Part shown: one piece after another, positions 1 through 64,000 of the stretch
Layout: the number at the start of each line of letters is the position of its first letter
How positions within the stretch are numbered: position 1 is the stretch's first letter
Source: a virus
Lineage: Duplodnaviria > Caudoviricetes
DNA: 64,000 bases
Virus record (IMG/VR): IMGVR_UViG_2873737359_000001
Span: 96,001 to 160,000 of that record
Strand: one strand, 5' to 3'
Made by a program: the position numbers and the translations under genes
Notes under the pieces: model-generated
The model's input: only the letters and a program-made list of their open reading frames with translations
What the model was told of the DNA's origin: nothing
The model's database searches: none

Positions 1-780
1 TATAGTACCATACTGTACGATACAATTCGCTCATTTTGCATAAAAATACAAAAATAATTAAAACTTTTTTGAAATTGTATAATATGCAACAAAGTCCATG
101 AAAAGCACTTATTTTATGCAAAATAGCTGTTTTATGTTGCATAATTGCATAAATATACATCTCAAAACCGCCACTAATTCCTATTAAAAACGGCATGGGG
201 GTGCTTTCAACTGGAAAACCCGTTTTTTTTAAGCATTTCTCCCTAAGCCGGTCTATTTACACACTGACTCAAAATTACATACATCAACTATCACTAAATC
301 GCCTTCGCAGTACTCAATAATGCCTTTATTTGACCCGTATATAGCCTTTAAGCATCCTTAATCCGCACATATATACTCCTATACACCATATCGCTACAAT
401 TTCATTTATACGGCATTTTCACGAGTTTTTCATATTCCTTCACATCCCCTCTTAAAACCATTTATATCGATCCTCGCAAAGTCCATATATTGCTCCTAAA
501 AAGTGCATTTTACTCATAAATATTTTTATCGATATTTGCATCGAAAAAATGTATAAATATGCAATTAATATGCTTATACATCGCATAAATATACATATCA
601 ATATTCCAGTAGATCAATCATTACTAATTCCACAAAACCGAGTTTCTTCCTATATAATGTCGTTACGATTTCAATATTAATGCTATCCATCCGTGACACT
701 CTCTTATCGTCATCGTGATCTCGTCGTTTTCTTCGCATAACAATATCATTAAAAATTTATTATTCTTATTATAAAATTCA

Positions 781-809
781 TTGACATTTCAATATTATAG
801 TGCTATCAT
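781..809 (+). promoter_or_regulatory. Sigma-A promoter for the thg1-RNAP operon
   Basis: TTGACA (781-786), 17 bp spacer, TG-extended TATCAT (804-809). Confidence 0.75.
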
Positions 810-817
810 AAATTCAA

Positions 818-933
818 GTTGAAACTATCAATAATAAATTAAGTATTTAAAATATTATTGATGACTGTACCTTGAAAACTAAATAACAATAACAAGTGAT
901 ATTTTTTTATGTTGAAACTATCAAAAATAAATT
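818..933. repeat. Two 23-bp direct repeats with a palindromic core (operator-like)
   Basis: GTTGAAACTATCAA(T/A)AATAAATT at 818-840 and 911-933, 1 mismatch; core TTGA-N5-TCAA. Confidence 0.7.
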
Positions 934-958
934 TAATGACCATAAGGAGAATTAAAGA

Positions 959-1804
959 ATGTCAAGAAAATTAACAGAATTCGATAAACGAATGCAAAAT
1001 TACAAGTATACTTCGGACCAATCTCTCATGAGACGCACACCAGTTATCATCCAGATAGATGGTATGCATTTTCACACATTTACTCAAGGATTAGACAAAC
1101 CTTTTGATGAGGTTATTGTAAGATCCATGCAAGATACAGCAAAGTATTTATGCGAGAACATCCAAGGATGCGTTCTGGCTTATACTCAATCAGATGAGAT
1201 CAACCTTCTTCTTATTGACTATCAGAGGCTTGACTCGCAGGCATGGTTTGATAATCGAATTCAGAAACTTACCTCTGCCGCTGCTTCTCTTGCGACACTT
1301 GCATTCAATAGAAGCTTTAGAGAGCAAGTCGTGATTATGGAACACATGTCTATTCATGACCATGGTTATTCAAATCAATACATTAAGAAACACAGAGCGT
1401 TAAATAAGGGCGCTACATTTGCAGCATGTGCTTTTAATCTTCCGCAGGATGAAGTTACAAATTTCTTCTATTGGAGACAGCAAGATGCAATCCGTAATTC
1501 GATTCAGATGGTAGGCCAAGCGAACTTCTCTCATACCGAGCTGCAGTATAAATCTTGTGAAGATATTAAGCAGATGCTTAGAGATAAATCGGAGGTTACC
1601 GGGGGCACCATAAAACCATGGGAAGATTACCCAATATTTCTTCAACGAGGTGCTTGTATTATTAAAAACGAAGAAGTATTGGATCAGGATGATCCGGAAA
1701 TCTATAAACGCTTTTACTGGGATGTAGACGAGAATATTCCTATCTTTAAAGGCGATGGAAGAAACTACATTAATAAGCTTGTATATCTTGACGAGGAGGA
1801 ATAA
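959..1804 (+). CDS. thg1: Thg1-like tRNA(His) guanylyltransferase / 3'-5' polymerase
   Basis: Motifs IIQIDGMHFHTFT, YTQSDEI, WRQQDAIRNS; SD AAGGAG. Confidence 0.9.
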   Translation: MSRKLTEFDKRMQNYKYTSDQSLMRRTPVIIQIDGMHFHTFTQGLDKPFDEVIVRSMQDTAKYLCENIQGCVLAYTQSDEINLLLIDYQRLDSQAWFDNRIQKLTSAAASLATLAFNRSFREQVVIMEHMSIHDHGYSNQYIKKHRALNKGATFAACAFNLPQDEVTNFFYWRQQDAIRNSIQMVGQANFSHTELQYKSCEDIKQMLRDKSEVTGGTIKPWEDYPIFLQRGACIIKNEEVLDQDDPEIYKRFYWDVDENIPIFKGDGRNYINKLVYLDEEE

Positions 1805-1807
1805 TTT

Positions 1808-2152
1808 ATGAAACCAATGTTATTTTTTGAATATGAAACTCTAGTAAACTCACCAGGAAAGCTTCTTATTAAAAAAGAAGTCTTGCAGAAACTTATCGAC
1901 GATGCTTATGCCGCAGGTATTGAGGATGGTAAGAAGGATGCTTTGATTGAAAAACTAAAAGAAGATTCAAAGTCTGGCTCCGGATCCCCATTATGGAACT
2001 ATCGAGATATTGGATCGAATCCATGGTGGAAAGGTGGTCCGACAGTAATTAACGAGTATCTTAATAAAGATGCAGAACGCCAGGTACAGAAAGAGCTTCA
2101 TCCGTCTGTTCGCACACCAGATATAAAGAAATCTGTAATAACTACATGTTAA
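1808..2152 (+). CDS. Hypothetical protein
   Basis: 114-aa ORF with SD GGAGG, operonic. Confidence 0.7.
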   Translation: MKPMLFFEYETLVNSPGKLLIKKEVLQKLIDDAYAAGIEDGKKDALIEKLKEDSKSGSGSPLWNYRDIGSNPWWKGGPTVINEYLNKDAERQVQKELHPSVRTPDIKKSVITTC

Positions 2153-2167
2153 AGGAGAATCGCTGTA

Positions 2168-2281
2168 ATGATAGCAGGAATAATAATATTTATTGCAGGA
2201 GTTGCGCTTGGTATAGCAAGTGTATGTATCTGGGCGTTATGTGCTGCAGGTGATGACGAAGATAAAGATTTAGAACGATAA
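2168..2281 (+). CDS. Small single-TM membrane protein (37 aa; not in ORF track)
   Basis: SD AAGGAG; MIAGIIIFIAGVALGIASVCIWALCAAGDDEDKDLER. Confidence 0.65.
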   Translation: MIAGIIIFIAGVALGIASVCIWALCAAGDDEDKDLER

Positions 2282-2350
2282 TTTTTTTATATTTGATACT
2301 GTAAATTATAAACTTAATGCAAACATTTTAAATTAAAGGAGAATAAAATA

Positions 2351-3313
2351 ATGAAAAACATGAACGAGAACACAAACGTAACAACAAAAGGAACACCGTC
2401 ACTTAATATGATCACACCAATTACTCCTTCTTCTTCCATCTCCCAGTGTGAGACCTTCAATCATCCAGAATTTGGAAATCTGCGCTGCATTGAGATTGAT
2501 GGAGAGCCATGGTTTGTGGGAAAAGATGTAGCAGACGCACTTGGATACAGTAACGCTAGTAAAGCAATTATTGCCCATGTTGATTCAGAAGATAAAGTTA
2601 TTAAAATGCTACCGAATTCCCAAAATGGGAAGACGATCGGAAAGGCATACATCATTAACGAATCCGGTCTCTACTCTCTCATCCTCAGCAGCAAACTTGA
2701 ATCTGCGAAACGCTTCAAACGCTGGGTAACATCTGAAGTACTGCCGTGCATCAGAAAAACTGGGGGATATATTGTAGGACAGGAGAATATGCCGAAAGAG
2801 GTATTGCTTGCTCATGCAGTACTGGAGTCTCAGAAGATCATTGAAGAGAATACCAGGGAAATCGCAAAACTCCATAATGAATGCACGCTTCTGAATGATC
2901 AGGTAGAACACAGCCAGGAAATTATTGATGCCTTCTCAAAGAACATTACTCCTTCAGAGAAACGAGCGATTCTGAACCGACTCATGACATGGCATCACGG
3001 AGCTGTGGCTGGATCACGCTGGACTGTTCTTTATAGAGAATTCGAGGCAAAATATCACTTCAATCTTGATGTGAGGATCAATAATTATAATAAGAATCCA
3101 GATAATAAAAGAATTAAATCAAAGCTTGAATATGTAGATCGTGTTCTCGGAATGCTTGATCAGCTCTATGAACTTGCGGTAAAACTCTTCCATTCTGATG
3201 CAGAGGCTTTGATTGAGGAAATGTATTATGTAAGAAAAACTGATGAAGAAATTCTTCAGGACTCTATGCTTGATACTATTCCGGATGAAGTATTTGAAAG
3301 GAGCAATAATTAA
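2351..3313 (+). CDS. BRO-N domain protein (antirepressor-like)
   Basis: FNHPEFGNLRCIEIDGEPWFVGKDVADALGY...INESGLYSLILSSK...FKRWVTSEVLP. Confidence 0.9.
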   Translation: MKNMNENTNVTTKGTPSLNMITPITPSSSISQCETFNHPEFGNLRCIEIDGEPWFVGKDVADALGYSNASKAIIAHVDSEDKVIKMLPNSQNGKTIGKAYIINESGLYSLILSSKLESAKRFKRWVTSEVLPCIRKTGGYIVGQENMPKEVLLAHAVLESQKIIEENTREIAKLHNECTLLNDQVEHSQEIIDAFSKNITPSEKRAILNRLMTWHHGAVAGSRWTVLYREFEAKYHFNLDVRINNYNKNPDNKRIKSKLEYVDRVLGMLDQLYELAVKLFHSDAEALIEEMYYVRKTDEEILQDSMLDTIPDEVFERSNN

Positions 3314-5166
3314 TGAGACTGTTACCAAGTTTTCAATATGATGGACATATTATTAGTCTCCAGGATCCCGTCGTAATGGACGGGGAACTGGTGATACGCT
3401 GTACATGCTTGAATGCTGAATTTGATGGTCAATCAAGTATTATGAACTTTACGCTTTATACTGATACAACAAGTGTGATGATTAGAGCTGATATATTTGA
3501 TCGACAGTGTCAAGAATTATTAGGAGATTGGACATTTTTTGAAGATGATCGCGGACAGCATTTTTTTTCTAGTCCTTTTCAATCCGGAAATACAAATTAT
3601 TCTGAATGGTTTATTGATAGGATAAATGATCCGCGATGTATTACGGATGGGCGTCTTGATAGAGATAAATGTGTAAGAAGATTATTTTGTCAAGGCAGAG
3701 CTAGCTATGATTGTCAAAGAAACAGTTACGTTATGTATCCTACGCAACGTTTTGAGGTAATAAATACAACTGAAGGAGACTTTGCACCTGGAAGAATTGC
3801 CGCTTACAATGGTCAAAGTGTTCAAATGCATGGATTTTCTGACAGCACAGATAGATATGTAACTGATAGAAACGGTAGGCGATTATTTAATTATTCTGGA
3901 TTTCAATCAGTAACTAGATTCGAATCCAGTAGTTTTTCTATGGAATTTAATGAAATATCACAACCAGAGAAAAAGTATATCCATTCTTATAATTATAAGC
4001 CAGATTATATTCCTCATTATATAGAAAATGAAAATCCAGATACTACTCTTCTACTCGGCGCAGAAATTGAAGTGGCCGGAAATCATCCGGAAACAGATAG
4101 AAGAATCAAAGAAGATGTCGTAAAAAAATGTATTCAGATTATGAACGGATCTGATTCAGATGAGGAGAATTTAATTTATTCCACACATGATGGCACTGTA
4201 CAGATTGAATTTGATACTATGCCATGTAGCCTGGAGTTTCATAAGAACAAAATGAATTATAGAAAAATGTTTAAATATCTGGACTCCGTTGGATATAAGG
4301 GACATGATTGTGATTGTGCTGGATTACATATCCATGCTGACAGGAAATATTTAGGCAGGACAAAATTCCAACAAGATTTAGTAATTGCAAAGATTCTATA
4401 TATTATTGAAAAATTCAATGATGATCTGTGTATAATTGCGCGTCGTAATAATGATTATAGCGTTTTTTGCGGAGATAAATGTACATCAGATACTGCAGTT
4501 ACACTTTATGGGAAATATAGAAATATTGGCAAAAGGGCTGCATTAAATCTGCAGCATTCTAATACCATAGAGTTTCGTATGTTCAGAAGTACTCTTAAAT
4601 ACGAAACATTGCTGCTCACATTAGAATTAGTACAGGATATTATTAACTTTTCTAAGAACATTTCGTTCGAAGAATTAGAAGATATGTCCTGGAACGATTT
4701 AATGGATACATTTTCTGACGCTTTAAAAAGATATTATATTTCTCGAAGGAATAAAGAATTTGAGAAGAAAATAAACAAGTCAGATGTTATAAAAAAGGAA
4801 AAGAAGAAACTTCGTAAGAAAATTAGTGATCTTAGGAAACGTATTCAAAGATGTATTATTCCCATGGAAAAGAAAAAATTAAATAAAGAGATGGATGAAT
4901 TGCAAAAGTATCTTAATAAATTGAGTAAAACGCCCGAACATACCGAACGTATATGGGGAGATCCTTCAACAGGACATGTAGAAAATATACATGATGCAAT
5001 ATTTAATGTTGCTAGTACATCAAATTCTATATGTACTATATCATCTCATGAAAGTGTACGCGGACGTAGGGTAGAGTCATTACCTTTAGATGACAGAGAT
5101 ATTAGAAGAATCAACGAAATTTGGGATGGATATGGAAATATAAATACGGCGTTGGTAACTGATTAA
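3313..5166 (+). CDS. Putative amidoligase (COOH-NH2 ligase type) with N-terminal extension and C-terminal coiled coil
   Basis: GAEIEV, HDGTV-x-IEFDTMP, CAGLHIH, ALNL, TIEFRMFRST. Confidence 0.8.
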   Translation: MRLLPSFQYDGHIISLQDPVVMDGELVIRCTCLNAEFDGQSSIMNFTLYTDTTSVMIRADIFDRQCQELLGDWTFFEDDRGQHFFSSPFQSGNTNYSEWFIDRINDPRCITDGRLDRDKCVRRLFCQGRASYDCQRNSYVMYPTQRFEVINTTEGDFAPGRIAAYNGQSVQMHGFSDSTDRYVTDRNGRRLFNYSGFQSVTRFESSSFSMEFNEISQPEKKYIHSYNYKPDYIPHYIENENPDTTLLLGAEIEVAGNHPETDRRIKEDVVKKCIQIMNGSDSDEENLIYSTHDGTVQIEFDTMPCSLEFHKNKMNYRKMFKYLDSVGYKGHDCDCAGLHIHADRKYLGRTKFQQDLVIAKILYIIEKFNDDLCIIARRNNDYSVFCGDKCTSDTAVTLYGKYRNIGKRAALNLQHSNTIEFRMFRSTLKYETLLLTLELVQDIINFSKNISFEELEDMSWNDLMDTFSDALKRYYISRRNKEFEKKINKSDVIKKEKKKLRKKISDLRKRIQRCIIPMEKKKLNKEMDELQKYLNKLSKTPEHTERIWGDPSTGHVENIHDAIFNVASTSNSICTISSHESVRGRRVESLPLDDRDIRRINEIWDGYGNINTALVTD

Positions 5167-5189
5167 TATAGGAAGGAGATTTTTATTGA

Positions 5190-8051
5190 TTGTCTGAATT
5201 TGGTCTAAAAATAAAAAATATTAAAGCTGGCACTCTCTTTGGATATAATCAGGGTGTCAGAGATAGATACGATTACACTGATGCTATGTTTAGTAATAGC
5301 TTGTTCAGTGATTATATAAGAGCAAATGGATTAAATGTATGGAAGGATACAAGTACTAGAGATATTATTTGTTTGGATTTTGATTTTGGTAGCCGCAGCT
5401 ATGAGGAAGAATTAATCCATTTAAAAAAACAATTTGCAGGATTCGAAGAAGACAAGAAAATGTCTGAGGAATCTAAACAACGTATACGAGATATATTCAA
5501 GAAAATCGAAGAAAACAAAGATAATTATGCTAAATATTCAAAAGATGAAATCAGAGAACTGTTCTATGAGAATGGTGTCGATGTTGAATACATAAACAAG
5601 TCTGGAGACAAAAAAGAAACACAAATTATCAACTATAAAATGCTCTATCGAAACTCTTCTAAAGCGAAAATTGGACAGGTTATGTTTATTAATAGCCGTT
5701 TATATAAAAAAGCTTACGATTGGCTAACTATGGGATTAGGTGAAAAGATGCCTATAGATGATGCTAAAATCGTAGAAATGTCTGCTTATGCTCCCCTTAC
5801 TACTTCTACTATTGTAGGAAAATTCTTTTGCCCGGTAAAAGATATTCTTATATTAAAGGATCATGATAGTTTCTTTAAAACTATGGCCAAGATCGTAAAG
5901 GCTAAGGAATACACAGATTACGAAAAGGTTGTTGATGAAGAAGCTACTGAGGCCGCAAGACAAAAGGCGATCCGGGAAAAGAAATTTTTAAAGGATGGTG
6001 TTACTCCTAAATATACCAAAAGATATAAACTCATTGAGGTTAAAAAGAAAAAATGTGTGGTTACAGATGAAGAAACTGAGGTAAAGAATACTTTATGGGA
6101 TGGTGAAGCCCTGGCGGAATCTTCTATCCTGCCGGATTGGGTAAACGGGATGGCACTGTTGCGTAATCATTTTTTCAAAGCTTGTGCGATCCGGACCAAT
6201 ATACAACTCTTCTTTAAGGACTGGTGTGAAAAAAATAATGTTGATTATGAGACATACGAAGTTAAGGATATGTTCGGTATATCTCATAGATTGAAAGATA
6301 TTAAGATGATCACTACCGATAATGCTATCAAATGGAAGAAATTCATGAATTTAATGGGTGATACACCTGTAGAAGCTTATCAGTATTGGTGTGATCGTGT
6401 TGAGGCAGACGGCTGCTACTGGGGCATAGTTAAAACTGATCACCCTAGTAAGCTTGGATCTGGACAACAGATGAGCTACCAGATGATCAATACTCTCCCA
6501 TCCTATAACCCGGATAGTGCTTATCCATGTTGTTATGTAGATGAGATCCGTGAATTAGCTAAGGAAAGTGTTGGCTATGTTGAGTCTATGAAGAAAGATA
6601 ATGCATTATATGCTAAATTCCTTAAGAAGAATGCTACGTCAGTAAATCACTATGAAATGCTATACGATTTGTATAACTGGGAAGAAACTATTGGCAATAG
6701 TGACTGGTTTAGACTTGAAAAGAGGAAAATAATAAATACTTATGTAAACAGACTTAATAATGGAAAAATTGTTATAATTGGCGACAATCTTACTATATTT
6801 GGAAATCCATATGCATTATTAATGGCTGCAGTTGGAGAAAATCCAGAAACAGATCCGACGCTAAAACCAGAGCCAGGAACGATTCAATGCTATACTACAA
6901 GTTTTGATGATAACGAATATTTATGTGGCATTAGAAACCCTCATAATAGTCCGAATAATATTTGTTATTTACACAATCATTATAGTCCTGAATTAGAAAA
7001 ATATTTTAAGTTAAGTAAAAATATTATGTTTGTAAATTGTGTTCACACAGACATACAAGATCGTGCAAATGGATGCGATTTTGATTCAGATTTCTTTTTT
7101 GTTACAAATAATAGCGTTATGGTACGAAGTGCAAAAGTTGCTTATGAGAAATATCCTACTATCGTAAATAAGCTTAAAGAAAGTGGCATTACATATAAAA
7201 ATACAATGAAAGAATACGCAAGAATGGATAACAAATTTGCCAAATCTAGGATCGGAATTGGAGAATCTAGCAACCTCGCTCAATCAGCAATGACATATTA
7301 TTGGACTAATCCAACTAAAGAATTATATGATAATTTTGTTATTCTTTCTGTGCTTGCTCAGGTAATCATTGATGGGTGTAAAAGAGAATATGAAGTTGAT
7401 GCTTTGGAAGAGATAAAACGAATTAAAAAGCTTAAATGTATGGATAAGTATATTGAAATTATAGATGAAGATGGAAAAGTAAAAAAGCAAAAAAAAGATT
7501 TTCCTGAATTTATGCGATATACAAGAAAAATTTCTTATACTAAGAATGGTAAGGAAATTGAGCGTGATATTATTAATGAGCAAAAAGCTAAATTAAACAA
7601 CAGAATTGATTCAAATTTAATATGTCCTATGAATGCATTAATAATTGTTTTGAAGGAAATAAAGCCGGCATCTCAGACAAATGCTATTCCTATTAAAGAG
7701 TTTATCGTGCATATTACAGGAGATGCAAACAGAAGGCAAATGGCAAAAATAACAGCTTATGCGAAGGAACTGGAATTATTAAGTAAAGACAATATGTCTG
7801 AAGATGAAGTATCCTTATATATAACAAGATACGATGAAATACTTGTAGATTTAAAGAAAATGAAAATTAATAATCCTAAAACAATGAATAGATTGATTAT
7901 TTCTGGATTGAATATAAATACAAGAGGAAGAAAAAACGATTGTCAAAAGTACACTCGTAATTTATTAAATTTATTATATAGAATGAATAAAGATGTGTTC
8001 TTATCGAACTTCAAAAGAAATTTACACGAATTCGAAAAAAAAATCGCTTAA
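5190..8051 (+). CDS. YonO-like single-subunit (two-barrel) phage RNA polymerase
   Basis: 953 aa; RNPHNSP and QDRANGCDFDSD (DxDGD-type catalytic loop); upstream of HU and late genes as in SPbeta. Confidence 0.85.
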   Translation: MSEFGLKIKNIKAGTLFGYNQGVRDRYDYTDAMFSNSLFSDYIRANGLNVWKDTSTRDIICLDFDFGSRSYEEELIHLKKQFAGFEEDKKMSEESKQRIRDIFKKIEENKDNYAKYSKDEIRELFYENGVDVEYINKSGDKKETQIINYKMLYRNSSKAKIGQVMFINSRLYKKAYDWLTMGLGEKMPIDDAKIVEMSAYAPLTTSTIVGKFFCPVKDILILKDHDSFFKTMAKIVKAKEYTDYEKVVDEEATEAARQKAIREKKFLKDGVTPKYTKRYKLIEVKKKKCVVTDEETEVKNTLWDGEALAESSILPDWVNGMALLRNHFFKACAIRTNIQLFFKDWCEKNNVDYETYEVKDMFGISHRLKDIKMITTDNAIKWKKFMNLMGDTPVEAYQYWCDRVEADGCYWGIVKTDHPSKLGSGQQMSYQMINTLPSYNPDSAYPCCYVDEIRELAKESVGYVESMKKDNALYAKFLKKNATSVNHYEMLYDLYNWEETIGNSDWFRLEKRKIINTYVNRLNNGKIVIIGDNLTIFGNPYALLMAAVGENPETDPTLKPEPGTIQCYTTSFDDNEYLCGIRNPHNSPNNICYLHNHYSPELEKYFKLSKNIMFVNCVHTDIQDRANGCDFDSDFFFVTNNSVMVRSAKVAYEKYPTIVNKLKESGITYKNTMKEYARMDNKFAKSRIGIGESSNLAQSAMTYYWTNPTKELYDNFVILSVLAQVIIDGCKREYEVDALEEIKRIKKLKCMDKYIEIIDEDGKVKKQKKDFPEFMRYTRKISYTKNGKEIERDIINEQKAKLNNRIDSNLICPMNALIIVLKEIKPASQTNAIPIKEFIVHITGDANRRQMAKITAYAKELELLSKDNMSEDEVSLYITRYDEILVDLKKMKINNPKTMNRLIISGLNINTRGRKNDCQKYTRNLLNLLYRMNKDVFLSNFKRNLHEFEKKIA

Positions 8052-8394
8052 AATCCCATATAAAATAACAAAAATTAAGGATCGTTTAGCGTCCGGTATA
8101 TGAGGGAAATAACTTTTTGCTTCGTTACGTCTTCAGGTCAATATTATACGTAGGATATTGATACATGTGCGTAGACAGCTCCTTGAAAAAGAGTGAAACC
8201 TTCCGCGCTATTGCCGATTGCGTGTTTAAATATGGAATTCGAATTTAAATAAGTTGATGCTTCCCGGATGGGCGAAAACATCCGGTATAAAAAAAGTGTT
8301 AATCAGGAACATTATACGTCTCCCCCGGACCTCAATCGCCGCCTGGTGCAACGCTTTTTTTACCAAATATATATTTGAAAACAAGGAGAACAAA

Positions 8395-8736
8395 ATGAAA
8401 AATTATAGAATGTCCAAAGGGACCACAGAACACTACACTTCTTTTAAAGATCTTAGAGAAGCCTGGGGATTACCCAAAGTTACTAATAAAACTCGTGATG
8501 CTAAAAAACTTAAAAAGCAGCAGGAATCATTTCTTAGTAAACATATTTGTAGAGCTTGTGGCAACCCATTGACATATACTGGCGGAAATATTATGACTTG
8601 CACAAATCCTGATTGCAAAGGAATTAAAATCGAACGCGAAGATAAAGAAGGAAATATAATCACTTCTTATATCAGATCAGTTCATTTACTTGATTCGGTC
8701 GGAGAAAGAATTGCACATAATATTTTTAGCAAATAA
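8395..8736 (+). CDS. Zinc-finger protein
   Basis: SD AAGGAG before ATG 8395; CRACG...CTNPDC. Confidence 0.7.
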   Translation: MKNYRMSKGTTEHYTSFKDLREAWGLPKVTNKTRDAKKLKKQQESFLSKHICRACGNPLTYTGGNIMTCTNPDCKGIKIEREDKEGNIITSYIRSVHLLDSVGERIAHNIFSK

Positions 8737-8763
8737 GTAAATAAACAATATTAAATAGTACAT

Positions 8764-8792
8764 AAAGCAGCGCATTCTGGTGTGCTGCTTTT
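8764..8792 (+). terminator. Intrinsic terminator-like hairpin
   Basis: AAAGCAGCGCA/TGTGCTGCTTT. Confidence 0.6.
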
Positions 8793-8837
8793 ATTATATC
8801 AAAAAAAATAAATTATAAGAAAAAAAGGAGTAACAAG

Positions 8838-9113
8838 ATGAATAAAGTTGGATTTATTAAGGAAGTAGCAACACGTACAAAGATGACTCAGAAGGATATC
8901 AAGGCCATTCTTGATGCCATGCAGGATGTAACATTTGATACTCTCGCAAGTGGCGAGGAAGTAAAACTTATGGATGGTGTCACTCTCGCAGTAGTACATA
9001 AAGAGGCACGTACAGCTCGTAATCCGCAGACAGGTGAGTCTGTTGAGGTAGCAGCTAAGAATGCTGTAAGATGTAAATTCGGTAAGGCAATTAAAGAGGC
9101 TGTAAATTCCTAA
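8838..9113 (+). CDS. hup: HU family DNA-binding protein
   Basis: MNKVGFIKEVA...ARTARNPQTGE...VRCKFGKAIKEAVN. Confidence 0.92.
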   Translation: MNKVGFIKEVATRTKMTQKDIKAILDAMQDVTFDTLASGEEVKLMDGVTLAVVHKEARTARNPQTGESVEVAAKNAVRCKFGKAIKEAVNS

Positions 9114-9213
9114 GAGAAAATTACAACAGATCCAAAGTATAATTTTGCTTATATTGCACCTCCTCTCTGCAATTAATATATTGGCCTAGGATCTTTTGGT
9201 CCTAGGCTACTCT

Positions 9214-9286
9214 TGGTCCATAGCTCAGTTGGTAGAGCGGCTGGCTGTTAACCAGCGTGTCGTAGGTTCAAGTCCTACTGGATCAG
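9214..9286 (+). tRNA. tRNA-Asn(GTT)
   Basis: Acceptor TGGTCCA/TGGATCA, loop CTGTTAA, GGTTCAAGTCC; no encoded CCA. Confidence 0.9.
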
Positions 9287-9288
9287 TT

Positions 9289-9460
9289 TATGGCATCTGA
9301 AAGTTTGGAGCGAATGGATTGCACAGGATATATATATAGTATATGTGAAATTAACCGAGTTACTAATATATTCTGATCGGGATTAAGCAATCATTCTTAG
9401 TAGGTAATAAGTGAACATGCTGAAGCATCTTGAAACGATGTTTGATATAGTTCTGCCATA
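9289..9460 (+). ncRNA. Unassigned structured RNA A in tRNA spacer
   Basis: Closing stem TATGGCA/TGCCATA, inner stem GAATGGATTGC/GCAATCATTC; shares a 13-mer with RNA B. Confidence 0.5.
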
Positions 9461-9473
9461 TAAATACGAATAA

Positions 9474-9544
9474 TGCGGGATAGAGGAGCGGATCCTTGCT
9501 AGGCTCATGCCCTAGAGACGATTGTTCGAATCAATCTCCCGCTA
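9474..9544 (+). tRNA. tRNA-Met(CAT), initiator-like
   Basis: 1:72 T-T mismatch, A11-T24, loop CTCATGC. Confidence 0.8.
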
Positions 9545-9548
9545 TTTT

Positions 9549-9619
9549 TAGGAAATAGTTTAATAGGTAAAGCTGGTGTTCACGTGGCACTAATACTGGT
9601 TCAAGTCCAGTTTTCCTAG
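9549..9619 (+). pseudogene. Degenerate tRNA (loop TCACGTG, nominal ACG)
   Basis: Good acceptor TAGGAAA/TTTCCTA and T arm; anticodon loop lacks U33 and purine 37. Confidence 0.6.
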
Positions 9620-9625
9620 TTTTAT

Positions 9626-9776
9626 GGGATGCAAAAGTAGAAGCAGATCACTTCTAAAGATTTATAATTAGCTCCCCCATTTGTGGAGTTAATTGTCTGA
9701 AAAGGATATAAAACTATAGCTCTGTATATCTGAAGTAGGTAATAAGACAGACAAAGAGGCAGAATCTTCGCATCCC
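9626..9776 (+). ncRNA. Unassigned structured RNA B in tRNA spacer
   Basis: Closing stem GGGATGC/GCATCCC, several inner hairpins, TGTCT/AGACA and GATATA/TATATC. Confidence 0.5.
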
Positions 9777-9781
9777 GCCGA

Positions 9782-9855
9782 GTCCGGTTGGTCTAATAGG
9801 TCTATGACACAGCCCTTTCAAGGCTGTAATATGGGTTCGATTCCCGTACCGGACA
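9782..9855 (+). tRNA. tRNA-Glu(TTC)
   Basis: GTCCGGT/ACCGGAC; loop CTTTCAA. Confidence 0.9.
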
Positions 9856-9859
9856 TTAT

Positions 9860-9931
9860 GTACCATTGGTCTAATGGCTATGATATTTGACTTCCAATCA
9901 AATGATATGGGTTCAATTCCCATATGGTACT
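9860..9931 (+). tRNA. tRNA-Gly(TCC)
   Basis: GTACCAT/ATGGTAC; loop CTTCCAA. Confidence 0.88.
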
Positions 9932-10032
9932 TAAAGGTATTAGGTTTGGAATCCTTAAGGATTATTTTGGATGGTGGCATTCATAACTGTAAAACCATTT
10001 GTAGCTAGTTACAATAAATTTCCTATAAAAAT

Positions 10033-10116
10033 GCTGCTTTGGCGTAATTGGCAGGCGCACAAGATTTAAGCTCTTGTGGTTTTAAAACCGTGTGGGTTCA
10101 AGTCCCACAAGCAGTA
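10033..10116 (+). tRNA. tRNA-Leu(TAA)
   Basis: GCTGCTT/AAGCAGT; loop TTTAAGC; long variable arm. Confidence 0.9.
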
Positions 10117-10214
10117 TCGAGAATGGACGAATAGAACCATTCTCGTCTTTCATTGTGTTTTTTATAGTTTTCTTCATGTTTTTCGCAGGAGGCTTTTGTC
10201 TCCTGCTCTCCTCT

Positions 10215-10300
10215 GCAAAGTGAATCCGTAAGGCACGGAACTGACCTGCTAAGTCATGTGATCCTATTATAGGATTGAATTTCGAATATTCCGCTTTGCG
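10215..10300 (+). tRNA. tRNA-Ser(GCT) with non-canonical 8/4 cloverleaf
   Basis: Acceptor GCAAAGTG/CGCTTTGC (8 bp), T stem GAAT/ATTC (4 bp), loop CTGCTAA, long variable arm, G discriminator. Confidence 0.7.
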
Positions 10301-10306
10301 TTTAAA

Positions 10307-10393
10307 GATATGTAAATTACAGCCCACTTCCTGTGGGAATTCGTAGGTGAAAATCCTGCCATGTGACTCCAGGTTATGTGATTGCAGCATATC
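10307..10393 (+). ncRNA. Unassigned multi-hairpin RNA C
   Basis: GATATG/CATATC closing stem enclosing CCCA/TGGG, GTAGG/CCTGC and CATGTGAC/GTTATGTG hairpins. Confidence 0.4.
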
Positions 10394-10488
10394 ATAAAAA
10401 AAGACAAAGAAAGAAGCTGCAGGACGCAGCTTCTACTATTATTAATCCAATATGGAATTATATACCCGCCAAGCTCAACAACAAGAAA

Positions 10489-10569
10489 TTAACAGAATGT
10501 TTTAATAACTCTTAGCACCCAACTGAGTGCATCAAGTCCTAGAATAATATATGTAATATACTTATCCAT
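10489..10569 (-). CDS. 26-aa hydrophobic peptide (type I toxin-like; not in ORF track)
   Basis: SD GAGGAGGT; MDKYITYIILGLDALSWVLRVIKTFC; own promoter and terminator. Confidence 0.6.
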   Translation of the reverse strand: MDKYITYIILGLDALSWVLRVIKTFC

Positions 10570-10729
10570 AGTTTATAAACCTCCTCTCATATCCGATTGG
10601 AGGCACATGAGCTAAAATCTGCCCTAAAAGGCGGCCGTTTGAAAATAACCGTTGTATATTGCTTGGTTTACCACGAGAGAAAATCTCCCTATGAACTCTT
10701 TTGGAGTCCTCGACCTCTAGCAGGATGGT

Positions 10730-10758
10730 ATCGTATCATAATTGGATAATCTTGTCAA
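10730..10758 (-). promoter_or_regulatory. Sigma-A promoter antisense to the tRNA array
   Basis: TTGACA-17-TACGAT with TG extension. Confidence 0.6.
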
Positions 10759-10818
10759 GTATTAATTGGTGAATGACTACTGGGTGGTCTGGCGATCCGG
10801 AAAGACGGATGAAATGTT

Positions 10819-10891
10819 GCTAGAATAGCTCAATTGGTGGAGCAGCTGATTTGTAACCAGCAGGTTTAGGGTTCGAGTCCCTATTTTAGCT
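10819..10891 (+). tRNA. tRNA-Thr(TGT)
   Basis: GCTAGAA/TTTTAGC; loop TTTGTAA. Confidence 0.88.
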
Positions 10892-10894
10892 TAT

Positions 10895-10977
10895 GCCGTG
10901 TGTCCGGGTTGGTGAGGAAGCAGTCCTGAAAACTGTTGGTCCGAAAGGACTTGCACGTTCGAATCGTGTGCACGGCG
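10895..10977 (+). tRNA. tRNA-Ser(TGA)
   Basis: GCCGTGT/GCACGGC; loop CCTGAAA (C33); variable arm GTCC-GAAA-GGAC. Confidence 0.8.
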
Positions 10978-10985
10978 TTTATCAG

Positions 10986-11002
10986 AGAGTTTGATCCTGG
11001 CT
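10986..11002 (+). other. 16S rRNA 5'-end fragment
   Basis: AGAGTTTGATCCTGGCT = first 17 nt of the universal 27F site; no rRNA gene follows. Confidence 0.7.
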
Positions 11003-11033
11003 TGATATTTTCATTTTTAGAAAGGCTTGGTGT

Positions 11034-11105
11034 GCATCTTTAGTATATGTGGTAATACAATGGTCTCCAAAACCATAGAACAGGGTTCAAGTCCTTGAGG
11101 ATGTG
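11034..11105 (+). tRNA. tRNA-Trp(CCA)
   Basis: GCATCTT/AGGATGT; loop CTCCAAA. Confidence 0.88.
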
Positions 11106-11113
11106 TTTATTAT

Positions 11114-11196
11114 GGGAGAATATTCCGTAGATAGTAGCGGGGCGGTCTGTAAAACCGTTGTCATTGACTCGGGTGGTGCAACTCCATCTTCTCCCA
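11114..11196 (+). tRNA. tRNA-Tyr(GTA)
   Basis: GGGAGAA/TTCTCCC; loop CTGTAAA; atypical T loop TGCAACT. Confidence 0.8.
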
Positions 11197-11333
11197 CTAG
11201 GTTGGCAAATTAAATCAAAATACCATAAAACATCGTAGATATAGTTTTACCATGAGGATGCTTGCGTCAGATTTGGTTTATAAAAGGTTTTGTCTCTGAT
11301 CATGACAGATAATGAGCCTTTGAGTCTACACAT

Positions 11334-11405
11334 AGATATATAGCTTAATGGATAGAGCGCACGGCTACGAACCGTGTAATATAGGTTCGAGTCCTATTAT
11401 ATCTG
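11334..11405 (+). tRNA. tRNA-Arg(ACG)
   Basis: AGATATA/TATATCT; loop CTACGAA. Confidence 0.9.
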
Positions 11406-11440
11406 CTTATCTCCTATTTGGATTGGAGAAATAAAATAAA

Positions 11441-11668
11441 GTGAGGAAATTAATATTGATAAGTATTAATGCAAAAGAAGCTGAATATCTGCGTTCAAAA
11501 GGCAGAGGATATGATGTAAAAACAGCAAATAAAAGTCATAAAAGTAGATCAAAGAAGTATTTTATGACAACAAATTTTAAGTCTGTAGAATTATTGAATA
11601 ATTATAGAAAATCTATAAATCGCACAGATCTTTATATCAAGAAAAATAAGCGAGATTTTCGTTTTTAA
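11441..11668 (+). CDS. Small basic hypothetical protein
   Basis: 75-aa K/R-rich ORF; start uncertain. Confidence 0.6.
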   Translation: MRKLILISINAKEAEYLRSKGRGYDVKTANKSHKSRSKKYFMTTNFKSVELLNNYRKSINRTDLYIKKNKRDFRF

Positions 11669-11690
11669 ATGATATTTACTTACTTGAAAG

Positions 11691-13136
11691 TTGGTGTTTG
11701 ACATAGGAAAAAAGAAAAAAGATGACGGCATTTATTTAATTGGTCAAAATGCTAACGATGTCACAGGAAGCTGTATTTACATAAAATATAATGGTAAAAA
11801 GATCCTGCTAGAGTGCGGATTATATCAAAATAACAATTATCTTGAATCATATAATATTAATTCAGAGAAATTTAAATTTAAGCCTTCAGAAATTGATTAT
11901 GTGTTTGTAGGACACACACATGTTGATCATATTGGTTTACTTCCAAGATTGATTAAAGAAGGTTTTACAGGAAAAATTATAGCATCACATGCCACCGCAC
12001 AATTAATGAAGCCATTGCTCTATAATTGTGCTTTTATTTTACTAAGCGAAGCAAATGCGTTATCATTCAAGTATAAAAGAGACTACTCTCCTATTTATAC
12101 CGAAGATGATGTTGCAAAAACGCTCGAATATATATATGAATTCGATGAATTGCATACACAGTATATTTTGGATGATATAGTATCGTTTAAGTGGTATGAA
12201 AACAGTCATTGTGTTGGTGCAAGGCAACTACAGCTTATATTAAAAGATAAAAATGGTGTTTCAAATTCTATTTTATACACTTCTGATATTGGTTCTTTAA
12301 ATACTAAAAATCATTATGTTTCTAATACTGAAATCCCTACTGATTTTAATAAAGTAACGATTATGGAATCTACATATGGAGAACCCGGTCGTATAAATAA
12401 AAAAACTAGAAAATTTGATTTGGAACATCTAAGAGTTGCTATTGAAACTGTAACAGAGCGTGGAGGAACAGTCGTTATGCCATGTTTTAGTTTTAGTAGA
12501 ACACAAGAAATATTAACAAATTTATACAATATATATCATAATACCAATTTTCAATATGACATTATAGTTGATTCTATTTTATCATGCGATATTTGTGATA
12601 TGTATTCAAATCTTCTATCTGATGAAGATTTAGACTTATGGCATAAAGTAAAATCTTGGGATAATGTAAAATTTATAAAAGAAAAAGAAGATTCTCTTGC
12701 TTGCGTAAAATCGCATAATCCTAAGATTATATTAAGTAGTTCCGGATTTTGTACAAATGGCAGAATCTTATCTTATCTACATGAATATCTTAACGATGAA
12801 AATAGTATGGTTATTTTTAGTGGATACACTGGATCTGATAATTCATATTTATCATACCGGATTAAAAATTATAAAGAAAATAAATTTATAAAAATTAGTG
12901 GTGATAAAGTTGAGAATAAAGCAGATTGTATATCATTAGGAACTTTTTCATCTCATGCAAATAGAAATGAACTGCTTACATATGGATCTAAAATCAATAC
13001 AGAAAAATTAGTATTAGTTCATGGATCTATTGTTGCAAAAAATAGTTTAAAGGAAGATCTGAAGGAAGCTATATCAAAAGAGAACAAGACTTTTAAAGTA
13101 GTTGCTTCGGCAAAAGATATGGTAATCGGATTATAG
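11691..13136 (+). CDS. Metallo-beta-lactamase / beta-CASP family RNase
   Basis: GSC, LLECG, HTHVDHIG, HCVG, YTSD, MESTYG, SSHA, LVHG; start uncertain. Confidence 0.9.
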   Translation: MVFDIGKKKKDDGIYLIGQNANDVTGSCIYIKYNGKKILLECGLYQNNNYLESYNINSEKFKFKPSEIDYVFVGHTHVDHIGLLPRLIKEGFTGKIIASHATAQLMKPLLYNCAFILLSEANALSFKYKRDYSPIYTEDDVAKTLEYIYEFDELHTQYILDDIVSFKWYENSHCVGARQLQLILKDKNGVSNSILYTSDIGSLNTKNHYVSNTEIPTDFNKVTIMESTYGEPGRINKKTRKFDLEHLRVAIETVTERGGTVVMPCFSFSRTQEILTNLYNIYHNTNFQYDIIVDSILSCDICDMYSNLLSDEDLDLWHKVKSWDNVKFIKEKEDSLACVKSHNPKIILSSSGFCTNGRILSYLHEYLNDENSMVIFSGYTGSDNSYLSYRIKNYKENKFIKISGDKVENKADCISLGTFSSHANRNELLTYGSKINTEKLVLVHGSIVAKNSLKEDLKEAISKENKTFKVVASAKDMVIGL

Positions 13137-13147
13137 GAGAACAAGGA

Positions 13148-13753
13148 ATGGATATTGTTGAATTACTTAAAGGAGACGATGATCTGTATACGGCTATAGT
13201 AAAAGATCATCTTCAGGAACGAAAAATTATTTTAAATGAAGAAGTCAACGACGGGGTTATTGAAAATGTATGTCTGATGATTATGAAATGGAATGAAGAA
13301 GATAAATATATTCCTACCTCAAATCGTAAGCCTATCTTCATTTATATCAATACTGATGGCGGGGATGTATTATCTGGTAATCAGGTACTCGGTACTATTG
13401 CGGCTTCTGAGACCCCAGTTTATACAGTGGGACTTGCAAAGTGTGCCTCTATGGGTTGTTACATTCTCGCTGCCGGACACAAACGTTTTTGTTTTGAAAA
13501 TACGGTAGTACTCTATCATGATGGACAAACTGGATATGTTAGTTCTTCAAATAAAGGAAAAGATATTCAGAAATTTTATGATAATCTTGAAAAGAGAATG
13601 ACTGACTTTATGGTTAAACACACGAACATGACTGCCGAATTTCTTGATGACATAAAGGATAGAGAATATTATATGTTTTCTGAGGAAGCAAAAGAAAAAG
13701 GAATTGTTGATCAGGTTATTGGAATTGATTGTAAATTAGATGATATTATTTAG
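13148..13753 (+). CDS. clpP: ClpP-family protease subunit
   Basis: IYINTDGG, CASMG (catalytic Ser), LYHD, EEAKEKGIVDQV. Confidence 0.88.
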   Translation: MDIVELLKGDDDLYTAIVKDHLQERKIILNEEVNDGVIENVCLMIMKWNEEDKYIPTSNRKPIFIYINTDGGDVLSGNQVLGTIAASETPVYTVGLAKCASMGCYILAAGHKRFCFENTVVLYHDGQTGYVSSSNKGKDIQKFYDNLEKRMTDFMVKHTNMTAEFLDDIKDREYYMFSEEAKEKGIVDQVIGIDCKLDDII

Positions 13754-13842
13754 CGAAAAATTACATATCTTTTTACATATATAATAATATCATCAGCAAA
13801 GCAATATGTCAATAAAAAATAGGAATAAATGGAGATAAAATT

Positions 13843-14061
13843 ATGGAATTAAAAAAAACAATTAAATATGACGGGAAACTTAAAGGACTTCATATGGTAG
13901 AAGGTCAACTTGTAGATTTGAATGGAGAAATCGTAGATATCCTTGAAATTTTCACCAAAGCATATGGCGAGAAACCATTTGATATGTCTACTACTACTAA
14001 AACAGAGGAAATCATTGATCTTGACGATGAAGATACTGATTTTGATCCAGATTTGAAATAA
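13843..14061 (+). CDS. Small acidic protein (YonK-like position and size)
   Basis: 72 aa, immediately upstream of the phosphoesterase as in SPbeta. Confidence 0.5.
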   Translation: MELKKTIKYDGKLKGLHMVEGQLVDLNGEIVDILEIFTKAYGEKPFDMSTTTKTEEIIDLDDEDTDFDPDLK

Positions 14062-14071
14062 GGTACGTCAT

Positions 14072-15259
14072 ATGGACAAAGATACATTTTTAAAAGATCA
14101 ATTAGATCTAATTAAGAGAAAACAAATGGATCCTTCTATTGAATGGCAAGACGTTGCGGATTTTCGTGAAGAATACTCCGGTGAAAAAGAACATCGAGAT
14201 ACTATTCGAAAAGGATCTAAACTTTTGTTAGAATATATTAATGGAGGATGGGATCTTGTTCCATCCTCTTCTATTGATATGGGAAGCTTTTCTGAGGCTA
14301 TGGAAATAAAGAAAGAACGTATTAAGCTTCAGACTGAGAAGCAGGAAATGAATAAGTGGATACGAGAATTGTCTCGTGATGAAATGATTGCAGAAAAAAT
14401 GGTCAATGCAATTACTACCCTCCCATCGCTTACTATTCCGGAACCAATTACTATTGATCCAAGTAAAAACGATTATCTACTTACTATATCAGACGCTCAT
14501 TATGGTGTTGAGTTCTGCATAAAAGATTTCTGGGGATATACAATCAATGAGTATAGTCCTAAAATATTCGAGAGTCGTATGTGGGAGTTATTTTATAAAG
14601 TAGTTGATCAAATTCAAAAAGATGATATCAAATTGTTACATATATTTGAGCTTGGAGACGCTTTAGAAGGTATTCTACGTGCAAATTCACAGCTTATGCA
14701 GCTTAGATATGGAATTATTGACTCTGCATTTTTATATGCTAATTTCTTATCTGAATGGTTAAATGAGTTAAGCAAACATGTAACAATTGAATTTCAAATG
14801 ATAAAAAGATCGAATCATAATCAGCTTAGACTTGTTGGACAGCCTAAGAATGCTTTCCCGGATGAAGATATGAGCAAATCTATGCTTGTATTTATTAAAG
14901 AAAGACTTAAAAATAACCCGAATATTAAAATAATTGAGAATCCAACTGGATTGGCGTATGCTCAATTAGGAATTCATAATATTATTGGAGGTCATTTTGA
15001 AACAAAAGATCTTGGAAAAGAATTGATGGAATATTCAAAAACATATAATGTGCCGCTTGATTATATTGTATCTGGCCATTGGCATTGTTCGTTTTCTGGA
15101 GAAATTGGAATTAATTCAGAGTATTTGTCTGTAAGATCAATTATTGGAGTTAATCCATATAGTATGAAAATTAATAAGACGGCTAACGCTGGAGCTTCAA
15201 TGTTTGTTTTTGATCAAAATGACGGATTAGTGGATGAACATAAATATAAATTACATTAA
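14072..15259 (+). CDS. Calcineurin-like metallophosphoesterase with N-terminal helical region
   Basis: ISDAHYG, LGDALEG, SNHN, GHWH. Confidence 0.85.
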   Translation: MDKDTFLKDQLDLIKRKQMDPSIEWQDVADFREEYSGEKEHRDTIRKGSKLLLEYINGGWDLVPSSSIDMGSFSEAMEIKKERIKLQTEKQEMNKWIRELSRDEMIAEKMVNAITTLPSLTIPEPITIDPSKNDYLLTISDAHYGVEFCIKDFWGYTINEYSPKIFESRMWELFYKVVDQIQKDDIKLLHIFELGDALEGILRANSQLMQLRYGIIDSAFLYANFLSEWLNELSKHVTIEFQMIKRSNHNQLRLVGQPKNAFPDEDMSKSMLVFIKERLKNNPNIKIIENPTGLAYAQLGIHNIIGGHFETKDLGKELMEYSKTYNVPLDYIVSGHWHCSFSGEIGINSEYLSVRSIIGVNPYSMKINKTANAGASMFVFDQNDGLVDEHKYKLH

Positions 15260-15265
15260 AAATAA

Positions 15266-15303
15266 AAAGCACTTACGTATAAATGTAAGTGCTTTATCTT
15301 TTG
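15266..15303. terminator. Bidirectional terminator-like hairpin
   Basis: AAAGCACTTAC/GTAAGTGCTTT flanked by A and T tracts. Confidence 0.65.
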
Positions 15304-15403
15304 TGGTTTGTTCAAATCATTCCATTAATTTAAATTACTTTTAAAGTATAACACAATATGTTTAAAATTGCAATTGTTATTTTACCCTCGCTGGACTTAA
15401 TTT

Positions 15404-15503
15404 TTACTGATGTCGGTGAAACATTTCGCGATGATCATACACGCAAAACGCCACATTAATTAAATTGAACAGCCATGTGCTGCATATAAAAAAATGTATT
15501 CAT
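15404..15503 (-). pseudogene. Small hydrophobic peptide gene frameshifted in a T7 run
   Basis: SD GGGAGGT, ATG at 15503; reads 15 aa as is, 32 aa if T7 becomes T6; promoter TTGAAT-17-TATTAT at 15699-15671. Confidence 0.4.
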
Positions 15504-15785
15504 GTATTATACCTCCCGTTCCGGCTCAATGAGCTTTATGCAGCAGGTTTATGAACTCACGCTTACCGTATGTAAAACGGCGTCCGTAGTAAATTTCAGT
15601 CCAGCTCCACATGAATGTCGGAGTGGCCCGACATTCTGACATCTTTTGGATGTCTCCACCTCAGTTGTATATAATAACATATTGTGTCTATACATTCAAG
15701 TAAAATAATACAAGTAGTATGCTATTACGCTGTTACTTATATTATACATTTCTGGAGGGCGGTCTTGCCCTCCTATTTTCTATCA

Positions 15786-15865
15786 CGACATATGGCGGAA
15801 TTGGCAGACGCGCCAGATTTAGGTTCTGGTGTTTATTCGTGAGAGTTCGAATCTCTCTATGTCGA
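15786..15865 (+). tRNA. tRNA-Leu(TAG)
   Basis: CGACATA/TATGTCG; loop TTTAGGT. Confidence 0.88.
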
Positions 15866-15891
15866 TTAATGAATAAAAGGAGGAGTTGTTT

Positions 15892-17208
15892 ATGGCTGTA
15901 GCTACAAAAAGAACAACTAAAACTGAGCCGGTAAAAATGACTCCGACTCAAATGAGAAATAAAATTCAAGATCTTGAAAATAAGATAGATATATATGAAA
16001 ATGATACTGCATGGTGTTTTATGTGCGGAAAGCCAAAGAATAAAAGTAAATTTTATGATAATACGGACCCTTTGACAAGTTCTGGTTGCTCTCCTATTTG
16101 CAGAGAATGTGCAAAGAAAATCGCATTAAGAACTGATAAAAATGGGGATGAGCATGAACCAACAAAGGAGTCTATTATATTGGCATTAAGGTATCTTAAC
16201 AAACCATTTCTCAATAGTCTATATGATTCAAGTATACAAGAATCCCAAAATGAAAATACAGGAAAACCCAAATCTAATGCATGGACTGCATATATAAAAA
16301 ATGTATCTATGAAGAATTATATTGGATTAACATTCTGGGATTCTGATATGTTTAAAGAAAAAGTTATTTATGAAGATGAAAAGACAGTTAATGATGTTAT
16401 AAAAGGCAGAGAAAATCAAGATACCTATAGTGAGTTCACTAAAAATAAAAATGATGTTGTTAGACTTCTCGGATATGATCCATTTGAAAAAGAGGCAATC
16501 TCTGATCAGCCTTTCTTGTATTCTCAACTTGTCGGATTACTTGATTCAAGCGAGGATGCAAATGATGATATGATGCGTACCGCTTCTGCTATTTCTATTG
16601 TAAGAGCGTTTCTACAACAAACAAAAATAGATAATGCAATTTCTAGTTATATGTCTGATATTCGTAAGTTGCAAAATAATTCTGCAACAATTAAATCCCT
16701 ACAACAATCTAAAAAAGATCTTACCAGTATTATTAAAGATTTGGCAGCCGAAAGTTGTATATCTTTGAAAAACAATAAAAACGCTAAGAAAGGCGAAAAT
16801 ACGTGGACAGGGAAAATCAAGAAAATAAAGGATTTGAACCTTCGCGAAGGTGAAGTGAACGGATTTGATATTGGTACATGTCGTGGTATGCAGCAAGTTA
16901 TGGATATGAGTAATGCTTCTATATTAAAGGCATTACGATTGGATGAGTCTGAATATTCTGATATGGTTGCAGAGCAGCGACAAATGATAACTTCTTTAAG
17001 AAGTGACCTAGATAATTATAAAGAAATCTCTCGTATCTTATTACGTGAAAATATAGATCTTAAAGATTACATGGAAGAGGCTGGATTGATTAAACCAGAA
17101 GATTTAGTTGATCTTGATGAATTATATTCTTGTTTTAGTTCACAAGAGCAGGAAGAGGTGATTGAGGATGATGAATCCTCAGAAGATACGAAATCTTCCG
17201 GAACTTAA
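15892..17208 (+). CDS. Zn-finger protein upstream of terminase (candidate small terminase / packaging factor)
   Basis: CFMC...CREC; SD AGGAGG; overlaps terL start. Confidence 0.6.
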   Translation: MAVATKRTTKTEPVKMTPTQMRNKIQDLENKIDIYENDTAWCFMCGKPKNKSKFYDNTDPLTSSGCSPICRECAKKIALRTDKNGDEHEPTKESIILALRYLNKPFLNSLYDSSIQESQNENTGKPKSNAWTAYIKNVSMKNYIGLTFWDSDMFKEKVIYEDEKTVNDVIKGRENQDTYSEFTKNKNDVVRLLGYDPFEKEAISDQPFLYSQLVGLLDSSEDANDDMMRTASAISIVRAFLQQTKIDNAISSYMSDIRKLQNNSATIKSLQQSKKDLTSIIKDLAAESCISLKNNKNAKKGENTWTGKIKKIKDLNLREGEVNGFDIGTCRGMQQVMDMSNASILKALRLDESEYSDMVAEQRQMITSLRSDLDNYKEISRILLRENIDLKDYMEEAGLIKPEDLVDLDELYSCFSSQEQEEVIEDDESSEDTKSSGT

Positions 17209-19216
17209 TTATTGCGAACAAGGGGATAAAATTTTTGTAAAGCCTGGAGTTTATCCAATGTCCTCCAGAAAATTGGAAGGCTTTATAAAAATTGCCAATC
17301 TCCAAAAATATTACCAGTGTAATCCGGTAAGATTTATTAATGATTTCTTTAATATTGAACTGCTTGATGCTCAAGCCTGGATCATTCAAAGATCCTGGAA
17401 CTGTCCTAACGTTCTTCTTGTTTGTACTCGTGGATTCGGAAAATCTACTTTGATAGATATCATGGTTATGGCCAAAGATATGTTATTTAACAACTATTGG
17501 ACCTATATTGCTTCAGGCTCAGGCAGTCAGGCTGAACAAACCTTTACGACCCTTGAAAGAATTGCGAATGATAATATAGACACAATGCTTGGATCAACAG
17601 GATACATATTCAAGGCTGAAATTGAAATAAAGAATGCTGCGGGAGATGGTTTCAGCCACTCTTCTAATGGATTTTCATATAGTCTTTATAATGGCGCATT
17701 TACTCAAACACTCAATAGTAATATAGATAAAAAAAGAGGTATGCGTGGTAATGTAATATTTGATGAATGTGGATGGCTTTCTGATGAAATGCTTCAAACA
17801 TATGGTGCATTCGCAATCGTCAATAAAAGTTTCAAATCTGGAAAAGACCGTGATGGTAATTCTATTGATATTAATCGTCTCAGATGTATTCCATCAAATA
17901 TCCCTAACCAATTATTTTATATATCTTCTGCTTCTTCTACTGATACAGAGTTTTACAAGTTATATCGCGATTTCAGTAAACGACAACTTATGGGAGATCC
18001 AGATTATTTTGTAGCCCATATTGATTGCGAAGTTGCGTTTAAGCCTACCATTCGAGGACAGGTTATGGAGCCTCTTCTTACCCGATCCACAGTAGAAGCT
18101 GCTATGCGTTCTAATCCCGAAAAAGCTCGTCGTGAATATTATTGTGAATTTACTTCTGATGCCGGAGCGAATGCAATCATTCGTAGGGGTGTTATTGCTA
18201 GAAATGAAGAAGTTCGTAAACCTATTTTATATAACGATACTGGCAAACGAAAAATAGTTATTGCATACGATCCAGCTCGTAGCAGAGATAATTCTGTAAT
18301 CCTTATTGCAGAAGTGTATGAAGACAAAGATCAAAATGGTGATAAAGAATACAGAATGCGACTGCTCAACTGTATTAATCTTATAGATATTAGTGCAAAA
18401 CGTAAAAAGCCAATGCAAACTCCGGATCAGATTGATTATTTAAAAGAATTAATTCTTGATTATAACCAAGGCGGCGATGATACATATAGTAACATTTTAG
18501 GAATCTATATCGATGCCGGATCTGGTGGAGGCGGAGTTAATATTGCCGATTATCTTATGCCAGATTGGAAAGGAAAAGATGGAAAAATACACAGAGGGCT
18601 TATAGATAAAGAATATTCTGAAGAGTATATAAAAAAATTCCCGAATGCAGTAAATAAAATACATCTTATGTCTCCTACCCAATATAAATCTGAAATGTAT
18701 GAGGCAATGATTGAACTTATGAACCAAGATAAGATAAATTTTACTGCTTCTTATGATGGAAAAGGTTATATTACTATGTTTGATATTGACAAAGAAAAGT
18801 ACAACAAAACAAAAGCGGATCTTATTGCAAAATACAAAAAACAAAAATTATCTCAAGAAGAAATTGAAGAAAATGTGCAAAAAGATCTTGATAATTTACA
18901 GAATGTCAAAAGTCGTATTGAAAAATTAAATTGGCAAGAGCAAATTGCACTTGCTAGTATTGACGCTTTAAAAGAAGAACTTGTAAATATGATACGTATT
19001 AAAAGAGAATCCGGAAAAGATTCTTTTGAAATATGCCCTGAAAAACGAAACAAATTACATGATGACCGAGCTTATGTAATGTGTATGGCATCTTACGCTC
19101 TTCAATGTGAGCGAAGAAAATATATTACTTCAAAACATAAACCCAAAACAGATATTTCATTAGTGCAATCTCTCACCATCCGTAGAGGGAAATTGCATTC
19201 TATATTTGATGAATAG
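17162..19216 (+). CDS. terL: Terminase large subunit
   Basis: Walker A CTRGFGKS, Walker B VIFDE, ISSAS coupling motif, nuclease AYDPA, IDAGSGGG, HDDRAY. Confidence 0.92.
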   Translation: MRMMNPQKIRNLPELNYCEQGDKIFVKPGVYPMSSRKLEGFIKIANLQKYYQCNPVRFINDFFNIELLDAQAWIIQRSWNCPNVLLVCTRGFGKSTLIDIMVMAKDMLFNNYWTYIASGSGSQAEQTFTTLERIANDNIDTMLGSTGYIFKAEIEIKNAAGDGFSHSSNGFSYSLYNGAFTQTLNSNIDKKRGMRGNVIFDECGWLSDEMLQTYGAFAIVNKSFKSGKDRDGNSIDINRLRCIPSNIPNQLFYISSASSTDTEFYKLYRDFSKRQLMGDPDYFVAHIDCEVAFKPTIRGQVMEPLLTRSTVEAAMRSNPEKARREYYCEFTSDAGANAIIRRGVIARNEEVRKPILYNDTGKRKIVIAYDPARSRDNSVILIAEVYEDKDQNGDKEYRMRLLNCINLIDISAKRKKPMQTPDQIDYLKELILDYNQGGDDTYSNILGIYIDAGSGGGGVNIADYLMPDWKGKDGKIHRGLIDKEYSEEYIKKFPNAVNKIHLMSPTQYKSEMYEAMIELMNQDKINFTASYDGKGYITMFDIDKEKYNKTKADLIAKYKKQKLSQEEIEENVQKDLDNLQNVKSRIEKLNWQEQIALASIDALKEELVNMIRIKRESGKDSFEICPEKRNKLHDDRAYVMCMASYALQCERRKYITSKHKPKTDISLVQSLTIRRGKLHSIFDE

Positions 19217-19219
19217 GAG

Positions 19220-20806
19220 GTGCTGAATTTGGCCCAACGAAAGAAAAATAATGTCAATACTACAAAGGTGCCGACAGCAAAAGCTATTGAGCCAGCACCT
19301 ACTTCTCAAAGTACTGCTTCTGAATTAAGAAATTGGTATCAGAAAAATAAAAAAAGTATTGAAAACTATGCTCAAGCAATGGAAGGGGCAAAATCTCTCC
19401 GAGATATTACTAAGACAAGTACTAAGACAGTAACTGCATTTAACAAAGATAGTCTTAGGTCTTATCTACAGAATATTGGTAGTAACGAAAAAAATCTCAG
19501 AAGCTTATCTAGGTATCTTTATTATAGATGCCATCCTTATTATAGATTGATAGCATATAATGCGAATATGTTTTGTCTCGATGCACGATCTGTAATTCCT
19601 GAATATGATTTAGTAGCTGGCGGTGATGCAAACGCGATGCTCTCTTCTTATCAGGATACATTAAATGTATTAGATAAATTGAACCTTCAATATGAATTTT
19701 TAAAAATTTATATGATCTGTTTTAGAGAAGACGTATTTTATGGATGTGCTTATTATGACGAAACGGGCATGTTCATTCTTCCACTTGATCCAGATTATTG
19801 TAAAATCTCCGGTATTTATAGTACTGGGGATTTTTCTTTTGCAATGGATATGTCTTATTTTAGATCTAGGCAGACAATACTAGAATTATGGGGCGAACCA
19901 TTCCAGTCTATGTATAGAGCATATGAAAATGATACAACCAACGGTAAGTGGCAGCCTATGCCGGATGAATATGCCGTATGTCTTAAAACTCGTGCCGAGG
20001 ATTGGGAAACTGTAGTTCCACCGTTTTCTGGACTTTTGTCTGGAATTATCAATCTTATTGATCTGGATGATATTCAGGCCATTGCAGATAAACAAGACAT
20101 TTATAAAATGATATGGCTTGAATTAGAAACTATAACCGGAAGTGATTCTGTAGATGATTGGAAAATTACTCCAGATATTGTTATTGAGTATTTTAACCGG
20201 ATGATCAATGAAGCTCTTCCCGATTATACTTCTGCCGCTATCATCCCGGGAAAGCTTGATCAGGTTACATTTAATAATGATAGAGCTACGGATACAAATA
20301 AAATAGCCAAGTCTACAGAAACATTTTTTAACAGTTCTGGAGGCGCACAGATATTGAATAGTGCGTCAATCAGCGGAACAACCGCTTTCTCAGCTGCTGT
20401 TCAAGCAGATACAGAAATGGCTATTTCGATGCTTCTTCCTCAAACACAAGGATGGGTCAATAGATTCTTGTCTTATTGGGTATCTAATCCTTCTAAAGTG
20501 AAGTTTTTTGAGGTAAGTGCATATACAAAAGAAGAATTTAAGAAAACATTATTGGAAGCAGCAACCAGTGGACTTCCTACCAAACTTGCTTATAATACTT
20601 TAAATCAATTCTCTGAGAAAGACACTTTGGCTCTTAATTACTTAGAAGAACAAATTCTTGGTATAACCAAACTATTTGTTCCGCTTCAGACATCATATAC
20701 TCAATCAGGATCTTCGGATACAGGTGGAGCACCTACTAAAGATGATTCAGAGATTACAGATGATGGCGATGCTAGTAGAGATAAAACAGACAAGGCCAAT
20801 GGCTAA
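19220..20806 (+). CDS. Portal protein
   Basis: 528 aa directly after terL; C-terminal PLQTSYTQSG...GGAP. Confidence 0.8.
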   Translation: MLNLAQRKKNNVNTTKVPTAKAIEPAPTSQSTASELRNWYQKNKKSIENYAQAMEGAKSLRDITKTSTKTVTAFNKDSLRSYLQNIGSNEKNLRSLSRYLYYRCHPYYRLIAYNANMFCLDARSVIPEYDLVAGGDANAMLSSYQDTLNVLDKLNLQYEFLKIYMICFREDVFYGCAYYDETGMFILPLDPDYCKISGIYSTGDFSFAMDMSYFRSRQTILELWGEPFQSMYRAYENDTTNGKWQPMPDEYAVCLKTRAEDWETVVPPFSGLLSGIINLIDLDDIQAIADKQDIYKMIWLELETITGSDSVDDWKITPDIVIEYFNRMINEALPDYTSAAIIPGKLDQVTFNNDRATDTNKIAKSTETFFNSSGGAQILNSASISGTTAFSAAVQADTEMAISMLLPQTQGWVNRFLSYWVSNPSKVKFFEVSAYTKEEFKKTLLEAATSGLPTKLAYNTLNQFSEKDTLALNYLEEQILGITKLFVPLQTSYTQSGSSDTGGAPTKDDSEITDDGDASRDKTDKANG

Positions 20807-20809
20807 TAG

Positions 20810-20998
20810 GTGAACATTATGATTGATAACAATTCAAAATTTATAATTACAACAAATGAAGAGTCCGCTGCACTTTTAATTAAGACTGGTTTTAAATTAA
20901 TGAATCAGCAAGGGAAGCAGTGGATTTTTATGAATGATAATAAAATGCTTTTTAATAATTTGAGTGATCTCGTTTATACAGATAAGCTATTTATTTAA
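20810..20998 (+). CDS. Hypothetical protein
   Basis: 62-aa operonic ORF. Confidence 0.55.
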   Translation: MNIMIDNNSKFIITTNEESAALLIKTGFKLMNQQGKQWIFMNDNKMLFNNLSDLVYTDKLFI

Positions 20999-21043
20999 AC
21001 AGCTCCTCTTCTATTGAGGGGACTCTCAAGGAAAGGAGGAACA

Positions 21044-22627
21044 ATGGCAAAAATACATAAAATTTTGACATTAGATCAGTTAATAAAATTCTGTGAAGAT
21101 AATAAATTCTATAATTTCAATTCTAAAGATTCTGGGTATACTCTTTCAGTTCAAATTCCTGGACAACTTTCATTCGATTCAGATTCAACACAAGGACTTT
21201 TATTTACAAAAGTGAAAACTTGCCACACATTACTTAACAGAAACGGTAGTTATGTTTCTGAGGATAATATGAAAAATGCAATGCCGTCATTAAAATATCG
21301 TCCACTTTTAGGTTATATTCATCAGCTTGATTCTGGGGAATATGACTTTCATACACATGACATTGAAGTAGAGCAAGACGAAGATGGTAATGATTATTTG
21401 GTGTATGCGGAGAAGCAGATTGGTACTTTTACAGCTGACGAACCATATCTCGAATATGATAAAGACATGGATAAAACATATGTTATTGCTACCGCCGCTA
21501 TACCGGAAGATTATACAATGGCTGCAGATATTATTCGTAGAAAAAATGGTACAAAAGTAAGCTGCGAGCTATGTATTAACTCAATGTCTTATAATGCGAA
21601 AGAAAAGTATCTTGAATTAGAAGATTTTTACTTTTCAGGCGTTACTTGTTTAGGATCTGAAAAAGACGGAACTGAAATTGGAGAAGGTATGCTTGGCAGC
21701 AGACTTGATATTCAGGATTTTAGCACAGAAAACAATTCAATTTGTGCTAAATATGAACAATTAAATGAAGATAAATTGATTGAAACATTAGAGAAATTAA
21801 ACACTACCATCTCTAATTTCAATATAAATAATGCTGATGGAAAGGAGGATAATCAGGTGAATAAATTTGAGGAACTTTTAAAGAAATATAACAAAACAGT
21901 TAATGATATTACTTTTACATATGAAGGACTTTCAGATGAGGATCTGGAATCAGCTTTTGCAGAAGCATTTGAAGAAAGTGATCCAGAGCCAGATGGTAAT
22001 ACCGAACCAGATCTTGAAGTTTTTGTAAAATCTTTTGAACTTTCACATAGCGATATTCGTTATGCTCTTTATAATCTTTTAGGAGCGTATGAAGAAGCAG
22101 ACAATGAATGGTATTACATTAATTCTGTTTATGATACACATTTTACATATGAGAATTGGGACGGAGATAAAATCTACGGTCAGAATTATACAAAAGATGG
22201 TGATAATGTATCATTTGATGGAGAAAGATATAACCTACATCGTGAACTTTTAACTGATTCAGAGTATTCCGAACTGCAGAATATGCGTTCTAATTATGCT
22301 GCTATTTATGAAAAACTGCAGAAATATGAGAAGGCTGAAGAAGATGCGAATAAGGATGCTTTATTTGTTTCTGATGAGTATAAGGCTATCAATGATGCAA
22401 AAGAATTTGCAGAATTAAAAGAAAATCATTCAGAGTTTTCAGTAGAACAGGTAAAAGAAAAACTTGATTCAATTTTATTATCTTATGCCAAATCTGGCAA
22501 ATTAAATTTCTCAACAATTGAAGAAAAAGAACCAGAAAAGAAAACAGTTGGAAAACACAATCTTGGATCTCCGGCTGCAACTAAAAAGAGAAATAAATAT
22601 GGTTCGCTATTTTCAAGTAAAAATTAA
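21044..22627 (+). CDS. Prohead protease-scaffold fusion
   Basis: SD AAAGGAGG; N-terminal HTLLNRNGS...VSCEL...GVTCLG; acidic coiled-coil C-terminus; lies between portal and capsid genes. Confidence 0.75.
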   Translation: MAKIHKILTLDQLIKFCEDNKFYNFNSKDSGYTLSVQIPGQLSFDSDSTQGLLFTKVKTCHTLLNRNGSYVSEDNMKNAMPSLKYRPLLGYIHQLDSGEYDFHTHDIEVEQDEDGNDYLVYAEKQIGTFTADEPYLEYDKDMDKTYVIATAAIPEDYTMAADIIRRKNGTKVSCELCINSMSYNAKEKYLELEDFYFSGVTCLGSEKDGTEIGEGMLGSRLDIQDFSTENNSICAKYEQLNEDKLIETLEKLNTTISNFNINNADGKEDNQVNKFEELLKKYNKTVNDITFTYEGLSDEDLESAFAEAFEESDPEPDGNTEPDLEVFVKSFELSHSDIRYALYNLLGAYEEADNEWYYINSVYDTHFTYENWDGDKIYGQNYTKDGDNVSFDGERYNLHRELLTDSEYSELQNMRSNYAAIYEKLQKYEKAEEDANKDALFVSDEYKAINDAKEFAELKENHSEFSVEQVKEKLDSILLSYAKSGKLNFSTIEEKEPEKKTVGKHNLGSPAATKKRNKYGSLFSSKN

Positions 22628-22651
22628 TTAAATAAGTACAAAGACAAAATG

Positions 22652-22672
22652 GAGCTGGTAACAGCTCTTTTT
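22652..22672 (+). terminator. Intrinsic terminator
   Basis: GAGCTG-GTAA-CAGCTC-TTTTT. Confidence 0.65.
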
Positions 22673-22706
22673 ATTATCCAAAAATATATGAAAGGAGCTT
22701 AATAAA

Positions 22707-23171
22707 ATGGCAATTCGTTATAATATCGAAACTCATGCTGTAGCATTCCCATCTAAGCTTTTAGCTCAGAATGGCGGAAAGCACATTTATAATATCGAGC
22801 TTACTACAGATACAGATAACGGTAATCTTGTAGCTCGTGGCGAATTCGAAGATCTTGATCTTTATAAAGAAGCCGCTGTAACAAAATTTGAAGGAAAGGT
22901 TCAGAAACAGGCTACTAACGGACATTGGTATGTCGAGGTAGTAGATCCGGGCGACGCTCTGTTTGTTTATATGCAGGCATTTATTGCTGAGGATTGGACA
23001 AATAAGTGGAAGAAAGAATCTAATTTCTTCAATGCAAAAGGTGACGTAGTTCGTGGATATGAGCTTGCTGTTGGTGATGTTTTTGAGGTATCCGAAGAGG
23101 GATTCGATGGAGATATTACCAAAGGTGCAAAAGTTGTTTGTGAAAATAAGAAATTAAAGATTAGTGCGTAA
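22707..23171 (+). CDS. Capsid decoration / head protein
   Basis: 154 aa directly upstream of the MCP; DNG motif. Confidence 0.6.
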   Translation: MAIRYNIETHAVAFPSKLLAQNGGKHIYNIELTTDTDNGNLVARGEFEDLDLYKEAAVTKFEGKVQKQATNGHWYVEVVDPGDALFVYMQAFIAEDWTNKWKKESNFFNAKGDVVRGYELAVGDVFEVSEEGFDGDITKGAKVVCENKKLKISA

Positions 23172-23195
23172 TTAGGAAAGGAGGGAAAATATACG

Positions 23196-24332
23196 ATGAG
23201 AAAAATGTTATTTAGTGATTTAAGTATGCATGTACAGACTGTATTTGCAAATCTATGTGAAGACGGTGTAACACCGGAGGAAAATTATGAAGGATTCAAG
23301 AAACTTACATATGATCTGAATCATAATCCAAATGAGATTTATGACGAAGAAGGAAATAAGATTTCTAAGAAAGAAGCTGATGATGCAGTTCGTAAATTCG
23401 TATTTGCGATTATGGGATTGAATGAGCATTCAACAAAACGTGATAGAAAACGTGCTATGGATAGACATGGCATTGAGCTGTTTGAAGTTATGGAAGAAGA
23501 AATCGATATTAAAGTTGAAACAGGCTTTAGAGAGTCTGAATTCTTTAATAACTATGTTGAGCAGCGAAATCTTTCTCGTGGAGATTCACAGGAATTCTGG
23601 ACAAACGAAAAAGTCATTCTTTCTGTTACTAAAATCTCTGGCGATCATCATGACTTTACACTCCAGAGACTGGGTTCTGGAGAATCTTATACAGTAACAA
23701 CATCTGTATATGGTATCGCTGTTGGTGCTGATATTGACTTATATCTTGCAGGAAGATATGACTGGGCTAAACTGACTGATCAGTGTGCTGCTGCTTTTGT
23801 AAGAAAAGTTCAGAATGACATCTATGCTGAAATGATGAATGCAGGAAAGAAACTTCCGGCTCAGTTCCAGGGAACAGGTGCTCTTTCTACTACTACAAAG
23901 GACAAACTTGATACTCTTCTTGAGGATGTATCTCTCGCAAACGATGGTGCTCAGGTAGTAATCATGGGAACAAGAACTGGACTTCAGCAGTTCCAGAAGC
24001 TAATGGATGTTGATTGGATCACAGACGATCAGAAGCGTGACGTTGCTACAATGGGACGCCTTGGTTATTATGGTCCGTATACTCTTGTAGAGCTGCCACA
24101 GAGATTCGCTCTCAATGATACTACAAAGAAACTGTTAGATCCGAAGACTCTGTTCATTATGCCGCAGGTTGAAGATAAATTCATCAAATTTGTTGATGTA
24201 GGCGAAACTGAAATTTATGAGGTAAATGAGAAAGGTGCTCGTATGGATGACACAATGAAGTACGAAGTACAGAGAGCTATGGGTGTTGGCGTACAGATCG
24301 GACGTTATTTTGGCGTTTGGACCTTAGCATAG
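23196..24332 (+). CDS. Major capsid protein
   Basis: 378 aa, strong SD, high-expression codon style, head-module position. Confidence 0.8.
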   Translation: MRKMLFSDLSMHVQTVFANLCEDGVTPEENYEGFKKLTYDLNHNPNEIYDEEGNKISKKEADDAVRKFVFAIMGLNEHSTKRDRKRAMDRHGIELFEVMEEEIDIKVETGFRESEFFNNYVEQRNLSRGDSQEFWTNEKVILSVTKISGDHHDFTLQRLGSGESYTVTTSVYGIAVGADIDLYLAGRYDWAKLTDQCAAAFVRKVQNDIYAEMMNAGKKLPAQFQGTGALSTTTKDKLDTLLEDVSLANDGAQVVIMGTRTGLQQFQKLMDVDWITDDQKRDVATMGRLGYYGPYTLVELPQRFALNDTTKKLLDPKTLFIMPQVEDKFIKFVDVGETEIYEVNEKGARMDDTMKYEVQRAMGVGVQIGRYFGVWTLA

Positions 24333-24439
24333 TCATAAAATATATATTTTTTTAACGTTTTTTGTATACAGTATATTGTATGTTCTTGCATATCTTTTTA
24401 GATGTGCAAGAACTTTTTGAATAAAAGGAGAATTTAATA

Positions 24440-25018
24440 ATGGCAACAGCAACAAAAAATAGCAAAGCAACTACTTCTGCTACTGCGGCTAGTTCGGCAG
24501 AAAATACTGCTGAGGTTAAGGCAGAAATAAAAACAGAAGTAAAGAAAGAAAAAAGAAAATATGAACAGTCCGAGGGAATTCTCTGCAAGTCTATTACTTC
24601 TGGAGGACTTTATATGCCAGGATTGAAATCCAATATTTTATACACCTGGATCGACAGTGGTGATCAGATCGAAGTTGAATATCAGGATCTTCTTGCTGCA
24701 ATCCGTTCAAACAATAGTTATGTTATGAGACCGTTCTTTGTTATTGAAGATGAAGAGTTCGTATCACAGTTTCCACAGCTTAAGAAGCTTTATGACAAGC
24801 TTTATTCCGTTGGAGAACTTAAAGATGTTATTACTGATTTAAGTCCGGCAGATATGAAGGCTACTATTCTGTCACTTCCACAGGGAGCACAGGATTCTAT
24901 TAAGCATATTGCATCTAAGATGGTTTCTGATGGGACTCTTGATAGCGTCAGAAAAATTAAAATTCTTGATGAAATCTTCGATACAGAAATGAGTGTAATG
25001 ACAGGACTATTTGATTAA
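24440..25018 (+). CDS. Virion-module hypothetical protein
   Basis: Follows the MCP; LDSVRKIKILDE motif. Confidence 0.65.
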   Translation: MATATKNSKATTSATAASSAENTAEVKAEIKTEVKKEKRKYEQSEGILCKSITSGGLYMPGLKSNILYTWIDSGDQIEVEYQDLLAAIRSNNSYVMRPFFVIEDEEFVSQFPQLKKLYDKLYSVGELKDVITDLSPADMKATILSLPQGAQDSIKHIASKMVSDGTLDSVRKIKILDEIFDTEMSVMTGLFD

Positions 25019-25035
25019 TAGTTAGGAGGTATCAT

Positions 25036-25500
25036 ATGCCTTCAATTAATTACGAAGAAATATATTCTAAATTTCGTCTTAAAGCCGATGCATATGATTT
25101 ACTTGATCTTCGCGAAGATGATGTAAATATGTTTATGTGCGAATGGCTTCATTCTTCTATCCAAAAACCTTATATTTATAGATTGTTTAACCAAGTTGAA
25201 TTTCACGATGATATTCAAAAGCTAGAGTATTCAATGAAATATGTTGTTGAGAAATATTTTGATCAAGGATTTGTCTCAGATATTTTAGGCATCGGTATGG
25301 TTATTGAATGGATTACTCCCAAAATCGTTAATTTGAATAACATTGTGCAAGTATACGCCTCTTCTGATGAAAAATTTTACAGTCAGACGAACCATTTAAA
25401 TGGGCTTAAAGATCTAAGAGCATCTTTAGTGAAAGAGCAACAAGATATAATTAAGCAGCGTGGCTATATTTGGAATTCGTATTTGGAAAGTAATAGTTAA
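25036..25500 (+). CDS. Head-tail adaptor-like protein
   Basis: Helical 154 aa; position; FYSQTNHLNGL. Confidence 0.55.
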   Translation: MPSINYEEIYSKFRLKADAYDLLDLREDDVNMFMCEWLHSSIQKPYIYRLFNQVEFHDDIQKLEYSMKYVVEKYFDQGFVSDILGIGMVIEWITPKIVNLNNIVQVYASSDEKFYSQTNHLNGLKDLRASLVKEQQDIIKQRGYIWNSYLESNS

Positions 25501-25833
25501 ATGAAAACTATTTATGGTCATTTTGATGACAAACAATTTGAGAATTATAAGGTAAGGTTACATAAAGAATTATTTTGGTTACTTTTATATAAAGATCCGA
25601 AAACAAAAGACGAATTTAATAACATTGATTTCGAAAAATATTTTATTAATTTGATGAAACGGATTGACGGATTAAATACACTTCTCTCCTATCCTGTTGA
25701 AATTATATCTATAATGTCAACTCTTCAGGCTGCTTTAAATGAAACACGAGAAGAAAATTTTGATTATCAATCTTACAGAAAATTAGTATTAGATGCACAT
25801 TCGTTAGTAGATAAAATTAATGATAGGAGTTGA
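25501..25833 (+). CDS. Hypothetical protein
   Basis: 110-aa operonic ORF. Confidence 0.65.
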   Translation: MKTIYGHFDDKQFENYKVRLHKELFWLLLYKDPKTKDEFNNIDFEKYFINLMKRIDGLNTLLSYPVEIISIMSTLQAALNETREENFDYQSYRKLVLDAHSLVDKINDRS

Positions 25834-25838
25834 TTTTA

Positions 25839-28567
25839 ATGATTACTGCCGACATGTACAGATCGCATCTTAATTCATATGGCAGTAATTTAGCACAGGT
25901 TAAACAAAGCCAATCTAATATGGTTGTAAATAGTGCCTTTACTGCGGATGCACAATATAAAAGAGTTTATATATTAACAAAAGATGGATGGAAATTCGAG
26001 GATGCAAAGTTTCAAAAGCACGCGAAATATTCTATTCTTAAAGATGCCGTTGATTATTACGTTCAGTTTCGCCCAAAAGTACATTACTCTGTTGGTAGTT
26101 ATCTTTTTATTCCGGACGATACTGCTCACGAAATTAATATTCACGGTAAAGACTTAGAACATCCATTATCGCTTCCAGAAGATCAAATCACTCAATTGTG
26201 GTTTATAGTCGGTCGTGATTATGATCCATCTTTTGTTAGATATAATGTTTTGCAATGCAATTGGAAATTTAAATGGATATACAACAATAAGTTATATACA
26301 TGCTGGGGTGCGAATAGATCGGCCAACAGCTACACAAGCGGTAAATGGACAGATTTTGTATGGATTTTCTGTACATACATGGTCCGCTGTAAAGGGAAAC
26401 CTTGACAGCGCATTCTTTCGGATATGCTGGAATTAGGCTGTACACATAGCCGTCCTAAAGCTTACTAAACTACAACATAATGATGGAATATGCATAAGTG
26501 TGAATGTCGCGAAAGCAGAAAAAATTAGTAAGATGGTATAAGCTGAAACAAAAGCTTTTATATAATAAAAGTGCTAAGTACTACTACAATGGGAAATCAG
26601 CAGGGAATAGTTTAACTAGGCTTGCCCTCATCGACTATCGGTTGAAATACCGTTAGGGAGAAGTCTCCCGAAGTGAAAGACTCCTAAGTGCTTAATTGCA
26701 TATGGTGAATGATATAGTCAGTGCTTACATGAAAGTGTAAGAAAAGTTGTTTATAAATTAATATTGAATATTAAGACCAGACAGCGGGTAGCTCCTGTTT
26801 TGTTATACCTCCTATATAACAATTATGGTCTTTTTATTATACATAAATTTAGGAGGAATTTTTATGTCAAAATTATCAGTACAAAAAATATTTGAAAAGC
26901 ACGGAGACGAAATTATTAATCTTCGGAAAAATGGTATGCAGATGCAAGAAATTGGTGAAAAATTTAATTTGAAAACTCAAACTGTGAGCAGCTTTTTGCG
27001 AAGAAATAATATAAGAGTTCGCGGATTAAGGAATGAAGAAACAGAAAATAAGATAGTTCAATTATATAATGATGGAGTGTCTATGAGAGAAATTGCTTCA
27101 AATTTTCATTTTACACAAGGAACCGTCAGAGATATACTTGTTAATCATGATGTGCATATCAAAACTAATTCTGAATCACATAGGATATATGATATAAACG
27201 AAAATTATTTTAATCAAATAGATACGCCTAAAAAAGCTTATATTTTAGGATTACTATATGCAGACGGTAATAGAAGTAGCAGATCTAACACAATTTCAAT
27301 TCGTCTTCAAGAAAGTGATAAAAACATTTTAGAAAATATTAAAAAAGAATTGAATGCAGAAGTGCCATTACGATTTATTGATTATTCTAATGATTCTAAA
27401 AGACAAAACCAGTTTCTACTAGCAATAAGTAATGAACAAATTGCAAAAGATTTATATAAATACGGCATTGTTCCAAGGAAAGAATTTAAATTAACCTTTC
27501 CTAATTGGTTAGATAATAATCTCCTATCTCACTTTATAAGAGGATATTTAGACGGTGATGGTTTTATTTCAAATAACCCGAAAGAAAAACGAGCCAATAT
27601 TACCGGAACCGAAAATTTGTTACTTGGAATTAAAAATATTTTAGAAGAACAATTAAATATACATTTTAGTATATATTCACCTCATAATAAAGATACTAAT
27701 ACTAGAACGTTAGCTGTAGCTGGAGGGAATCAAGTTAAAAAATTTTTGGACTACCTTTATAAAGATGCTGATTTATATATAGAAAGAAAATACGACAGAT
27801 ATTATAATATGTACTGTGCTTAATATAAACAATCCTTATTTAAAGTAACGAATTAAATAAGTAACATTCAGGAATATTCATCTGCGCTTGACAATTTGAC
27901 ATCAGCGTGGATGCCAGACATTTATTATGCTTATGGTAATAACTTATACGAACTTGGATTAGATGATAATAGAACTGTGATGCATGAACAACGTTTCATG
28001 CTCTCAAATAATATTCTTGATCCTAAAGTATATCAGGTTACGAAAGTAACAGATCTTAATCCTTCTGGAGTAATAAAATACTCTATTAAGCAGGATGAAT
28101 TGGATAATAAACGGGATAATGTAGAATTACAAATATGTGATTATTATACGGACTCCGGTGATCAAAAAACTGAGACTATACAAAAGCCTCAAATGATGAT
28201 TACGGAATCTCAAATCAGGTGGTTAACTCTTAATGATGATGGAGAATTAGAACCTATCTATGATAAATCTAAGCAATGTCTATATCTAGGAAAGAATTCT
28301 TATTTCGAATACAAACTCCCATATCAAGACTTAAAATCCGAATGGAATCTAAGTGTATATGATAGAAAAAACGAATTATCTGACGAAGACAAATCTTATT
28401 ATGAAGGATTAATGAAAATAACAGTTATGGATAATGTAACTATTTCAATTAAGCCGGGAAAGGCTAATAGTCTTATTGGTAAAAGATTTATTCTTTCAGC
28501 GACAGATAATAATGGCGATAACCACTCTTCTATCGTACTGGAGGTGGAAAAATGGTCAGAGACATAA
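25839..28567 (+). CDS. Neck / head-closure-like protein, spliced (exons approx. 25839-26354 and 27872-28567, about 403 aa)
   Basis: Removing the intron gives in-frame ...SYTSGKWTD|EYSSALDNLTSAWMP... Confidence 0.7.
26355..27871 (+). mobile_element. Group I intron (IA-type) with homing endonuclease
   Basis: P ATGCTGGAA 26424, Q AATCAGCAGG 26595, R TCATCGACTA 26628, S GATATAGTC 26711, P3 TCTTTC/GAAAGA, two extra helices between P7 and P3', P9 GAAA loop, terminal G; 5' boundary inferred from reading frame. Confidence 0.9.
26864..27823 (+). CDS. LAGLIDADG homing endonuclease with N-terminal HTH-like repeats
   Basis: AYILGLLYADG and HFIRGYLDGDG; SD AGGAGG before ATG 26864. Confidence 0.9.
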   Translation: MSKLSVQKIFEKHGDEIINLRKNGMQMQEIGEKFNLKTQTVSSFLRRNNIRVRGLRNEETENKIVQLYNDGVSMREIASNFHFTQGTVRDILVNHDVHIKTNSESHRIYDINENYFNQIDTPKKAYILGLLYADGNRSSRSNTISIRLQESDKNILENIKKELNAEVPLRFIDYSNDSKRQNQFLLAISNEQIAKDLYKYGIVPRKEFKLTFPNWLDNNLLSHFIRGYLDGDGFISNNPKEKRANITGTENLLLGIKNILEEQLNIHFSIYSPHNKDTNTRTLAVAGGNQVKKFLDYLYKDADLYIERKYDRYYNMYCA

Positions 28568-29157
28568 AAAATATAGATAGGAATCTTGAGGATAAAAAGA
28601 ACAATGATATTATTCTGAAAAAACATTTATTACTGAAAATGTTTAACGAGGACCCAGATCTAAATGAAATTTTAGGCAAAAAAGATAAGCGTCCTTTAAA
28701 TAAATATGAGGATAAAGATCATCCAACAAATACAGAAATCGAAGAACGCCACTTAATTGTTGAATATAACAAAAGAGTTGATAAAAAACAAATTATTCCA
28801 TTCTTAAAACTAAATGGCATTAACAAAGAAGTATTAAATTTTATTATGTTTGATATTGATGACGATTCTGTATCTTATTCAAATGAAGTAATTAAGTCAC
28901 AGATACTCAGTGTTATGTGCTTAGTTCATGAAGATGATATGGAAACCGAATACGGAATAATGCGTACAGATCTCTTAAGTTATATAGTTAAAGACTTATT
29001 ATGTTGGACTAATGTTCTTGGATGTCATTTAAAATGTAAGGCCGATTACTGTGATATTGTTGATTCACGATATTATTGTAGAACTATAAAGTTTTTAATT
29101 GAATGTCCAAACAATCTTTATCAGGGAATGAATAATAGATATGACCGATTCAAATGA
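28552..29157 (+). CDS. Tail completion / terminator-like protein
   Basis: Position in neck module; RTDLLSYIV. Confidence 0.55.
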   Translation: MVRDIKNIDRNLEDKKNNDIILKKHLLLKMFNEDPDLNEILGKKDKRPLNKYEDKDHPTNTEIEERHLIVEYNKRVDKKQIIPFLKLNGINKEVLNFIMFDIDDDSVSYSNEVIKSQILSVMCLVHEDDMETEYGIMRTDLLSYIVKDLLCWTNVLGCHLKCKADYCDIVDSRYYCRTIKFLIECPNNLYQGMNNRYDRFK

Positions 29158-29914
29158 CAAATTGGAAATAGACACTCTCCAATTATATTTTGGAGAACCT
29201 TTTATTATTCATGATGATATTTTTAATGACATTCAAATACTTCAGCCTACAATTGGTGACATTATAAAAGAAGGCGAAAAAAAAGTATATTCTGCTGTTA
29301 ATATCTTTGTTACTAATACTACATCTTATAGAGTTCAATTATGGGACTTAGGAATCGACTGGAATAAGTTATCTGATTTTAGTTTGTTCTGTATGTTAGC
29401 TCCTACTCTGTCTAAAGATTCTACAAAATTATTATTCAATGATTTAGATTTCCAAAAATTTCAATTACTACAAACTACAGACGATGAGCCTGTAGTTTAT
29501 TTATTTAATGAAGAAAGTAATGTTCTAATCGATGAAAAGAAATACATTACTATCTCTTCTTATATTCAATCTATGTTCAATATTCATCCAAAAGTAGAGA
29601 AAGCAAAAGGCAAATCTACAAAAGAATGGATAATATTCGAGGATCGTCAAAATCAAGATCTCCATAAAAACGATTCTTATCAATCTACACTTCTTCCGCT
29701 CATCTCTGCTTGTCTTAATCATCCCGGATTTAAATACAAGAAAAATGAATTACGTGAAGTTGGAATAGTTGAATTCATGGACAGTGTTCAAAGACTTCAA
29801 ATTTATGAATCTTCTACTGCTCTCATGAAAGGAATGTATTCTGGATTTCTTGATACTTCAAAAATTAATAAGGAAGAACTCAATTTTATGAGAGATATCT
29901 CGATTAAAAATTGA
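29141..29914 (+). CDS. Conserved tail-module hypothetical protein
   Basis: 257 aa, operonic. Confidence 0.65.
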   Translation: MTDSNDKLEIDTLQLYFGEPFIIHDDIFNDIQILQPTIGDIIKEGEKKVYSAVNIFVTNTTSYRVQLWDLGIDWNKLSDFSLFCMLAPTLSKDSTKLLFNDLDFQKFQLLQTTDDEPVVYLFNEESNVLIDEKKYITISSYIQSMFNIHPKVEKAKGKSTKEWIIFEDRQNQDLHKNDSYQSTLLPLISACLNHPGFKYKKNELREVGIVEFMDSVQRLQIYESSTALMKGMYSGFLDTSKINKEELNFMRDISIKN

Positions 29915-29955
29915 TTTCACATAAAAAAAATAATTAAATAAAGGAGGAAATAATA

Positions 29956-30750
29956 ATGGCTTTTGCATTAGGAGATATTATTATTGATCGTGTTCAGTAT
30001 GGTTATGCTGAGGATTTTAGTGGTACACCACTTTATACATTAACACAGCTTCAGGATGCTACAATTAACATTAGTGCAGAGTCAACAGATGCTGTTGATA
30101 ACACAGGTGCTATTGTTAAGAGATTCTGGAAAGCTAAAACAGGTGAATTTACAGCAAATAACGCTATGATTAACCTGAATATTATCGCTGCTGGTGCAGG
30201 TGAAGGATCTGCTACTCTCGCAGAGACAAAAGCGTTTGATATGCCAAGAATCATTACAGCAACACAGGATGGAACAGGTGCTGTAACTGTAAAACTTGGT
30301 GAGTCTGCAGACGTCAAAGAGGAAAGCATTAAAGTTAATGTATTCAATAAAAATGGGTCTATGGGAACGCTTTGCACAAAGGATTCAGCTGCTGCAGAGA
30401 CTAAATATTCTTATTCTGAAGGAACTCTTGCTTTGCCTAAAACAGCTGGTACATATATTATCAAATATAAAAGAAATGTATCTAAAGATGGCGTTAAGAT
30501 CGTTAATGAGGCAGATAAGTTCCCGTCTACAGTTAAGCTTACTCTTAAAGCTCTTGCTGTTGATCCATGTACACCGGATACTCTTAGAGGTGTGTACATT
30601 GTAATTCCGTCATTCCAGGTATCACCTGAAGTTGAAATTTCTCTGACAACAGACGGTCAGTTACAGTATTCTGGACAGATGCAGATGAACTACTGTGCTG
30701 CCGACAAAGCTCTGTATGAAGTATACTTCGCAGATGGCGACGAAGAATAA
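29956..30750 (+). CDS. Major tail tube protein
   Basis: Strong SD, beta-rich, followed by a terminator. Confidence 0.7.
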   Translation: MAFALGDIIIDRVQYGYAEDFSGTPLYTLTQLQDATINISAESTDAVDNTGAIVKRFWKAKTGEFTANNAMINLNIIAAGAGEGSATLAETKAFDMPRIITATQDGTGAVTVKLGESADVKEESIKVNVFNKNGSMGTLCTKDSAAAETKYSYSEGTLALPKTAGTYIIKYKRNVSKDGVKIVNEADKFPSTVKLTLKALAVDPCTPDTLRGVYIVIPSFQVSPEVEISLTTDGQLQYSGQMQMNYCAADKALYEVYFADGDEE

Positions 30751-30783
30751 TTTGATATAATAATTATTCGAAATTTATTTATG

Positions 30784-30815
30784 GTCGGTACGGGTCAAAT
30801 CGTACCGGCTATTTT
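30784..30815 (+). terminator. Terminator-like hairpin with GGGTCAAATC apex
   Basis: GTCGGTACG/CGTACCGGC then TATTTT. Confidence 0.6.
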
Positions 30816-30840
30816 AATGCCATTTTAAAGGAGGCAAATA

Positions 30841-31227
30841 ATGATAAAGGATAATAAAATATGTATTTTATGTGGTAAAAAATATAGCTTCTGTAATCGT
30901 TGCGAAGAATATGATCATTTGCCAAGATGGATGGCTATTTATTGCAGCGAAAATTGTAAAAACATATTTAACACAATTTCTGGATATAACATGAAACTTA
31001 AAACTAAAGAAGAAGCTGCTAGTGCTCTTGGAGAATGTGATCTTTCAAAGAAAAGTCAATTTAATCAAGCATGTCAGCAATATATCGATGAGATTCTTGA
31101 TACTAAAGAAGAGCCTATAAAAAAACCTGTTGTTGTAAATACAATTTTTAAAGTAGAAGAATCTAAAGAAGTTATAACAGAACCACAGAACAAACCAAAA
31201 CGTATAAGAAATGTTAAAAATAAATAG
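30841..31227 (+). CDS. Zn-finger protein
   Basis: CILC...CNRC...YCSENC. Confidence 0.7.
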   Translation: MIKDNKICILCGKKYSFCNRCEEYDHLPRWMAIYCSENCKNIFNTISGYNMKLKTKEEAASALGECDLSKKSQFNQACQQYIDEILDTKEEPIKKPVVVNTIFKVEESKEVITEPQNKPKRIRNVKNK

Positions 31228-31247
31228 TATTTGAATAGTGGTTTTAT

Positions 31248-31283
31248 AAGGGGTATAGACTATTCAAGCTATACCCCTTTTTT
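31248..31283 (+). terminator. Intrinsic terminator
   Basis: AAGGGGTATAG/CTATACCCCTT plus T tract. Confidence 0.7.
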
Positions 31284-31306
31284 CACTTTTAAGGAGTAAA
31301 AGGAAT

Positions 31307-31513
31307 ATGGGAAAATTTGATGTTGAACCAAATGAACTTAATTTAAAACCGAGACTATATAATACGCACGAAGTTGTAAGAATTGTAAACCCAAAGCAAA
31401 GAGATCTTTATATTAAACATCGTGTGTATCCGATTGATATTATTGTATATATCTTTTTAAAAGAAGAAACTAAAGATCTTTTTCAAAAATGGATTGATCA
31501 TACATTGGAGTAA
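31307..31513 (+). CDS. Hypothetical protein
   Basis: 68 aa with SD. Confidence 0.6.
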   Translation: MGKFDVEPNELNLKPRLYNTHEVVRIVNPKQRDLYIKHRVYPIDIIVYIFLKEETKDLFQKWIDHTLE

Positions 31514-31518
31514 ATTAT

Positions 31519-31785
31519 ATGGATAATTATGAAAAAATTTTAGATAAACAAGAATTAAGATATGTACTTGGAACTGCTGTATCAGGACATACTACATATC
31601 TAAAAAAGACATTAGCAAAAGCAGAATATGAATTTGTAACAGATATTACAAAGGCAACGAAAACAGTTTCTGCTAAGATTGCAAAAATTATACTTGAAAA
31701 TTATGTTCGAGATACTGGAGATACAGAATCCGAACTTATTGTTATACCTTTATTGATTAGTTATGAACTTATAAAAGAGGTATAG
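31519..31785 (+). CDS. Hypothetical protein
   Basis: 88 aa with SD. Confidence 0.6.
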   Translation: MDNYEKILDKQELRYVLGTAVSGHTTYLKKTLAKAEYEFVTDITKATKTVSAKIAKIILENYVRDTGDTESELIVIPLLISYELIKEV

Positions 31786-31806
31786 ATATATAGGAGTAAA
31801 AGGAAT

Positions 31807-32160
31807 ATGGAAAATACAAAAAATTATTTAGACAAACTTGATTATGTAAAAATGATATTTGATGATGAAGAATTTTGCATAATCAATAACATAAAAGATT
31901 ATGAGATCGATTTATATAGTGATAGACCAAGCTGTATCAAAATAGATACTAACCTATTTGATCCATTAATTAAAGAATATTTTGATAATAGGAAATATGT
32001 AAATAAGGTAATGTTATATTTTGTTGGTGTAGGTTCAAATAATTTATGTGCAAATTCATCATATTTGATATACAAATATAATGTTAACGCTCTTATTCAA
32101 AATATACGAATAACAGATCTTGAAGTCAGTTTCACAATAGAGGGTGATTTTCATGTCTGA
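31807..32160 (+). CDS. Hypothetical protein
   Basis: 117 aa with SD. Confidence 0.6.
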   Translation: MENTKNYLDKLDYVKMIFDDEEFCIINNIKDYEIDLYSDRPSCIKIDTNLFDPLIKEYFDNRKYVNKVMLYFVGVGSNNLCANSSYLIYKYNVNALIQNIRITDLEVSFTIEGDFHV

Positions 32161-32617
32161 AATATTAAAGCTAACATTAGATAATGATGTTGTAGAAAAA
32201 TATAATAAGAAATATTTTTTTGAACATCCAAGAGCTAAGAAAGAGCCAATAACAAAACCATATCATCCTTCTATTAATACATGGATGATACTACCACGTA
32301 TTCAGATGAATGCATTAAAACAAAAATGGAAAGACTTCGTTGGATTTTGGGTAAAATTAAACAAATTAGAAAATAGACAGTTAGACAATTTTGATCTTGT
32401 CGTGACTGTCTTTTTTGATACCAGAAGACGTCATGATTGTGATAATCAAATACCAAAATTTATTCTTGATGGATTTACAGAGTCCGGATTGATCGTTGAT
32501 GACGACGAAAAACATTTGCACTCTCTCACTTTAAAAACTGGATACGACAAAGAAAATCCACGAACTGAATTTGAATTTTATATACATTCTGATGAAAAGA
32601 TAAGTCAGGATAAATAA
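32153..32617 (+). CDS. rusA: RusA-like Holliday junction resolvase
   Basis: PSIN, RRHDCDN..PKFILDG..GLIVDDD, PRTEF. Confidence 0.8.
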   Translation: MSEILKLTLDNDVVEKYNKKYFFEHPRAKKEPITKPYHPSINTWMILPRIQMNALKQKWKDFVGFWVKLNKLENRQLDNFDLVVTVFFDTRRRHDCDNQIPKFILDGFTESGLIVDDDEKHLHSLTLKTGYDKENPRTEFEFYIHSDEKISQDK

Positions 32618-32647
32618 TTATATATGGAATAAAAAGGAGAAATTATT

Positions 32648-33229
32648 ATGCCAGAAAATATTATTAATAAATCTAATAAAGAAACCGTAGAAAGAAAACT
32701 TACTGTAAAAGAGTTTTGTCGTAGATATGATATGTTAAAAACTGACGAGCAGAAATCTAATTTTGTGCAGTCTATGGTTTATAGAACATATTGTCCGGTT
32801 CTTGAGAAAAAAGTGATTCTTCAGACTATGCTTGATAAAACAATTGTATCAGATAAAAACGGCGTGGAATATATAGATATGTTTTTATCTAAGATTAACT
32901 TTACTACTACTATTCTTCTGCTTTATACCAAATTTAATATAAGCAAAAATGATGATAGTGAAACAACTGCGTTCCAGGATTACGATCTTCTTATTGAGAG
33001 AGGATTCTTAAATGTTATCAGTGCTGCCATAGGCGAAGACGAACTTAATGAACTGACGACAATCAATGGATTGCTTATGGATAATTTTTACGCAAAAAAT
33101 AAAAATCTTGAAGCATTTATTGCCAAGTATACACAGGCATTTGCTACTATATTCGGCATGTTTGCAGATGAGGGCATCTCTGAATTAATGAAGTACATCA
33201 AAGAGTACGGAGACGTATTAGGCAAGTAA
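32648..33229 (+). CDS. Hypothetical protein (candidate tail assembly chaperone)
   Basis: 193 aa upstream of the tape measure. Confidence 0.5.
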   Translation: MPENIINKSNKETVERKLTVKEFCRRYDMLKTDEQKSNFVQSMVYRTYCPVLEKKVILQTMLDKTIVSDKNGVEYIDMFLSKINFTTTILLLYTKFNISKNDDSETTAFQDYDLLIERGFLNVISAAIGEDELNELTTINGLLMDNFYAKNKNLEAFIAKYTQAFATIFGMFADEGISELMKYIKEYGDVLGK

Positions 33230-33265
33230 AACTTTAAAAATAATATATGAGATTTAAATAAAACT

Positions 33266-33838
33266 ATGGAGGTGAATATTATGAAGCAGATTGAAATTAC
33301 TTATGAAAAATTGATGAAGTTGCATGATGAATTTGTTATTGGTACAAAAAAAGAAAAGAAAAATATAGAAAAAGAAATTGCTGAATTTTTAGCGAAGGAT
33401 ATTCTTGAAGATGTAAAACGTGCGTATACACAAATTATAAATAATTGGTACGCTTCGTATTCGCCTTCAATTTATGACAGAAAAGAAACTCTTAAAGATA
33501 CCGGAAAATTTATTTTAAATGGAAGCAAAATAACAATTTATGCAAGCTCTGATCCTATGAACGGTCATAGATTAGATAATGATCGTTTGTTTAAATTAAC
33601 AATGTTACAAGGATATCATGGCGGCGCATGGCATAATGGTACTCCTATGTATCGTGGTCCAGTGCCTAGTTATTATATGTGGACTAGACCGGCTGAAAAA
33701 ACATTTTCTCCAGCAAGAGCAATGGCTAATTGGATAAAGTCTTATCAATATAGGCCAGTAACAAAAAAAATAAATAAAATTGAAGAAATATTTCGAAAAT
33801 ATTATTCAAAATATGACTATTTTAAAATGTTTTTTTAG
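33266..33838 (+). CDS. Hypothetical tail-module protein
   Basis: YSPSIYDR, GYHG motifs. Confidence 0.55.
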   Translation: MEVNIMKQIEITYEKLMKLHDEFVIGTKKEKKNIEKEIAEFLAKDILEDVKRAYTQIINNWYASYSPSIYDRKETLKDTGKFILNGSKITIYASSDPMNGHRLDNDRLFKLTMLQGYHGGAWHNGTPMYRGPVPSYYMWTRPAEKTFSPARAMANWIKSYQYRPVTKKINKIEEIFRKYYSKYDYFKMFF

Positions 33839-33860
33839 TATGTATTAAGGAGGAATATAA

Positions 33861-36800
33861 ATGAGTGATATGAAATTAGGAGAGATTAGTCTTGATCCTG
33901 TTGCTGAAGCAATTGTTAAAGGGGTCAATATGAAAGCAAATTCTAAGGCTAATAAAGAATTTCAAAAAACAATAGATCAAATAAAAGAAGGCACAGACAT
34001 GCCTGTTAGATTTAACCCCAATACTTCCGAATTTGATAAAGCTAAAAAAGAAGCTGAGAAACCAATAAAGACTCCGGTTAAATTAGAGACAGAAAATGTT
34101 GATCTCCCGCTTCTAGGGAAAACTCCTGTAAAATTATCAATTGATAAAGATAGTCGAACTGCTATTAAAAAAACTTTAAAGGATGCAGAAAAAGCATCAA
34201 AAAGTTTAATTGATTCTGCGGCAAGAACTGTAAAAAAAATAGGTTCCGCAAATTATTTAGAAGAACTTACAAAAAATGAACGACAAGCAATTTCTACTGC
34301 AGTGTCTAAAGTAAAACGTAACCATCCTGAAATTTCAGATGATAGGTTAAAAACATTTGAGCAAAATCTTATATTAGATAGACGAGCAAAAAAAACACAT
34401 GAAACATTATCAGAAAATTTCAAGCTTCCAGATTCTTCTTCTAAATCATATGGACAAGAGATGTATGAAGCTGCTATTGCAGCTGCAAAGATTCAGGCTG
34501 CTGTTAAAATCAGAGAAGATCTTCATAACGATGAAAGCTATACACAATTTTTATCAAAAAATGATAGAAGCAAAAGTTATAATGGCAACACTCTTAAGAT
34601 ACCAGGAAAATTTATAGATCAAATACAAACTGGTTTGTACGAACATTTAGGGGTTACAGAATTAGGCAATGCTCTTACTTCTGGAAATAGCTGGACTGGA
34701 ATACAAGATCGTATGGTACGATCAATTGATTCTTTTAGTGCAGGTTTAACAGATGTTATAGAAGCTTCTATTCCAAAGACTTCTTCTGGAGATCGTATCA
34801 CTAAGAAATTTCAGAAAAGAATAGATTCTGCTGTTAAAATGGCTGTTGGTATGTCTGTAGATGATGCCATTAATTATTTAACAGGGAAAAGGGGCATTAA
34901 AGAAAATAAAGAGGCGTTATCTTTATTAGGAAAGAAAAAAAATGGAGAATATGAATATTCTGTTGATGATATACTTGGCATATTATCAGAGAAGGCGCCA
35001 ACAGGTGGATCTGAAAACGGTGGCACTAATTATAAAGGATTTAGTCAAATTTTAGGAGCCTTACAGGTATATAACAGAAACGGAGCGTCTGGATTAAGTG
35101 CAAATCGTATTGAACGATTATCAGAACTTGTTGATGTAATTACCTCTACTTATACAGGCAATGATGGTTTCGTTGATTATGATGCAAAAACCGTAATTAA
35201 GTCAATCGATACAGCATTAGATAAAGTTCAGGACGAAGCCGAAAAGGCGTCAAAAGAATCAAAAGAACAACCTAAAGTAGCGGAAAAACCTAAATCTAAA
35301 AAATCTAATGAGAAGTCCTCTTCTACAACTTCTAAAAAAGAATCTGCAAAGACTGAGACTAAAACGGTTGAAGAAAAAGAACCGGGAAAAATTGAAAAAT
35401 CTAAAGAAGAATTTGTTTCTTCTACTCCAAATAAATCCCATCGTAAAGTAGTAAAACCTCCTAAAATCTTAAAGGGCAATTCTCAAGCCAGAGATGTGAA
35501 TGGTAATTTATTATCTTGGGATGGACAAGATTGGAAAATAAAATCAAATTCAGAATCCGATTCTTTATGGGAAAATATACCAGAGAATCCGTCTCCTGAA
35601 TTTTTAAAAAGATTTGAAAGAGCTAAAAAATTTACCAAAAATCATCCTGAATTATTTGGTCCAGATGCTCTCCCTATAGAATTTGATGAGGAAGCTTTTT
35701 TGAAAGATTTTTTGAAAACATTGAATGATGCTCCCCCTATAAAATTTGATGAGGAAGATTTTGGGAAAACAATGAATGATGGAGTAAGTGTTAAAGTTCC
35801 AGATGCATCCAAAGATATAAAAGATGGAGCAAAGCAAATAAAACAGGCGTCAGATACAATAGAAAAAACTTCCAAAACCGATCAAAAAATATCTGATGAC
35901 AAGAAAGAATCTTCTGATTCTATAAAACCAAAAACTCATTCATCTTCACATTCGAAAAAAGGAAATAATCAACAAGATGACGATCAAGATCAAATAAATA
36001 CTGGAAATGATGTAAAAAAAACAAAAAAAGAATTTACATCACAATATAAAGAAGCCATTTCTGATATTAAAGATCTAGGGAAAGCATATGTTAATCTTCA
36101 AAATGCTATTTTAAATCCAACAGGTAAAACTTATAAAAAATCAAATGGAAAAATAGGATCTTCATATGAAGATTTTATTGATCAGCAATTATCTGATATT
36201 GAAAATAAGGAAAATCGAATTAGGTCATTTAACAAAAATGTTCATAATCAAAATAAGACAAATCCTTCTCAAATTAAGGATCAGAATATTTTTGATAGTT
36301 ATGAGAAAGAATTGCAAGATAGTCAGTTACAGCAAAGTCAATTTGATGATAATCTAGTTAGTCTTATGAGATCTGCATACGAAGTTCGTAATAATGCTCA
36401 AAATGAAATACTTAAAACGATTGGCAGTCCTACACGAAAAGGAGAAATTAATTTAGAAAAATTTGCAAAGCAGCAAGAACGCTTTGCTAAAAGTGATTAT
36501 GTGTACAATTTGCTTAGTGATAAAGTAAGCAAACGTAAAGGAAATGCATATCAAGAATCTGCCATATCTGATATTGCGGAATCTTCAAAAACAGATAGAG
36601 AGTCTATTTTACAAACGAATTTTGGTACGTTGTCTCAACAAATCAATGATTATGTATCATCTATTGAAAGAGCTGGACGCGCAAGCGAACAATTCAAATC
36701 AGATTTTGGAAAAATACAATCTGATTTGAATAAAAATGATCCTTCTCAATTTAAAGATACTGAATCAGGTATGAAAGAATATCTTGACTTTATGACAGAT

Positions 36801-39800
36801 ATTCGCAGTCGTTTTAACAGCAATAAAGATTTTTATGAAAATGGCATCGGAAAATCTACTTTAGATTATGAAGCTATCAAAAATAAATTAATTAAAGCAG
36901 AAAACTATAATACTAAAACAAATGAGTATAAATCAAAAGTTTTTGGTTTTCAAGAACAATGGGATGGTATTATAGATAGTTACAGTTCCGGAGATATAGA
37001 GAAAATGAAAGAAGCGGAACATGCCGCCACTTCTCTTATATCCACAATGAACGACTTTTATAAAGAATCATCTAAAAGTGATAAATATAAAAAGACAACG
37101 TCGAAAGGTACTTTAGTAGAAGACACTGTAGGTAAGGTTCAAGATATTAATGATGCAAAACAATCATTAAAACAATTTACCGATGAAATGAAATTAACTA
37201 ATAAGGTGTCAGAAACCATTGATACATCAACAGGTAAGATCACACAAAAATTCAAAGATGATTATTCTGGAAATATAATTACTATCACAAGTAATATTGA
37301 CGAACTTAACAATGCTCTTAGAACAACTCAAAAAATTCAATCATCCGGTTCAGGTGGTTCAGGCGGCTCTCTTCTGGGAGGATTAAAAAATCTCGTATCC
37401 GGCAACTTTAAATCAATTGTTGGTGAAATAGGAAGTAGCGTAGCTAATGTTCAAATTCTTGGCCAAGCTTTCCAGCAAATGAAAGATGGATTTAATACAT
37501 TCCTTGATTTCAATAAAGGATTAACTAATATCAGTTATACCATGGATATGAGCAAAGAACAGCTCTCATCTCTCGGATCATCTGCTGTTGATATGGCCAA
37601 AGATCTTTCTATGTCCTTGGATAATACCATGGATATCTATCAGATCTATGCAAATATGAATACTACACCTAAGGAAATCCAGGAAACAGCGAAGCCTACT
37701 GCTATTCTGAGTAACTTAAGTGGTGTAGATGCTTCTACCGCCGCCGATCAGGTACAGGGTATTCTTCAGCAGTTCCATATGCTTGAAGATGGCTCTACTA
37801 CTGCTGCCGATGCTTCCATGCACGTAGTTGATGTATTGGATAAGATTTCCGGAAATATCGGTATGGATTATGCTAAGGGAATCAAGGTTATTTCTGATGC
37901 GGTACAGGCTTCCGGTCAGGTAGCATTTGATGCTGGAATGAGCTACGAGCAGTTAGCTGCTGTATCTGCTAAAGTAGCTGAAAGAACTCGTGAAGATGGA
38001 TCTTCTATTGGTAATGCAATGAAGACTATCATAACGAGAATCAGTAAAGTTGGATCTATGCCAGAATATGCTGCAGATGTAAGTAATGAAGATCTTTCCC
38101 AGGCTTCAGAGTCTTTACATAAAGTTGGTGTAGAAGTCTATAACACAGATGGATCATTCCGTGATCTTGATACAATCCTTTCAGAACTTAATTCTAAATG
38201 GGACGGATTGACAGACGCTCAAAAAGCAAATATTTCATACAATGTTGCAGCCACGAGGCAAACTTCAAAATTCAAGAATATACTTGAAGCTTGGACAGAT
38301 TCTATGAATTTGGCAAACGAGGCCACTACAACCAGTGGTAATGCCGAAGCCAATCAGGAAAAATATATGGAATCTTTCTCCGGAAAGATCCAGGCAATAA
38401 AAACTCAGATGGATGAGTTTTGGTTAAACTTCTATAATTCAGACCAGGTATCTGGAGCTTTAGATTTTGTACAAGGTTTAACCGAAGGATTTACAGGGCT
38501 TGAAGAAGCCATTGGTCCAATTCCTACTCTAATCACGGCTGTATTCTCAGCATTGACCGTAAAAAATGCAGCAACAAAAGGATTAGACTTTTTAGTAGGG
38601 AAAGATGGACAAGCAAGTGGACTTGCAAATGCCGTGGGTTGACCCAAATTCGGGGTTACAGTTATTATTTCCGATTAATAATGAGCCTATCTACATAAAG
38701 ATCGTGAGATCAATGTGTGGAGACGAGCGGCAATAAATAACTAGAGGATTAAAACGTTGAAACCTGCTATTCTATAATATAGTGAATCGGGCGAAAGCCT
38801 GCAGGTAACGCACGTGCCAACCTGGTTAACGTCTAGTAATATGTGAAACATTAGTAACAATTGCGGAAGCAATGATGAGGGAAGCATATGAATAATCAGG
38901 AAGTGTAGAGAGCGCACCCTTCCTCGGAGTATATACAAAATCCATATATGTATATGCTTTTAATGAATGTGCCTATAGTAATGATGGTGAAATCCATCCA
39001 GTACTCTTCTACTGTTATTTTAAATGAAGAAAAATATTTTTAGGAAGTGCCCCTATAAAAGAGGCACTGTTATTAAAGGTTTTATCCTTTAATCCTCGGG
39101 CAAAAAAAATGGTCCCCGACCGTCTCACTTGCCGCCCGATGCAACGCTTGCAAAGTCACAATTAAAATTAGCCGAGATCTCATTTATGCTAACTTTAATA
39201 TAGAAACTTAAAGCTTCTGGATTATGTTTGAGTATCATCCAGATAGCTGCAAGAATCAATATTGAAATTATAGCTAATATAATTATTGACCCTACAAGCT
39301 TAATTCGTTTTGAATTATTGTCCATATTTCACCTCCTGTCTGCAGTGTTTATGGCACTGCCATAGGAGACAAATTGACTCTAACCAAAACGTCAGAATCA
39401 TGATGACTTCTGATAATTTACCACCTACACTTTTCTGAAGGTATTATGTAAGAAATATATAGTGCACTTATATATTCTACACATGGTAAATTATACCAAT
39501 TATATTCGAAATGTATAGTCAGAACGTTTGATCTGGTTAATATAAAAGTGCATCACAAATAGAGCAGGACGATTGATCCTGCTCTATTCTATTTTTCTCC
39601 AATATCCTCCAAAGGAGATTTCACATGAAAAAGTTATATAAATCTAATCTAAAATTTAATCTTAACATACTATGTAAGATAATTAAGTTTGAACTGAAAA
39701 TAATTACAAAGCATAAACGACTCGCAGAAAAGTGGTTTGAAAAGATCACAACACTAGAATGTGAGTCTATATTTGAGAAAATGGACGAGCGGAAGAAATA

Positions 39801-42800
39801 TCTATAATTTGCGCCACTTCTCTTTGTCTATTACTTCTTCCCGATTCTTCTATTTTCCTCTTCTACCTGAAAGGACTAAATACCCATGAACAAATTTCAA
39901 CGAATTTTACAACATTATGGACAAATCAAAAATTCTACTACTGGACCGTATACAAAACCTTACGAGTTCAGAAATATGACTGATTACGAATGGTACAAAA
40001 AATGTTGTTCTGATATATCACAAAACTATGGGATACTGCTCAACCAAAATCAATCATATTTAAGCTATTGGTTTCATAGGAAAAAGGCAGATGTAAAATT
40101 GTTATTGTCTATTGTTGTTTCCTCCATTTAGAAAGGTGGCGATCCATTATGCAGACAAACCACAAGGTTCTTTCTACTGTTATAGATATTACACAGTTAC
40201 TTTGCAAAAATTCTTGTACATATGATGAAGCGTATAAAATATTAAATATGGTTACTGCCGAATTTAAACAGCAGCAAGAAAATTTAGAATACGCAACATA
40301 CGATGACTATTTTGCAGGTACAAAAACTGATGATGTAAGTAATAAAGTCATTGCACCATTAAATCATGCGGGTGGTTATTGATCTTACTTACTTCCTGGT
40401 TTCCAACGATATCCGCACTTCTGACAAAGATTATGCTTTTTGCTAGATCCCCAAAATCCTGTTAAAAGTGAATATCCGGATTCTTCCGTTGTCACTGACG
40501 TTGATCCGCACTTTGGACAGCGAACGGTTTTGGACGGATCTGGAATATCGGCAGTGTTGAATTCGAAGTATTGGAAGTTGTGGTCGATACAGGTTGTAAT
40601 GAATTTGTAGGCAAGATGAGCTGTATTATTTTGTGCATACCAATTAAAACGTTCTCGAATAAGCCGAGTTATTTTAGTAGTAACAGATAGATATTTTTGC
40701 TGTCCTTCAGGGCAATTAACATTGTCAAAATTTTTAGGGTTATTAAAGCGTTGAAAATTTTCTTTATAGAATCCTTTTTGAGCTTCGTTCGATAATGAAT
40801 TATATAACTCTTTAAAATGTGTTAAATCGTATTCTACTCCATCGACCAAACAAATATTTTCTTTATGAATATTGCTCAAAGGGAAACCACAGTGTATACA
40901 AGCTGGAGCTTTATCAGAGACATTACCGCCACATTCAGGACATTTAATTAACATACCTTTATCCCTCCATTTTCTTTTAATTTTATCATACTATAGTCAT
41001 TAAGTAAAATCGGAAATCTAAAAAAAGCGATAAATTCAAAAGATACGGATACGGTGAAAAGTGTTCTTAGCGGAATGGATCTTGATACTGCTGGTAAATG
41101 GTTTGGACGTTTAAATCAGGAAAATGGAAAAACTATAATTTCTGAAGATATTTTTTCAGATATATTTTCACAATTATTTGGTGAATTAGGCGAAGACACT
41201 ATCAAAAAAGCCATTGCTAAAGGCACTGCTTCAAAAGGTTTCAAAGGTGCACTCTCTGCTGGTATTAGCGGTTTTGCTGGTGGATTAGCTGGTATTGGAG
41301 AAAGTATTGGTACTGTAGGTACAGGATTAGTATCATTTCTGGGTTCTATCTGGCCTTTATTAGCAGTTGGTGGAGGAATTTTTGCAGGTATTAAAGGATA
41401 CCAGGCATTAAACGATAAATTCACTCTTACTAAAGGAATGGCGGACAAACATTATTCTCAGTCCACACAGGAATATGCAAATAACCAGTCCGAACTGGAA
41501 TCCTTGCAGTCTCAGAGAGATACCAACCAAGAGCGTATTTACGAACTCCGGGCCAAAGAAAATCAGTCTCCTGACGAAAAAGCAGAATTGAGTCAACTTC
41601 AGGAAGAAAATAATCTTCTTGATTCTCAGGTAGCTATAAAAGAAAAGTCTGTGGACGTATCTAAGCTAAAGGCAGCCAATGATGCCAAAACGAAACTTGA
41701 GAAAAAAGGATACCAGAAGAACTATAAAAAGGAAGCTTACGATAATCAAGATAAAACTTCAATCAATGATTTAGATGAAGCTTCTGAAATGATTGATTAT
41801 TTAAATCAGCTTAAATCTGAGTACAAAGATCGTGTTCAGAAAATTGCGGATGAAGGTAGAGAACCAAGTTGGATTGAACAGAAAGGTTTGGATAGCACAA
41901 AGAAAAAGATTGACAGTTTGGAATCAGATGTTGCTGATAAGGTAACAGAAATCTCTGACACCGCTAAAAGCATGAAGAACGATGATGGATCTCTTATTGA
42001 TGAGAAATTCAAAGATACTGTTGCTTCTGCTGATGCTGTTGTACAGAAATATCTGAACTCTACAGACTCTACCACAGCCACTTCCGATAAGATGAATAAC
42101 ATCTTTGCACTCTCTCAATTCTCAGATCTGAAGGATAAACTCATTGCCGCAGGTAAATCCGGTGGTACAGATGCTATCCAGAAAATGATTGATGACACAG
42201 ACGGTCTTAAAGATGCAATGAATAATGCCGGACTCACTGCGGATGATCTCAAGGATAGTATTATGTCTATAGCAGATCCTGACGCGAAGAATCTGGAAGG
42301 CATCAAGGAGAATCTTGAGGACATATTCGGTAAGGATGGTCTTGGACAGTCTGATTTCTTCAAAGGTAAAACGGATGAAGAGCTTGAGAACTTCTGGGAT
42401 TATCTCCAGGACAACAACTATAATCCTAAGCAGATGAACTGGAATGAGGAAACCACTAAGAAAAACTTCGAGGCAGCACAGGAAGCTAAGAAGAAAACTC
42501 CAGAGGAATCTGCCACATTCGCTTCTAAATTCAAGAATGCAGCAGAAGATACTGCTACTGACATTGATACTGTAACAGATAACTTCCAATCTGACATGAA
42601 GAATATCCAGTCTGCTATGGAGTCCGTAACAAACGGTACATTCCAGAATTCTGATATGGCAGATCTGATCCAGCAGTTCCCGGAATTAAGTAATGCCAGT
42701 GGTGATTTGAAGGATAATCTTCAGGATCTTGCCATGAATAAAGGGGCTGAGGCCATTGGTAAGATCAGGGATTCTGTAAAGGATGTTACGGACCCGAAGC

Positions 42801-45800
42801 AGTTAGCACAGGCGGATAAATATGTTCAGAGTATCATGGATACGATGGACATGAGCGATTTTGATGTAAATGAGGCAGACGTTAAAGACATTGCTACAAA
42901 AAACATCAAAAAAAATGCAGATAAGTGGGTTAATAGAGATAACGCATCAAAAAAAGTATCTGAGTTAATGGAAAAATATTCTGGCAACGAAGATGCTATG
43001 AAGGCCATTGTTCAACTTTCTATGGATCCTTCTATGGCTGATGCCAGTATAGAAGAATGGGAATCTAAGATTGAAGATCAAGAAATTCAGATAAAGATTA
43101 ATGCTGATACCAAAGAATTAGATAACCTTTCTAAATCAATGACCCGTCTTCAGACAGACGCTTCTAATACTCAGACAGATATGAGTAATAAGTCTGCTTT
43201 CAACCAGAAAATAAATAAAGATGATTACGATGCTTTAATTAAAAATGGCGATGCTCAAATTAAGAACTATGACGAGCAAATCGCACATTATAAAAATTTA
43301 CAGAAAATACTAAAAGAAAACAATATTGATGCAGAGAGCACTGAGCAATGGAAACAATGGCAGGATAATATTGATGCAGCACAGCAGTCTATAGAGAATA
43401 TGAAGGCTTCTCAGGCTGAATGGGGCGATGCGATTAAGAATCTTCCTATTACAGATATAACAAATCTGTCAAGTGCTATCACTACTGCTATGAGCGAAAT
43501 GCAGAGTGATACCGGATTAACCACAGATAGTGTAAAAAATCTGGCTACACAGTTTAGTGATCTCGGTGATATTAACATTGATAGCTTATATACTAGAACT
43601 GCAAAAGGTTTACAGCTTAATACCGATCGTCTCCAGGATTATATGGAGCAACAGAATGATTTTGTCAATTCTGATTTTGAGAACAAAGTTAAGGAGCAAA
43701 AGCAGATTGTTGAGGATGCTTTTAAAGCATATCAGAATGGGGATCAATCACTCGCAAATTATACTGCAGAGCAGAATGCTCTCGATGAATTATTAAATCG
43801 TAGAAATCAATATTTCGCACGGTATCAAGAGGCTCAGGAGCAATTTACTGATTTCCAGAAGATGATCAATGCCGAAAACGCAGCTAATGCTGGCGACGAA
43901 TATACCACAGCTAAATCAAAACTCGATGAATTAAAAGAGTTATATGACAACAATCTTATTGGAACTGAAAAGTTTAAAAAAGGTGCTGCTTATTTCTCAC
44001 AAAACGGATTTGAAGATCCAGAAAACTTCATTGAAAATTATAATCATCTCAAAAAGTATTACACCGATGATTCTTCCGGTCCACAGAAATTCTTAGAGGA
44101 TTTAAATAAGAAAGGTCTCGCTACATATGAGACTCTTGCAAATGGTCAAAAGCAATGGGCTTATTCATTTAATGATGTCAAAGACGCTGCTGATCAGATG
44201 GGAATGAGATATGAATCATTCCAGTCTATATTAGGAAGACTTTCTGATTATGGTTTTGTGAATAATCTTGTTACTTCTACTCAGGATGGAGAACAACAAA
44301 TTGACGAGCTGACAGATGACCTTATTACAGAGAAAAATAAGCTGTCAAAACTGAAAGCAAATGGAGCCACAGATCAGGCTATTCAGGATCAGGAAAATGT
44401 TGTTGATCAACTTGAATCTAAAATTAGTGGTGTAAATCAGGCAGTAACAGATTATGCTAATGGTGAAACAGACAGAAAAGTTCAGGATTTAAAAGAAGCA
44501 AAGCAGATTATCAAGGATTCAAAAGAAGCCTATGATGAGGCAATGAAATCTGGCGATACGGATCTCGCTCAGAAACTTCGTAAAAATATCCAGGATACTG
44601 CTAAAGATAATAACATAGAGTTGACTCCGGAACTAAATATTGATGAGAAAGCTCTTGATAAGCAAATTGACAACTTACAAAGTGAAGCTCGCGAAAAGAG
44701 TGTACAGAAATATAAGGATATCCAGGATCAGCTCCATAATGGACAAACAGAATGGACAGATTCTGAAGATTTCAATGCAGCGGATGCTATTACCAAATTA
44801 GAACAGGCTCAATCAGAAAACGCAGAAGGATTTAATAATCTTGTATCTAATATGAAGAAATATAATCTTTCTGACTTGGAATCTATGATTTTTGATAATG
44901 GTGCATATGAATCTGAAGATCAAGGTCTTCGCGATATGGAAGATCAGATTCAGGGCTTTGCTGAATCTATAGGACTTACTACCGATCAAGCTAATATGCT
45001 CGTTCCTATTCTTGAGGCAATGGGTACTTTAGATATATCTCCTAAAGTTGATAATTCAGAGCTTGAAAAGACCGTGACAGATACTCAGACTGCAGAGCAG
45101 ACTCTTGAAGAAACAACAGGAAAACAATATAATTTTGATTTTAACACAACAGACCTGGATACTATTCAGAAACAGGTTGATCAAGTTAAAAAGGATATCG
45201 AGGACACTTATCTTAAGCGAGATGAGAACGGCAATGTCATTAGAGACGAAAACGGTATCCCTACTTATGATTATAGTGCTCCTGGTGCAAAAGAAACAGC
45301 TCAGATTTATGATGCTTCTATTAAACAACAGCAACAGGCAGAATATCAAACCTCAGCTTTAGGCCAATCAACATCTTCTGATGAAGTAGTAAAAGCCGCC
45401 CAAGATTATATGACAGCTAAGAATGCAATGGATGTGGAAACACAGAAATATAATCTTGGTATGGAGAACAAGTTACGAGAAGCAACGGATAATGCTACCA
45501 ATGCTATGAATGCATATGCTGAAGTTGCAGATAAAAATGGCAATCCATTAGAAACTGACTTAAAAAATATTGATCCACAAAAACTTGAAGATCAATTGTT
45601 AGGAGTAACTGATAAGGATCTTAAAGTAAAAGTCGAAGCAGATACATCCGATGCAGAAAATGATATTCAAAGTCTTGAAAATCTCGAAGGAAGTTCTATT
45701 ACTATCAATGCAGACGTTTCTACAAATGGTGGTGTTGAAGAATTACAAGATTCTCTTGCTTCTATTCCTCAAGGAGTATCTACTACTGTGACATGTGATG

Positions 45801-48800
45801 TAGAAGGCGAGTCTGATGTAGATAATTTGGAGTCTTCTATGGAGTCTATCCCGGATAATACTCCTGTTACAATCGATTGTCACGTTGAAAATCAAGATCA
45901 ACTTGATCAGATTAACCAAAAGGCAGACGAACTTAATGCCAATGGAAAACAAATAAAAATCAACGCTACTGTTGGAGAAGTAAAAACTGATGGAGCAACT
46001 TCTAATACGCCTATAAATGTAAAAGGCAATGTCACAGAAGTTTCAGGAAACCCCTCTGGCACTGTAGATATAAAAGGCAACGTCACTAAAATCTCAGGAA
46101 ACCCTTCAGGTACAGTCGACGTCAAGGGTAATGTTACATCTGTTACAGGTAATCCATCAGGAACAGTAAATGTCAAGGGAAACATCACAGGTATAACAAA
46201 CGAAGATGCAGTAAAAGGTAAGGCTAATTATACAGTAGGACATTCACCAAAGAAAGTTCCTGATGCAAGCGGAAAAGCTAATTTTGGCCTTGGAAAACAT
46301 CCCGAAAAAGCCCCTGATATTTGGGGTACAGCTCATTATACTGGGGATTTCCCAACATCAGCTCCCACCCTTTCTGGTACTGTAGTATATCACGCACAAA
46401 TTCTAGGAGCACCTTCTGGCGCAAAATCAGTTGCAACAGGTACAATGCTCTCTCCTGCTCATGCTTCAGGTACGGCTTATAATGTTTTAAATATGAAGCG
46501 ACTCTCTCCTGCTCATGCCGGAGGAAATGTTGCTATCAAACATAATGAACAAGCTCTTGTAAATGAAGTAGGTACAGAATCTATTGTTCGTAATGGTGTA
46601 TGGTCACTTCTTCCAGGCGGAGCACATCTTGAGAATTTAAAACAGGGAGACATTGTATTCTCTGCTTCTCAGACAAAAGATCTTCTTGAACATGGACGTA
46701 CAGCTGGACATGCACGTGCTTATGCAGAAGGCACTGCTTCTCTCACACATGCTTATGCTCGTTCTTCTGCTGCTAATGGCGGTGGAGCTTTTGGCGGAGT
46801 TAGAACAAGAACTACCACTTCAAACCAGTCATCTAGTTCTAATAATTCAAATAATAATAATGCACTTCAAACAATCGCAGATAATACAGATTCAATTGCG
46901 GGAAGTTCACAGCAAACAGCAGACAACACTTCGAATTGGGAAGATCCATGGAAGAATGCAGTAGACTGGTTCGAACGGTATAGCACCAGAATAGATAATA
47001 AGTTGGATCTAAATAGTGCTATTTCTGATAATTATCAAGGAAATAAATCTAATAAGAAAAATCCATTTAGTATTGCTACAAAAAATAGCACTTTAGATTA
47101 TTCTATTGATACAATCAAAAAAGAAATTCCAAATTATCAAAAACAACGGGATTATTATGCTTGGCAAGCTGAGGCTTATGGAGATAAAATTGGTCTTTCT
47201 CAGGATCTACGTAAATTAGTTCAGGAAGGTAAAATCCAGGATATCGAAATTTACGATGAAGATACAAAATCTAAAATTGAAGCATATCAGACATGGTACG
47301 ATAAAGTTCATAGTGTTGAATCTTCTATTGAGGATCTAAAATCTAAAGAAGCGGATCTTTGGAACCAAAAATTCAGTAATATTACTGACCGTTATGATGC
47401 ATTAAAAGGTATTTACTCAGGAAAGAATGATATTCTTAGTGCAACAAATGATTATCGAAAAGAAACAGGACAATCTGAATCTTATAAATCGGTATACGCA
47501 AATAATATTAGAGCGCAAAGAACAAATCAAATCAAGCAGAATGCTATTACTGCTGAGGAAATCAAAAAATATCAGGCAGAGTTAAGAAGTCTTGGAAAAG
47601 AATATGGCACTCAGTCTACTATTTATAAGGAAGCGCAGTCTACTCTTCTTGATCTAAATAAGGAATATCAAGAAGGGAAAACAGCTGTAAGAAATTTCAC
47701 AAACCAGCTTAATGAGTTAAAATTAAAAGATCTTCAAAATGTAATTGATAGATATGATAACGCTTCTGATAAACAATCTTCTTATCGCGACTGGAAAGAT
47801 GCTACACATTTCAAAGGAACATCCGGTGTTACACAGAATGATTTACTAGAGGGCATTAAAACTAATGACAAACTTATTGATGCCATATCTGCTAGAAGGG
47901 ATGAGGTTCAGCGTCAAATGCTTGGACTTTCCACGAGTTCTGATGATTATCGAACATTGGCAGACGAGCTTGCACAATTAGACGAAAGGACTGCAAACAT
48001 TGCTAAAAACAATGCAGAATTACGTCAGCAAGCAACTCAGTTACGTACAGACCAATATGATAAAGCAATAGACAAACTTGAGCGTATCACAACTGACTGT
48101 GAAAATATTCAGAGTATGATGGATTCAGACACATTTTTATCTGATGACGGATCTCTTACTACAAATGGTCTTACTAATATTGCTTTAGAAAATCAGTCTA
48201 TACAGACTAATCAGAAAAAAATTGCCACATTAAAGCAGGAATTAGCAGAAGTTCAACAAATGTATGACAATCATTGGATGACCGAGGAACAATTCTTATC
48301 TCAGAGCCAACAGATTATTTCTGATATTAATTCTGCGGCGAAAGATATTTCTTCAAGCCAACAAAATTTAATCGATACATATATTAATCAGATTACAAAA
48401 GAGAACGAATATTTACAAGACAATATCTCTAAACGTAAAGAAGCTCTTGAGGCCAAAAAGGATTATTATGATTATGATAAGACTATTAAGAATAAGACAA
48501 AAGATATCAATGTAATCAAAGCACAGATTGCTGCTCTTGAGGGAACAACAAACGCCGTTGCGAAGGCAAAATTAGAGCAACTTAAAGCAGACCTTGTAGA
48601 TAAGCAAGAAGATCTCGAAGATACCAAGTATGACCATAAGATTGATATGGAATCTAAAGGCTATGATAATCTTGCAGATCAGGCAGATAAGGCTTTGGAT
48701 TCTACTACACAGGCAGTTAAAACCAATGCCGATATGCAAAAATCTGTTATCGATAATATGCTTAAGGAAGTACAAGGCAATTACAAGGATGTATATGATA

Positions 48801-50098
48801 ATATTACAAACATTGTAAAAGATTCTGGTGCTCAAATATCTAAAGAATTTGATAGCATTCTTAAAAATATTGGAAACGGCAAAGGTAATTTTACTGTTAC
48901 TGTTACAAGTAAAGCTAAATCTTCTGTAGGGAAAACAAAAATTTCTAATGCTCCTGGAGTTACTGGACGAGGAAAGACTTCCGGAGATAAGAAAGTAAGA
49001 CGAACTGCTAAAGACGGAAGCTCTGCAAATAACGCTGCCGATGAAAATGGTACAGATCGACAGGCAACACAAGCTGTTACTGCTACTCCGAAATCTATAT
49101 CTATAGGTGTTGGAAATAGCGCGACTGTGAAAATTGGATTTAAGCCGACAAATGCTACCTATAAAGATTTTACATACGAAGTTTCAAAAAAAGGAATTGT
49201 TTCAATTTCTAAAGGTAAATCTTCTATTACTGTAAAAGGCACGGCGGTTGGCAGTGTAAAAATTACTATCAAAGGTCATGGCGCAGGATGTAAATCTACG
49301 ACTGTTTCTGTAAAAGTCTTAAAAGATGGAGCCAAACATACAACAATTGCAAAAAACGTAGCAAAATCTATGAGAACATCATTAGACACCAATGATGTTA
49401 CTAAGATTCTAAATGCTACAAGCGGTAAAAAAACGGTAAAAGAAGTTGAATCATACGTAAAACAATATGTTATTCAAAATAAAAATAATAATGTAACAAA
49501 AACTGCATTATCTAAGTGGTTTAAAGCTCTTCCAGCTTTTAAAGGTGATGTTTCAAAAGTTACTGGTATCGTTACAAAGCATTTAGCCCAAAAAGGCAAA
49601 AAAGCTACCGTTGCTGATATTCAAAAGGCTGCATCTATTCTTGGATATAAGGATTATAAAAATGTGGCCAAATGGAGTACTACTCAGAAAAACGCACTCG
49701 TATCTAAATTAAAAGGATATGGATTTGCTAATGGTGGAATCATTCGTAATCTGATTCCTGCTAATATGAGTACATTATTTGGTGATGCTATTATGAAAAA
49801 TGGCGATACAGGTCTTATATCTGCTCGACAGGGAGAAACTGTATTAACAGAGAAGTTCACAAATATGCTCGAACCAACTGTGACTGCTATGAACGCATTT
49901 ACAGATATGTACCAGAAAATGAGCGCTCCTAATGTAAGTAGTGTTCCAACTCAGCAACAAAATATATTCCAGCCAGAGTATAATATTAATATTACTGGAA
50001 TGGATCTAAGCAAGGCTACTGAACTGAAAAAGGTTATTCGAGGGGAACTCAATAATCATGATAAAGCACTTGCAAAAGAATTTAAAAAGTTCAGTTAA
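33861..50098 (+). CDS. Tape measure protein, spliced (exons 33861-38639 and 40997-50098; 4626 aa)
   Basis: TP901-type tape-measure core in exon 1 ([24 protein letters not shown]); exon 2 frame opens right after TAG 40994-40996; join reads ...ANAVG|SLSKIGNL... Confidence 0.85.
39125..39325 (-). CDS. Intron-borne small membrane protein (66 aa)
   Basis: SD AGGAGGTG; TM segment [23 protein letters not shown]. Confidence 0.75.
   Translation of the reverse strand: MDNNSKRIKLVGSIIILAIISILILAAIWMILKHNPEALSFYIKVSINEISANFNCDFASVASGGK
39558..39597 (+). terminator. Terminator-like hairpin inside the tape-measure intron
   Basis: AATAGAGCAGGA/TCCTGCTCTATT then CTATTTTT. Confidence 0.55.
39625..39807 (+). 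CDS. Intron-borne hypothetical protein (60 aa)
   Basis: SD AAAGGAG. Confidence 0.5.
   Translation: MKKLYKSNLKFNLNILCKIIKFELKIITKHKRLAEKWFEKITTLECESIFEKMDERKKYL
39886..40131 (+). CDS. Intron-borne hypothetical protein (81 aa)
   Basis: SD GAAAGGA. Confidence 0.55.
   Translation: MNKFQRILQHYGQIKNSTTGPYTKPYEFRNMTDYEWYKKCCSDISQNYGILLNQNQSYLSYWFHRKKADVKLLLSIVVSSI
40149..40382 (+). CDS. Intron-borne hypothetical protein (77 aa)
   Basis: SD AAAGGTG; converges on the Zn-ribbon gene. Confidence 0.6.
   Translation: MQTNHKVLSTVIDITQLLCKNSCTYDEAYKILNMVTAEFKQQQENLEYATYDDYFAGTKTDDVSNKVIAPLNHAGGY
40385..40954 (-). CDS. Intron-borne Zn-ribbon protein (189 aa)
   Basis: N-terminal CPECG...CIHCG and C-terminal CPKCGS...CQKCG; SD GGAGG. 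Confidence 0.85.
46012..46190 (+). repeat. 51-bp (17-aa) tandem repeats in the tape measure
   Basis: (V/I)x(V/I)KGNVTxxxGNPSGT, about 3.5 copies. Confidence 0.8.
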
Positions 50099-50104
50099 TT
50101 ATTC

Positions 50105-50140
50105 GATGCACAATGGGGTCAAATCTATTGTGCATCATTT
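50105..50140 (+). terminator. Terminator-like hairpin with GGGTCAAATC apex
   Basis: GATGCACAAT/ATTGTGCATC then ATTT. Confidence 0.55.
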
Positions 50141-50180
50141 ATATATGATTTAAATGCAATTCGAAAAGAGAGGTGAGAAA

Positions 50181-51203
50181 ATGTTAGAATTTGAATTCAA
50201 TGGGCACAAATCAAGTGAATTTGGTGTAATTATTTCAGAAATACAAGAAAATGACACTATGTTATCAAGAAATATTATTTTGGGACAAAAAAATAAATAT
50301 CATGATTGTGAAAATAATTTTGGTACGACTTATGATAGCAATTACTCTTTTAATATCAAATTATTAAAGAATCCTTGTAAAATATTGCATGCTGATATTT
50401 CAAAGCAAATTACAAATGTTATAAACGGGGAAGCTTCCGTCGAACAAGGTTTATTAATTTTTGATCATGGAAATCTTTTGCCAAATATTTCTATTGAAAA
50501 AAATAATGCAAATACAGATGAACGATATTTGGATTTTCCAGATGAATATTATAAAGACCTTGATCATAATATTTTTAGTTTAGATGGCACAGATTATTTT
50601 ACATCAAATGATGTTCGTAAAATCAATGCATGGCTCACTTCCCCACAATTTCCTAGATTGTTTAGATTTTTGCAAAATGGATATTTTAAAGAAGATATTG
50701 AATACTTTGTAACGGTAACATCTATTGAGACAGAAAATATTGGGAAGCCCTACTCTCTCTCTTTTACGATCACATGTGATAGTCCATATGGATACACACC
50801 AGAAATCGTAAAAGAATTTAATATAAGTGTTATTGATCGTGATTCCGTAGAATCTTTTTTCAATAATACGGATTGTAGAGAAGAATATATATATCCGCTT
50901 ATATATATTAATCCATATGATGATGGAAAACTTATTATAAAAAATAGATCTGACCAAAATAAAACATTAACTATATCAAATTTGAAAAAGAACAACTCAT
51001 TTTATATAGACTGTAGTAAATACAAAATATATAAGAAACAAGAAAATGGAGAAAAAATACCAATCCCATTTAGTCAATTTAGTCTTACACCAAATATGTA
51101 TTGGCCTAGATTGGTTTTTGGACGTAATATTTTTAATTTTGATGGAACCGCAATTATTAAAATAATATATCGTGAACCTCGAAAGGCTGGTGTTTTCGCA
51201 TGA
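50181..51203 (+). CDS. Distal tail protein (Dit)
   Basis: FEFNGHKSSEFG, AWLTSP, FTITCDSPYGY, RLVFGRN; follows the tape measure. Confidence 0.8.
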   Translation: MLEFEFNGHKSSEFGVIISEIQENDTMLSRNIILGQKNKYHDCENNFGTTYDSNYSFNIKLLKNPCKILHADISKQITNVINGEASVEQGLLIFDHGNLLPNISIEKNNANTDERYLDFPDEYYKDLDHNIFSLDGTDYFTSNDVRKINAWLTSPQFPRLFRFLQNGYFKEDIEYFVTVTSIETENIGKPYSLSFTITCDSPYGYTPEIVKEFNISVIDRDSVESFFNNTDCREEYIYPLIYINPYDDGKLIIKNRSDQNKTLTISNLKKNNSFYIDCSKYKIYKKQENGEKIPIPFSQFSLTPNMYWPRLVFGRNIFNFDGTAIIKIIYREPRKAGVFA

Positions 51204-54200
51204 CGACATTGGTGCATAATTATGATATATATAATAGAACGGAACCTTCACTCATCTACCTAGCTAAACCTGGAAAACGATTATATACCGTACTCAATGG
51301 TGTGGATACATCTACCGCAAATATTAAATGGAGGACCAATGATACTGCAGAGCTTACTTTCACAATAAACAAATATGTTAACGGGGAGCTTCTTCCAGAA
51401 TTTGGTGAAGTAGATGAAATGATGGAACTCTACTGTTCTGGAATTTGGTTTAAAATTGTGGATCCTCCATCTATCGATAATGATAGTTATCAATGTACAA
51501 AAGAAGTAACTGCTGAATCTTATGAAATCGGTTTGTCACAATATACATTAAATGAGTTTAATATTAATAATGGTGAAGATAGTGCTTATAATCTTATATA
51601 TAAAAAGAAAATGGATAAGATTGAAGCTATTGAAAAGTATCCAGATCGTAAAGATGATCAGGAATTCATTGATAGTTATGATTCTGGAAAGTACTATAGC
51701 GTAAAGCTGTATGATCCTGATTATGAGGAACTAAGTTTTCTTGATCTAGTCTTAAAACATGCAGATGTTCCTGGATGGAAAGTCGGAACAGTTGATCATC
51801 TTGAAGAAGCGATAGCAGCTAATAAAAAGGCCGAAGCAGAAACAGATCCGGAGAAAAAGCAAGAACTTTTATCTGAGGCGGCAAAAATGCTTCCTAATAG
51901 AATTTGTAACTTTCAGGTTGATGATAAATCCGTATTTTCATTTTTGACACAGGAAGCAGCAACCGCTTATGATTGTGTATTTGAATTTGATACAGAAAAT
52001 ATGTTGATCAATGTTCATGATATTGCTGATTTTGGAAAAGATACAGATATCATTATTGGATTTCGTAATATTCAGAATAAAGTATCCATGTCACGTGATG
52101 ATAGTATGGTTACTCAATTCTATGTAGATGGGCTTGATGATTACGGAATAGATCAAGCAAACTACGGAAGCTCGATATTGACCGATCTCTCCTATTTTGC
52201 AAGGGAGCCATATATGGATGATAGCCTTGTAAAGAAATATAAAGAATGGGCAGATTACAGATATAATGAAGACAATATTAAATCTTATATGGAATTATCC
52301 AAATCATATAATAAACAAAATGAAATATTGGCAGAACTAAGAGATCGTGTACCGACTGATACAGTAGAAAATAATTGGTTTGAATCTAAAATTGATGATT
52401 TGATTACGGCATACAATGATAATGTTGCGATTATCAATGGGTTACAATCTCTATATGTAGATGAAGATGGAAACACAGATCTTCAGGCATTAAAAAATAG
52501 TAGCGATTGGTCTATGTATGAATCTATCATGAATTATACTCTTCCGGCCATTGTAGCTGCAATCCAAGCAAAGGACGAAGATGATAAAAAAGATATCAGC
52601 GATAAAATAACGGATAATAATGTCATTAAGTTTTCAGAGTATGGAAACGGTAATCTTCTATCTAATGTAAATCCTGTTGTTATTGATACATACTGGATTC
52701 CCAATGGAATCGATCTTGCAGATATTAATACTGTTCTATTAGAGTATGATCCTACAAATTCAACAACTGGTTCTCCGTCTTATGGTATTACAAGAGGAAT
52801 TCGTTTTAATAAGAAAAAAGATGGAGAATTTGGCGTAATTCAAAAGAAAATAAGCATCACCCCAGATAGTAAACATACTATTAGCTGTTTTGTTAAATCC
52901 GATGTTCCATGTACATTTCAACTTGGCTATAGAACAAATGGAGATAATTCTAGTTTTACCGTGCAAAAAATCAGCTTAAATGGACTGCAGACGGTTTGGC
53001 AAAAAATCTCTTATACATTTTCAACAAGCAGTCACTTAATTGATGTATGCTTTAAAAGTAATGGATCCTGCACGATTTGTGGGATGCAGCTTGAATTAGG
53101 TGAATCTGCCAAAAAGTTTGGATATTTTATTCAATCCGAAGATGCTATGAAATCTTATGAAACAGATTGGAAATTATATGGTATTGATGAGCTTGAAACG
53201 AAAATTTCTACATATAAAAAATGTATGGAGACTCTTGAAAAAGGAGGACTTAACAAACCATATCAAGAAGGTACAGATTATGAAGAAGACTATGCCAATC
53301 AGATGTACCAGACATATGATGATTATAAGAAATTAAAGGCCCAAGCAGAAGCAGCTCTTAAAGAAAGACAAGCTGAATATGATGCAGCCAGAAAACCACA
53401 GGATGAAGTTCAGTCAAAACGTATAAAATTCGCAGAGGCTGTTACCTGGGAAAAATATGGAAAAGAATATAATAATATCTATACAGATTGTAATCATGAA
53501 CATATTTATTCTAAGTTTACAGAAGAAGAATTATTAATTCTTAAAACATTGACACGTCAAGCAACTTATTCTAATGAGAATATCATCACTACTTCTCTTA
53601 CTACTACAGAATCTGCTGTAGATAAATGTAAAGAATTATATGACGATGCTGTAGATGAATTATATGCAGAATCACATCCTCAATATGAATACACAGATGA
53701 AGTCGAAAATATTTATGCTCTTCCGGAATTTAAAGAGTATCATGATCAGCTGAATATCAATGATTTTATCTACTTAGAGACAGATGATAATGAATATGTA
53801 AAACTCCGTGTAACAGAAATATCCTATAATCCTTGTGATATGGATGAATCTATGGATATTACATTCACAAGTCCTACTATATATAAGACAAAACGAAATG
53901 ATTTTAATAAAATTCTTGACGCAGCAATAAATAGATCTTCTCACGATGGTGGAACTGTACAGGGAGTGAACAAAATTTCTGATACGTCTAGTTATGTGAT
54001 CAATTCTGATGTAATTCAAAGATTATTTGCGAACCCGGTATTTTCTACTAAAACAACCGGAATGACAACTGGTAATTCGGGAGATATCACTGCGAATAAA
54101 ATTGTGACACAGTTATTGAATGCAGATGAAGGTATTATCAAGAAATTAACTTCCGAATTAGTCTATTCCGATTATATCAAAGCAAAAGAACGATATTCTA

Positions 54201-55159
54201 TATATAATAAAAATTCTGAAGAATATCAAGATATTATTTGGTATGATGAATCAGATTATGCCAATAGTCTAAAACTTGGTTTAATGGGAAAGGTTATTGG
54301 AACCATAAATCCATTGAACGCTTATTTAGAATTTAAAGATCAGGACGATACTATTTATATACATGGAAATTTAGATACTTCATCAAACAGAATTTTATGT
54401 TCCGAATTACAAGTGCCAAATAATACTAATTTAACTGGAACTATATCTTTAGAACCGTCTCAAGGAAAAATAATAATGAATAATGTTATGGTGGACGCTA
54501 TAAAGAATTGTCATTCTCATAATCAAATTCAGACTAATACTCTTGCATTACGCATAAATAGTACAAATATTTCTATGTATCAAGATCCTGATGCAGGATG
54601 GCAGCCATTAGGAACAAATACTTATACAGATAGAACCCAGGCTCCTTCTTTAGGTACAAATTCTAATATGTATAACAGTTTGTATCTTGCAGGAGGGATT
54701 CAGTCTTTGGGTACATATAATGTAACGACTAGCAGCGGAAATTCTATTTATGTTACAAAAGAAGGATATATCCGAAAGTATGTTGCGTCCTCTTCTTCTA
54801 TGAGCTTAAAAAATCATATCAAAGAAATATCTTATGACGATGCAAAACCTTTATTAGATTCTCGTATATTTTCATTTAGATATAATTCGGAACTATATTC
54901 TTTAGAAAATCAGGAAGAATCAAAAAAAGATCGATATGGGTTTATTCTCGAAGATCTTGAAAAAACATTCCCAATGGCAGTCGAACATGATGAAGATGGA
55001 TTACCCTCTTCTTGGTGTTTGCAAGTTGTGGTTCCAACGCATTTAGCAATTACAAAAGAACATGAGCATGAAATTAAGCAGCTAAAAATAGAAAATGAAC
55101 AGCTTCGAAAGGAGCTTGACTTATTAAAGGAGGAAATTCATGAAATTTCAAAAAATTAA
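51200..55159 (+). CDS. Tal / tail spike with internal carbohydrate-binding-like module and C-terminal S74 intramolecular chaperone
   Basis: Follows Dit; GNLL...HTISCFVKS...WQKISYTF...MQLELG; SSMSLKNHI...YGFILEDL plus coiled coil. Confidence 0.75.
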   Translation: MTTLVHNYDIYNRTEPSLIYLAKPGKRLYTVLNGVDTSTANIKWRTNDTAELTFTINKYVNGELLPEFGEVDEMMELYCSGIWFKIVDPPSIDNDSYQCTKEVTAESYEIGLSQYTLNEFNINNGEDSAYNLIYKKKMDKIEAIEKYPDRKDDQEFIDSYDSGKYYSVKLYDPDYEELSFLDLVLKHADVPGWKVGTVDHLEEAIAANKKAEAETDPEKKQELLSEAAKMLPNRICNFQVDDKSVFSFLTQEAATAYDCVFEFDTENMLINVHDIADFGKDTDIIIGFRNIQNKVSMSRDDSMVTQFYVDGLDDYGIDQANYGSSILTDLSYFAREPYMDDSLVKKYKEWADYRYNEDNIKSYMELSKSYNKQNEILAELRDRVPTDTVENNWFESKIDDLITAYNDNVAIINGLQSLYVDEDGNTDLQALKNSSDWSMYESIMNYTLPAIVAAIQAKDEDDKKDISDKITDNNVIKFSEYGNGNLLSNVNPVVIDTYWIPNGIDLADINTVLLEYDPTNSTTGSPSYGITRGIRFNKKKDGEFGVIQKKISITPDSKHTISCFVKSDVPCTFQLGYRTNGDNSSFTVQKISLNGLQTVWQKISYTFSTSSHLIDVCFKSNGSCTICGMQLELGESAKKFGYFIQSEDAMKSYETDWKLYGIDELETKISTYKKCMETLEKGGLNKPYQEGTDYEEDYANQMYQTYDDYKKLKAQAEAALKERQAEYDAARKPQDEVQSKRIKFAEAVTWEKYGKEYNNIYTDCNHEHIYSKFTEEELLILKTLTRQATYSNENIITTSLTTTESAVDKCKELYDDAVDELYAESHPQYEYTDEVENIYALPEFKEYHDQLNINDFIYLETDDNEYVKLRVTEISYNPCDMDESMDITFTSPTIYKTKRNDFNKILDAAINRSSHDGGTVQGVNKISDTSSYVINSDVIQRLFANPVFSTKTTGMTTGNSGDITANKIVTQLLNADEGIIKKLTSELVYSDYIKAKERYSIYNKNSEEYQDIIWYDESDYANSLKLGLMGKVIGTINPLNAYLEFKDQDDTIYIHGNLDTSSNRILCSELQVPNNTNLTGTISLEPSQGKIIMNNVMVDAIKNCHSHNQIQTNTLALRINSTNISMYQDPDAGWQPLGTNTYTDRTQAPSLGTNSNMYNSLYLAGGIQSLGTYNVTTSSGNSIYVTKEGYIRKYVASSSSMSLKNHIKEISYDDAKPLLDSRIFSFRYNSELYSLENQEESKKDRYGFILEDLEKTFPMAVEHDEDGLPSSWCLQVVVPTHLAITKEHEHEIKQLKIENEQLRKELDLLKEEIHEISKN

Positions 55160-56042
55160 AGTAAATGATGATAAAACATATTCCTGTTTTTATATCCATA
55201 AAGTCGATAGTAGTTATATAGAATTTTGTATTGTCGGAGATGATATTGCGGCAGTCAAAGATAGTTTTTCAAAAATTCATGAACTTACAACATACAATGA
55301 AGACGGAACTGTTAATTACATCTCAAATCAGTATAACAAAATGACAGATGTTCGTATTTTTTTTGAATATATGGAATTGAAACTTGAAGAGATTGAAGAC
55401 GAATCAGTCCTTACAGAAGTTGACAAAACTACATTAAAAGAAAATCCAAACGCAGAGAGATGGTTTGGTGGTATTCAGGTAAAAATTATTGCGTATGATG
55501 ATATCAAGGATCAGGTAAAAGAAATTAGAGAAACATTAAAAATTGATGTGGATACATCAGCTATGAATCTTGATGATTATAGAAATTATATAATTGCTCA
55601 GATGTCAGATGCATGTTCTGCTGCTATTGAAAAAGGCGCAGAGGTTAAAACATCAAAAGGTGAAATTCAATTCTCATACTCTCTTACTGATCAATCAAAT
55701 CTTAAAACTCTTGTTATGTCCGCAGCGGGTAGCGATCTTGATTGCCCGTATTACTCTTCTGATTCTCATTGTTATATCCTGACAAGTGAAGATATTATTG
55801 CGATTTGGATTGCATGTGAATCTAATATCCTTGCACAGAGAGCTTATTATAATGCTCTTCTTGAGTATGTAAAAACGCTTTCAACTAAAGATGAAATTGC
55901 AAAAGTGACATATGGTATGGAACTTCCAGAAGAATATAAAAATAAAATGGAAGAATCTGCTGCTTGTGGACAGGCTATTATTCAAGCTACATTAGCAAAA
56001 TATAAAGGAAATAATTCAGAAACTACAACAGACAATAAATAA
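55140..56042 (+). CDS. Tail-fibre-associated protein (DUF4376-like C-terminus)
   Basis: CSAAIEKG...FSYSLTDQSNL...YYNALLEYV. Confidence 0.6.
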   Translation: MKFQKIKVNDDKTYSCFYIHKVDSSYIEFCIVGDDIAAVKDSFSKIHELTTYNEDGTVNYISNQYNKMTDVRIFFEYMELKLEEIEDESVLTEVDKTTLKENPNAERWFGGIQVKIIAYDDIKDQVKEIRETLKIDVDTSAMNLDDYRNYIIAQMSDACSAAIEKGAEVKTSKGEIQFSYSLTDQSNLKTLVMSAAGSDLDCPYYSSDSHCYILTSEDIIAIWIACESNILAQRAYYNALLEYVKTLSTKDEIAKVTYGMELPEEYKNKMEESAACGQAIIQATLAKYKGNNSETTTDNK

Positions 56043-56072
56043 GTGAAAAAATGAATAAAAGGAGAAATTTAT

Positions 56073-56474
56073 ATGAAAATGACAAACGGATTAATTGATG
56101 CACTTTTAACAGCACTCAGCCAGAAAGAATTTATTAGTGGAGCTACTAAACAGACTGGTTATGCAATCTATAGAAATTTACGGATTCTTACTGAAGAAAA
56201 CAAAGATTATACAAAAATGATTGGCGAACTCTTGAAAAAATACGGAAAAGAAAATGAAAATGGCGGATATTACATTGATCAGGATGATAAAGACGCTATG
56301 GATGCATTTTACAAAGAGCTTGTCCCTATCTCAAATATGATCGTAGACGTAAATTTATATCAGATTGACAAAAAAGACTTTGATCTTCCTTATTGCGAAA
56401 CTGCTACCCCTCAGCAGTATGCTCTAATCGAGGAGTGTCTTGTAAAAAATGAACCTGAATCAGATGAAAAGTGA
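56073..56474 (+). CDS. Hypothetical protein
   Basis: 133 aa with SD; LLKKYG motif. Confidence 0.65.
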   Translation: MKMTNGLIDALLTALSQKEFISGATKQTGYAIYRNLRILTEENKDYTKMIGELLKKYGKENENGGYYIDQDDKDAMDAFYKELVPISNMIVDVNLYQIDKKDFDLPYCETATPQQYALIEECLVKNEPESDEK

Positions 56475-56491
56475 TTGGTGTGATATGAAAA

Positions 56492-56941
56492 ATGGATATT
56501 AAAAATTTCATAAAATATTTATTGCTATTTACATTCTCCGGATATATATATGTATGTCTTGAAATATTATTTCGTGGTCGAAGCGATATCACTATGATGT
56601 TCTGTGCATCTATCTGTGTTATTCCAATGGTTATATTAAACAACAAATTCACATATGAAATGGATTTTTTATTACAAATTATCCTATGTACTATATTTGC
56701 CACGATTATTGAATTTATATTTGGAATTATTTTTAATACAGATTATCACATTTGGGATTACAGGAATATGCCTTTAAATTTATATGGAATGGTATGTTTG
56801 CCATTTTCATTTTTATGGATGTTTATAGCATCTTTAGTAATTCCTCTTATGGATTGGATAGATTATTATATTTTTAATTATCGTCCGGATACAAAACCAT
56901 ATTATAAAATATTTGGTAAGAAAATATGGCAAATGAAATAA
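56492..56941 (+). CDS. 4-TM membrane protein (putative ABC-permease / CmpB-TmcB-like family)
   Basis: YVCLEILFRG, IEFIFG, IWDYRNMPLNLYGMVCLPFSFLW. Confidence 0.8.
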   Translation: MDIKNFIKYLLLFTFSGYIYVCLEILFRGRSDITMMFCASICVIPMVILNNKFTYEMDFLLQIILCTIFATIIEFIFGIIFNTDYHIWDYRNMPLNLYGMVCLPFSFLWMFIASLVIPLMDWIDYYIFNYRPDTKPYYKIFGKKIWQMK

Positions 56942-57008
56942 AGTAATTATGGAAGAGGCTGGCTCGTGCGGTCTCTTCTGTTTTATATAGAAAAGGAGGT
57001 CAAAATTA

Positions 57009-58661
57009 ATGGCTGACTTAATTGTAAAATCAGAAGAAATAATCGATGGTGTTAAACTTGATGATAATTCTATTGGTTATTTTAATTATAAAACATTAGC
57101 AAATAAGCCTAAATCAGATGTTACTTTAGCTAAAGCTGGATGGTTTGCTGACTCAGAAATTGTTGGAGAAAAATTCGATCTAATTTTTGATGATAATGAC
57201 ACTCATTCAAAAGAAAATCCCGATGTTAAGGATGAATTTATAAGTAAAATCATAAATAAAAATCCTATTAGATCTGTAAATTATGATGGACCACTTTCTG
57301 GTAATGGTTATAGTACAAAAGGAGTTTTTGTCGATTTAAAAGAAGGCTTTATACATACGCCAGGATTATATACTACAAATTCAAAAGCTTATATACGTGG
57401 CGATATAACAGCTACAAATCTAACATTAAATGATGGAGTAACAATTCCGGCAAGTAAAATAGATACATTACATAAGGTTGCTACATCTGGAAATTATGAA
57501 GATTTAAATAGCAGACCTGTGGTATTAGAGTTAGATCATGCTTATGGCAATTTAACAGATAAAGAATTACCTGGAATATCAGTCACATCTGATGGTAAAT
57601 TAACTGCAAATAATGCTGATCTTAGCGGAATATTTGCCGGGACATTTAATGGCAAAGCAAATATTTCTAGTGGGAATATTGGCGGAGTAACTATTAATGA
57701 AGATGGGAAGTTAATTATTCCAGCAGATCAAATTACAGGATTAACAAAATTAACTGGTGAAAAAGGTGAAATTGATTTAAACGCTGGAACATTTAATTTC
57801 GGATTAAATAATTTTGTTTTTAATAATGATCCCATAAATAGTGATGGTGGTGCATTCTTTATTATTCGTCCAACTGGGGAAGAAGCGGTTTCTGCATGGA
57901 TGGACAATACAAATACATTATATTTTAAAAAAGAAGTAGATAACGATTATTATCAATCTTCTATATCAACAACAACATTAGGATTCTTAACAGACACGGA
58001 TTCATCTAGTTACTCAATAAATAAAATATCATTTACAAATAATAATACTACTTGTTCAATTGTATTTGATGGAAAAAATATTAAACTAGATAGCCCTCTT
58101 TTCTTAGATCATTATGAAAGAGCGCAATCTGAAACTAATAGAATTTGGCGTAGGCCAATAGCCTCTGTAGGGTCTGATGGATTAAATATTGGTTATATGA
58201 AAGCTAAAACAAGTTCTGGGGGAACAAAACAGGTTGCCATCAAAGGTCAATGGGGAAAAGAGGACGTAAACGGAACCCCGATAAGTAATCAAGGCGTATG
58301 GGATAGTGGATTACAATATATCAATATTGACTCCACCTCTGATATACGTCTTAAGGAAAATATTAAAGATTCTACTATTTCTGCATTACCGGTAATTATG
58401 GATATGAAAGTTCGTGAATTTGATTGGAAAGAAACGAAAGTTCATCAGTCGCTTGGTTTAGTCGCTGATGAAATCGAGGAGCTTGATCCTCTCCTAACTA
58501 TTGGAGGAGGTTATGAAAGCGATGGATCTATAAATATTAAAAGTATCGACCGTCTTTTATTAACAGAATATGCGATTAAAGCGATCCAAGAGCAGCAAAA
58601 TATTATTAACAAACAACAGAAAGAAATCAATACTTTAAAACAAGTTTTAAATATAAAATAA
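57009..58661 (+). CDS. Tail fibre / receptor-binding protein with S74 chaperone domain
   Basis: LHKVATSGNYEDL; TSDIRLKENI...GLVADEI...IKAIQEQ. Confidence 0.8.
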   Translation: MADLIVKSEEIIDGVKLDDNSIGYFNYKTLANKPKSDVTLAKAGWFADSEIVGEKFDLIFDDNDTHSKENPDVKDEFISKIINKNPIRSVNYDGPLSGNGYSTKGVFVDLKEGFIHTPGLYTTNSKAYIRGDITATNLTLNDGVTIPASKIDTLHKVATSGNYEDLNSRPVVLELDHAYGNLTDKELPGISVTSDGKLTANNADLSGIFAGTFNGKANISSGNIGGVTINEDGKLIIPADQITGLTKLTGEKGEIDLNAGTFNFGLNNFVFNNDPINSDGGAFFIIRPTGEEAVSAWMDNTNTLYFKKEVDNDYYQSSISTTTLGFLTDTDSSSYSINKISFTNNNTTCSIVFDGKNIKLDSPLFLDHYERAQSETNRIWRRPIASVGSDGLNIGYMKAKTSSGGTKQVAIKGQWGKEDVNGTPISNQGVWDSGLQYINIDSTSDIRLKENIKDSTISALPVIMDMKVREFDWKETKVHQSLGLVADEIEELDPLLTIGGGYESDGSINIKSIDRLLLTEYAIKAIQEQQNIINKQQKEINTLKQVLNIK

Positions 58662-58665
58662 GGAG

Positions 58666-59394
58666 GTGCGATTATTGTACACTCTAAAAATTTCAGACGA
58701 AAATACAGTGACTACAACTGTAAAAGAAAAAATTGTAGAACGCAGTAATTATGTTGACAAAATTCAAATAATTGTAGATCGTTTGTATCGAGAGCAAATT
58801 GATATGAGCAATGATACTACTGTATGGATGAAATACAAATTACCTATTACAAATAAGATTAAAATGACACAATTAGTAATTAATAATTCAGCTTACGAAA
58901 ATGATTATATTCAGTATCTTATTCCTGCGGACGCCTATCTTACAGCTGAGGCTGGAGATATCGAAGTATCATTCACATTTCTTAAATTAATTCAAAATGA
59001 AGATGAATCTACTACTTCTTATATTCGTAAAACCACATCTGGTGTTATTCATATTTCTCCTCTTGCAGAATTTGACAAATATGAACCTTCCGAAATGTTT
59101 GATGAAATCGATCAAAGACTTCTTATGCTAATTGCGAAACAGAAGGATCTTGAATCATTAAATAAATCTATTTATAACAATATGATTAAGGATGTTCGAT
59201 TAGATACAGAAAAAGAAAAGATTACACTTGTCAATAAAGAAGGCGAAGATACTGGAGACGGAATTCAAGTATCAGACCTATCTACAATTGTATCCAAAGA
59301 CCTTATTGGAAAAGATCCGGACGGAAATCAAGATGGCGTTATTGATTTGGATAAAGTTCCAGATCTTCAAAGCCTAGATTTATTATTAAAATAA
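58666..59394 (+). CDS. Baseplate upper protein (BppU-N-like)
   Basis: LTAEAGDIEVSFTF...RKTTSGVIHI. Confidence 0.55.
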   Translation: MRLLYTLKISDENTVTTTVKEKIVERSNYVDKIQIIVDRLYREQIDMSNDTTVWMKYKLPITNKIKMTQLVINNSAYENDYIQYLIPADAYLTAEAGDIEVSFTFLKLIQNEDESTTSYIRKTTSGVIHISPLAEFDKYEPSEMFDEIDQRLLMLIAKQKDLESLNKSIYNNMIKDVRLDTEKEKITLVNKEGEDTGDGIQVSDLSTIVSKDLIGKDPDGNQDGVIDLDKVPDLQSLDLLLK

Positions 59395-59406
59395 AAGGAG
59401 TATGCT

Positions 59407-62400
59407 ATGTCATTTAAAGATTCAAAGGAAAAAATAATTACGGCTAACTCAGCACAAATAGCATCTTTGACTGCTGACTTAGCCGAATCCGTAGAAACAA
59501 ATGATAATTATGAGACAGTTGATGGATACGACTATTATCCACAATATTCTGATAATAAATATTCTACGGTTGATAATAATAAAAATATAACTATGGACGC
59601 CACTCAAATTAATATCACACAAGAATCTAATAGTCAATTCATTCCATTTCAGATTCCAAGATATTATGATGGTATTGACCTTTCCAATATGACTATTTGT
59701 ATTCGATATGCAGATAGATTGAATGGTGATATTGTTGGAGAGTATCCAGTAATTAATGTAATTCGAAATGATACATATATTCGATTTGGATGGTTGATTG
59801 ATGACAAATTGACACAAAATGCTGGTGATTATATTTTTGAAATACGTGCCACAGGACAAGTACCTGTATCTGATAATAAACTTGTTAATTATGCATGGAG
59901 TACAAGACCAAACGGTAAAATCAATGTATTACAAGGTATTAATATTAACGGGGCAATTGAACCATCTGATTCTGGATGGATGACGGCATTTGAAAAAAGA
60001 ATTATTAACTATACAGAAGATGCTAAAAACGCAGCAAAACAGGCCGCTGCTTCTGCTTCAAGTGTGGATGTCGACAATATTGCAAATTCGGTTATTAATA
60101 AAGTAACCGATAATTTTAATAAAACGTCTTCTTTAGAAAACTATTATACAAAAAGCGAAATCAATGATCAAAAATCCGGAATAGATAATAGTCTTTCAAA
60201 TATTAATTCGGAGATTAATAATGTAAAAGAATCTATACAAAATATTGATGGATTAGCCAACCTTGATGTCTCATATAACAAAGAAAATCAGAAGCTTTCT
60301 TTATTATATAAAGATTCAAAGAAAGAAGTCGCCAATGCTATAATTGATATTGACAGTCTTTCAAAACTACAAGTAAGATATACAACTTCTGATGGAAAAG
60401 GCGTATTAAGTTTTTATCAAGAAAATATTGAAGATCCAATTACATCTGTAGAATTAGGATCTATTGATCCATCTGCTGAATGGATATCTTCACATATTAC
60501 TCCGATTAGTAATAGTATTAATTCTATTCAAAAACAGCAGACAGAGGATGAAAAGAAAATCACAACACTGACATCTTCTGTAAAGGAAATAAAACGTGCC
60601 AATACAAATCGCGACAATAAGATTAAGACCAATGAAGATGCTATTTTGGAGATAAGAACATCTGTAAGCGAAATTCCACAACTCAAAGAAAGCGTATCTC
60701 AAGCAACAAATACGGTTGCAAATATGAAACAGACTGTTGACGGAAATAAAGAAGCCGTAGATACTTTAGGAACAAATTTTGATGACTTAAAAAAAGAAGT
60801 CGATAAACTAAAAGAAAATCCGGCAGCTTCAGAATATGATGTAAATTATGAAGGAAGCACATTTTCATGGATTAAGGATGGAGAAGTGTTAAAAACATTT
60901 AAGATAGAAGGTGGCGGTGGACAGACTACTACTTCTACTTTAACCATAGAACGTATTACTCAGGCAGATGCTATTTTCTTATTGGGGAATAAAGCTATTA
61001 TCGAATATACTTGGTCATCTGTGGATAATGTTGGTGATTCTACTGGAATAGGCACAGCGGTATGGAAAGTAGATAATACTACCGTATCTACTTCAACCGT
61101 TGGACAAGGTAAAAATAGCATTGATCTTACTAATTATCTTAAAACAGGAACAAATTCTATCAGACTGTCTATTACCGATAGCGTTGGTACCTTATCAACA
61201 AAAACTTGGACAATCACTATTGTTGATTTCAAACTTGAAAGTTCTTTTGATGATACACTCTTCTATTCTGATGAAGTATCATTTAGGTATATTCCATATG
61301 GAAATATTAATAAAACAGTACATTTCATTCTTGATGGAAATGAATTAAGTTCTGTAAATACTTCTGCTTCCGGAAGACAGTTGTCTTATGTACTCACTAA
61401 GCAATCTCATGGTGCACATTCACTTAAAGTTTATATGACAGCTACTGTAAATAATCAAGATATCAAATCAGATACGATTATTAAAGATGTTATTTGGGTA
61501 GACCCAGATGATAGAACTCCTATTATTGGATGTTCTATGCAGGAATTTACTGCAAAACAATATCATGCTACAAGTATTAATTATGTTGTATATGATCCGG
61601 ACCACAACCCGGCAACCGTAAAATTATCAGTTGACGGAAATACAGTATCTACTCTTTCTGTAAATCGTACACAGCAGATCTGGAGTTATAAAGCAAGCAC
61701 TGTTGGAAAACATGATTTAACAATTTCTTGTCGAAAAGTAACAAAGATACTTAAGGCTACTATTAAAAAACTGGATATTGATGTCGAGCCTATCACAGCA
61801 AACCTTGAGTTTGACTTTAATCCAGTAGGATTATCAAATAATGATGTGAATAGATTATGGAAAGATAGCAAACATCCAGAAGTCACACTTACTGTATCCG
61901 ATAATTTTGACTGGACAAATGGTGGATATCAGATTGATGACAAGGGAGATCAGTATTTTTGTGTAAAAGCAGGAACAAAAGCCACCATAAACTATAATTT
62001 GTTTGGGAAGGATCCTAAACAAACTGGTTCCGAATTTAAGATAATCTTTAAAACTAAAAATGTAAGAGACGCATCCGCAACATTTTTATCATGTATTTCT
62101 GCATCAGATGATAAGCCAGTTGGATTGGAAATGAATGTACATGAAGCGTATATCAAATCTTCTGTGGACAATCTATACTTCCCGTACAGCGAAGAGGATG
62201 TCATCGAATATGAGTTTGATATTAATGCTCTTGATACTAAAAAAGCCACCACTTCTATAATAATGACATATGAAGATGGCTGTGGCGGAAGACCAATGAT
62301 TTACGATAATACACATAGATTACATCAGTATACTCCAGTCCCTATCACCATTGGATCCGATGATTGCGATGTGTGTATCTATAGAATAAAGGCATATTCT

Positions 62401-64000
62401 GCAGCTTTAACAGACTCTGATATATTAGCAAACTATATTGCCGACGCAAGAGATTCTGATGAAATGGTTGCTCGTTATGAACGGAACCAGATATATGATG
62501 AAAATAATACTCTTACCCCGGATTCTGTAGCAAGAGCATGTCCTAATGTTAGAGTTATTAAAATTGAAGCTCCGTACTTTACAAATGACAAAAAGGATTT
62601 TGTAAAAGGAACTTCTGTAGAATGTATCTATAAGAACGGTGATCCAAAATTAGATAATTGGAAATTCAATAATGCATATCATGCAGGACAAGGTACTACT
62701 TCAAATGAGTATGGATTTGCAGCAAGAAATATGGATTTAATTTGTTGTGCCGATGGTGTACATCAAATCAATAGCAAAATTCCTCTTGATACAGAATACA
62801 AAACAGAACTTATCCTTGGAGATGGAACAAAATATTCTGATGGTACTGGTAAAATTACATTAACACGTAACTCTGTGCCTAATAACTGGCTTAATATTAA
62901 AACAAATGTAGCTAGTTCTGAAATGTCTAATAATGCTCTTCTGCAAAAAAGATATAATGATTATCTTCCATACTCTACTCCTGCTTCTCGTAGAGACCCA
63001 AAGATTAAAAATAGTATGGAGTTTGTAAATTGTGTTGTTTTCTTAAGAGAGACTAATGCAGATATATCTACACATAGAGAATTTTCAGATAACGAATGGC
63101 ATTTTTATAGTCTGGGAAATATTGGAGATTCTAAAAAAGCGGATGTGACCAGAGCTTATGATCCAGATGATATGAACGAATTTTGTATTGAAATCTCTGA
63201 TAACACTCTTCCAAACTCTGCATTCCAGACAGGAGTAATGGATCCTGATGGAACAATGAAATATCCTATTTCTAAAGAAGAATGGAAAACAGGGAATACT
63301 GCATATGATAATCTTTATAATAATTGGGACGGATCATTTGAGTTTAGATATGATTGTTGTGGAGACACAAAGGATGGATCTGCCATTTCTACCGACGCAG
63401 AAAAAGAAAAAATCCGTACAAAGAATCGTCAGATATGGAGAGATTTTTATGAATTTGTAATTACTTCTTCAGATGATGATTTCAAAGCACATATTAGTGA
63501 CTGGATGATTAAAGATGCTCTTTTATATATGTATCTGTTCACTCTTAGATATACTATGATTGATAATAGAGCTAAGAATATATTCCCACATTGGGCTAAA
63601 CATTATATTTCTCAAACAGAAGCTTCTACCTTAGGTGAGAAAGCAAAATATTATATAATAAACGATTCTGCGGCAGCTATAAATAATGGTTATAGATTTG
63701 ATTTTTGGGATTATGATAATGACACAGGTTTAGGCATTAATAACTCAGGAGAGTTAACAATGTCATATGGCAAAGAAGATACTGATTATAAGACAGATGG
63801 CGATCCGAATTCAGGGTATATCTTTAATGCAGCTGAAAGTGTAATATGGTGTAGAACCAGAAAATTAATGAAATCAGATCTCCGTAAAATGTATCAATCA
63901 CTTCCACAAAATTGTTTTAGCGCAGAACATCTTATTAATGAATTTGATGCTTGGCAGAATCAATTCCCAGAAGAACTTTGGAGATTACATTTTGAAAGAC
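59407..64000 (+). CDS. Large tail protein with CotH-kinase-like domain (runs off window; not in ORF track)
   Basis: SD AAGGAG, ATG 59407; same frame at the points checked up to the window end; QFIPFQIPRYYDGIDLS N-terminus, GQGTTS, MIDNRAKNIF, WDYDNDTGLGINNSG. Confidence 0.8.
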   Translation, partial: MSFKDSKEKIITANSAQIASLTADLAESVETNDNYETVDGYDYYPQYSDNKYSTVDNNKNITMDATQINITQESNSQFIPFQIPRYYDGIDLSNMTICIRYADRLNGDIVGEYPVINVIRNDTYIRFGWLIDDKLTQNAGDYIFEIRATGQVPVSDNKLVNYAWSTRPNGKINVLQGININGAIEPSDSGWMTAFEKRIINYTEDAKNAAKQAAASASSVDVDNIANSVINKVTDNFNKTSSLENYYTKSEINDQKSGIDNSLSNINSEINNVKESIQNIDGLANLDVSYNKENQKLSLLYKDSKKEVANAIIDIDSLSKLQVRYTTSDGKGVLSFYQENIEDPITSVELGSIDPSAEWISSHITPISNSINSIQKQQTEDEKKITTLTSSVKEIKRANTNRDNKIKTNEDAILEIRTSVSEIPQLKESVSQATNTVANMKQTVDGNKEAVDTLGTNFDDLKKEVDKLKENPAASEYDVNYEGSTFSWIKDGEVLKTFKIEGGGGQTTTSTLTIERITQADAIFLLGNKAIIEYTWSSVDNVGDSTGIGTAVWKVDNTTVSTSTVGQGKNSIDLTNYLKTGTNSIRLSITDSVGTLSTKTWTITIVDFKLESSFDDTLFYSDEVSFRYIPYGNINKTVHFILDGNELSSVNTSASGRQLSYVLTKQSHGAHSLKVYMTATVNNQDIKSDTIIKDVIWVDPDDRTPIIGCSMQEFTAKQYHATSINYVVYDPDHNPATVKLSVDGNTVSTLSVNRTQQIWSYKASTVGKHDLTISCRKVTKILKATIKKLDIDVEPITANLEFDFNPVGLSNNDVNRLWKDSKHPEVTLTVSDNFDWTNGGYQIDDKGDQYFCVKAGTKATINYNLFGKDPKQTGSEFKIIFKTKNVRDASATFLSCISASDDKPVGLEMNVHEAYIKSSVDNLYFPYSEEDVIEYEFDINALDTKKATTSIIMTYEDGCGGRPMIYDNTHRLHQYTPVPITIGSDDCDVCIYRIKAYSAALTDSDILANYIADARDSDEMVARYERNQIYDENNTLTPDSVARACPNVRVIKIEAPYFTNDKKDFVKGTSVECIYKNGDPKLDNWKFNNAYHAGQGTTSNEYGFAARNMDLICCADGVHQINSKIPLDTEYKTELILGDGTKYSDGTGKITLTRNSVPNNWLNIKTNVASSEMSNNALLQKRYNDYLPYSTPASRRDPKIKNSMEFVNCVVFLRETNADISTHREFSDNEWHFYSLGNIGDSKKADVTRAYDPDDMNEFCIEISDNTLPNSAFQTGVMDPDGTMKYPISKEEWKTGNTAYDNLYNNWDGSFEFRYDCCGDTKDGSAISTDAEKEKIRTKNRQIWRDFYEFVITSSDDDFKAHISDWMIKDALLYMYLFTLRYTMIDNRAKNIFPHWAKHYISQTEASTLGEKAKYYIINDSAAAINNGYRFDFWDYDNDTGLGINNSGELTMSYGKEDTDYKTDGDPNSGYIFNAAESVIWCRTRKLMKSDLRKMYQSLPQNCFSAEHLINEFDAWQNQFPEELWRLHFER

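Follow-up and report, generated by a model that had tools for sequence, protein, structure and literature searches.

In the window, a 64,000-nt stretch of phage DNA that was analysed as a whole, two large open reading frames (ORF1 and ORF2) are, judging from sequence, probably the exons of a single tape-measure gene split by a group I intron at positions 38640–40996. The group I interpretation was supported by three comparative lines, namely a conserved core with covariation and junction motifs, the splice-site and guide features, and uninterrupted homologs. The features of the region are:

33861–38639, plus strand: tape-measure exon 1 (ORF1), 1593 codons, with the PF10145 core at aa 1242–1458
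38640–40996, plus strand: putative intron of 2357 nt, opening with an in-frame stop TGA and closing with an in-frame TAG whose G is the candidate omega-G
38640–39015, plus strand: predicted ribozyme core, with a P1a hairpin, the P10 guide, the internal guide sequence (IGS), P2/P2a, P3, P4, P5/5a/5b, P6 and its extensions, P7, P8, P9 and P9.1
38667–38690, plus strand: guide segment, comprising the P10 extension (38667–76), P10 (38679–84) and the P1 IGS (38685–90)
38910–38916, plus strand: 5′ strand of P7, G-(bulged A)-GCGCA, pairing with 38968–38973; presumed guanosine-binding site
38974–38980, plus strand: 5′ strand of P9.0, UAUAGUA, pairing with 40989–40995 across 2 kb
39125–39325, minus strand: 66-aa hydrophobic ORF, cargo
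39558–39588, plus strand: terminator-like hairpin within the intron, with a 12-bp stem plus a T-run; also present in the related locus L024
39625–40382, plus strand: three small ORFs of 60, 81 and 77 aa that match no family; putative coding
40385–40954, minus strand: 189-aa double zinc-ribbon protein (phrog_2546), antisense cargo
40989–40996, plus strand: 3′ strand of P9.0, UACUAUA, followed by the candidate omega-G, G40996
40997–50098, plus strand: tape-measure exon 2 (ORF2), 3033 codons plus stop

The two exons were in frame, and their joining would give a protein of 1593 + 3033 = 4626 aa with the junction ...AVG|SLSK..., as a preliminary description of this DNA had proposed and as we re-read from the sequence; the TGA and TAG that it had reported at the intron ends were also read directly. 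The predicted ligated RNA across 38639|40997 is ...GCCGTGGGT|TCATTAAGT.... At the 5′ splice site, the last six nucleotides of exon 1, GUGGGU (38634–39), faced the IGS GCCUAU (38685–90) as the P1 partner, with a U38639.G38685 wobble. The opening 21 nt of exon 2, UCAUUA..AAUCGGAAAU, were complementary to the intron guide: UAAUGA (38679–84) faced UCAUUA (40997–41002) in P10, and AUUUCCGAUU (38667–76) faced AAUCGGAAAU (41008–17) in a P10 extension of 10 perfect pairs. By chance, the 45-nt L1 and the opening 30 nt of exon 2 would share a perfect 10-mer complement with a probability of ~36 × 21 / 4^10 = 7e-4. P9.0, P10 and the P10 extension together made up 23–25 bp of guide helices. The preliminary description had named P1 with its U.G pair, P10, the 10-bp extension, P9.0 and omega-G at 40996, and each was confirmed at its position. 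It had also listed P2 with a GUGA loop, P3, P5, a CCUGGUUA/UAAUCAGG helix, P8 and P9, all of which were present and kept in relatives. Its P4–P5 pairing stood for P5 (ACCUGC/GCAGGU) but not for P4, whose CGUU/AACG register was without covariation support. Covariation instead paired ACGUUG (38754–59) with CG(C)ACGU (38809–15), where G38756:C38813 changed to A:U and U38758.G38810 to C:G.

The core comprised ~380 nt after the ORF1 stop codon and was a conserved structured RNA of canonical group I topology. We aligned 37 distinct sequences of relatives by structure, giving 3225 pair cells, and compared them with controls in which the partners were slid and with 500 shuffles. Standard pairs filled 96.8% of the pair cells, compared with 28–47% for slid partners, and none of the 500 shuffles matched the observed structure values. 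The preliminary description had made its proposal depend on covariation of the helices in homologs, and this was found, with 22 both-side pair changes versus 2–4 in slid controls among sequences that fall into about three clades and hold few independent events. Because the three clades create many chance column correlations, an all-against-all column covariation scan was uninformative, and the covariation case was based on the slid-partner controls.

All core helices were 92–100% paired across the 37 sequences, in the order P3-P4-P5-P6-P7-P3′-P8-P7′ with a P3/P7 pseudoknot. Changes on both sides occurred in P4, P5, P7 and P8, and the P7 pair C38913:G38971 was seen as C:G, A:U and U:A. P3, P1 and an AUAUG/CAUAU helix were invariant and were supported by conservation only, not by covariation. 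In P1, GU(G/A)GGU paired with GCCUAU at all six positions in 37 of 37 sequences; the U.G was invariant, and the sole change was one-sided, from G.U to A-U. The P7 elements G38910-C38973, bulged A38911 and G38912-C38972 were also invariant in the 37 sequences, and the P7 G-C pair with the bulged A may bind guanosine. The J4/5 AA lay opposite a J5/4 AA in 36 of 37 sequences and a GA in one. P6 directly followed P4, J6/7 was AGA, and J8/7 was UUUAAUGAA in 36 of 37 sequences, the remaining one differing by one base. GNRA loops capped P5b and P6c. P7.1/P7.2, a hallmark of subgroup IA, to which phage introns usually belong, was absent between P7 and P3′, where J7/3 was a 4-nt CCCU in 37/37. The minimum free energy z-score of the core was only −1.78.

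A search with the Rfam model RF00028, which the preliminary description had suggested as a check, found nothing in 3.6 kb of the region at E ≤ 1 or in the 411-nt core at E ≤ 10, and the model had no match on the inserts of the related loci L026 and L074. Rfam scans of the region, the core and related inserts returned neither group I nor group II matches. RF00028 appears to miss a well-conserved bacterial group I lineage, for which the present alignment could seed a new model. Two other kinds of intervening sequence were ruled out, an intein by the in-frame stops at both ends and a group II intron by the lack of an Rfam match and of an RT ORF.

The 3′ end was scored in 42 of 45 related loci, as the sequences of the other three stop short of exon 2. 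The same interruption, of 1.6–3.6 kb, was found in each of these 42 loci; its cargo varied and was mostly antisense. No intron-less allele was seen within this close family (0/42 loci). The 3′ splice site lay 1.2–3.2 kb beyond the core, and a G was invariant before UCAUUA..AAAUCGG(A/G)AA in the 42 loci. P9.0 occurred in three complementary forms (UAUAGUA/UACUAUA, ACUGU/ACAGU and AUGAG/CUCAU), and in the P10 extension A38667:U41017 was swapped to U:A in relatives. A P10 of 16–18 bp was kept even though the exon-2 proteins were only 31–52% identical over the first 300 aa in most loci. Some relatives carried additional polymorphic insertions in exon 1, which were absent from the window. Beyond these loci, a 4.4-kb BLASTN query had no hit among 50,697 phage records, a scan of genome contigs found one distant locus only, and a family-level genome search found only distant tape-measure relatives with 22–27% identity.

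Uninterrupted tape-measure proteins provided the third line. The preliminary description had called for an alignment to such homologs, and five more distant proteins of 3,595–4,981 aa were continuous, each with an exon-1-like region followed by an exon-2-like region: P0125 (3595 aa), P0124 (4420 aa), P0150 (4338 aa), P0132 (4743 aa) and P0131 (4981 aa). A related pair of loci consisted of L074, which is intron-plus with a 1171-nt insert of the same layout, and L075, which is intron-less. The predicted spliced peptide of L074, LLKNFG|IFKAIQNDATG, aligned with LIKDFSLFTYNISDANKG of L075. No alignment could be made between the L074 core and that of the window, and the L074 core was left out of the covariation analysis.

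The two ORFs might instead encode two separate proteins, with ORF2 translated alone, a two-polypeptide tape measure, and a ribozyme that is an inactive relic or has a different function, for instance in 3′ end processing or in stabilising the ORF1 message. We consider this unlikely. It would fit the interruption being fixed in the family and the sense-strand terminator-like hairpin in the intron, and the preliminary description was right that standard annotation calls two genes: homologs were all called as separate ORFs of ~3,000 aa, the ORF2 homologs listed (~120) being all about 2,950–3,050 aa. The codon preceding exon 2 is AUG in most relatives, placing a start exactly at the exon-2 start, but other clades have UAG, UUG or GUG there, so that the AUG is not conserved. 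As an observation that counts against the single-gene model, the junction AUG would permit independent exon-2 translation in most relatives. In the window, exon 2 had no start codon at the junction; the earliest was a GTG at 41054, and inspection by eye revealed no Shine-Dalgarno-like motif before it or before the next ATG at 41075. Moreover, omega-G, P9.0, P10 and the catalytic-core motifs are under selection, whereas an inert relic would lose them, and the uninterrupted homologs are single proteins.

If the two ORFs are exons of one gene, the intron between them carries several passenger genes. Matches of cargo ORFs in Pfam and PHROGs were to zinc-ribbon families or nothing, and neither database revealed a homing endonuclease (LAGLIDADG, GIY-YIG, HNH or His-Cys box) in the cargo. 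The zinc-ribbon gene lay immediately upstream of the 3′ splice site, a position kept in relatives. A terminator-like hairpin on the minus strand (~39041–39067) adjoined the core beside the 66-aa ORF. In this layout most passenger genes are antisense and read toward the core, and the internal terminator-like hairpin precedes the distant 3′ splice site. The strong sense hairpin at 39558–88 and the convergent antisense genes, which separate the core from the 3′ splice site, count against the single-gene intron model.

These features could be read as trans-splicing, in which the exon-1 transcript ends in the intron, exon 2 is a separate transcript, and the two RNAs are assembled by the 23–25 bp guide helices. 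The hairpin, conserved in L024, the unusual length of the guide helices and cargo transcription that opposes the gene would all suit such an arrangement. However, no convincing sense promoter was found between the hairpin and exon 2, where promoter-like sites were no commoner than in shuffles (17 versus 12.2 ± 3.6), and in L024 the antisense zinc-ribbon gene occupies the corresponding interval. Late phage transcription also commonly reads through terminators, and trans-splicing seems improbable to us.

It is very improbable that a DNA insertion (IS- or MITE-like with 18–21 bp inverted ends, or a moron island) broke the gene and left a defective prophage: 38667–84 and 40997–41017 do form an inverted repeat and cargo content differs among relatives, but its right arm belongs to the translated exon and is kept in all relatives, transposase and target duplication are absent, both ORFs are intact in >40 loci, phage-sized contigs included, and the structured core covaries. 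An IS or MITE as such was ruled out, one "terminal repeat" being conserved coding sequence.

For the favoured reading, a group I intron within one tape-measure gene, the pairings suggest the following course. The first ~380 nt would fold into the ribozyme, and the IGS GCCUAU would bind the last six bases of exon 1, setting U38639.G38685 at the 5′ splice site. Bound at the P7 G-C beside bulged A38911, an external guanosine would attack this site. The 3′ splice site, 2 kb further on, would be recruited by P9.0 (7 bp), P10 (6 bp) and the 10-bp P10 extension just 5′ of the IGS. G40996 would then enter the G site as omega-G, and the exons would join to give ...AVG|SLSK... in the 4626-aa tape-measure protein. 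Passenger genes that can be exchanged, most of them on the opposite strand, would occupy the stretch from P9.1 to P9.0′. We infer that the RNA is catalytic, that the cargo is read through in cis and that tail assembly may depend on splicing. A doubtful but conceivable extension is that the intron works as a switch for gene expression and as a passenger-gene platform, with tape-measure output set by cargo read-through or by two-transcript assembly (a natural bacterial group I trans-splicing), and with the conserved antisense zinc-ribbon gene as part of its control or of intron spread.

Calling two "genes" across a whole metagenomic phage family affects both annotation and the inference of tail length. 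The intron would be a naturally occurring case of 3′ splice-site selection over a long range, with exchangeable antisense cargo in place of a homing endonuclease, and its layout makes a link among splicing, transcription read-through and late expression directly testable.

Among known systems, the intron of the phage T4 nrdD (sunY) gene has its core at the 5′ end, followed by a coding insert, and P9.0 and P10 select its distant 3′ splice site; its one ORF, on the sense strand, encodes a homing endonuclease, and the intron lies in a nucleotide-metabolism gene. The window intron shares the 5′ core, the 3′ insert and the P9.0/P10 selection with sunY, but differs in its variable cassette and in a P10 extended to 16–18 bp. 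The same prophage has a second intron in its late/structural gene region (window ~26346–27886). It carries a sense-strand LAGLIDADG_3 ORF and matches RF00028 weakly (22 bits), and neither feature has a counterpart in the tape-measure intron.

The preliminary description had called the intron cryptic. This overstates its novelty, as Tourasse and Kolsto reported group I introns from prophage tape-measure genes in 2008; they described TMP-IVS1, -IVS2 and -IVS3 in Bacillus cereus-group prophages and also listed the TMP intron of Lactobacillus phage JCL1032 (PMC2504315). The B. cereus-group introns are similar in residing in a temperate-phage tape-measure gene with several insertion sites per gene and with intron-plus and intron-less alleles. 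They are compact IA1 or IA2 introns that encode a homing endonuclease or retain a remnant of one, and many, like the window intron, are without a homing endonuclease (PMC2504315). In contrast, the window intron is without P7.1/P7.2, is missed by RF00028, ranges over 1.6–3.6 kb in its family, holds several mostly antisense passenger genes and has its interruption in all 42 scorable close relatives. Mycobacteriophage Cluster J introns also lie in virion structural genes (capsid and tail), with splicing shown during late expression, and the bottom-strand ORF of the LittleE capsid intron is a LAGLIDADG endonuclease (PMC3706429), whereas the conserved antisense ORF of the window intron encodes a zinc-ribbon protein. 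The window intron is thus of a known kind, a group I intron in a prophage tape-measure gene (PMC2504315), and is distinctive in its 5′ ribozyme core, in a multi-gene cargo that includes a conserved zinc-ribbon gene in antisense and lacks a homing endonuclease, and in a distant 3′ splice site with long guide helices.

The window comes from contig C1 in a 3.7-Mb bacterial genome, and the region analyzed is a prophage late operon, with ten tRNA genes clustered upstream of the tape-measure region (9214–15865; Rfam gathering-threshold matches). There, a group I intron probably interrupts a single tape-measure gene, judging from the sequence features described below. The two open frames are separated by 2357 nt, and the elements are as follows.

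33861–38642, plus strand: ORF1, 1593 aa, PF10145 tape-measure core domain at residues 1242–1458
38640–40996, plus strand: putative intron, proposed ribozyme core at 38640–39015
Between ORF1 and ORF2, plus strand: three small ORFs
Between ORF1 and ORF2, minus strand: two ORFs, one of 66 aa and one of 189 aa (zinc ribbon)
40997–50098, plus strand: second open frame (ORF2), first start codon GTG at 41054, product with a Big_2 domain

The splice-site pairings proposed in the preliminary description were all read from the sequence: P1 (38634–38639 with 38685–38690), P10 (38679–38684 with 40997–41002), a perfect 10-bp extension of P10 (38667–38676 with 41008–41017; chance expectation at these places ~7e-4 by our own arithmetic), and P9.0 (38974–38980 with 40989–40995), with G40996 also present. 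The putative intron opens with TGA and closes on an in-frame TAG; joining the exons gives 4626 codons, as had been claimed. The remaining helices of that description were present at their coordinates, except that covariation shifted the register of P4 from CGUU/AACG to ACGUUG with CG(C)ACGU (38809–38815).

A structure of the core was built from the window sequence with an alignment as guide and scored on 37 distinct sequences. It comprised P1, P1a (a hairpin at the first intron base), P2/P2a, P3, P4, P5/5a/5b, P6 with three extension helices, P7 (forming a pseudoknot with P3), P8, P9, and P9.1. Standard pairs were found in 96.8% of cells, compared with 28–47% when the 3' partners were slid by 1–3 columns, and 22 pairs changed on both sides, compared with 2–4 in the slid controls; the observed values were reached by none of 500 shuffles. 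The P7 pair C38913:G38971 occurred as C:G, A:U, and U:A, and two swapped pairs each were seen in the CAUU/GAUG and AUUGC/GCAAU helices. P3, P1, and the AUAUG/CAUAU helix were invariant. Because the sequences fall into only about three clades, independent covariation events were few, and an unguided covariation scan was dominated by changes that define the clades; the slid-partner control, which retains relatedness, is the relevant comparison. The minimum free energy fold recovered many of the core helices, with a z-score of just −1.78.

The fine anatomy of the core is canonical. J3/4 is A-rich, J4/5 AA lies opposite J5/4 AA, P4 is succeeded immediately by P6 (G/A-C-C with G, G, U), and J6/7 is AGA. 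P7 contains G-C, a bulged A, and G-C; J8/7 is UUUAAUGAA; and GNRA loops cap P5b and P6c. J7/3 is CCCU, and the P7.1/P7.2 of subgroup IA are therefore absent.

At the 3' splice site, the motif G|UCAUUA(3–6 nt)AAAUCGG(A/G)AA was present in 42 of 45 loci, the other three ending before it. Exon 2 was preceded by G in every case, as part of AUG, UAG, UUG, or GUG. Its opening ~21 nt were almost invariant despite only 31–52% identity over the encoded N-terminal 300 residues in most loci, which points to RNA-level constraint. In the P10 extension, the outermost pair was A:U in the clade of the window and U:A outside it, with a G.U pair in one clade, and each of the three clades had its own form of P9.0: UAUAGUA/UACUAUA, ACUGU/ACAGU, or AUGAG/CUCAU. 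A minus-strand promoter-like site (40980–41008; TTTACT, 17 nt, TG-TAAAAT) upstream of the zinc-ribbon ORF overlaps P9.0', omega-G, and the first exon-2 codons; if it acts, the same ~30 bp would combine the roles of a splice site, an antisense promoter, and coding sequence.

The interruption was conserved. A search of a 5.8-billion-protein collection returned ORF2 homologs of ~2,950–3,050 aa (96% down to ~43% identity) and none of fused length among the matches listed. Three contigs whose ORF2 proteins were 96%, 81%, and 45% identical to that of the window shared one order: a PF10145 ORF, 340–500 nt of noncoding sequence, variable genes, a minus-strand zinc-ribbon ORF, and ORF2. Among 46 further IMG/VR loci fetched for comparison, the halves lay 1.6–3.6 kb apart in every locus extending into ORF2, and all 42 close-relative loci that could be scored were interrupted. 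The noncoding stretch 3' of the ORF1 stop was near-identical in two contigs whose ORF2 N-termini were just 42–76% identical to the window's, and clearly alignable in all other relatives.

Uninterrupted proteins of 3,595–4,981 aa (46–69% identity) were retrieved when the exon-1 C-terminus was used to find longer relatives. In BLASTP against the joined exons, these contained exon 1-like (~1085–1600) and then exon 2-like (~3580–4226) regions, in the order of the exons, and two alignments crossed the junction. A related locus, L074, carries at a neighbouring tape-measure site a 1171-nt insert (15445–16615) of different sequence and the same layout: exon end UUCGGU, a hairpin at the first intron base, IGS GCCGAA, P10 guide AAAUAU opposite AUAUUU, an antisense zinc-ribbon ORF just 5' of the 3' end, and intron end UUG|. 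Its sister contig L075 encodes a continuous 4420-aa protein; across the site, this protein aligns with the peptide predicted from splicing of L074. Together, the uninterrupted homologs and this pair argue that the ancestral state is one gene.

Several observations speak against the intron reading and leave room for two less probable alternatives, in which the halves are separate polypeptides or the exons lie on two transcripts and are spliced in trans. RF00028, proposed as a check, did not match the tape-measure intron; the model scored only 22 bits on the LAGLIDADG intron of the same prophage, indicating poor reach for such phage introns. A sense-strand terminator-like hairpin (39558–39588; 12 bp and a T-run) recurs in a related locus, L024; the cargo is mostly transcribed opposite to the tape-measure gene, with minus-strand terminator-like hairpins adjoining the core; and the junction codon is AUG in most relatives.

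The interior of the proposed group I intron acts as a place where passenger genes are exchanged. Cargo varies from one relative to another, with, for example, a sense-strand DUF3800 protein in L024 (6210–7022) and a 230-aa antisense ORF in L025, and the zinc-ribbon gene accompanies two cores that cannot be aligned, those of the window and L074. The same prophage contains another group I intron, of a more ordinary kind (26346–27886), with a sub-threshold RF00028 match (26549–26741; 22 bits, E=0.003) and a sense-strand ORF (26825–27823, 332 aa) with LAGLIDADG_3 and HTH domains; its flanking ORFs (25830–26405 and 27896–28567) had no family match. Many relatives (L026:4257–5942; L042–L069) have an extra insertion of ~1.6–1.7 kb in exon 1, corresponding to window ~38260 (aa ~1466), comprising a noncoding leader (343 nt) and a 382-aa ORF whose PHROG matches (D5-like regulator, HNH) are weak, and L045 has one near aa 1390. 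Neither site is occupied in the window, so the insertions are polymorphic; they are probably mobile introns.

With its 5' core and distant 3' splice site, the tape-measure intron recalls the layout of the T4 nrdD intron. Group I introns in prophage tape-measure genes are already known: they were described in 2008 at three sites in prophages of the Bacillus cereus group, in a paper that also records the TMP intron of Lactobacillus phage JCL1032 (PMC2504315). In Cluster J mycobacteriophages, introns in capsid and tail genes splice efficiently, one of them with a bottom-strand ORF (PMC3706429). Distinctive here are the occurrence in 42/42 scorable close-relative loci of an intron that the Rfam model misses, an exchangeable cargo, antisense and with its zinc-ribbon gene conserved, in place of a homing endonuclease, and the long-range guide helices.

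Follow-up and report, generated by a model that had tools for sequence, protein, structure and literature searches.

In the window, a stretch of 64 000 nucleotides of viral DNA (Duplodnaviria; Caudoviricetes; positions 96 001 to 160 000 of the IMG/VR record IMGVR_UViG_2873737359_000001), a group I type intron of 2357 nt (38640-40996, plus strand) is predicted between both parts of one tape-measure gene. The first part (exon 1, ORF1; 33861..38639, plus strand) comprises 1593 codons, ends with ...ANAVG and contains a PhageMin_Tail domain (PF10145, Pfam) at amino acids 1242-1458. It is closed by an in-frame TGA (38640-42), the opening codon of the intron. The second part (exon 2, in the ORF2 frame; 40997..50098, plus strand) opens with SLSKIGN and has neither a start codon nor a ribosome-binding site; the called ORF begins only at the GTG at 41054. 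The comparison set consisted of 38 variants, window included, and two distant homologues (L121 and L122), with no more than about 27-30% identity in their tape-measure proteins. The SLSKIG motif immediately 3' of the intron was invariant in all variants. Twenty uninterrupted tape-measure proteins (3-5 kaa) matched ORF1 and then ORF2, in that order, and single-ORF long homologues extended beyond the point where ORF1 ends. No intron-less allele with the predicted exon junction was found in IMG/VR and JGI contigs, and no spliced 38639/40997 junction in the metagenomic contigs compared with the window.

The 5' splice site was placed after U38639 and the terminal G at G40996, and both boundaries were conserved in the 38 variants. 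The last 10 nt of exon 1 (38630..38639) provide the exon strands of two helices. GUGGGU (38634-39) pairs with GCCUAU (38685-90) to form P1, with a U38639.G38685 wobble at the cleavage site that was invariant in 13/13 sequences. UGCC (38630-33) pairs with intron positions 38729-32 in an extra exon-intron helix, for which two true double compensations were found (U-A to A-U and C-G to U-A). The internal guide sequence (38680..38690) is contiguous and carries the P10 strand AAUGA (38680-84), which pairs with UCAUU at the start of exon 2 (40997-41001), followed by the P1 strand. The terminal G (omega-G) was present in 38/38 variants, the two bases before it being AU, UA or GU; L122 also ends with G.

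The ribozyme core (38691..38973, plus strand) was delimited from pair counts on alignments and covariance model R1. It comprises P2 (38691-720), P3 (38744-48/38921-25, GAGGA/UCCUC), P4 (38754-57/38812-15), P5 (38763-66/38802-05, with two hairpins), P6 (38821-38900, a long arm with a GNRA loop), J6/7 (AAGUGUAGA), P7 (G38910, a bulged A and 38912-16 with 38968-73; G-(A bulge)-GCGCA/UGUGCC), P8 (38926-60) and J8/7 (UAAUGAA). The helix order P3-P4-P5-P6-P7-P3'-P8-P7', with a P3/P7 pseudoknot, is the canonical group I layout and is supported by comparison of the 38 variants and the two distant homologues. The core is followed, at 38974..39014, by the 5' strand of P9.0 (38974-80) and two covarying P9 hairpins (38983-98 and 38999-39014, the latter with a CUCUUC loop). 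The 3' strand of P9.0 (40989-95) lies with the terminal G in the last segment of the intron (40984..40996). Read from the sequence, P9.0 has 7 bp; extension across a bulge would bring it to as many as 12 bp.

This structure was examined by covariation. In the structure alignment, 98.5% of cells were paired and 20 double-change pairs were counted, against 8.0+-1.9 in shuffled alignments (0/500 shuffles reached this number) and at most 3 in slid-structure controls. In the model-fitted alignment, which included the distant homologues, 99.8% of cells were paired. Model R1 scored 174 bits in the window and 104 bits in the distant homologues. Covariation was found in P4, P5, P6, P7 and P8, and the two ends of P9.0 covaried by clade across 1.6-3.6 kb of intervening cargo; P3 lacks such support because it is invariant. 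The predicted G-binding P7 has one covarying pair (CG/AU/UA), and neither P7 nor J8/7 follows the consensus GACUA/UAGUC. In L122, the guide UUGAGUG-G-GUCUA pairs with the exons of that phage, namely UAGAU for P1 (UAGAU/GUCUA) and CACUCAA for P10 (CACUCAA/UUGAGUG). The P1 and P10 guides have thus changed together with the exons, and P10 is altered on both strands. As read from the sequence, P4 and P5 of L122 are also altered on both strands, and P6 is compensated. The Rfam model RF00028 did not match the intron at any threshold, even at E<=10 on 421 nt. RF00028 is a sequence-weighted sample of subgroups; its failure weakens the assignment to a subgroup and leaves confidence in the topology intact. 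The preliminary description had proposed that a group I ribozyme divides the tape-measure gene, and this is supported by the covariation of a canonical layout, by P1 and P10 and by the invariant terminal G.

The same description had listed five ORFs in the loop between P9 and P9.0', two antisense and three sense, and all five were found in their places inside the loop closed by P9.0. The antisense 66-aa peptide gene (39125..39325, minus strand) encodes a predicted single-pass membrane protein with one hydrophobic helix. Its family occurs in 35/38 variants and had no match in Pfam or PHROGs. The 60-aa ORF (39625..39807, plus strand) has a strong Shine-Dalgarno sequence, and no homologue of it was found. 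Near-identical metagenomic variants lack it through an indel, with contig joints 39587>39849 and 39593>39854. The 81-aa ORF (39886..40131, plus strand) is rare: a single homologue cluster (69% identity, E 1e-29) was found among 1.8 billion representatives, with no match to families or to the atlas. The 77-aa ORF (40149..40382, plus strand) is convergent with the zinc-ribbon gene, and its atlas cluster is made up of viral hypothetical proteins; its family occurs in 8/38 variants, window counted. No counterpart of a block of about 0.9 kb (about 39519-40408) was found in L016, the closest relative. This block contains an intrinsic-terminator-like hairpin (39558..39597, plus strand; 12-bp stem and T run), located downstream of the core and upstream of the 3' splice site.

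The fifth gene (40385..40954, minus strand) encodes a 189-aa double zinc-ribbon protein with CxxC..CxxC at both ends (Pfam Zn_ribbon_3, 8.5e-8) and a full-length match to phrog_2546 (3e-9). Two conserved zinc ribbons surround a hypervariable helical middle. The gene was present in 38/38 variants, each time antisense at the 3' end of the intron. In L121 and L122, a zinc-ribbon gene of another architecture occupies the same intron position; the proteins have only the ribbon motifs in common with the 189-aa family, and one has membrane helices. An AF2 model of the 189-aa protein (pLDDT 81) was compared with the PDB (E<=0.001), and nothing beyond local zinc ribbons and no nuclease-like fold was found.

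Eleven cargo gene architectures were distinguished in the 38 variants, with lengths of 1587-3608 nt, and the ribozyme and splice sites were conserved where the cargo content differed. Most relatives carry antisense cargo only, in a fairly stable four-gene operon. On the contigs of relatives that were consulted, the zinc-ribbon gene, DUF6173, a 270-aa protein gene and, in one, a 60-aa ORF follow one another on the antisense strand in an operon-like series. The loop holds up to six genes. The idea of a neutral landing pad with swappable cargo therefore stands for the conserved ribozyme and splice sites and the variable cargo in the related tape-measure loci; it does not stand as free swapping, the antisense zinc-ribbon gene being constant in place and orientation.

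Homing endonuclease catalytic domains (LAGLIDADG, GIY-YIG, HNH, His-Cys, PD-(D/E)xK) were not detected with Pfam or PHROGs in the five ORFs or in the cargo of relatives. Searches of the five ORFs with Pfam, PHROGs and PADLOC gave no LAGLIDADG, GIY-YIG, HNH, transposase or defence family, in agreement with the lack of homing endonuclease or IS motifs noted earlier. PADLOC returned one marginal match (E 0.0097), to the 66-aa peptide, and none for the other ORFs. The cargo thus contains no recognisable remnant of an endonuclease or insertion sequence, and it varies among relatives. The immunity, toxin-antitoxin and anti-defence roles that had been suggested for it found no database or fold support.

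Expression signals were predicted from consensus sequences. A predicted antisense promoter (40980..41008, minus strand; TTTACT-17-TAAAAT with TG) extends over the 3' splice site and also takes in the opening codons of exon 2. Relatives, and L122 as well, have a TGACA -35 box lying across this site and, 17 nt further on, an extended -10 box (TGnTATAAT). A promoter-like site for the 66-aa gene was located at 39517-39490 (minus strand). Cargo genes have strong Shine-Dalgarno sequences and extended -10 promoters by consensus. The earlier proposal that the cargo has its own promoters thus agrees with the consensus promoters, ribosome-binding sites and terminators predicted here.

Several known systems were compared with this locus. 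TMP-IVS1-3 are group I introns that interrupt tape-measure genes in prophages of the Bacillus cereus group; a complete homing endonuclease is missing from some copies, which are inherited passively with the phage (Tourasse and Kolsto, 2008; PMC2504315). They resemble the window intron as self-splicing-type group I introns in a prophage tape-measure gene; they belong to IA1/IA2, and the part of that article consulted does not describe passenger genes (PMC2504315). The window intron differs from them in that it escapes RF00028, its P7 and J8/7 are divergent, it forms an additional helix with the exon, and it carries a 2-kb, mostly antisense multi-gene cassette. A second group I type intron is present in the window (about 26400-26760), with a LAGLIDADG ORF (26825-27823) on the sense strand. 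It shares with the tape-measure intron the phage, a location in a gene of the morphogenesis region and the group I type. Unlike the tape-measure intron, it shows GAUAUAGUC, the canonical J8/7-P7 motif, together with a classical LAGLIDADG ORF, and it is matched weakly by RF00028 (22 bits, E 0.003).

In introns of the phage T4 nrdD (sunY) type, the core lies at the 5' end, the ORF forms a loop close to the 3' end and the splice site is brought back by short pairings at the 3' terminus; the ORF is a sense-strand homing endonuclease. The tape-measure intron has the same 5' core, long insertion in a peripheral 3' loop and short terminal pairings, whereas its loop holds up to six genes, shows no endonuclease signature and has a leading antisense gene with a predicted promoter of its own. 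IStrons, which combine a group I intron with an IS200/605 element, likewise carry non-endonuclease cargo at the 3' side of the ribozyme. Their cargo is a transposon, while that of the tape-measure intron consists of small accessory genes, in which no TnpA/TnpB or other transposase family was matched (Pfam, PHROGs). Prophage morons are accessory genes within late operons that are transcribed on their own. The cassette resembles them in its predicted promoter, ribosome-binding and terminator signals, its orientation against the late operon, its variable presence among close relatives and the occurrence of paralogues beside repressor and recombinase genes of other elements. Morons usually sit between genes, whereas this cassette lies inside an essential gene and would be removed from the mRNA by the ribozyme.

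The reading that we favour, with a probability of roughly 0.6, is a vertically inherited, endonuclease-free group I type intron housing an accessory cassette that acts as a moron. Fixation of the intron in the tape-measure gene would have occurred in one clade of large Lachnospiraceae (gut bacteria) phages and prophages. The first 375 nt or so of the intron would be the ribozyme, and P9.0, P10 and the extra exon-intron helix would tether the distant 3' splice site to the core, so that the loop could tolerate 1.2-3.2 kb of foreign DNA. The loop would form a cassette with its own promoters, of which the antisense zinc-ribbon gene, with its promoter overlapping the 3' splice site, would be the founding and constant member. 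Other small genes (DUF6173, the 270-aa protein, the membrane peptide, DUF2513 and, in the window, the three sense ORFs) would have been gained, lost and replaced behind it. In the lysogen, the cassette would be read in the direction opposite to the late operon, and it would serve in phage-phage or phage-host conflict, rather than in intron mobility or tail assembly.

The position of the zinc-ribbon gene also bears on a reading that we consider possible and rather unlikely. The protein could be the product of the intron's own gene, either as a new mobility or splicing factor or through a gene and antisense transcript regulating splicing and tape-measure expression, the other ORFs being later hitch-hikers. 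Its constancy across the 38 variants, the zinc-ribbon genes of L121 and L122 and, in every lineage, a predicted promoter that extends over the 3' splice site agree with this, and zinc ribbons as a class often bind nucleic acids. However, no nuclease or maturase family or fold was matched, only the ribbons are conserved around the hypervariable middle, and the proteins of L121 and L122 differ in architecture. Paralogues were also found well away from introns: on integrative elements, 2-5 of them stand in tandem, with an HTH_3 regulator on one side and a serine recombinase on the other. This is a typical position for accessory genes and is consistent with morons. Since no empty sites were found in IMG/VR and JGI contigs, there is no sign of ongoing homing. 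The deep constancy of the gene itself is equally consistent with an intron-linked role and with a moron role.

With somewhat less confidence still, ribozyme and zinc-ribbon gene could tentatively be regarded as one co-evolved unit. The 3' splice site would double as a -35 region, lysogenic transcription of the cassette and lytic splicing would exclude or regulate each other, and the protein may act on the intron or on a DNA site. If this were true, the intron would be a switch as well as a container.

It is improbable that splicing does not occur and that two tape-measure proteins are translated separately, the 375-nt RNA being a 3' UTR or regulatory element and the cargo an ordinary moron island between ORFs. 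In most relatives the intron ends with ATG, directly before SLSKIG, so ORF2 could in principle start as a separate gene. The silence of Rfam, the terminator-like hairpin after the structured RNA and the contigs examined, in which no spliced or intron-less form appeared, point the same way. Against this, TAG stands in place of ATG in the window, L016 and L017, yet the SLSKIG codons are kept, with synonymous changes. Exon 2 has no Shine-Dalgarno sequence upstream, though the cargo genes have strong ones. The end of exon 1 and the start of exon 2 pair with one contiguous guide that has covaried with both exons in L122, the covarying P9.0 joins both intron ends, and tape-measure homologues are single proteins.

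Trans splicing, in which late transcription would end at 39558-39597 and exon 2 would come from a second transcript begun in the cargo and joined through P9.0, P10 and the extra exon helix, would suit the terminator-like hairpin, the unusually long P9.0 and the extra helix. We consider it highly improbable: the hairpin lies in the block unmatched in L016, nothing found here supports a second sense promoter, phage late transcription often reads through terminators, and most relatives carry antisense cargo only, so that splitting by a terminator is not a general property of the intron.

The usual view of group I introns is that they carry homing endonucleases or are empty relics. At this locus, a ribozyme appears to have kept a mostly antisense multi-gene cassette with predicted promoters within a structural gene that is essential, and to have done so through deep divergence of the phages. 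Such loci would continue to be missed by gene callers, because they are annotated as two tape-measure genes and hypothetical proteins. A ribozyme invisible to Rfam, with an extra exon-binding helix, would extend what is known of the sequence diversity of group I introns in bacteria. The predicted antisense promoter over the 3' splice site offers a testable link between lysogenic expression and late-gene splicing. Should the cassette prove to be expressed, phage genomes would have, in self-splicing introns, one more sheltered place for accessory genes such as morons and genes of defence or counter-defence.

The 5' part of the tape-measure gene (ORF1, 33861-38642, + strand, 1593 aa) is separated by a 2.4-kb gap from its 3' part on the same strand (ORF2, 41054-50098, 3014 aa, in a frame open from 40997). 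The tape-measure domain PF10145 was located by Pfam at aa 1242-1458 of ORF1. The window is part of a 3.7-Mb genome; its relatives are IMG/VR viral contigs, many of them of 90-250 kb, and Lachnospiraceae MAGs. A gap of 1.6-3.6 kb was present at the same place in 46/46 related IMG/VR loci. Rfam was run on the whole window, on the gap, on the 421-nt core and on ten relatives, and gave no match at the proposed intron (38640-40996, 2357 nt). RF00028 was applied at its gathering score, at E<=10 on the 3.1-kb gap, on the 421-nt core and genome-wide, and the whole-genome search returned nothing at the intron site. The intron was therefore assessed by comparison.

The approximately 335 nt that follow the ORF1 stop are non-coding yet 73-81% conserved, equal to the exon, and compensatory changes are visible in their alignment. 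The canonical group I helix order fits this RNA when P7 is placed at G38910, a bulged A and 38912-16, paired with 38968-73. P1 (38634-39/38685-90) contains the invariant pair U38639.G38685 and is followed by P2 (38691-720), P3 (38744-48/38921-25), P4 (38754-57/38812-15), P5 (38763-66/38802-05), which carries two hairpins, P6 (38821-38900), a long arm with a GNRA loop, and P8 (38926-60), after which come P9.0 and the P9 hairpins. In an alignment of 13 sequences, 98.5% of the cells were paired and 20 pairs had changed on both sides, versus 8.0+-1.9 after shuffling (0/500). When the partners were slid, at most three pairs with double changes were obtained. P3 is invariant and can therefore receive no support from covariation. 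A first model, with P7 at 38821-27/38894-900 and P3 at 38740-52/38826-37, was rejected (95.5% paired, P3 85%), as the model with P7 at 38910-16/38968-73 tested better. The P7 and J8/7 sequences depart from the consensus. An additional helix upstream of P1 joins exon bases 38630-33 to intron bases 38729-32 and forms a three-way junction with P1 and P2; it contains two true double compensations, which involve coding bases of exon 1. To our knowledge, this exon-intron helix has no standard group I name. In the last P9 hairpin, the CUCUUCUAC loop (39004-39012) is complementary both to an invariant GUAGAGAG in J6/7 (38905-38912) and to GAAGA(G) shortly downstream. The complementarity with J6/7 could form a tertiary or alternative pairing; no covariation was seen there.

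Pairings join both intron ends in one RNA. AAUGA (38680-84), immediately 5' of the P1 guide, pairs with UCAUU (40997-41001) at the start of the ORF2 frame, which is a classical P10. The terminal intron base is G in 38/38 distinct variants, whereas the preceding dinucleotide is AU, UA or GU. In P9.0, the bases right after P7 pair with those right before the terminal G. This helix covaries by clade (UAUAGUA/UACUAUA in the window, ACUGU/ACAGU in locus L035, AUGAG/YUYAU in the type of locus L019) and is kept despite 1.6-3.6 kb of unrelated cargo between its strands. A 5' splice site after U38635, with the helix to 38727-32 as P1, was also tried and discarded: it offers no in-frame 3' site with the conserved terminal G, and no P10.

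A covariance model built on the ribozyme core (R1, 38808-38973) retrieved two far more divergent homologues at 104 bits, L121 and L122, in Lachnospiraceae MAGs. Their introns occupy the homologous tape-measure site, in a gene that encodes a protein of only 27-30% identity. In L122, the exon sequences next to the intron are different (..UAGAU before it, UCACUCAA.. after it) and the guide, UUGAGUG-G-GUCUA, is altered to match both. P4 and P5 are altered on both strands, as read by eye from the sequence. When these homologues were included, P6 was compensated throughout (99.8% paired, double changes in 15/37 pairs) in an alignment fitted to the model. Elsewhere in the genome, the same model gave a single weak match (E 0.19) and no further copy, and it detected none in 150 same-family genomes. 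We assign a probability of about 0.85-0.9 to the reading of this element as a group I type intron.

All five ORFs placed by the preliminary description in the loop closed by P9.0 (66, 60, 81 and 77 aa, and the 189-aa zinc-ribbon protein) were recovered at their positions and on their strands. Its statement that none of them shows endonuclease or transposase motifs was borne out: Pfam, PHROGs and PADLOC gave no endonuclease, transposase or defence match, and PADLOC nothing usable for the cargo. The immunity, toxin-antitoxin or anti-defence functions proposed for them gained no support from the database and fold searches. The comparison of relatives favours a conserved ribozyme and splice sites with variable cargo, as had been suggested; 11 gene architectures were counted among 38 intron variants. 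The commonest (19/38) consists of the zinc-ribbon gene, a DUF6173 gene, a gene for a 270-aa protein and the membrane peptide, all antisense and, on contigs with called genes, standing in series in an operon-like manner. In others, DUF2513 and the sense 77-aa ORF are added, or a 425-aa protein takes the place of the middle. The AF2 model of the 270-aa protein (pLDDT 62, below 50 in the C-terminal half) was too poor for a fold search. The intron of locus L016 (1587 nt) contains the peptide and zinc-ribbon genes only, and a block of about 0.9 kb of the window (about 39519-40408) has no match in it. This block holds a terminator-like hairpin and the 60-aa, 81-aa and 77-aa ORFs. The 77-aa ORF recurs in other relatives and belongs to a viral hypothetical-protein cluster of the protein atlas; a single homologue cluster was found for the 81-aa ORF, which gave nothing in the atlas. 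Metagenomic contigs from two runs, near-identical elsewhere, skip 39588-39848 (about 260 bases, the terminator tail and the 60-aa ORF), suggestive of a recent insertion or deletion in the cargo. In the phage GenBank collection, the intron had no DNA match, and neither the 60-aa ORF nor the N-terminus of ORF2 was matched. On the - strand, the membrane-peptide leader has a promoter-like site (39517-39490) and a terminator-like hairpin (39400-39375) before the start codon (39325), and may be of the attenuator type.

The 189-aa protein contains two zinc ribbons, one with C5/C8/C19/C22 and one with C146/C149/C177/C180, and matches phrog_2546 (unknown function) over its full length. It has 268 homologue clusters. 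Conservation is limited to the ribbons, and the middle is hypervariable. A Foldseek search of the PDB with its AF2 model (pLDDT 81) gave only local zinc-ribbon similarities. The gene is always antisense at the intron 3' end, and 40-60 nt separate its start codon from the splice site. In L122 and L121, this place is taken by one antisense zinc-ribbon gene each, for proteins of 259 and 336 aa, respectively, which have only the ribbon motifs in common with the 189-aa protein; the 259-aa protein has membrane helices as read from its sequence. Four distant members (P0189, P0213, P0221, P0229) also lie between tape-measure halves. As a correction to the swappable-cargo proposal of the preliminary description, the zinc-ribbon gene does not vary in its presence, and its link with the intron is ancient. 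An antisense promoter is predicted by consensus in every lineage (extended -10 TGnTATAAT, with a -35-like TGACA, TTTACT in the window, about 17 nt upstream), and its -35-like box shares bases with the 3' splice site and the opening codons of exon 2. A functional tie of the gene and this promoter to the intron is nevertheless unlikely: two homologues of 40-45% identity (P0212, P0173) stand in tandem arrays of 2-5 paralogues in gut-bacterial integrative elements, flanked by an HTH_3 regulator on one side and a serine recombinase (Resolvase) on the other (L112:5001-6163, L119:4001-6937, L120:4001-6386), with conserved ribbons and different middles. Diversified arrays in such a place are characteristic of genes with accessory or conflict roles; they are not suggestive of intron-specific enzymes.

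In an alternative reading, no splicing takes place and ORF2 is translated separately. The intron ends in ATG in most relatives, which would allow this, although P9.0 and the terminal G account for that ATG. In none of the variants does a Shine-Dalgarno sequence precede SLSKIG, whereas those of the cargo genes are strong. In the window and in loci L016 and L017, a TAG stop directly precedes SLSKIG, the next codons differ synonymously and no start codon occurs before GTG 41054. Joining 38639 to 40997 keeps the frame (..ANAVG-SLSKIGN.., 4626 aa in total), exon 2 opens with an invariant SLSKIG in all variants, and 20 uninterrupted proteins of 3-5 kaa align with the C-terminus of ORF1 (46-66% identity) and then, further along, with part of ORF2. 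Searches of IMG/VR and of JGI metagenome contigs returned no intron-less allele carrying the predicted junction, and no splice joint was seen in the matching contigs, including one run guessed to be RNA. We consider an absence of splicing very improbable. Splicing that joins two separate transcripts, which the sense-strand terminator might suggest, is hardly credible, as this terminator sits in the block without a match in L016.

Within exon 1, relatives have extra insertions of about 1.6-1.75 kb at aa ~1464-66 or 1389/90 of the tape-measure protein (P0001 numbering), each with one sense ORF of 304-413 aa (L036:6795-8410, L044:6789-8395, L032:6801-8453, L061:6564-8322). These ORFs have a GcrA-like N-terminus or a DUF4379 treble-clef; the insertions were not detected by Rfam and look like ordinary intron-plus-ORF units. 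In a pig-metagenome contig, 38018-38321 of the window is swapped for 1124 other bases.

A second group I intron was found in the window in a morphogenesis-region gene (26400-27823; RF00028, 22 bits, E 0.003, 26549-26741). It is a classical one, with a canonical GAUAUAGUC J8/7-P7 motif and its own LAGLIDADG ORF (LAGLIDADG_3 and HTH, 26825-27823, 332 aa). Ten tRNA genes lie upstream of the structural genes on the + strand (9214-11405 and 15786-15865). We know of no other case that combines a divergent ribozyme, a cassette of several mostly antisense, non-endonuclease genes that has persisted through deep divergence, and a predicted promoter over the splice site. A full-text literature search found no paper on such a combination, which is weak evidence of absence. 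It is established that prophage tape-measure genes of the Bacillus cereus group contain group I introns, including copies without a complete endonuclease (PMC2504315). The tape-measure element of the window is best read as a group I type intron that is fixed and lacks an endonuclease; on this reading, its terminal loop houses an accessory cassette that has predicted promoters of its own.

Follow-up and report, generated by a model that had tools for sequence, protein, structure and literature searches.

Compensated variation beneath the guanosine-binding pair of a probable group I intron family in phage tape-measure genes

The question raised by this locus is whether an unusual guanosine-binding helix (P7), lying between two parts of a tape-measure gene, belongs to a divergent subclass of group I introns. 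The window (the whole stretch of 64,000 nucleotides that was analysed) is a prophage within a 3.7-Mb genome. An ORF at 33861-38642 (1593 aa) carries a PhageMin_Tail domain at its end, and its protein matches are tape-measure proteins from many Firmicute phages; it forms exon 1 of the tape-measure gene. The frame of exon 2, as seen directly in the sequence, is in frame with exon 1 and open from 40997 for about 3030 aa, and its first start codon is a GTG at 41054. The gap between the two frames is 2.36 kb, and the variant P7 lies within the first 350 nt of it. In a tape-measure gene with 51% identity (L222), there is no stop in the split region and the gene runs on into a Gly-rich hydrophobic segment, and such an uninterrupted reading frame fits a single continuous tape-measure protein. 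Since the 5' U.G pair, omega-G40996, P9.0 and P10 are all in place (Table 1), the element that splits the gene is, as read from its letters, a group I intron with a length of 2357 nt. Its splicing would give a predicted exon junction in which ...GCCGUGGGU is joined to UCAUUAAGU... (GUGGGU to UCAUUA). The contigs obtained in run X1 (share 0.08) for window positions 38898-38974 are unspliced pieces of one relative and hold no splice-site joint, which weighs neither way.

To compare the core among relatives, about 100 homologous cores were collected from IMG/VR phage contigs and Frisingicoccus genomes. These loci came from pattern scans of IMG/VR and genome contigs, two of which left P7 unconstrained, and more loci were added by scanning with the protein sequence of the exon 1 end. 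The loci form several clades; in one of them, class C, the intron occupies the same tape-measure insertion site and exon 1 has 66% identity. A set of 21 sequences was aligned (alignment A1), on which the full group I model and the pair counts are based. It turned out that 88.8% of the cells in A1 are paired, against 32-47% when the 3' partners are slid by 1-3 columns. Double-sided changes are found in 35 of 77 pairs, and none of 500 shuffles reached the observed values. At least one compensatory pair is present in each of P3, P4, P5, P6 and P8, and two covarying pairs are present in P7. For example, a G-C pair of P3 is swapped to C-G in L169 with pairing kept, and P4 shows an additional G-C to A-U change in L202. 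The U.G pair at the cut (U38639.G38685) exists in all 17 aligned relatives with letters there. The hairpin in the P1 loop reads CAGCC...GGCUG in the Frisingicoccus copies and UGACCC...GGGUUA in class C, and the P9 hairpin appears as GGUAG/CUACU, GUGG/CCAC or CAUGG/CCAUG. Two features count against the model, namely a short P4 (4-5 bp) and an unusual spacing of 4 nt (CCAA) between P4' and P6. Earlier candidates for P3 (at 38878-85) and for P4 (CGUUG/UAACG or CGUUG/CAAUG) were dropped, as they fail in relatives.

Table 1. Predicted features of the tape-measure intron and of a second group I intron in the window
Feature	Position	Strand	Remark
Second group I intron in the window	26346-27886		GACUA 26633-37, UAGUC 26715-19; internal ORF 26865-27823
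P1 5' strand GUGGGU, last six exon-1 bases	38634-38639	+	pairs with GCCUAU 38685-90; 5' splice site after U38639
Hairpin UGACCC...GGGUUA inside the P1 loop, directly after the 5' splice site	38640-38658	+	recurs in relatives
Internal guide	38667-38690	+	P10 extension 38667-76; P10 UAAUGA 38679-84; P1 3' strand GCCUAU 38685-90
P2, GUGA tetraloop	38691-38720	+	4 pairs changed on both sides (A1)
P3 5' strand GAGGA	38744-38748	+	pairs with UCCUC 38921-25, 100% paired (A1)
P4	38753-57/38812-16	+	A-U vs U-A covariation, 12 vs 9 sequences (A1)
P5	38763-67/38801-05	+	double-sided changes (A1)
P5a	38772-75/38779-82	+	double-sided changes (A1)
P5b, GAAA loop	38790-92/38797-99	+	double-sided changes (A1)
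P6	38821-27/38894-900	+	6 of 7 pairs changed on both sides (A1)
P6a, enclosed by P6	38839-43/38885-89	+	
P6b, GNRA loop, enclosed by P6	38860-64/38869-73	+	5 of 5 pairs changed on both sides (A1)
J6/7 (AAGUGUAGA)	38901-38909	+	A38907, G38908, A38909 invariant in A1
P7 5' strand	38910-38916	+	G38910, bulged A38911, G38912 (guanosine-binding G), C38913, G38914, C38915, A38916
J7/3 CCCU	38917-20	+	all that lies between P7 and P3'
P3 3' strand UCCUC	38921-38925	+	preceded by J7/3
P8 hairpin	38928-38958	+	4 pairs changed on both sides (A1)
J8/7 UAAUGAA	38961-38967	+	AAUG.A invariant in A1
P7 3' strand UGUGCC	38968-38973	+	C38972, partner of the guanosine-binding G; invariant
P9.0 5' strand UAUAGUA	38974-38980	+	pairs with 40989-95 directly before omega-G
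P9 hairpin GAUGG UGAAAU CCAUC	38983-38998	+	conserved with covariation in relatives
Cargo, about 2 kb between P9 and the intron 3' end	38999-40988	.	includes zinc-ribbon ORF 40385-40954, reverse strand
P9.0 3' strand UACUAUA and omega-G40996	40989-40996	+	3' splice site after 40996
Exon 2 start (UCAUUAAGUAAAAUCGGAAAU)	40997-41017	+	targets of P10 and P10 extension

A bulged helix of 6 bp is by itself not significant, and the support for P7 is comparative. Its pairs are G38910-C38973, G38912-C38972, C38913-G38971, G38914.U38970, C38915-G38969 and A38916-U38968, with A38911 unpaired, and all six form in 21 of 21 sequences of A1. From the outer to the inner pair, the observed types are GC20/AU1, GC21, AU18/CG3, GU15/AU6, CG21 and AU21. 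The binding pair G38912-C38972 is thus invariant and the last two pairs never vary, while the outer pair covaries (A-U in L129, where the bulge is C) and the fourth pair is G.U in 15 sequences and A-U in 6. These observations uphold the original prediction that the helix is a P7 departing from the classical R/S motif with the bulge and the G-C binding pair kept, and J8/7 does read AAUGAA (38962-67). The motif GACUA/UAGUC is absent, being GCGCA/UGUGC in the window intron and GARCA/UGUUC in the family. The P7 consensus of the family is G(A)GARCA/UGUUCC, compared with the classical (N)AGACUA/UAGUC(N), and the departure shared by the whole family lies in the distal part, where RCA/UGU replaces CUA/UAG.

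The pair directly under the binding pair (38913/38971), flagged as C-G where A-U is normally conserved, is C-G in only 3 sequences of A1, namely the window intron and two near relatives (the contigs that underlie L118/L218 and L146/L219). In L202, which lies outside the A1 counts and has an exon 1 with 75% identity, this position is U-A (GAGUGCA/UGUACC). Three Watson-Crick pair types (A-U, C-G and U-A) therefore occur at one position within one intron family, and the flagged C-G stands for the window intron but not as a trait of the family, whose consensus is A-U. On the comparative evidence, the C-G pair is a lineage-specific compensated double substitution from A-U and not a rebuilt pocket. 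Published engineering work, with reference to Oe et al. (2000, 2001), states that the P7 sequence outside 264:311 tolerates changes as long as it stays paired, and that position 262:312 is G:C or C:G about equally (PMC2860135). Given this tolerance, a compensated change beside the binding pair is not shocking. In the literature that was searched, no census of how the 265:310 pair varies among group I introns turned up.

We consider it highly probable that this P7 is a compensated A-U to C-G variant within a gut-phage family of group I introns, and that the window intron reaches its 3' splice site through P9.0, P10 and a P10 extension. In the cryo-EM structures of the Tetrahymena ribozyme, the pocket is a four-layer sandwich of A263.C262-G312, G.G264-C311, A261.A265-U310 and A306.C266-G309, and in solved ribozymes the J6/7 A both makes a triple with the pair next below the binding pair and contacts the guanosine (PMC10020454). 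When the window intron is mapped onto this structure, A38909 is the likely counterpart of A261, and A38967 that of A306. Through a base triple, G38912-C38972 would first bind exogenous guanosine and then, in the second step, omega-G40996. By homology with the solved ribozymes, the other layers would be the bulged A38911 on G38910-C38973, the J6/7 A38909 on C38913-G38971 and the J8/7 A38967 on G38914.U38970. The arrangement resembles the canonical pocket (Tetrahymena G264-C311; Azoarcus, Twort) in having a bulged A after the outer pair, a G-C binding pair in second place, an A at the end of both J6/7 and J8/7, and an omega-G abutting P9.0. It differs from that pocket in the missing GACUA/UAGUC motif. 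Where Tetrahymena has A265-U310 under the binding pair, the window intron has C-G (and its relatives A-U or U-A), and the next two P7 pairs are G.U and C-G instead of C-G and U-A. If the mapping is right, the layers A.(C-G) and A261.(A265-U310) cannot be isosteric, which counts against the proposed mechanism.

The 3' splice site is located about 2 kb beyond the core. P10 is formed by 38679-84 and exon-2 UCAUUA (40997-41002), 6 bp, and the segment 38667-38676 pairs perfectly with 41008-41017, extending the P10 guide by 10 bp to about 16 bp. G40996 is the sole G in 6 kb with a P9.0 of at least 7 contiguous bp and a P10 of at least 6 bp, and any such joint site was found in 9 of 2000 shuffles. 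The junction, UACUAUAG followed by UCAUUAAG, recurs in L118 and L146. In class C, the introns (2306-3313 nt) end in ...UCAUG with UCAUUAAGUAAAAUCGGAAAA behind the splice site, the P10 extension has 12 bp with one compensatory A-U/U-A change, and P9.0, a helix of 4-6 bp, shows covariation with the stretch behind P7' as AUGA(GC)/(GC)UCAU. Both the start of exon 2 and its 16-bp pairing with the guide persist across clades. For the intron copies in Frisingicoccus, the 3' splice site was not located. An extension of P9.0 to 13 bp was rejected because it competes with the P9 hairpin (38983-87/38994-98); as this hairpin is conserved and covaries, P9.0 was limited to 7 bp as the safe figure. The predicted P9.0 of "7 bp or more" thus holds safely at 7 bp. 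It had also been proposed that a long P9.0 and P10 compensate for the insertion; the 10-12 bp P10 extension kept in relatives favours the P10 part, while the P9.0 part does not survive, since P9.0 has just 4-6 bp where the inserts are larger (2.3-3.3 kb). As the alignments read, the long exon-2 guide is a feature of the family and a long P9.0 is not. In this model, the distant 3' splice site would be drawn to the pocket by P9.0 (7 bp), P10 (6 bp) and the P10 extension (10 bp). In engineering work, a duplex abutting omega-G together with flanking arms lets an end-placed core find the second-step site in a long RNA (PMC11417360).

To figure out how such introns are seen by covariance models, Rfam RF00028 (gathering threshold 50 bits) was run on the window, the region and 7 relatives, and there was no match even at E<=10; over the whole genome, none was found either. 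The printed consensus of RF00028 scores R (GUUCAaAGACUA; AGACUA) and S (gAAGAUAUAGUCu; AUAGUC) as unpaired conserved sequence, so that a divergent P7 directly costs score. The canonical intron in the window (26.3-27.9 kb) was likewise missed, and a miss by RF00028 therefore does not establish a new subclass. The expectation that covariance models might miss the tape-measure intron is borne out, but it is no proof of a divergent subclass, for which the undetected GACUA/UAGUC intron is a counter-example. RF00028 is inadequate for many subgroups (PMC6125680, PMC11878797), and one model cannot cover the group I subgroups (PMC6125680); 14 GISSD subgroups have subgroup-specific covariance models (PMC6125680, PMC11835236), and phage introns go beyond the current subgroup scheme (PMC11878797). 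Subgroup IA (IA1/IA2), the usual phage type, has P7.1/P7.2 hairpins between P7 and P3' (PMC4227781, PMC3984707). No such hairpins are found between P7 and P3' in the tape-measure intron. Their absence excludes it from this usual IA type and separates it from the tape-measure introns of Bacillus cereus (PMC2504315) and from IStrons (PMC4227781). Whether the family is a structural subgroup outside the 14 current ones, with the flagged layer free and the J6/7 A fixed, is doubtful though conceivable; if true, a "base-triple sandwich" would be built unlike the pockets of Tetrahymena, Azoarcus and Twort.

Among the other readings of the variant P7, one holds that the C-G pair, with the altered distal P7 of the family, weakens or retunes guanosine binding, so that splicing would be slow, protein-dependent or regulated. 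The flagged layer varies among A-U, U-A and C-G under an invariant J6/7 A, and the triple cannot be identical in all members; besides, this layer forms a triple with the J6/7 A, which contacts the guanosine, in solved ribozymes (PMC10020454). However, the introns with these three variants are all otherwise conserved and lie in frame within an essential tail gene, and engineering work reports P7 to be changeable apart from 264:311 (PMC2860135); we regard retuned binding as unlikely. Still less probable is that the intron is a decayed, non-splicing relic, in which P7 is a mere remnant and the tape-measure protein is made as two separate polypeptides. Such a relic would fit the absence of an Rfam match and of a homing endonuclease, and the 2 kb of unrelated ORFs inside. 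Against it, the compensatory changes in P3-P8 and P9.0 indicate that selection on the fold is still acting, the open exon-2 frame offers no start codon before the GTG, and the exon-2 start and its guide pairing are kept across clades.

The assignment of P7 itself could be wrong if the true structure were the hairpin 38898-903/38919-24 or another register. RNAalifold, which cannot represent the P3/P7 pseudoknot, draws the AGGAAG 38898-903/CUUCCU 38919-24 hairpin and no P7 on a 98-column excerpt. The changes in this hairpin are one-sided only, though, and it would take strands of the covarying P3 and P6, while P7 is paired in every sequence of A1 and, with L202 included, shows three pair types at the flagged position and two at a further one; a mistaken P7 is thus very hard to credit. 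The AGGAAG/CUUCCU hairpin (P6 3' strand with the J7/3-P3' strand) is possible in all relatives, where it might trap the folding or represent an alternative state. The reading that we prefer remains the compensated P7 variant in a presumably spliced intron.

Several known introns can be set beside this compensated variant. The second intron in the window also has a group I core, lies in a structural gene of the same prophage and is RF00028-negative, but it has GACUA/UAGUC, two P7.1/P7.2-type hairpins that separate P7 from P3', and an internal ORF. The T4 sunY (nrdD) intron, as reported by Michel et al. (1992, Genes Dev), and IStrons (PMC4227781) resemble the tape-measure intron in having a ribozyme core with compact P1-P9 at the 5' end, then kilobases of cargo, and a remote 3' splice site reached via P9.0 and P10. 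They differ in belonging to IA2, with a canonical P7 and an insert that holds a homing endonuclease or an IS. Compared with both, the tape-measure intron carries small ORFs and a reverse zinc-ribbon gene, and its P10 guide has about 16 bp. In Bacillus cereus-group prophages, tape-measure introns TMP-IVS1/2 are of class IA2 and IVS3 is of class IA1 (PMC2504315). They share the type of host gene, reside in prophages and are mostly without a functional homing endonuclease, whereas they are IA introns with P7.1/P7.2, and the intron here has a different P7 and no such hairpins.

The cargo of the tape-measure intron consists of small ORFs and a reverse-strand zinc-ribbon gene, with no homing endonuclease, and it is 770 nt shorter in L118 and L146. 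With the zinc-ribbon protein as bait, four full-length relatives were found in genome contigs, and the remaining matches share the N-terminal ribbon only; at L002, the sole one of the four inspected, no intron core lies beside the gene. Exon 1 protein in L118 and L146 is 98% identical to that of the window, the first 100 aa of exon 2 are 45-48% identical, and the first exon-2 codons and the 3' junction are the same. Judging by these identities, the tape-measure gene has a mosaic boundary at the place of the intron. The prophage also carries a tRNA array (window 9214-11405 and 15786-15865) with at least 10 tRNA genes and two weak tRNA-Sec-like matches.

The distribution of the family was further searched in several datasets. 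When 400 genomes of the same family were searched with BLAST, one of them (Frisingicoccus) proved to hold the P7-P8 block in two near-identical copies. In Frisingicoccus, L100 (3261, 6833) and L102 (3225, 7268) each contain two near-identical cores 3.6-4 kb apart; behind each copy comes a zinc-ribbon ORF on the reverse strand, and the two copies are separated by an IS3-type transposase pair (HTH + rve). Pfam gave no match for the ORFs upstream of these cores. A model of P6'-P7-P8-P7' (R1) gave one weak extra match (L201, 30 bits) in 150 genomes of the family, and did not detect the canonical introns L190-L199. At the expected P7 place, L201 (1501-1593) has GAGAGAG...UUUUCU; it could belong to the intron family as a more distant relative whose P7 is different again. 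For 50,697 GenBank phage records, blastn with the region and with the core of one relative gave no match, and tblastn of the exon-2 start against phages gave none. Metagenome contigs from run X1 hold more relatives of the P7-P8 block with a differing P8 and J8/7 (e.g. ...UUUUAAUGCAUGU...), which makes the intron family more diverse than the sample here.

In conclusion, this family provides well-supported covarying natural variation in the layer immediately beneath the pair that binds guanosine in a group I ribozyme, with three Watson-Crick pairs in one family, a natural A-U/U-A/C-G series for probing the contribution of this layer to guanosine binding. Moreover, the Rfam model on which genome annotation relies does not see these phage tape-measure introns, although their family is sizeable, and as a result giant tape-measure genes are annotated as two ORFs. 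Besides, with the core placed at one end and kilobases of cargo, these introns are natural designs of relevance to the engineering of RNA circularisation (PMC11417360).
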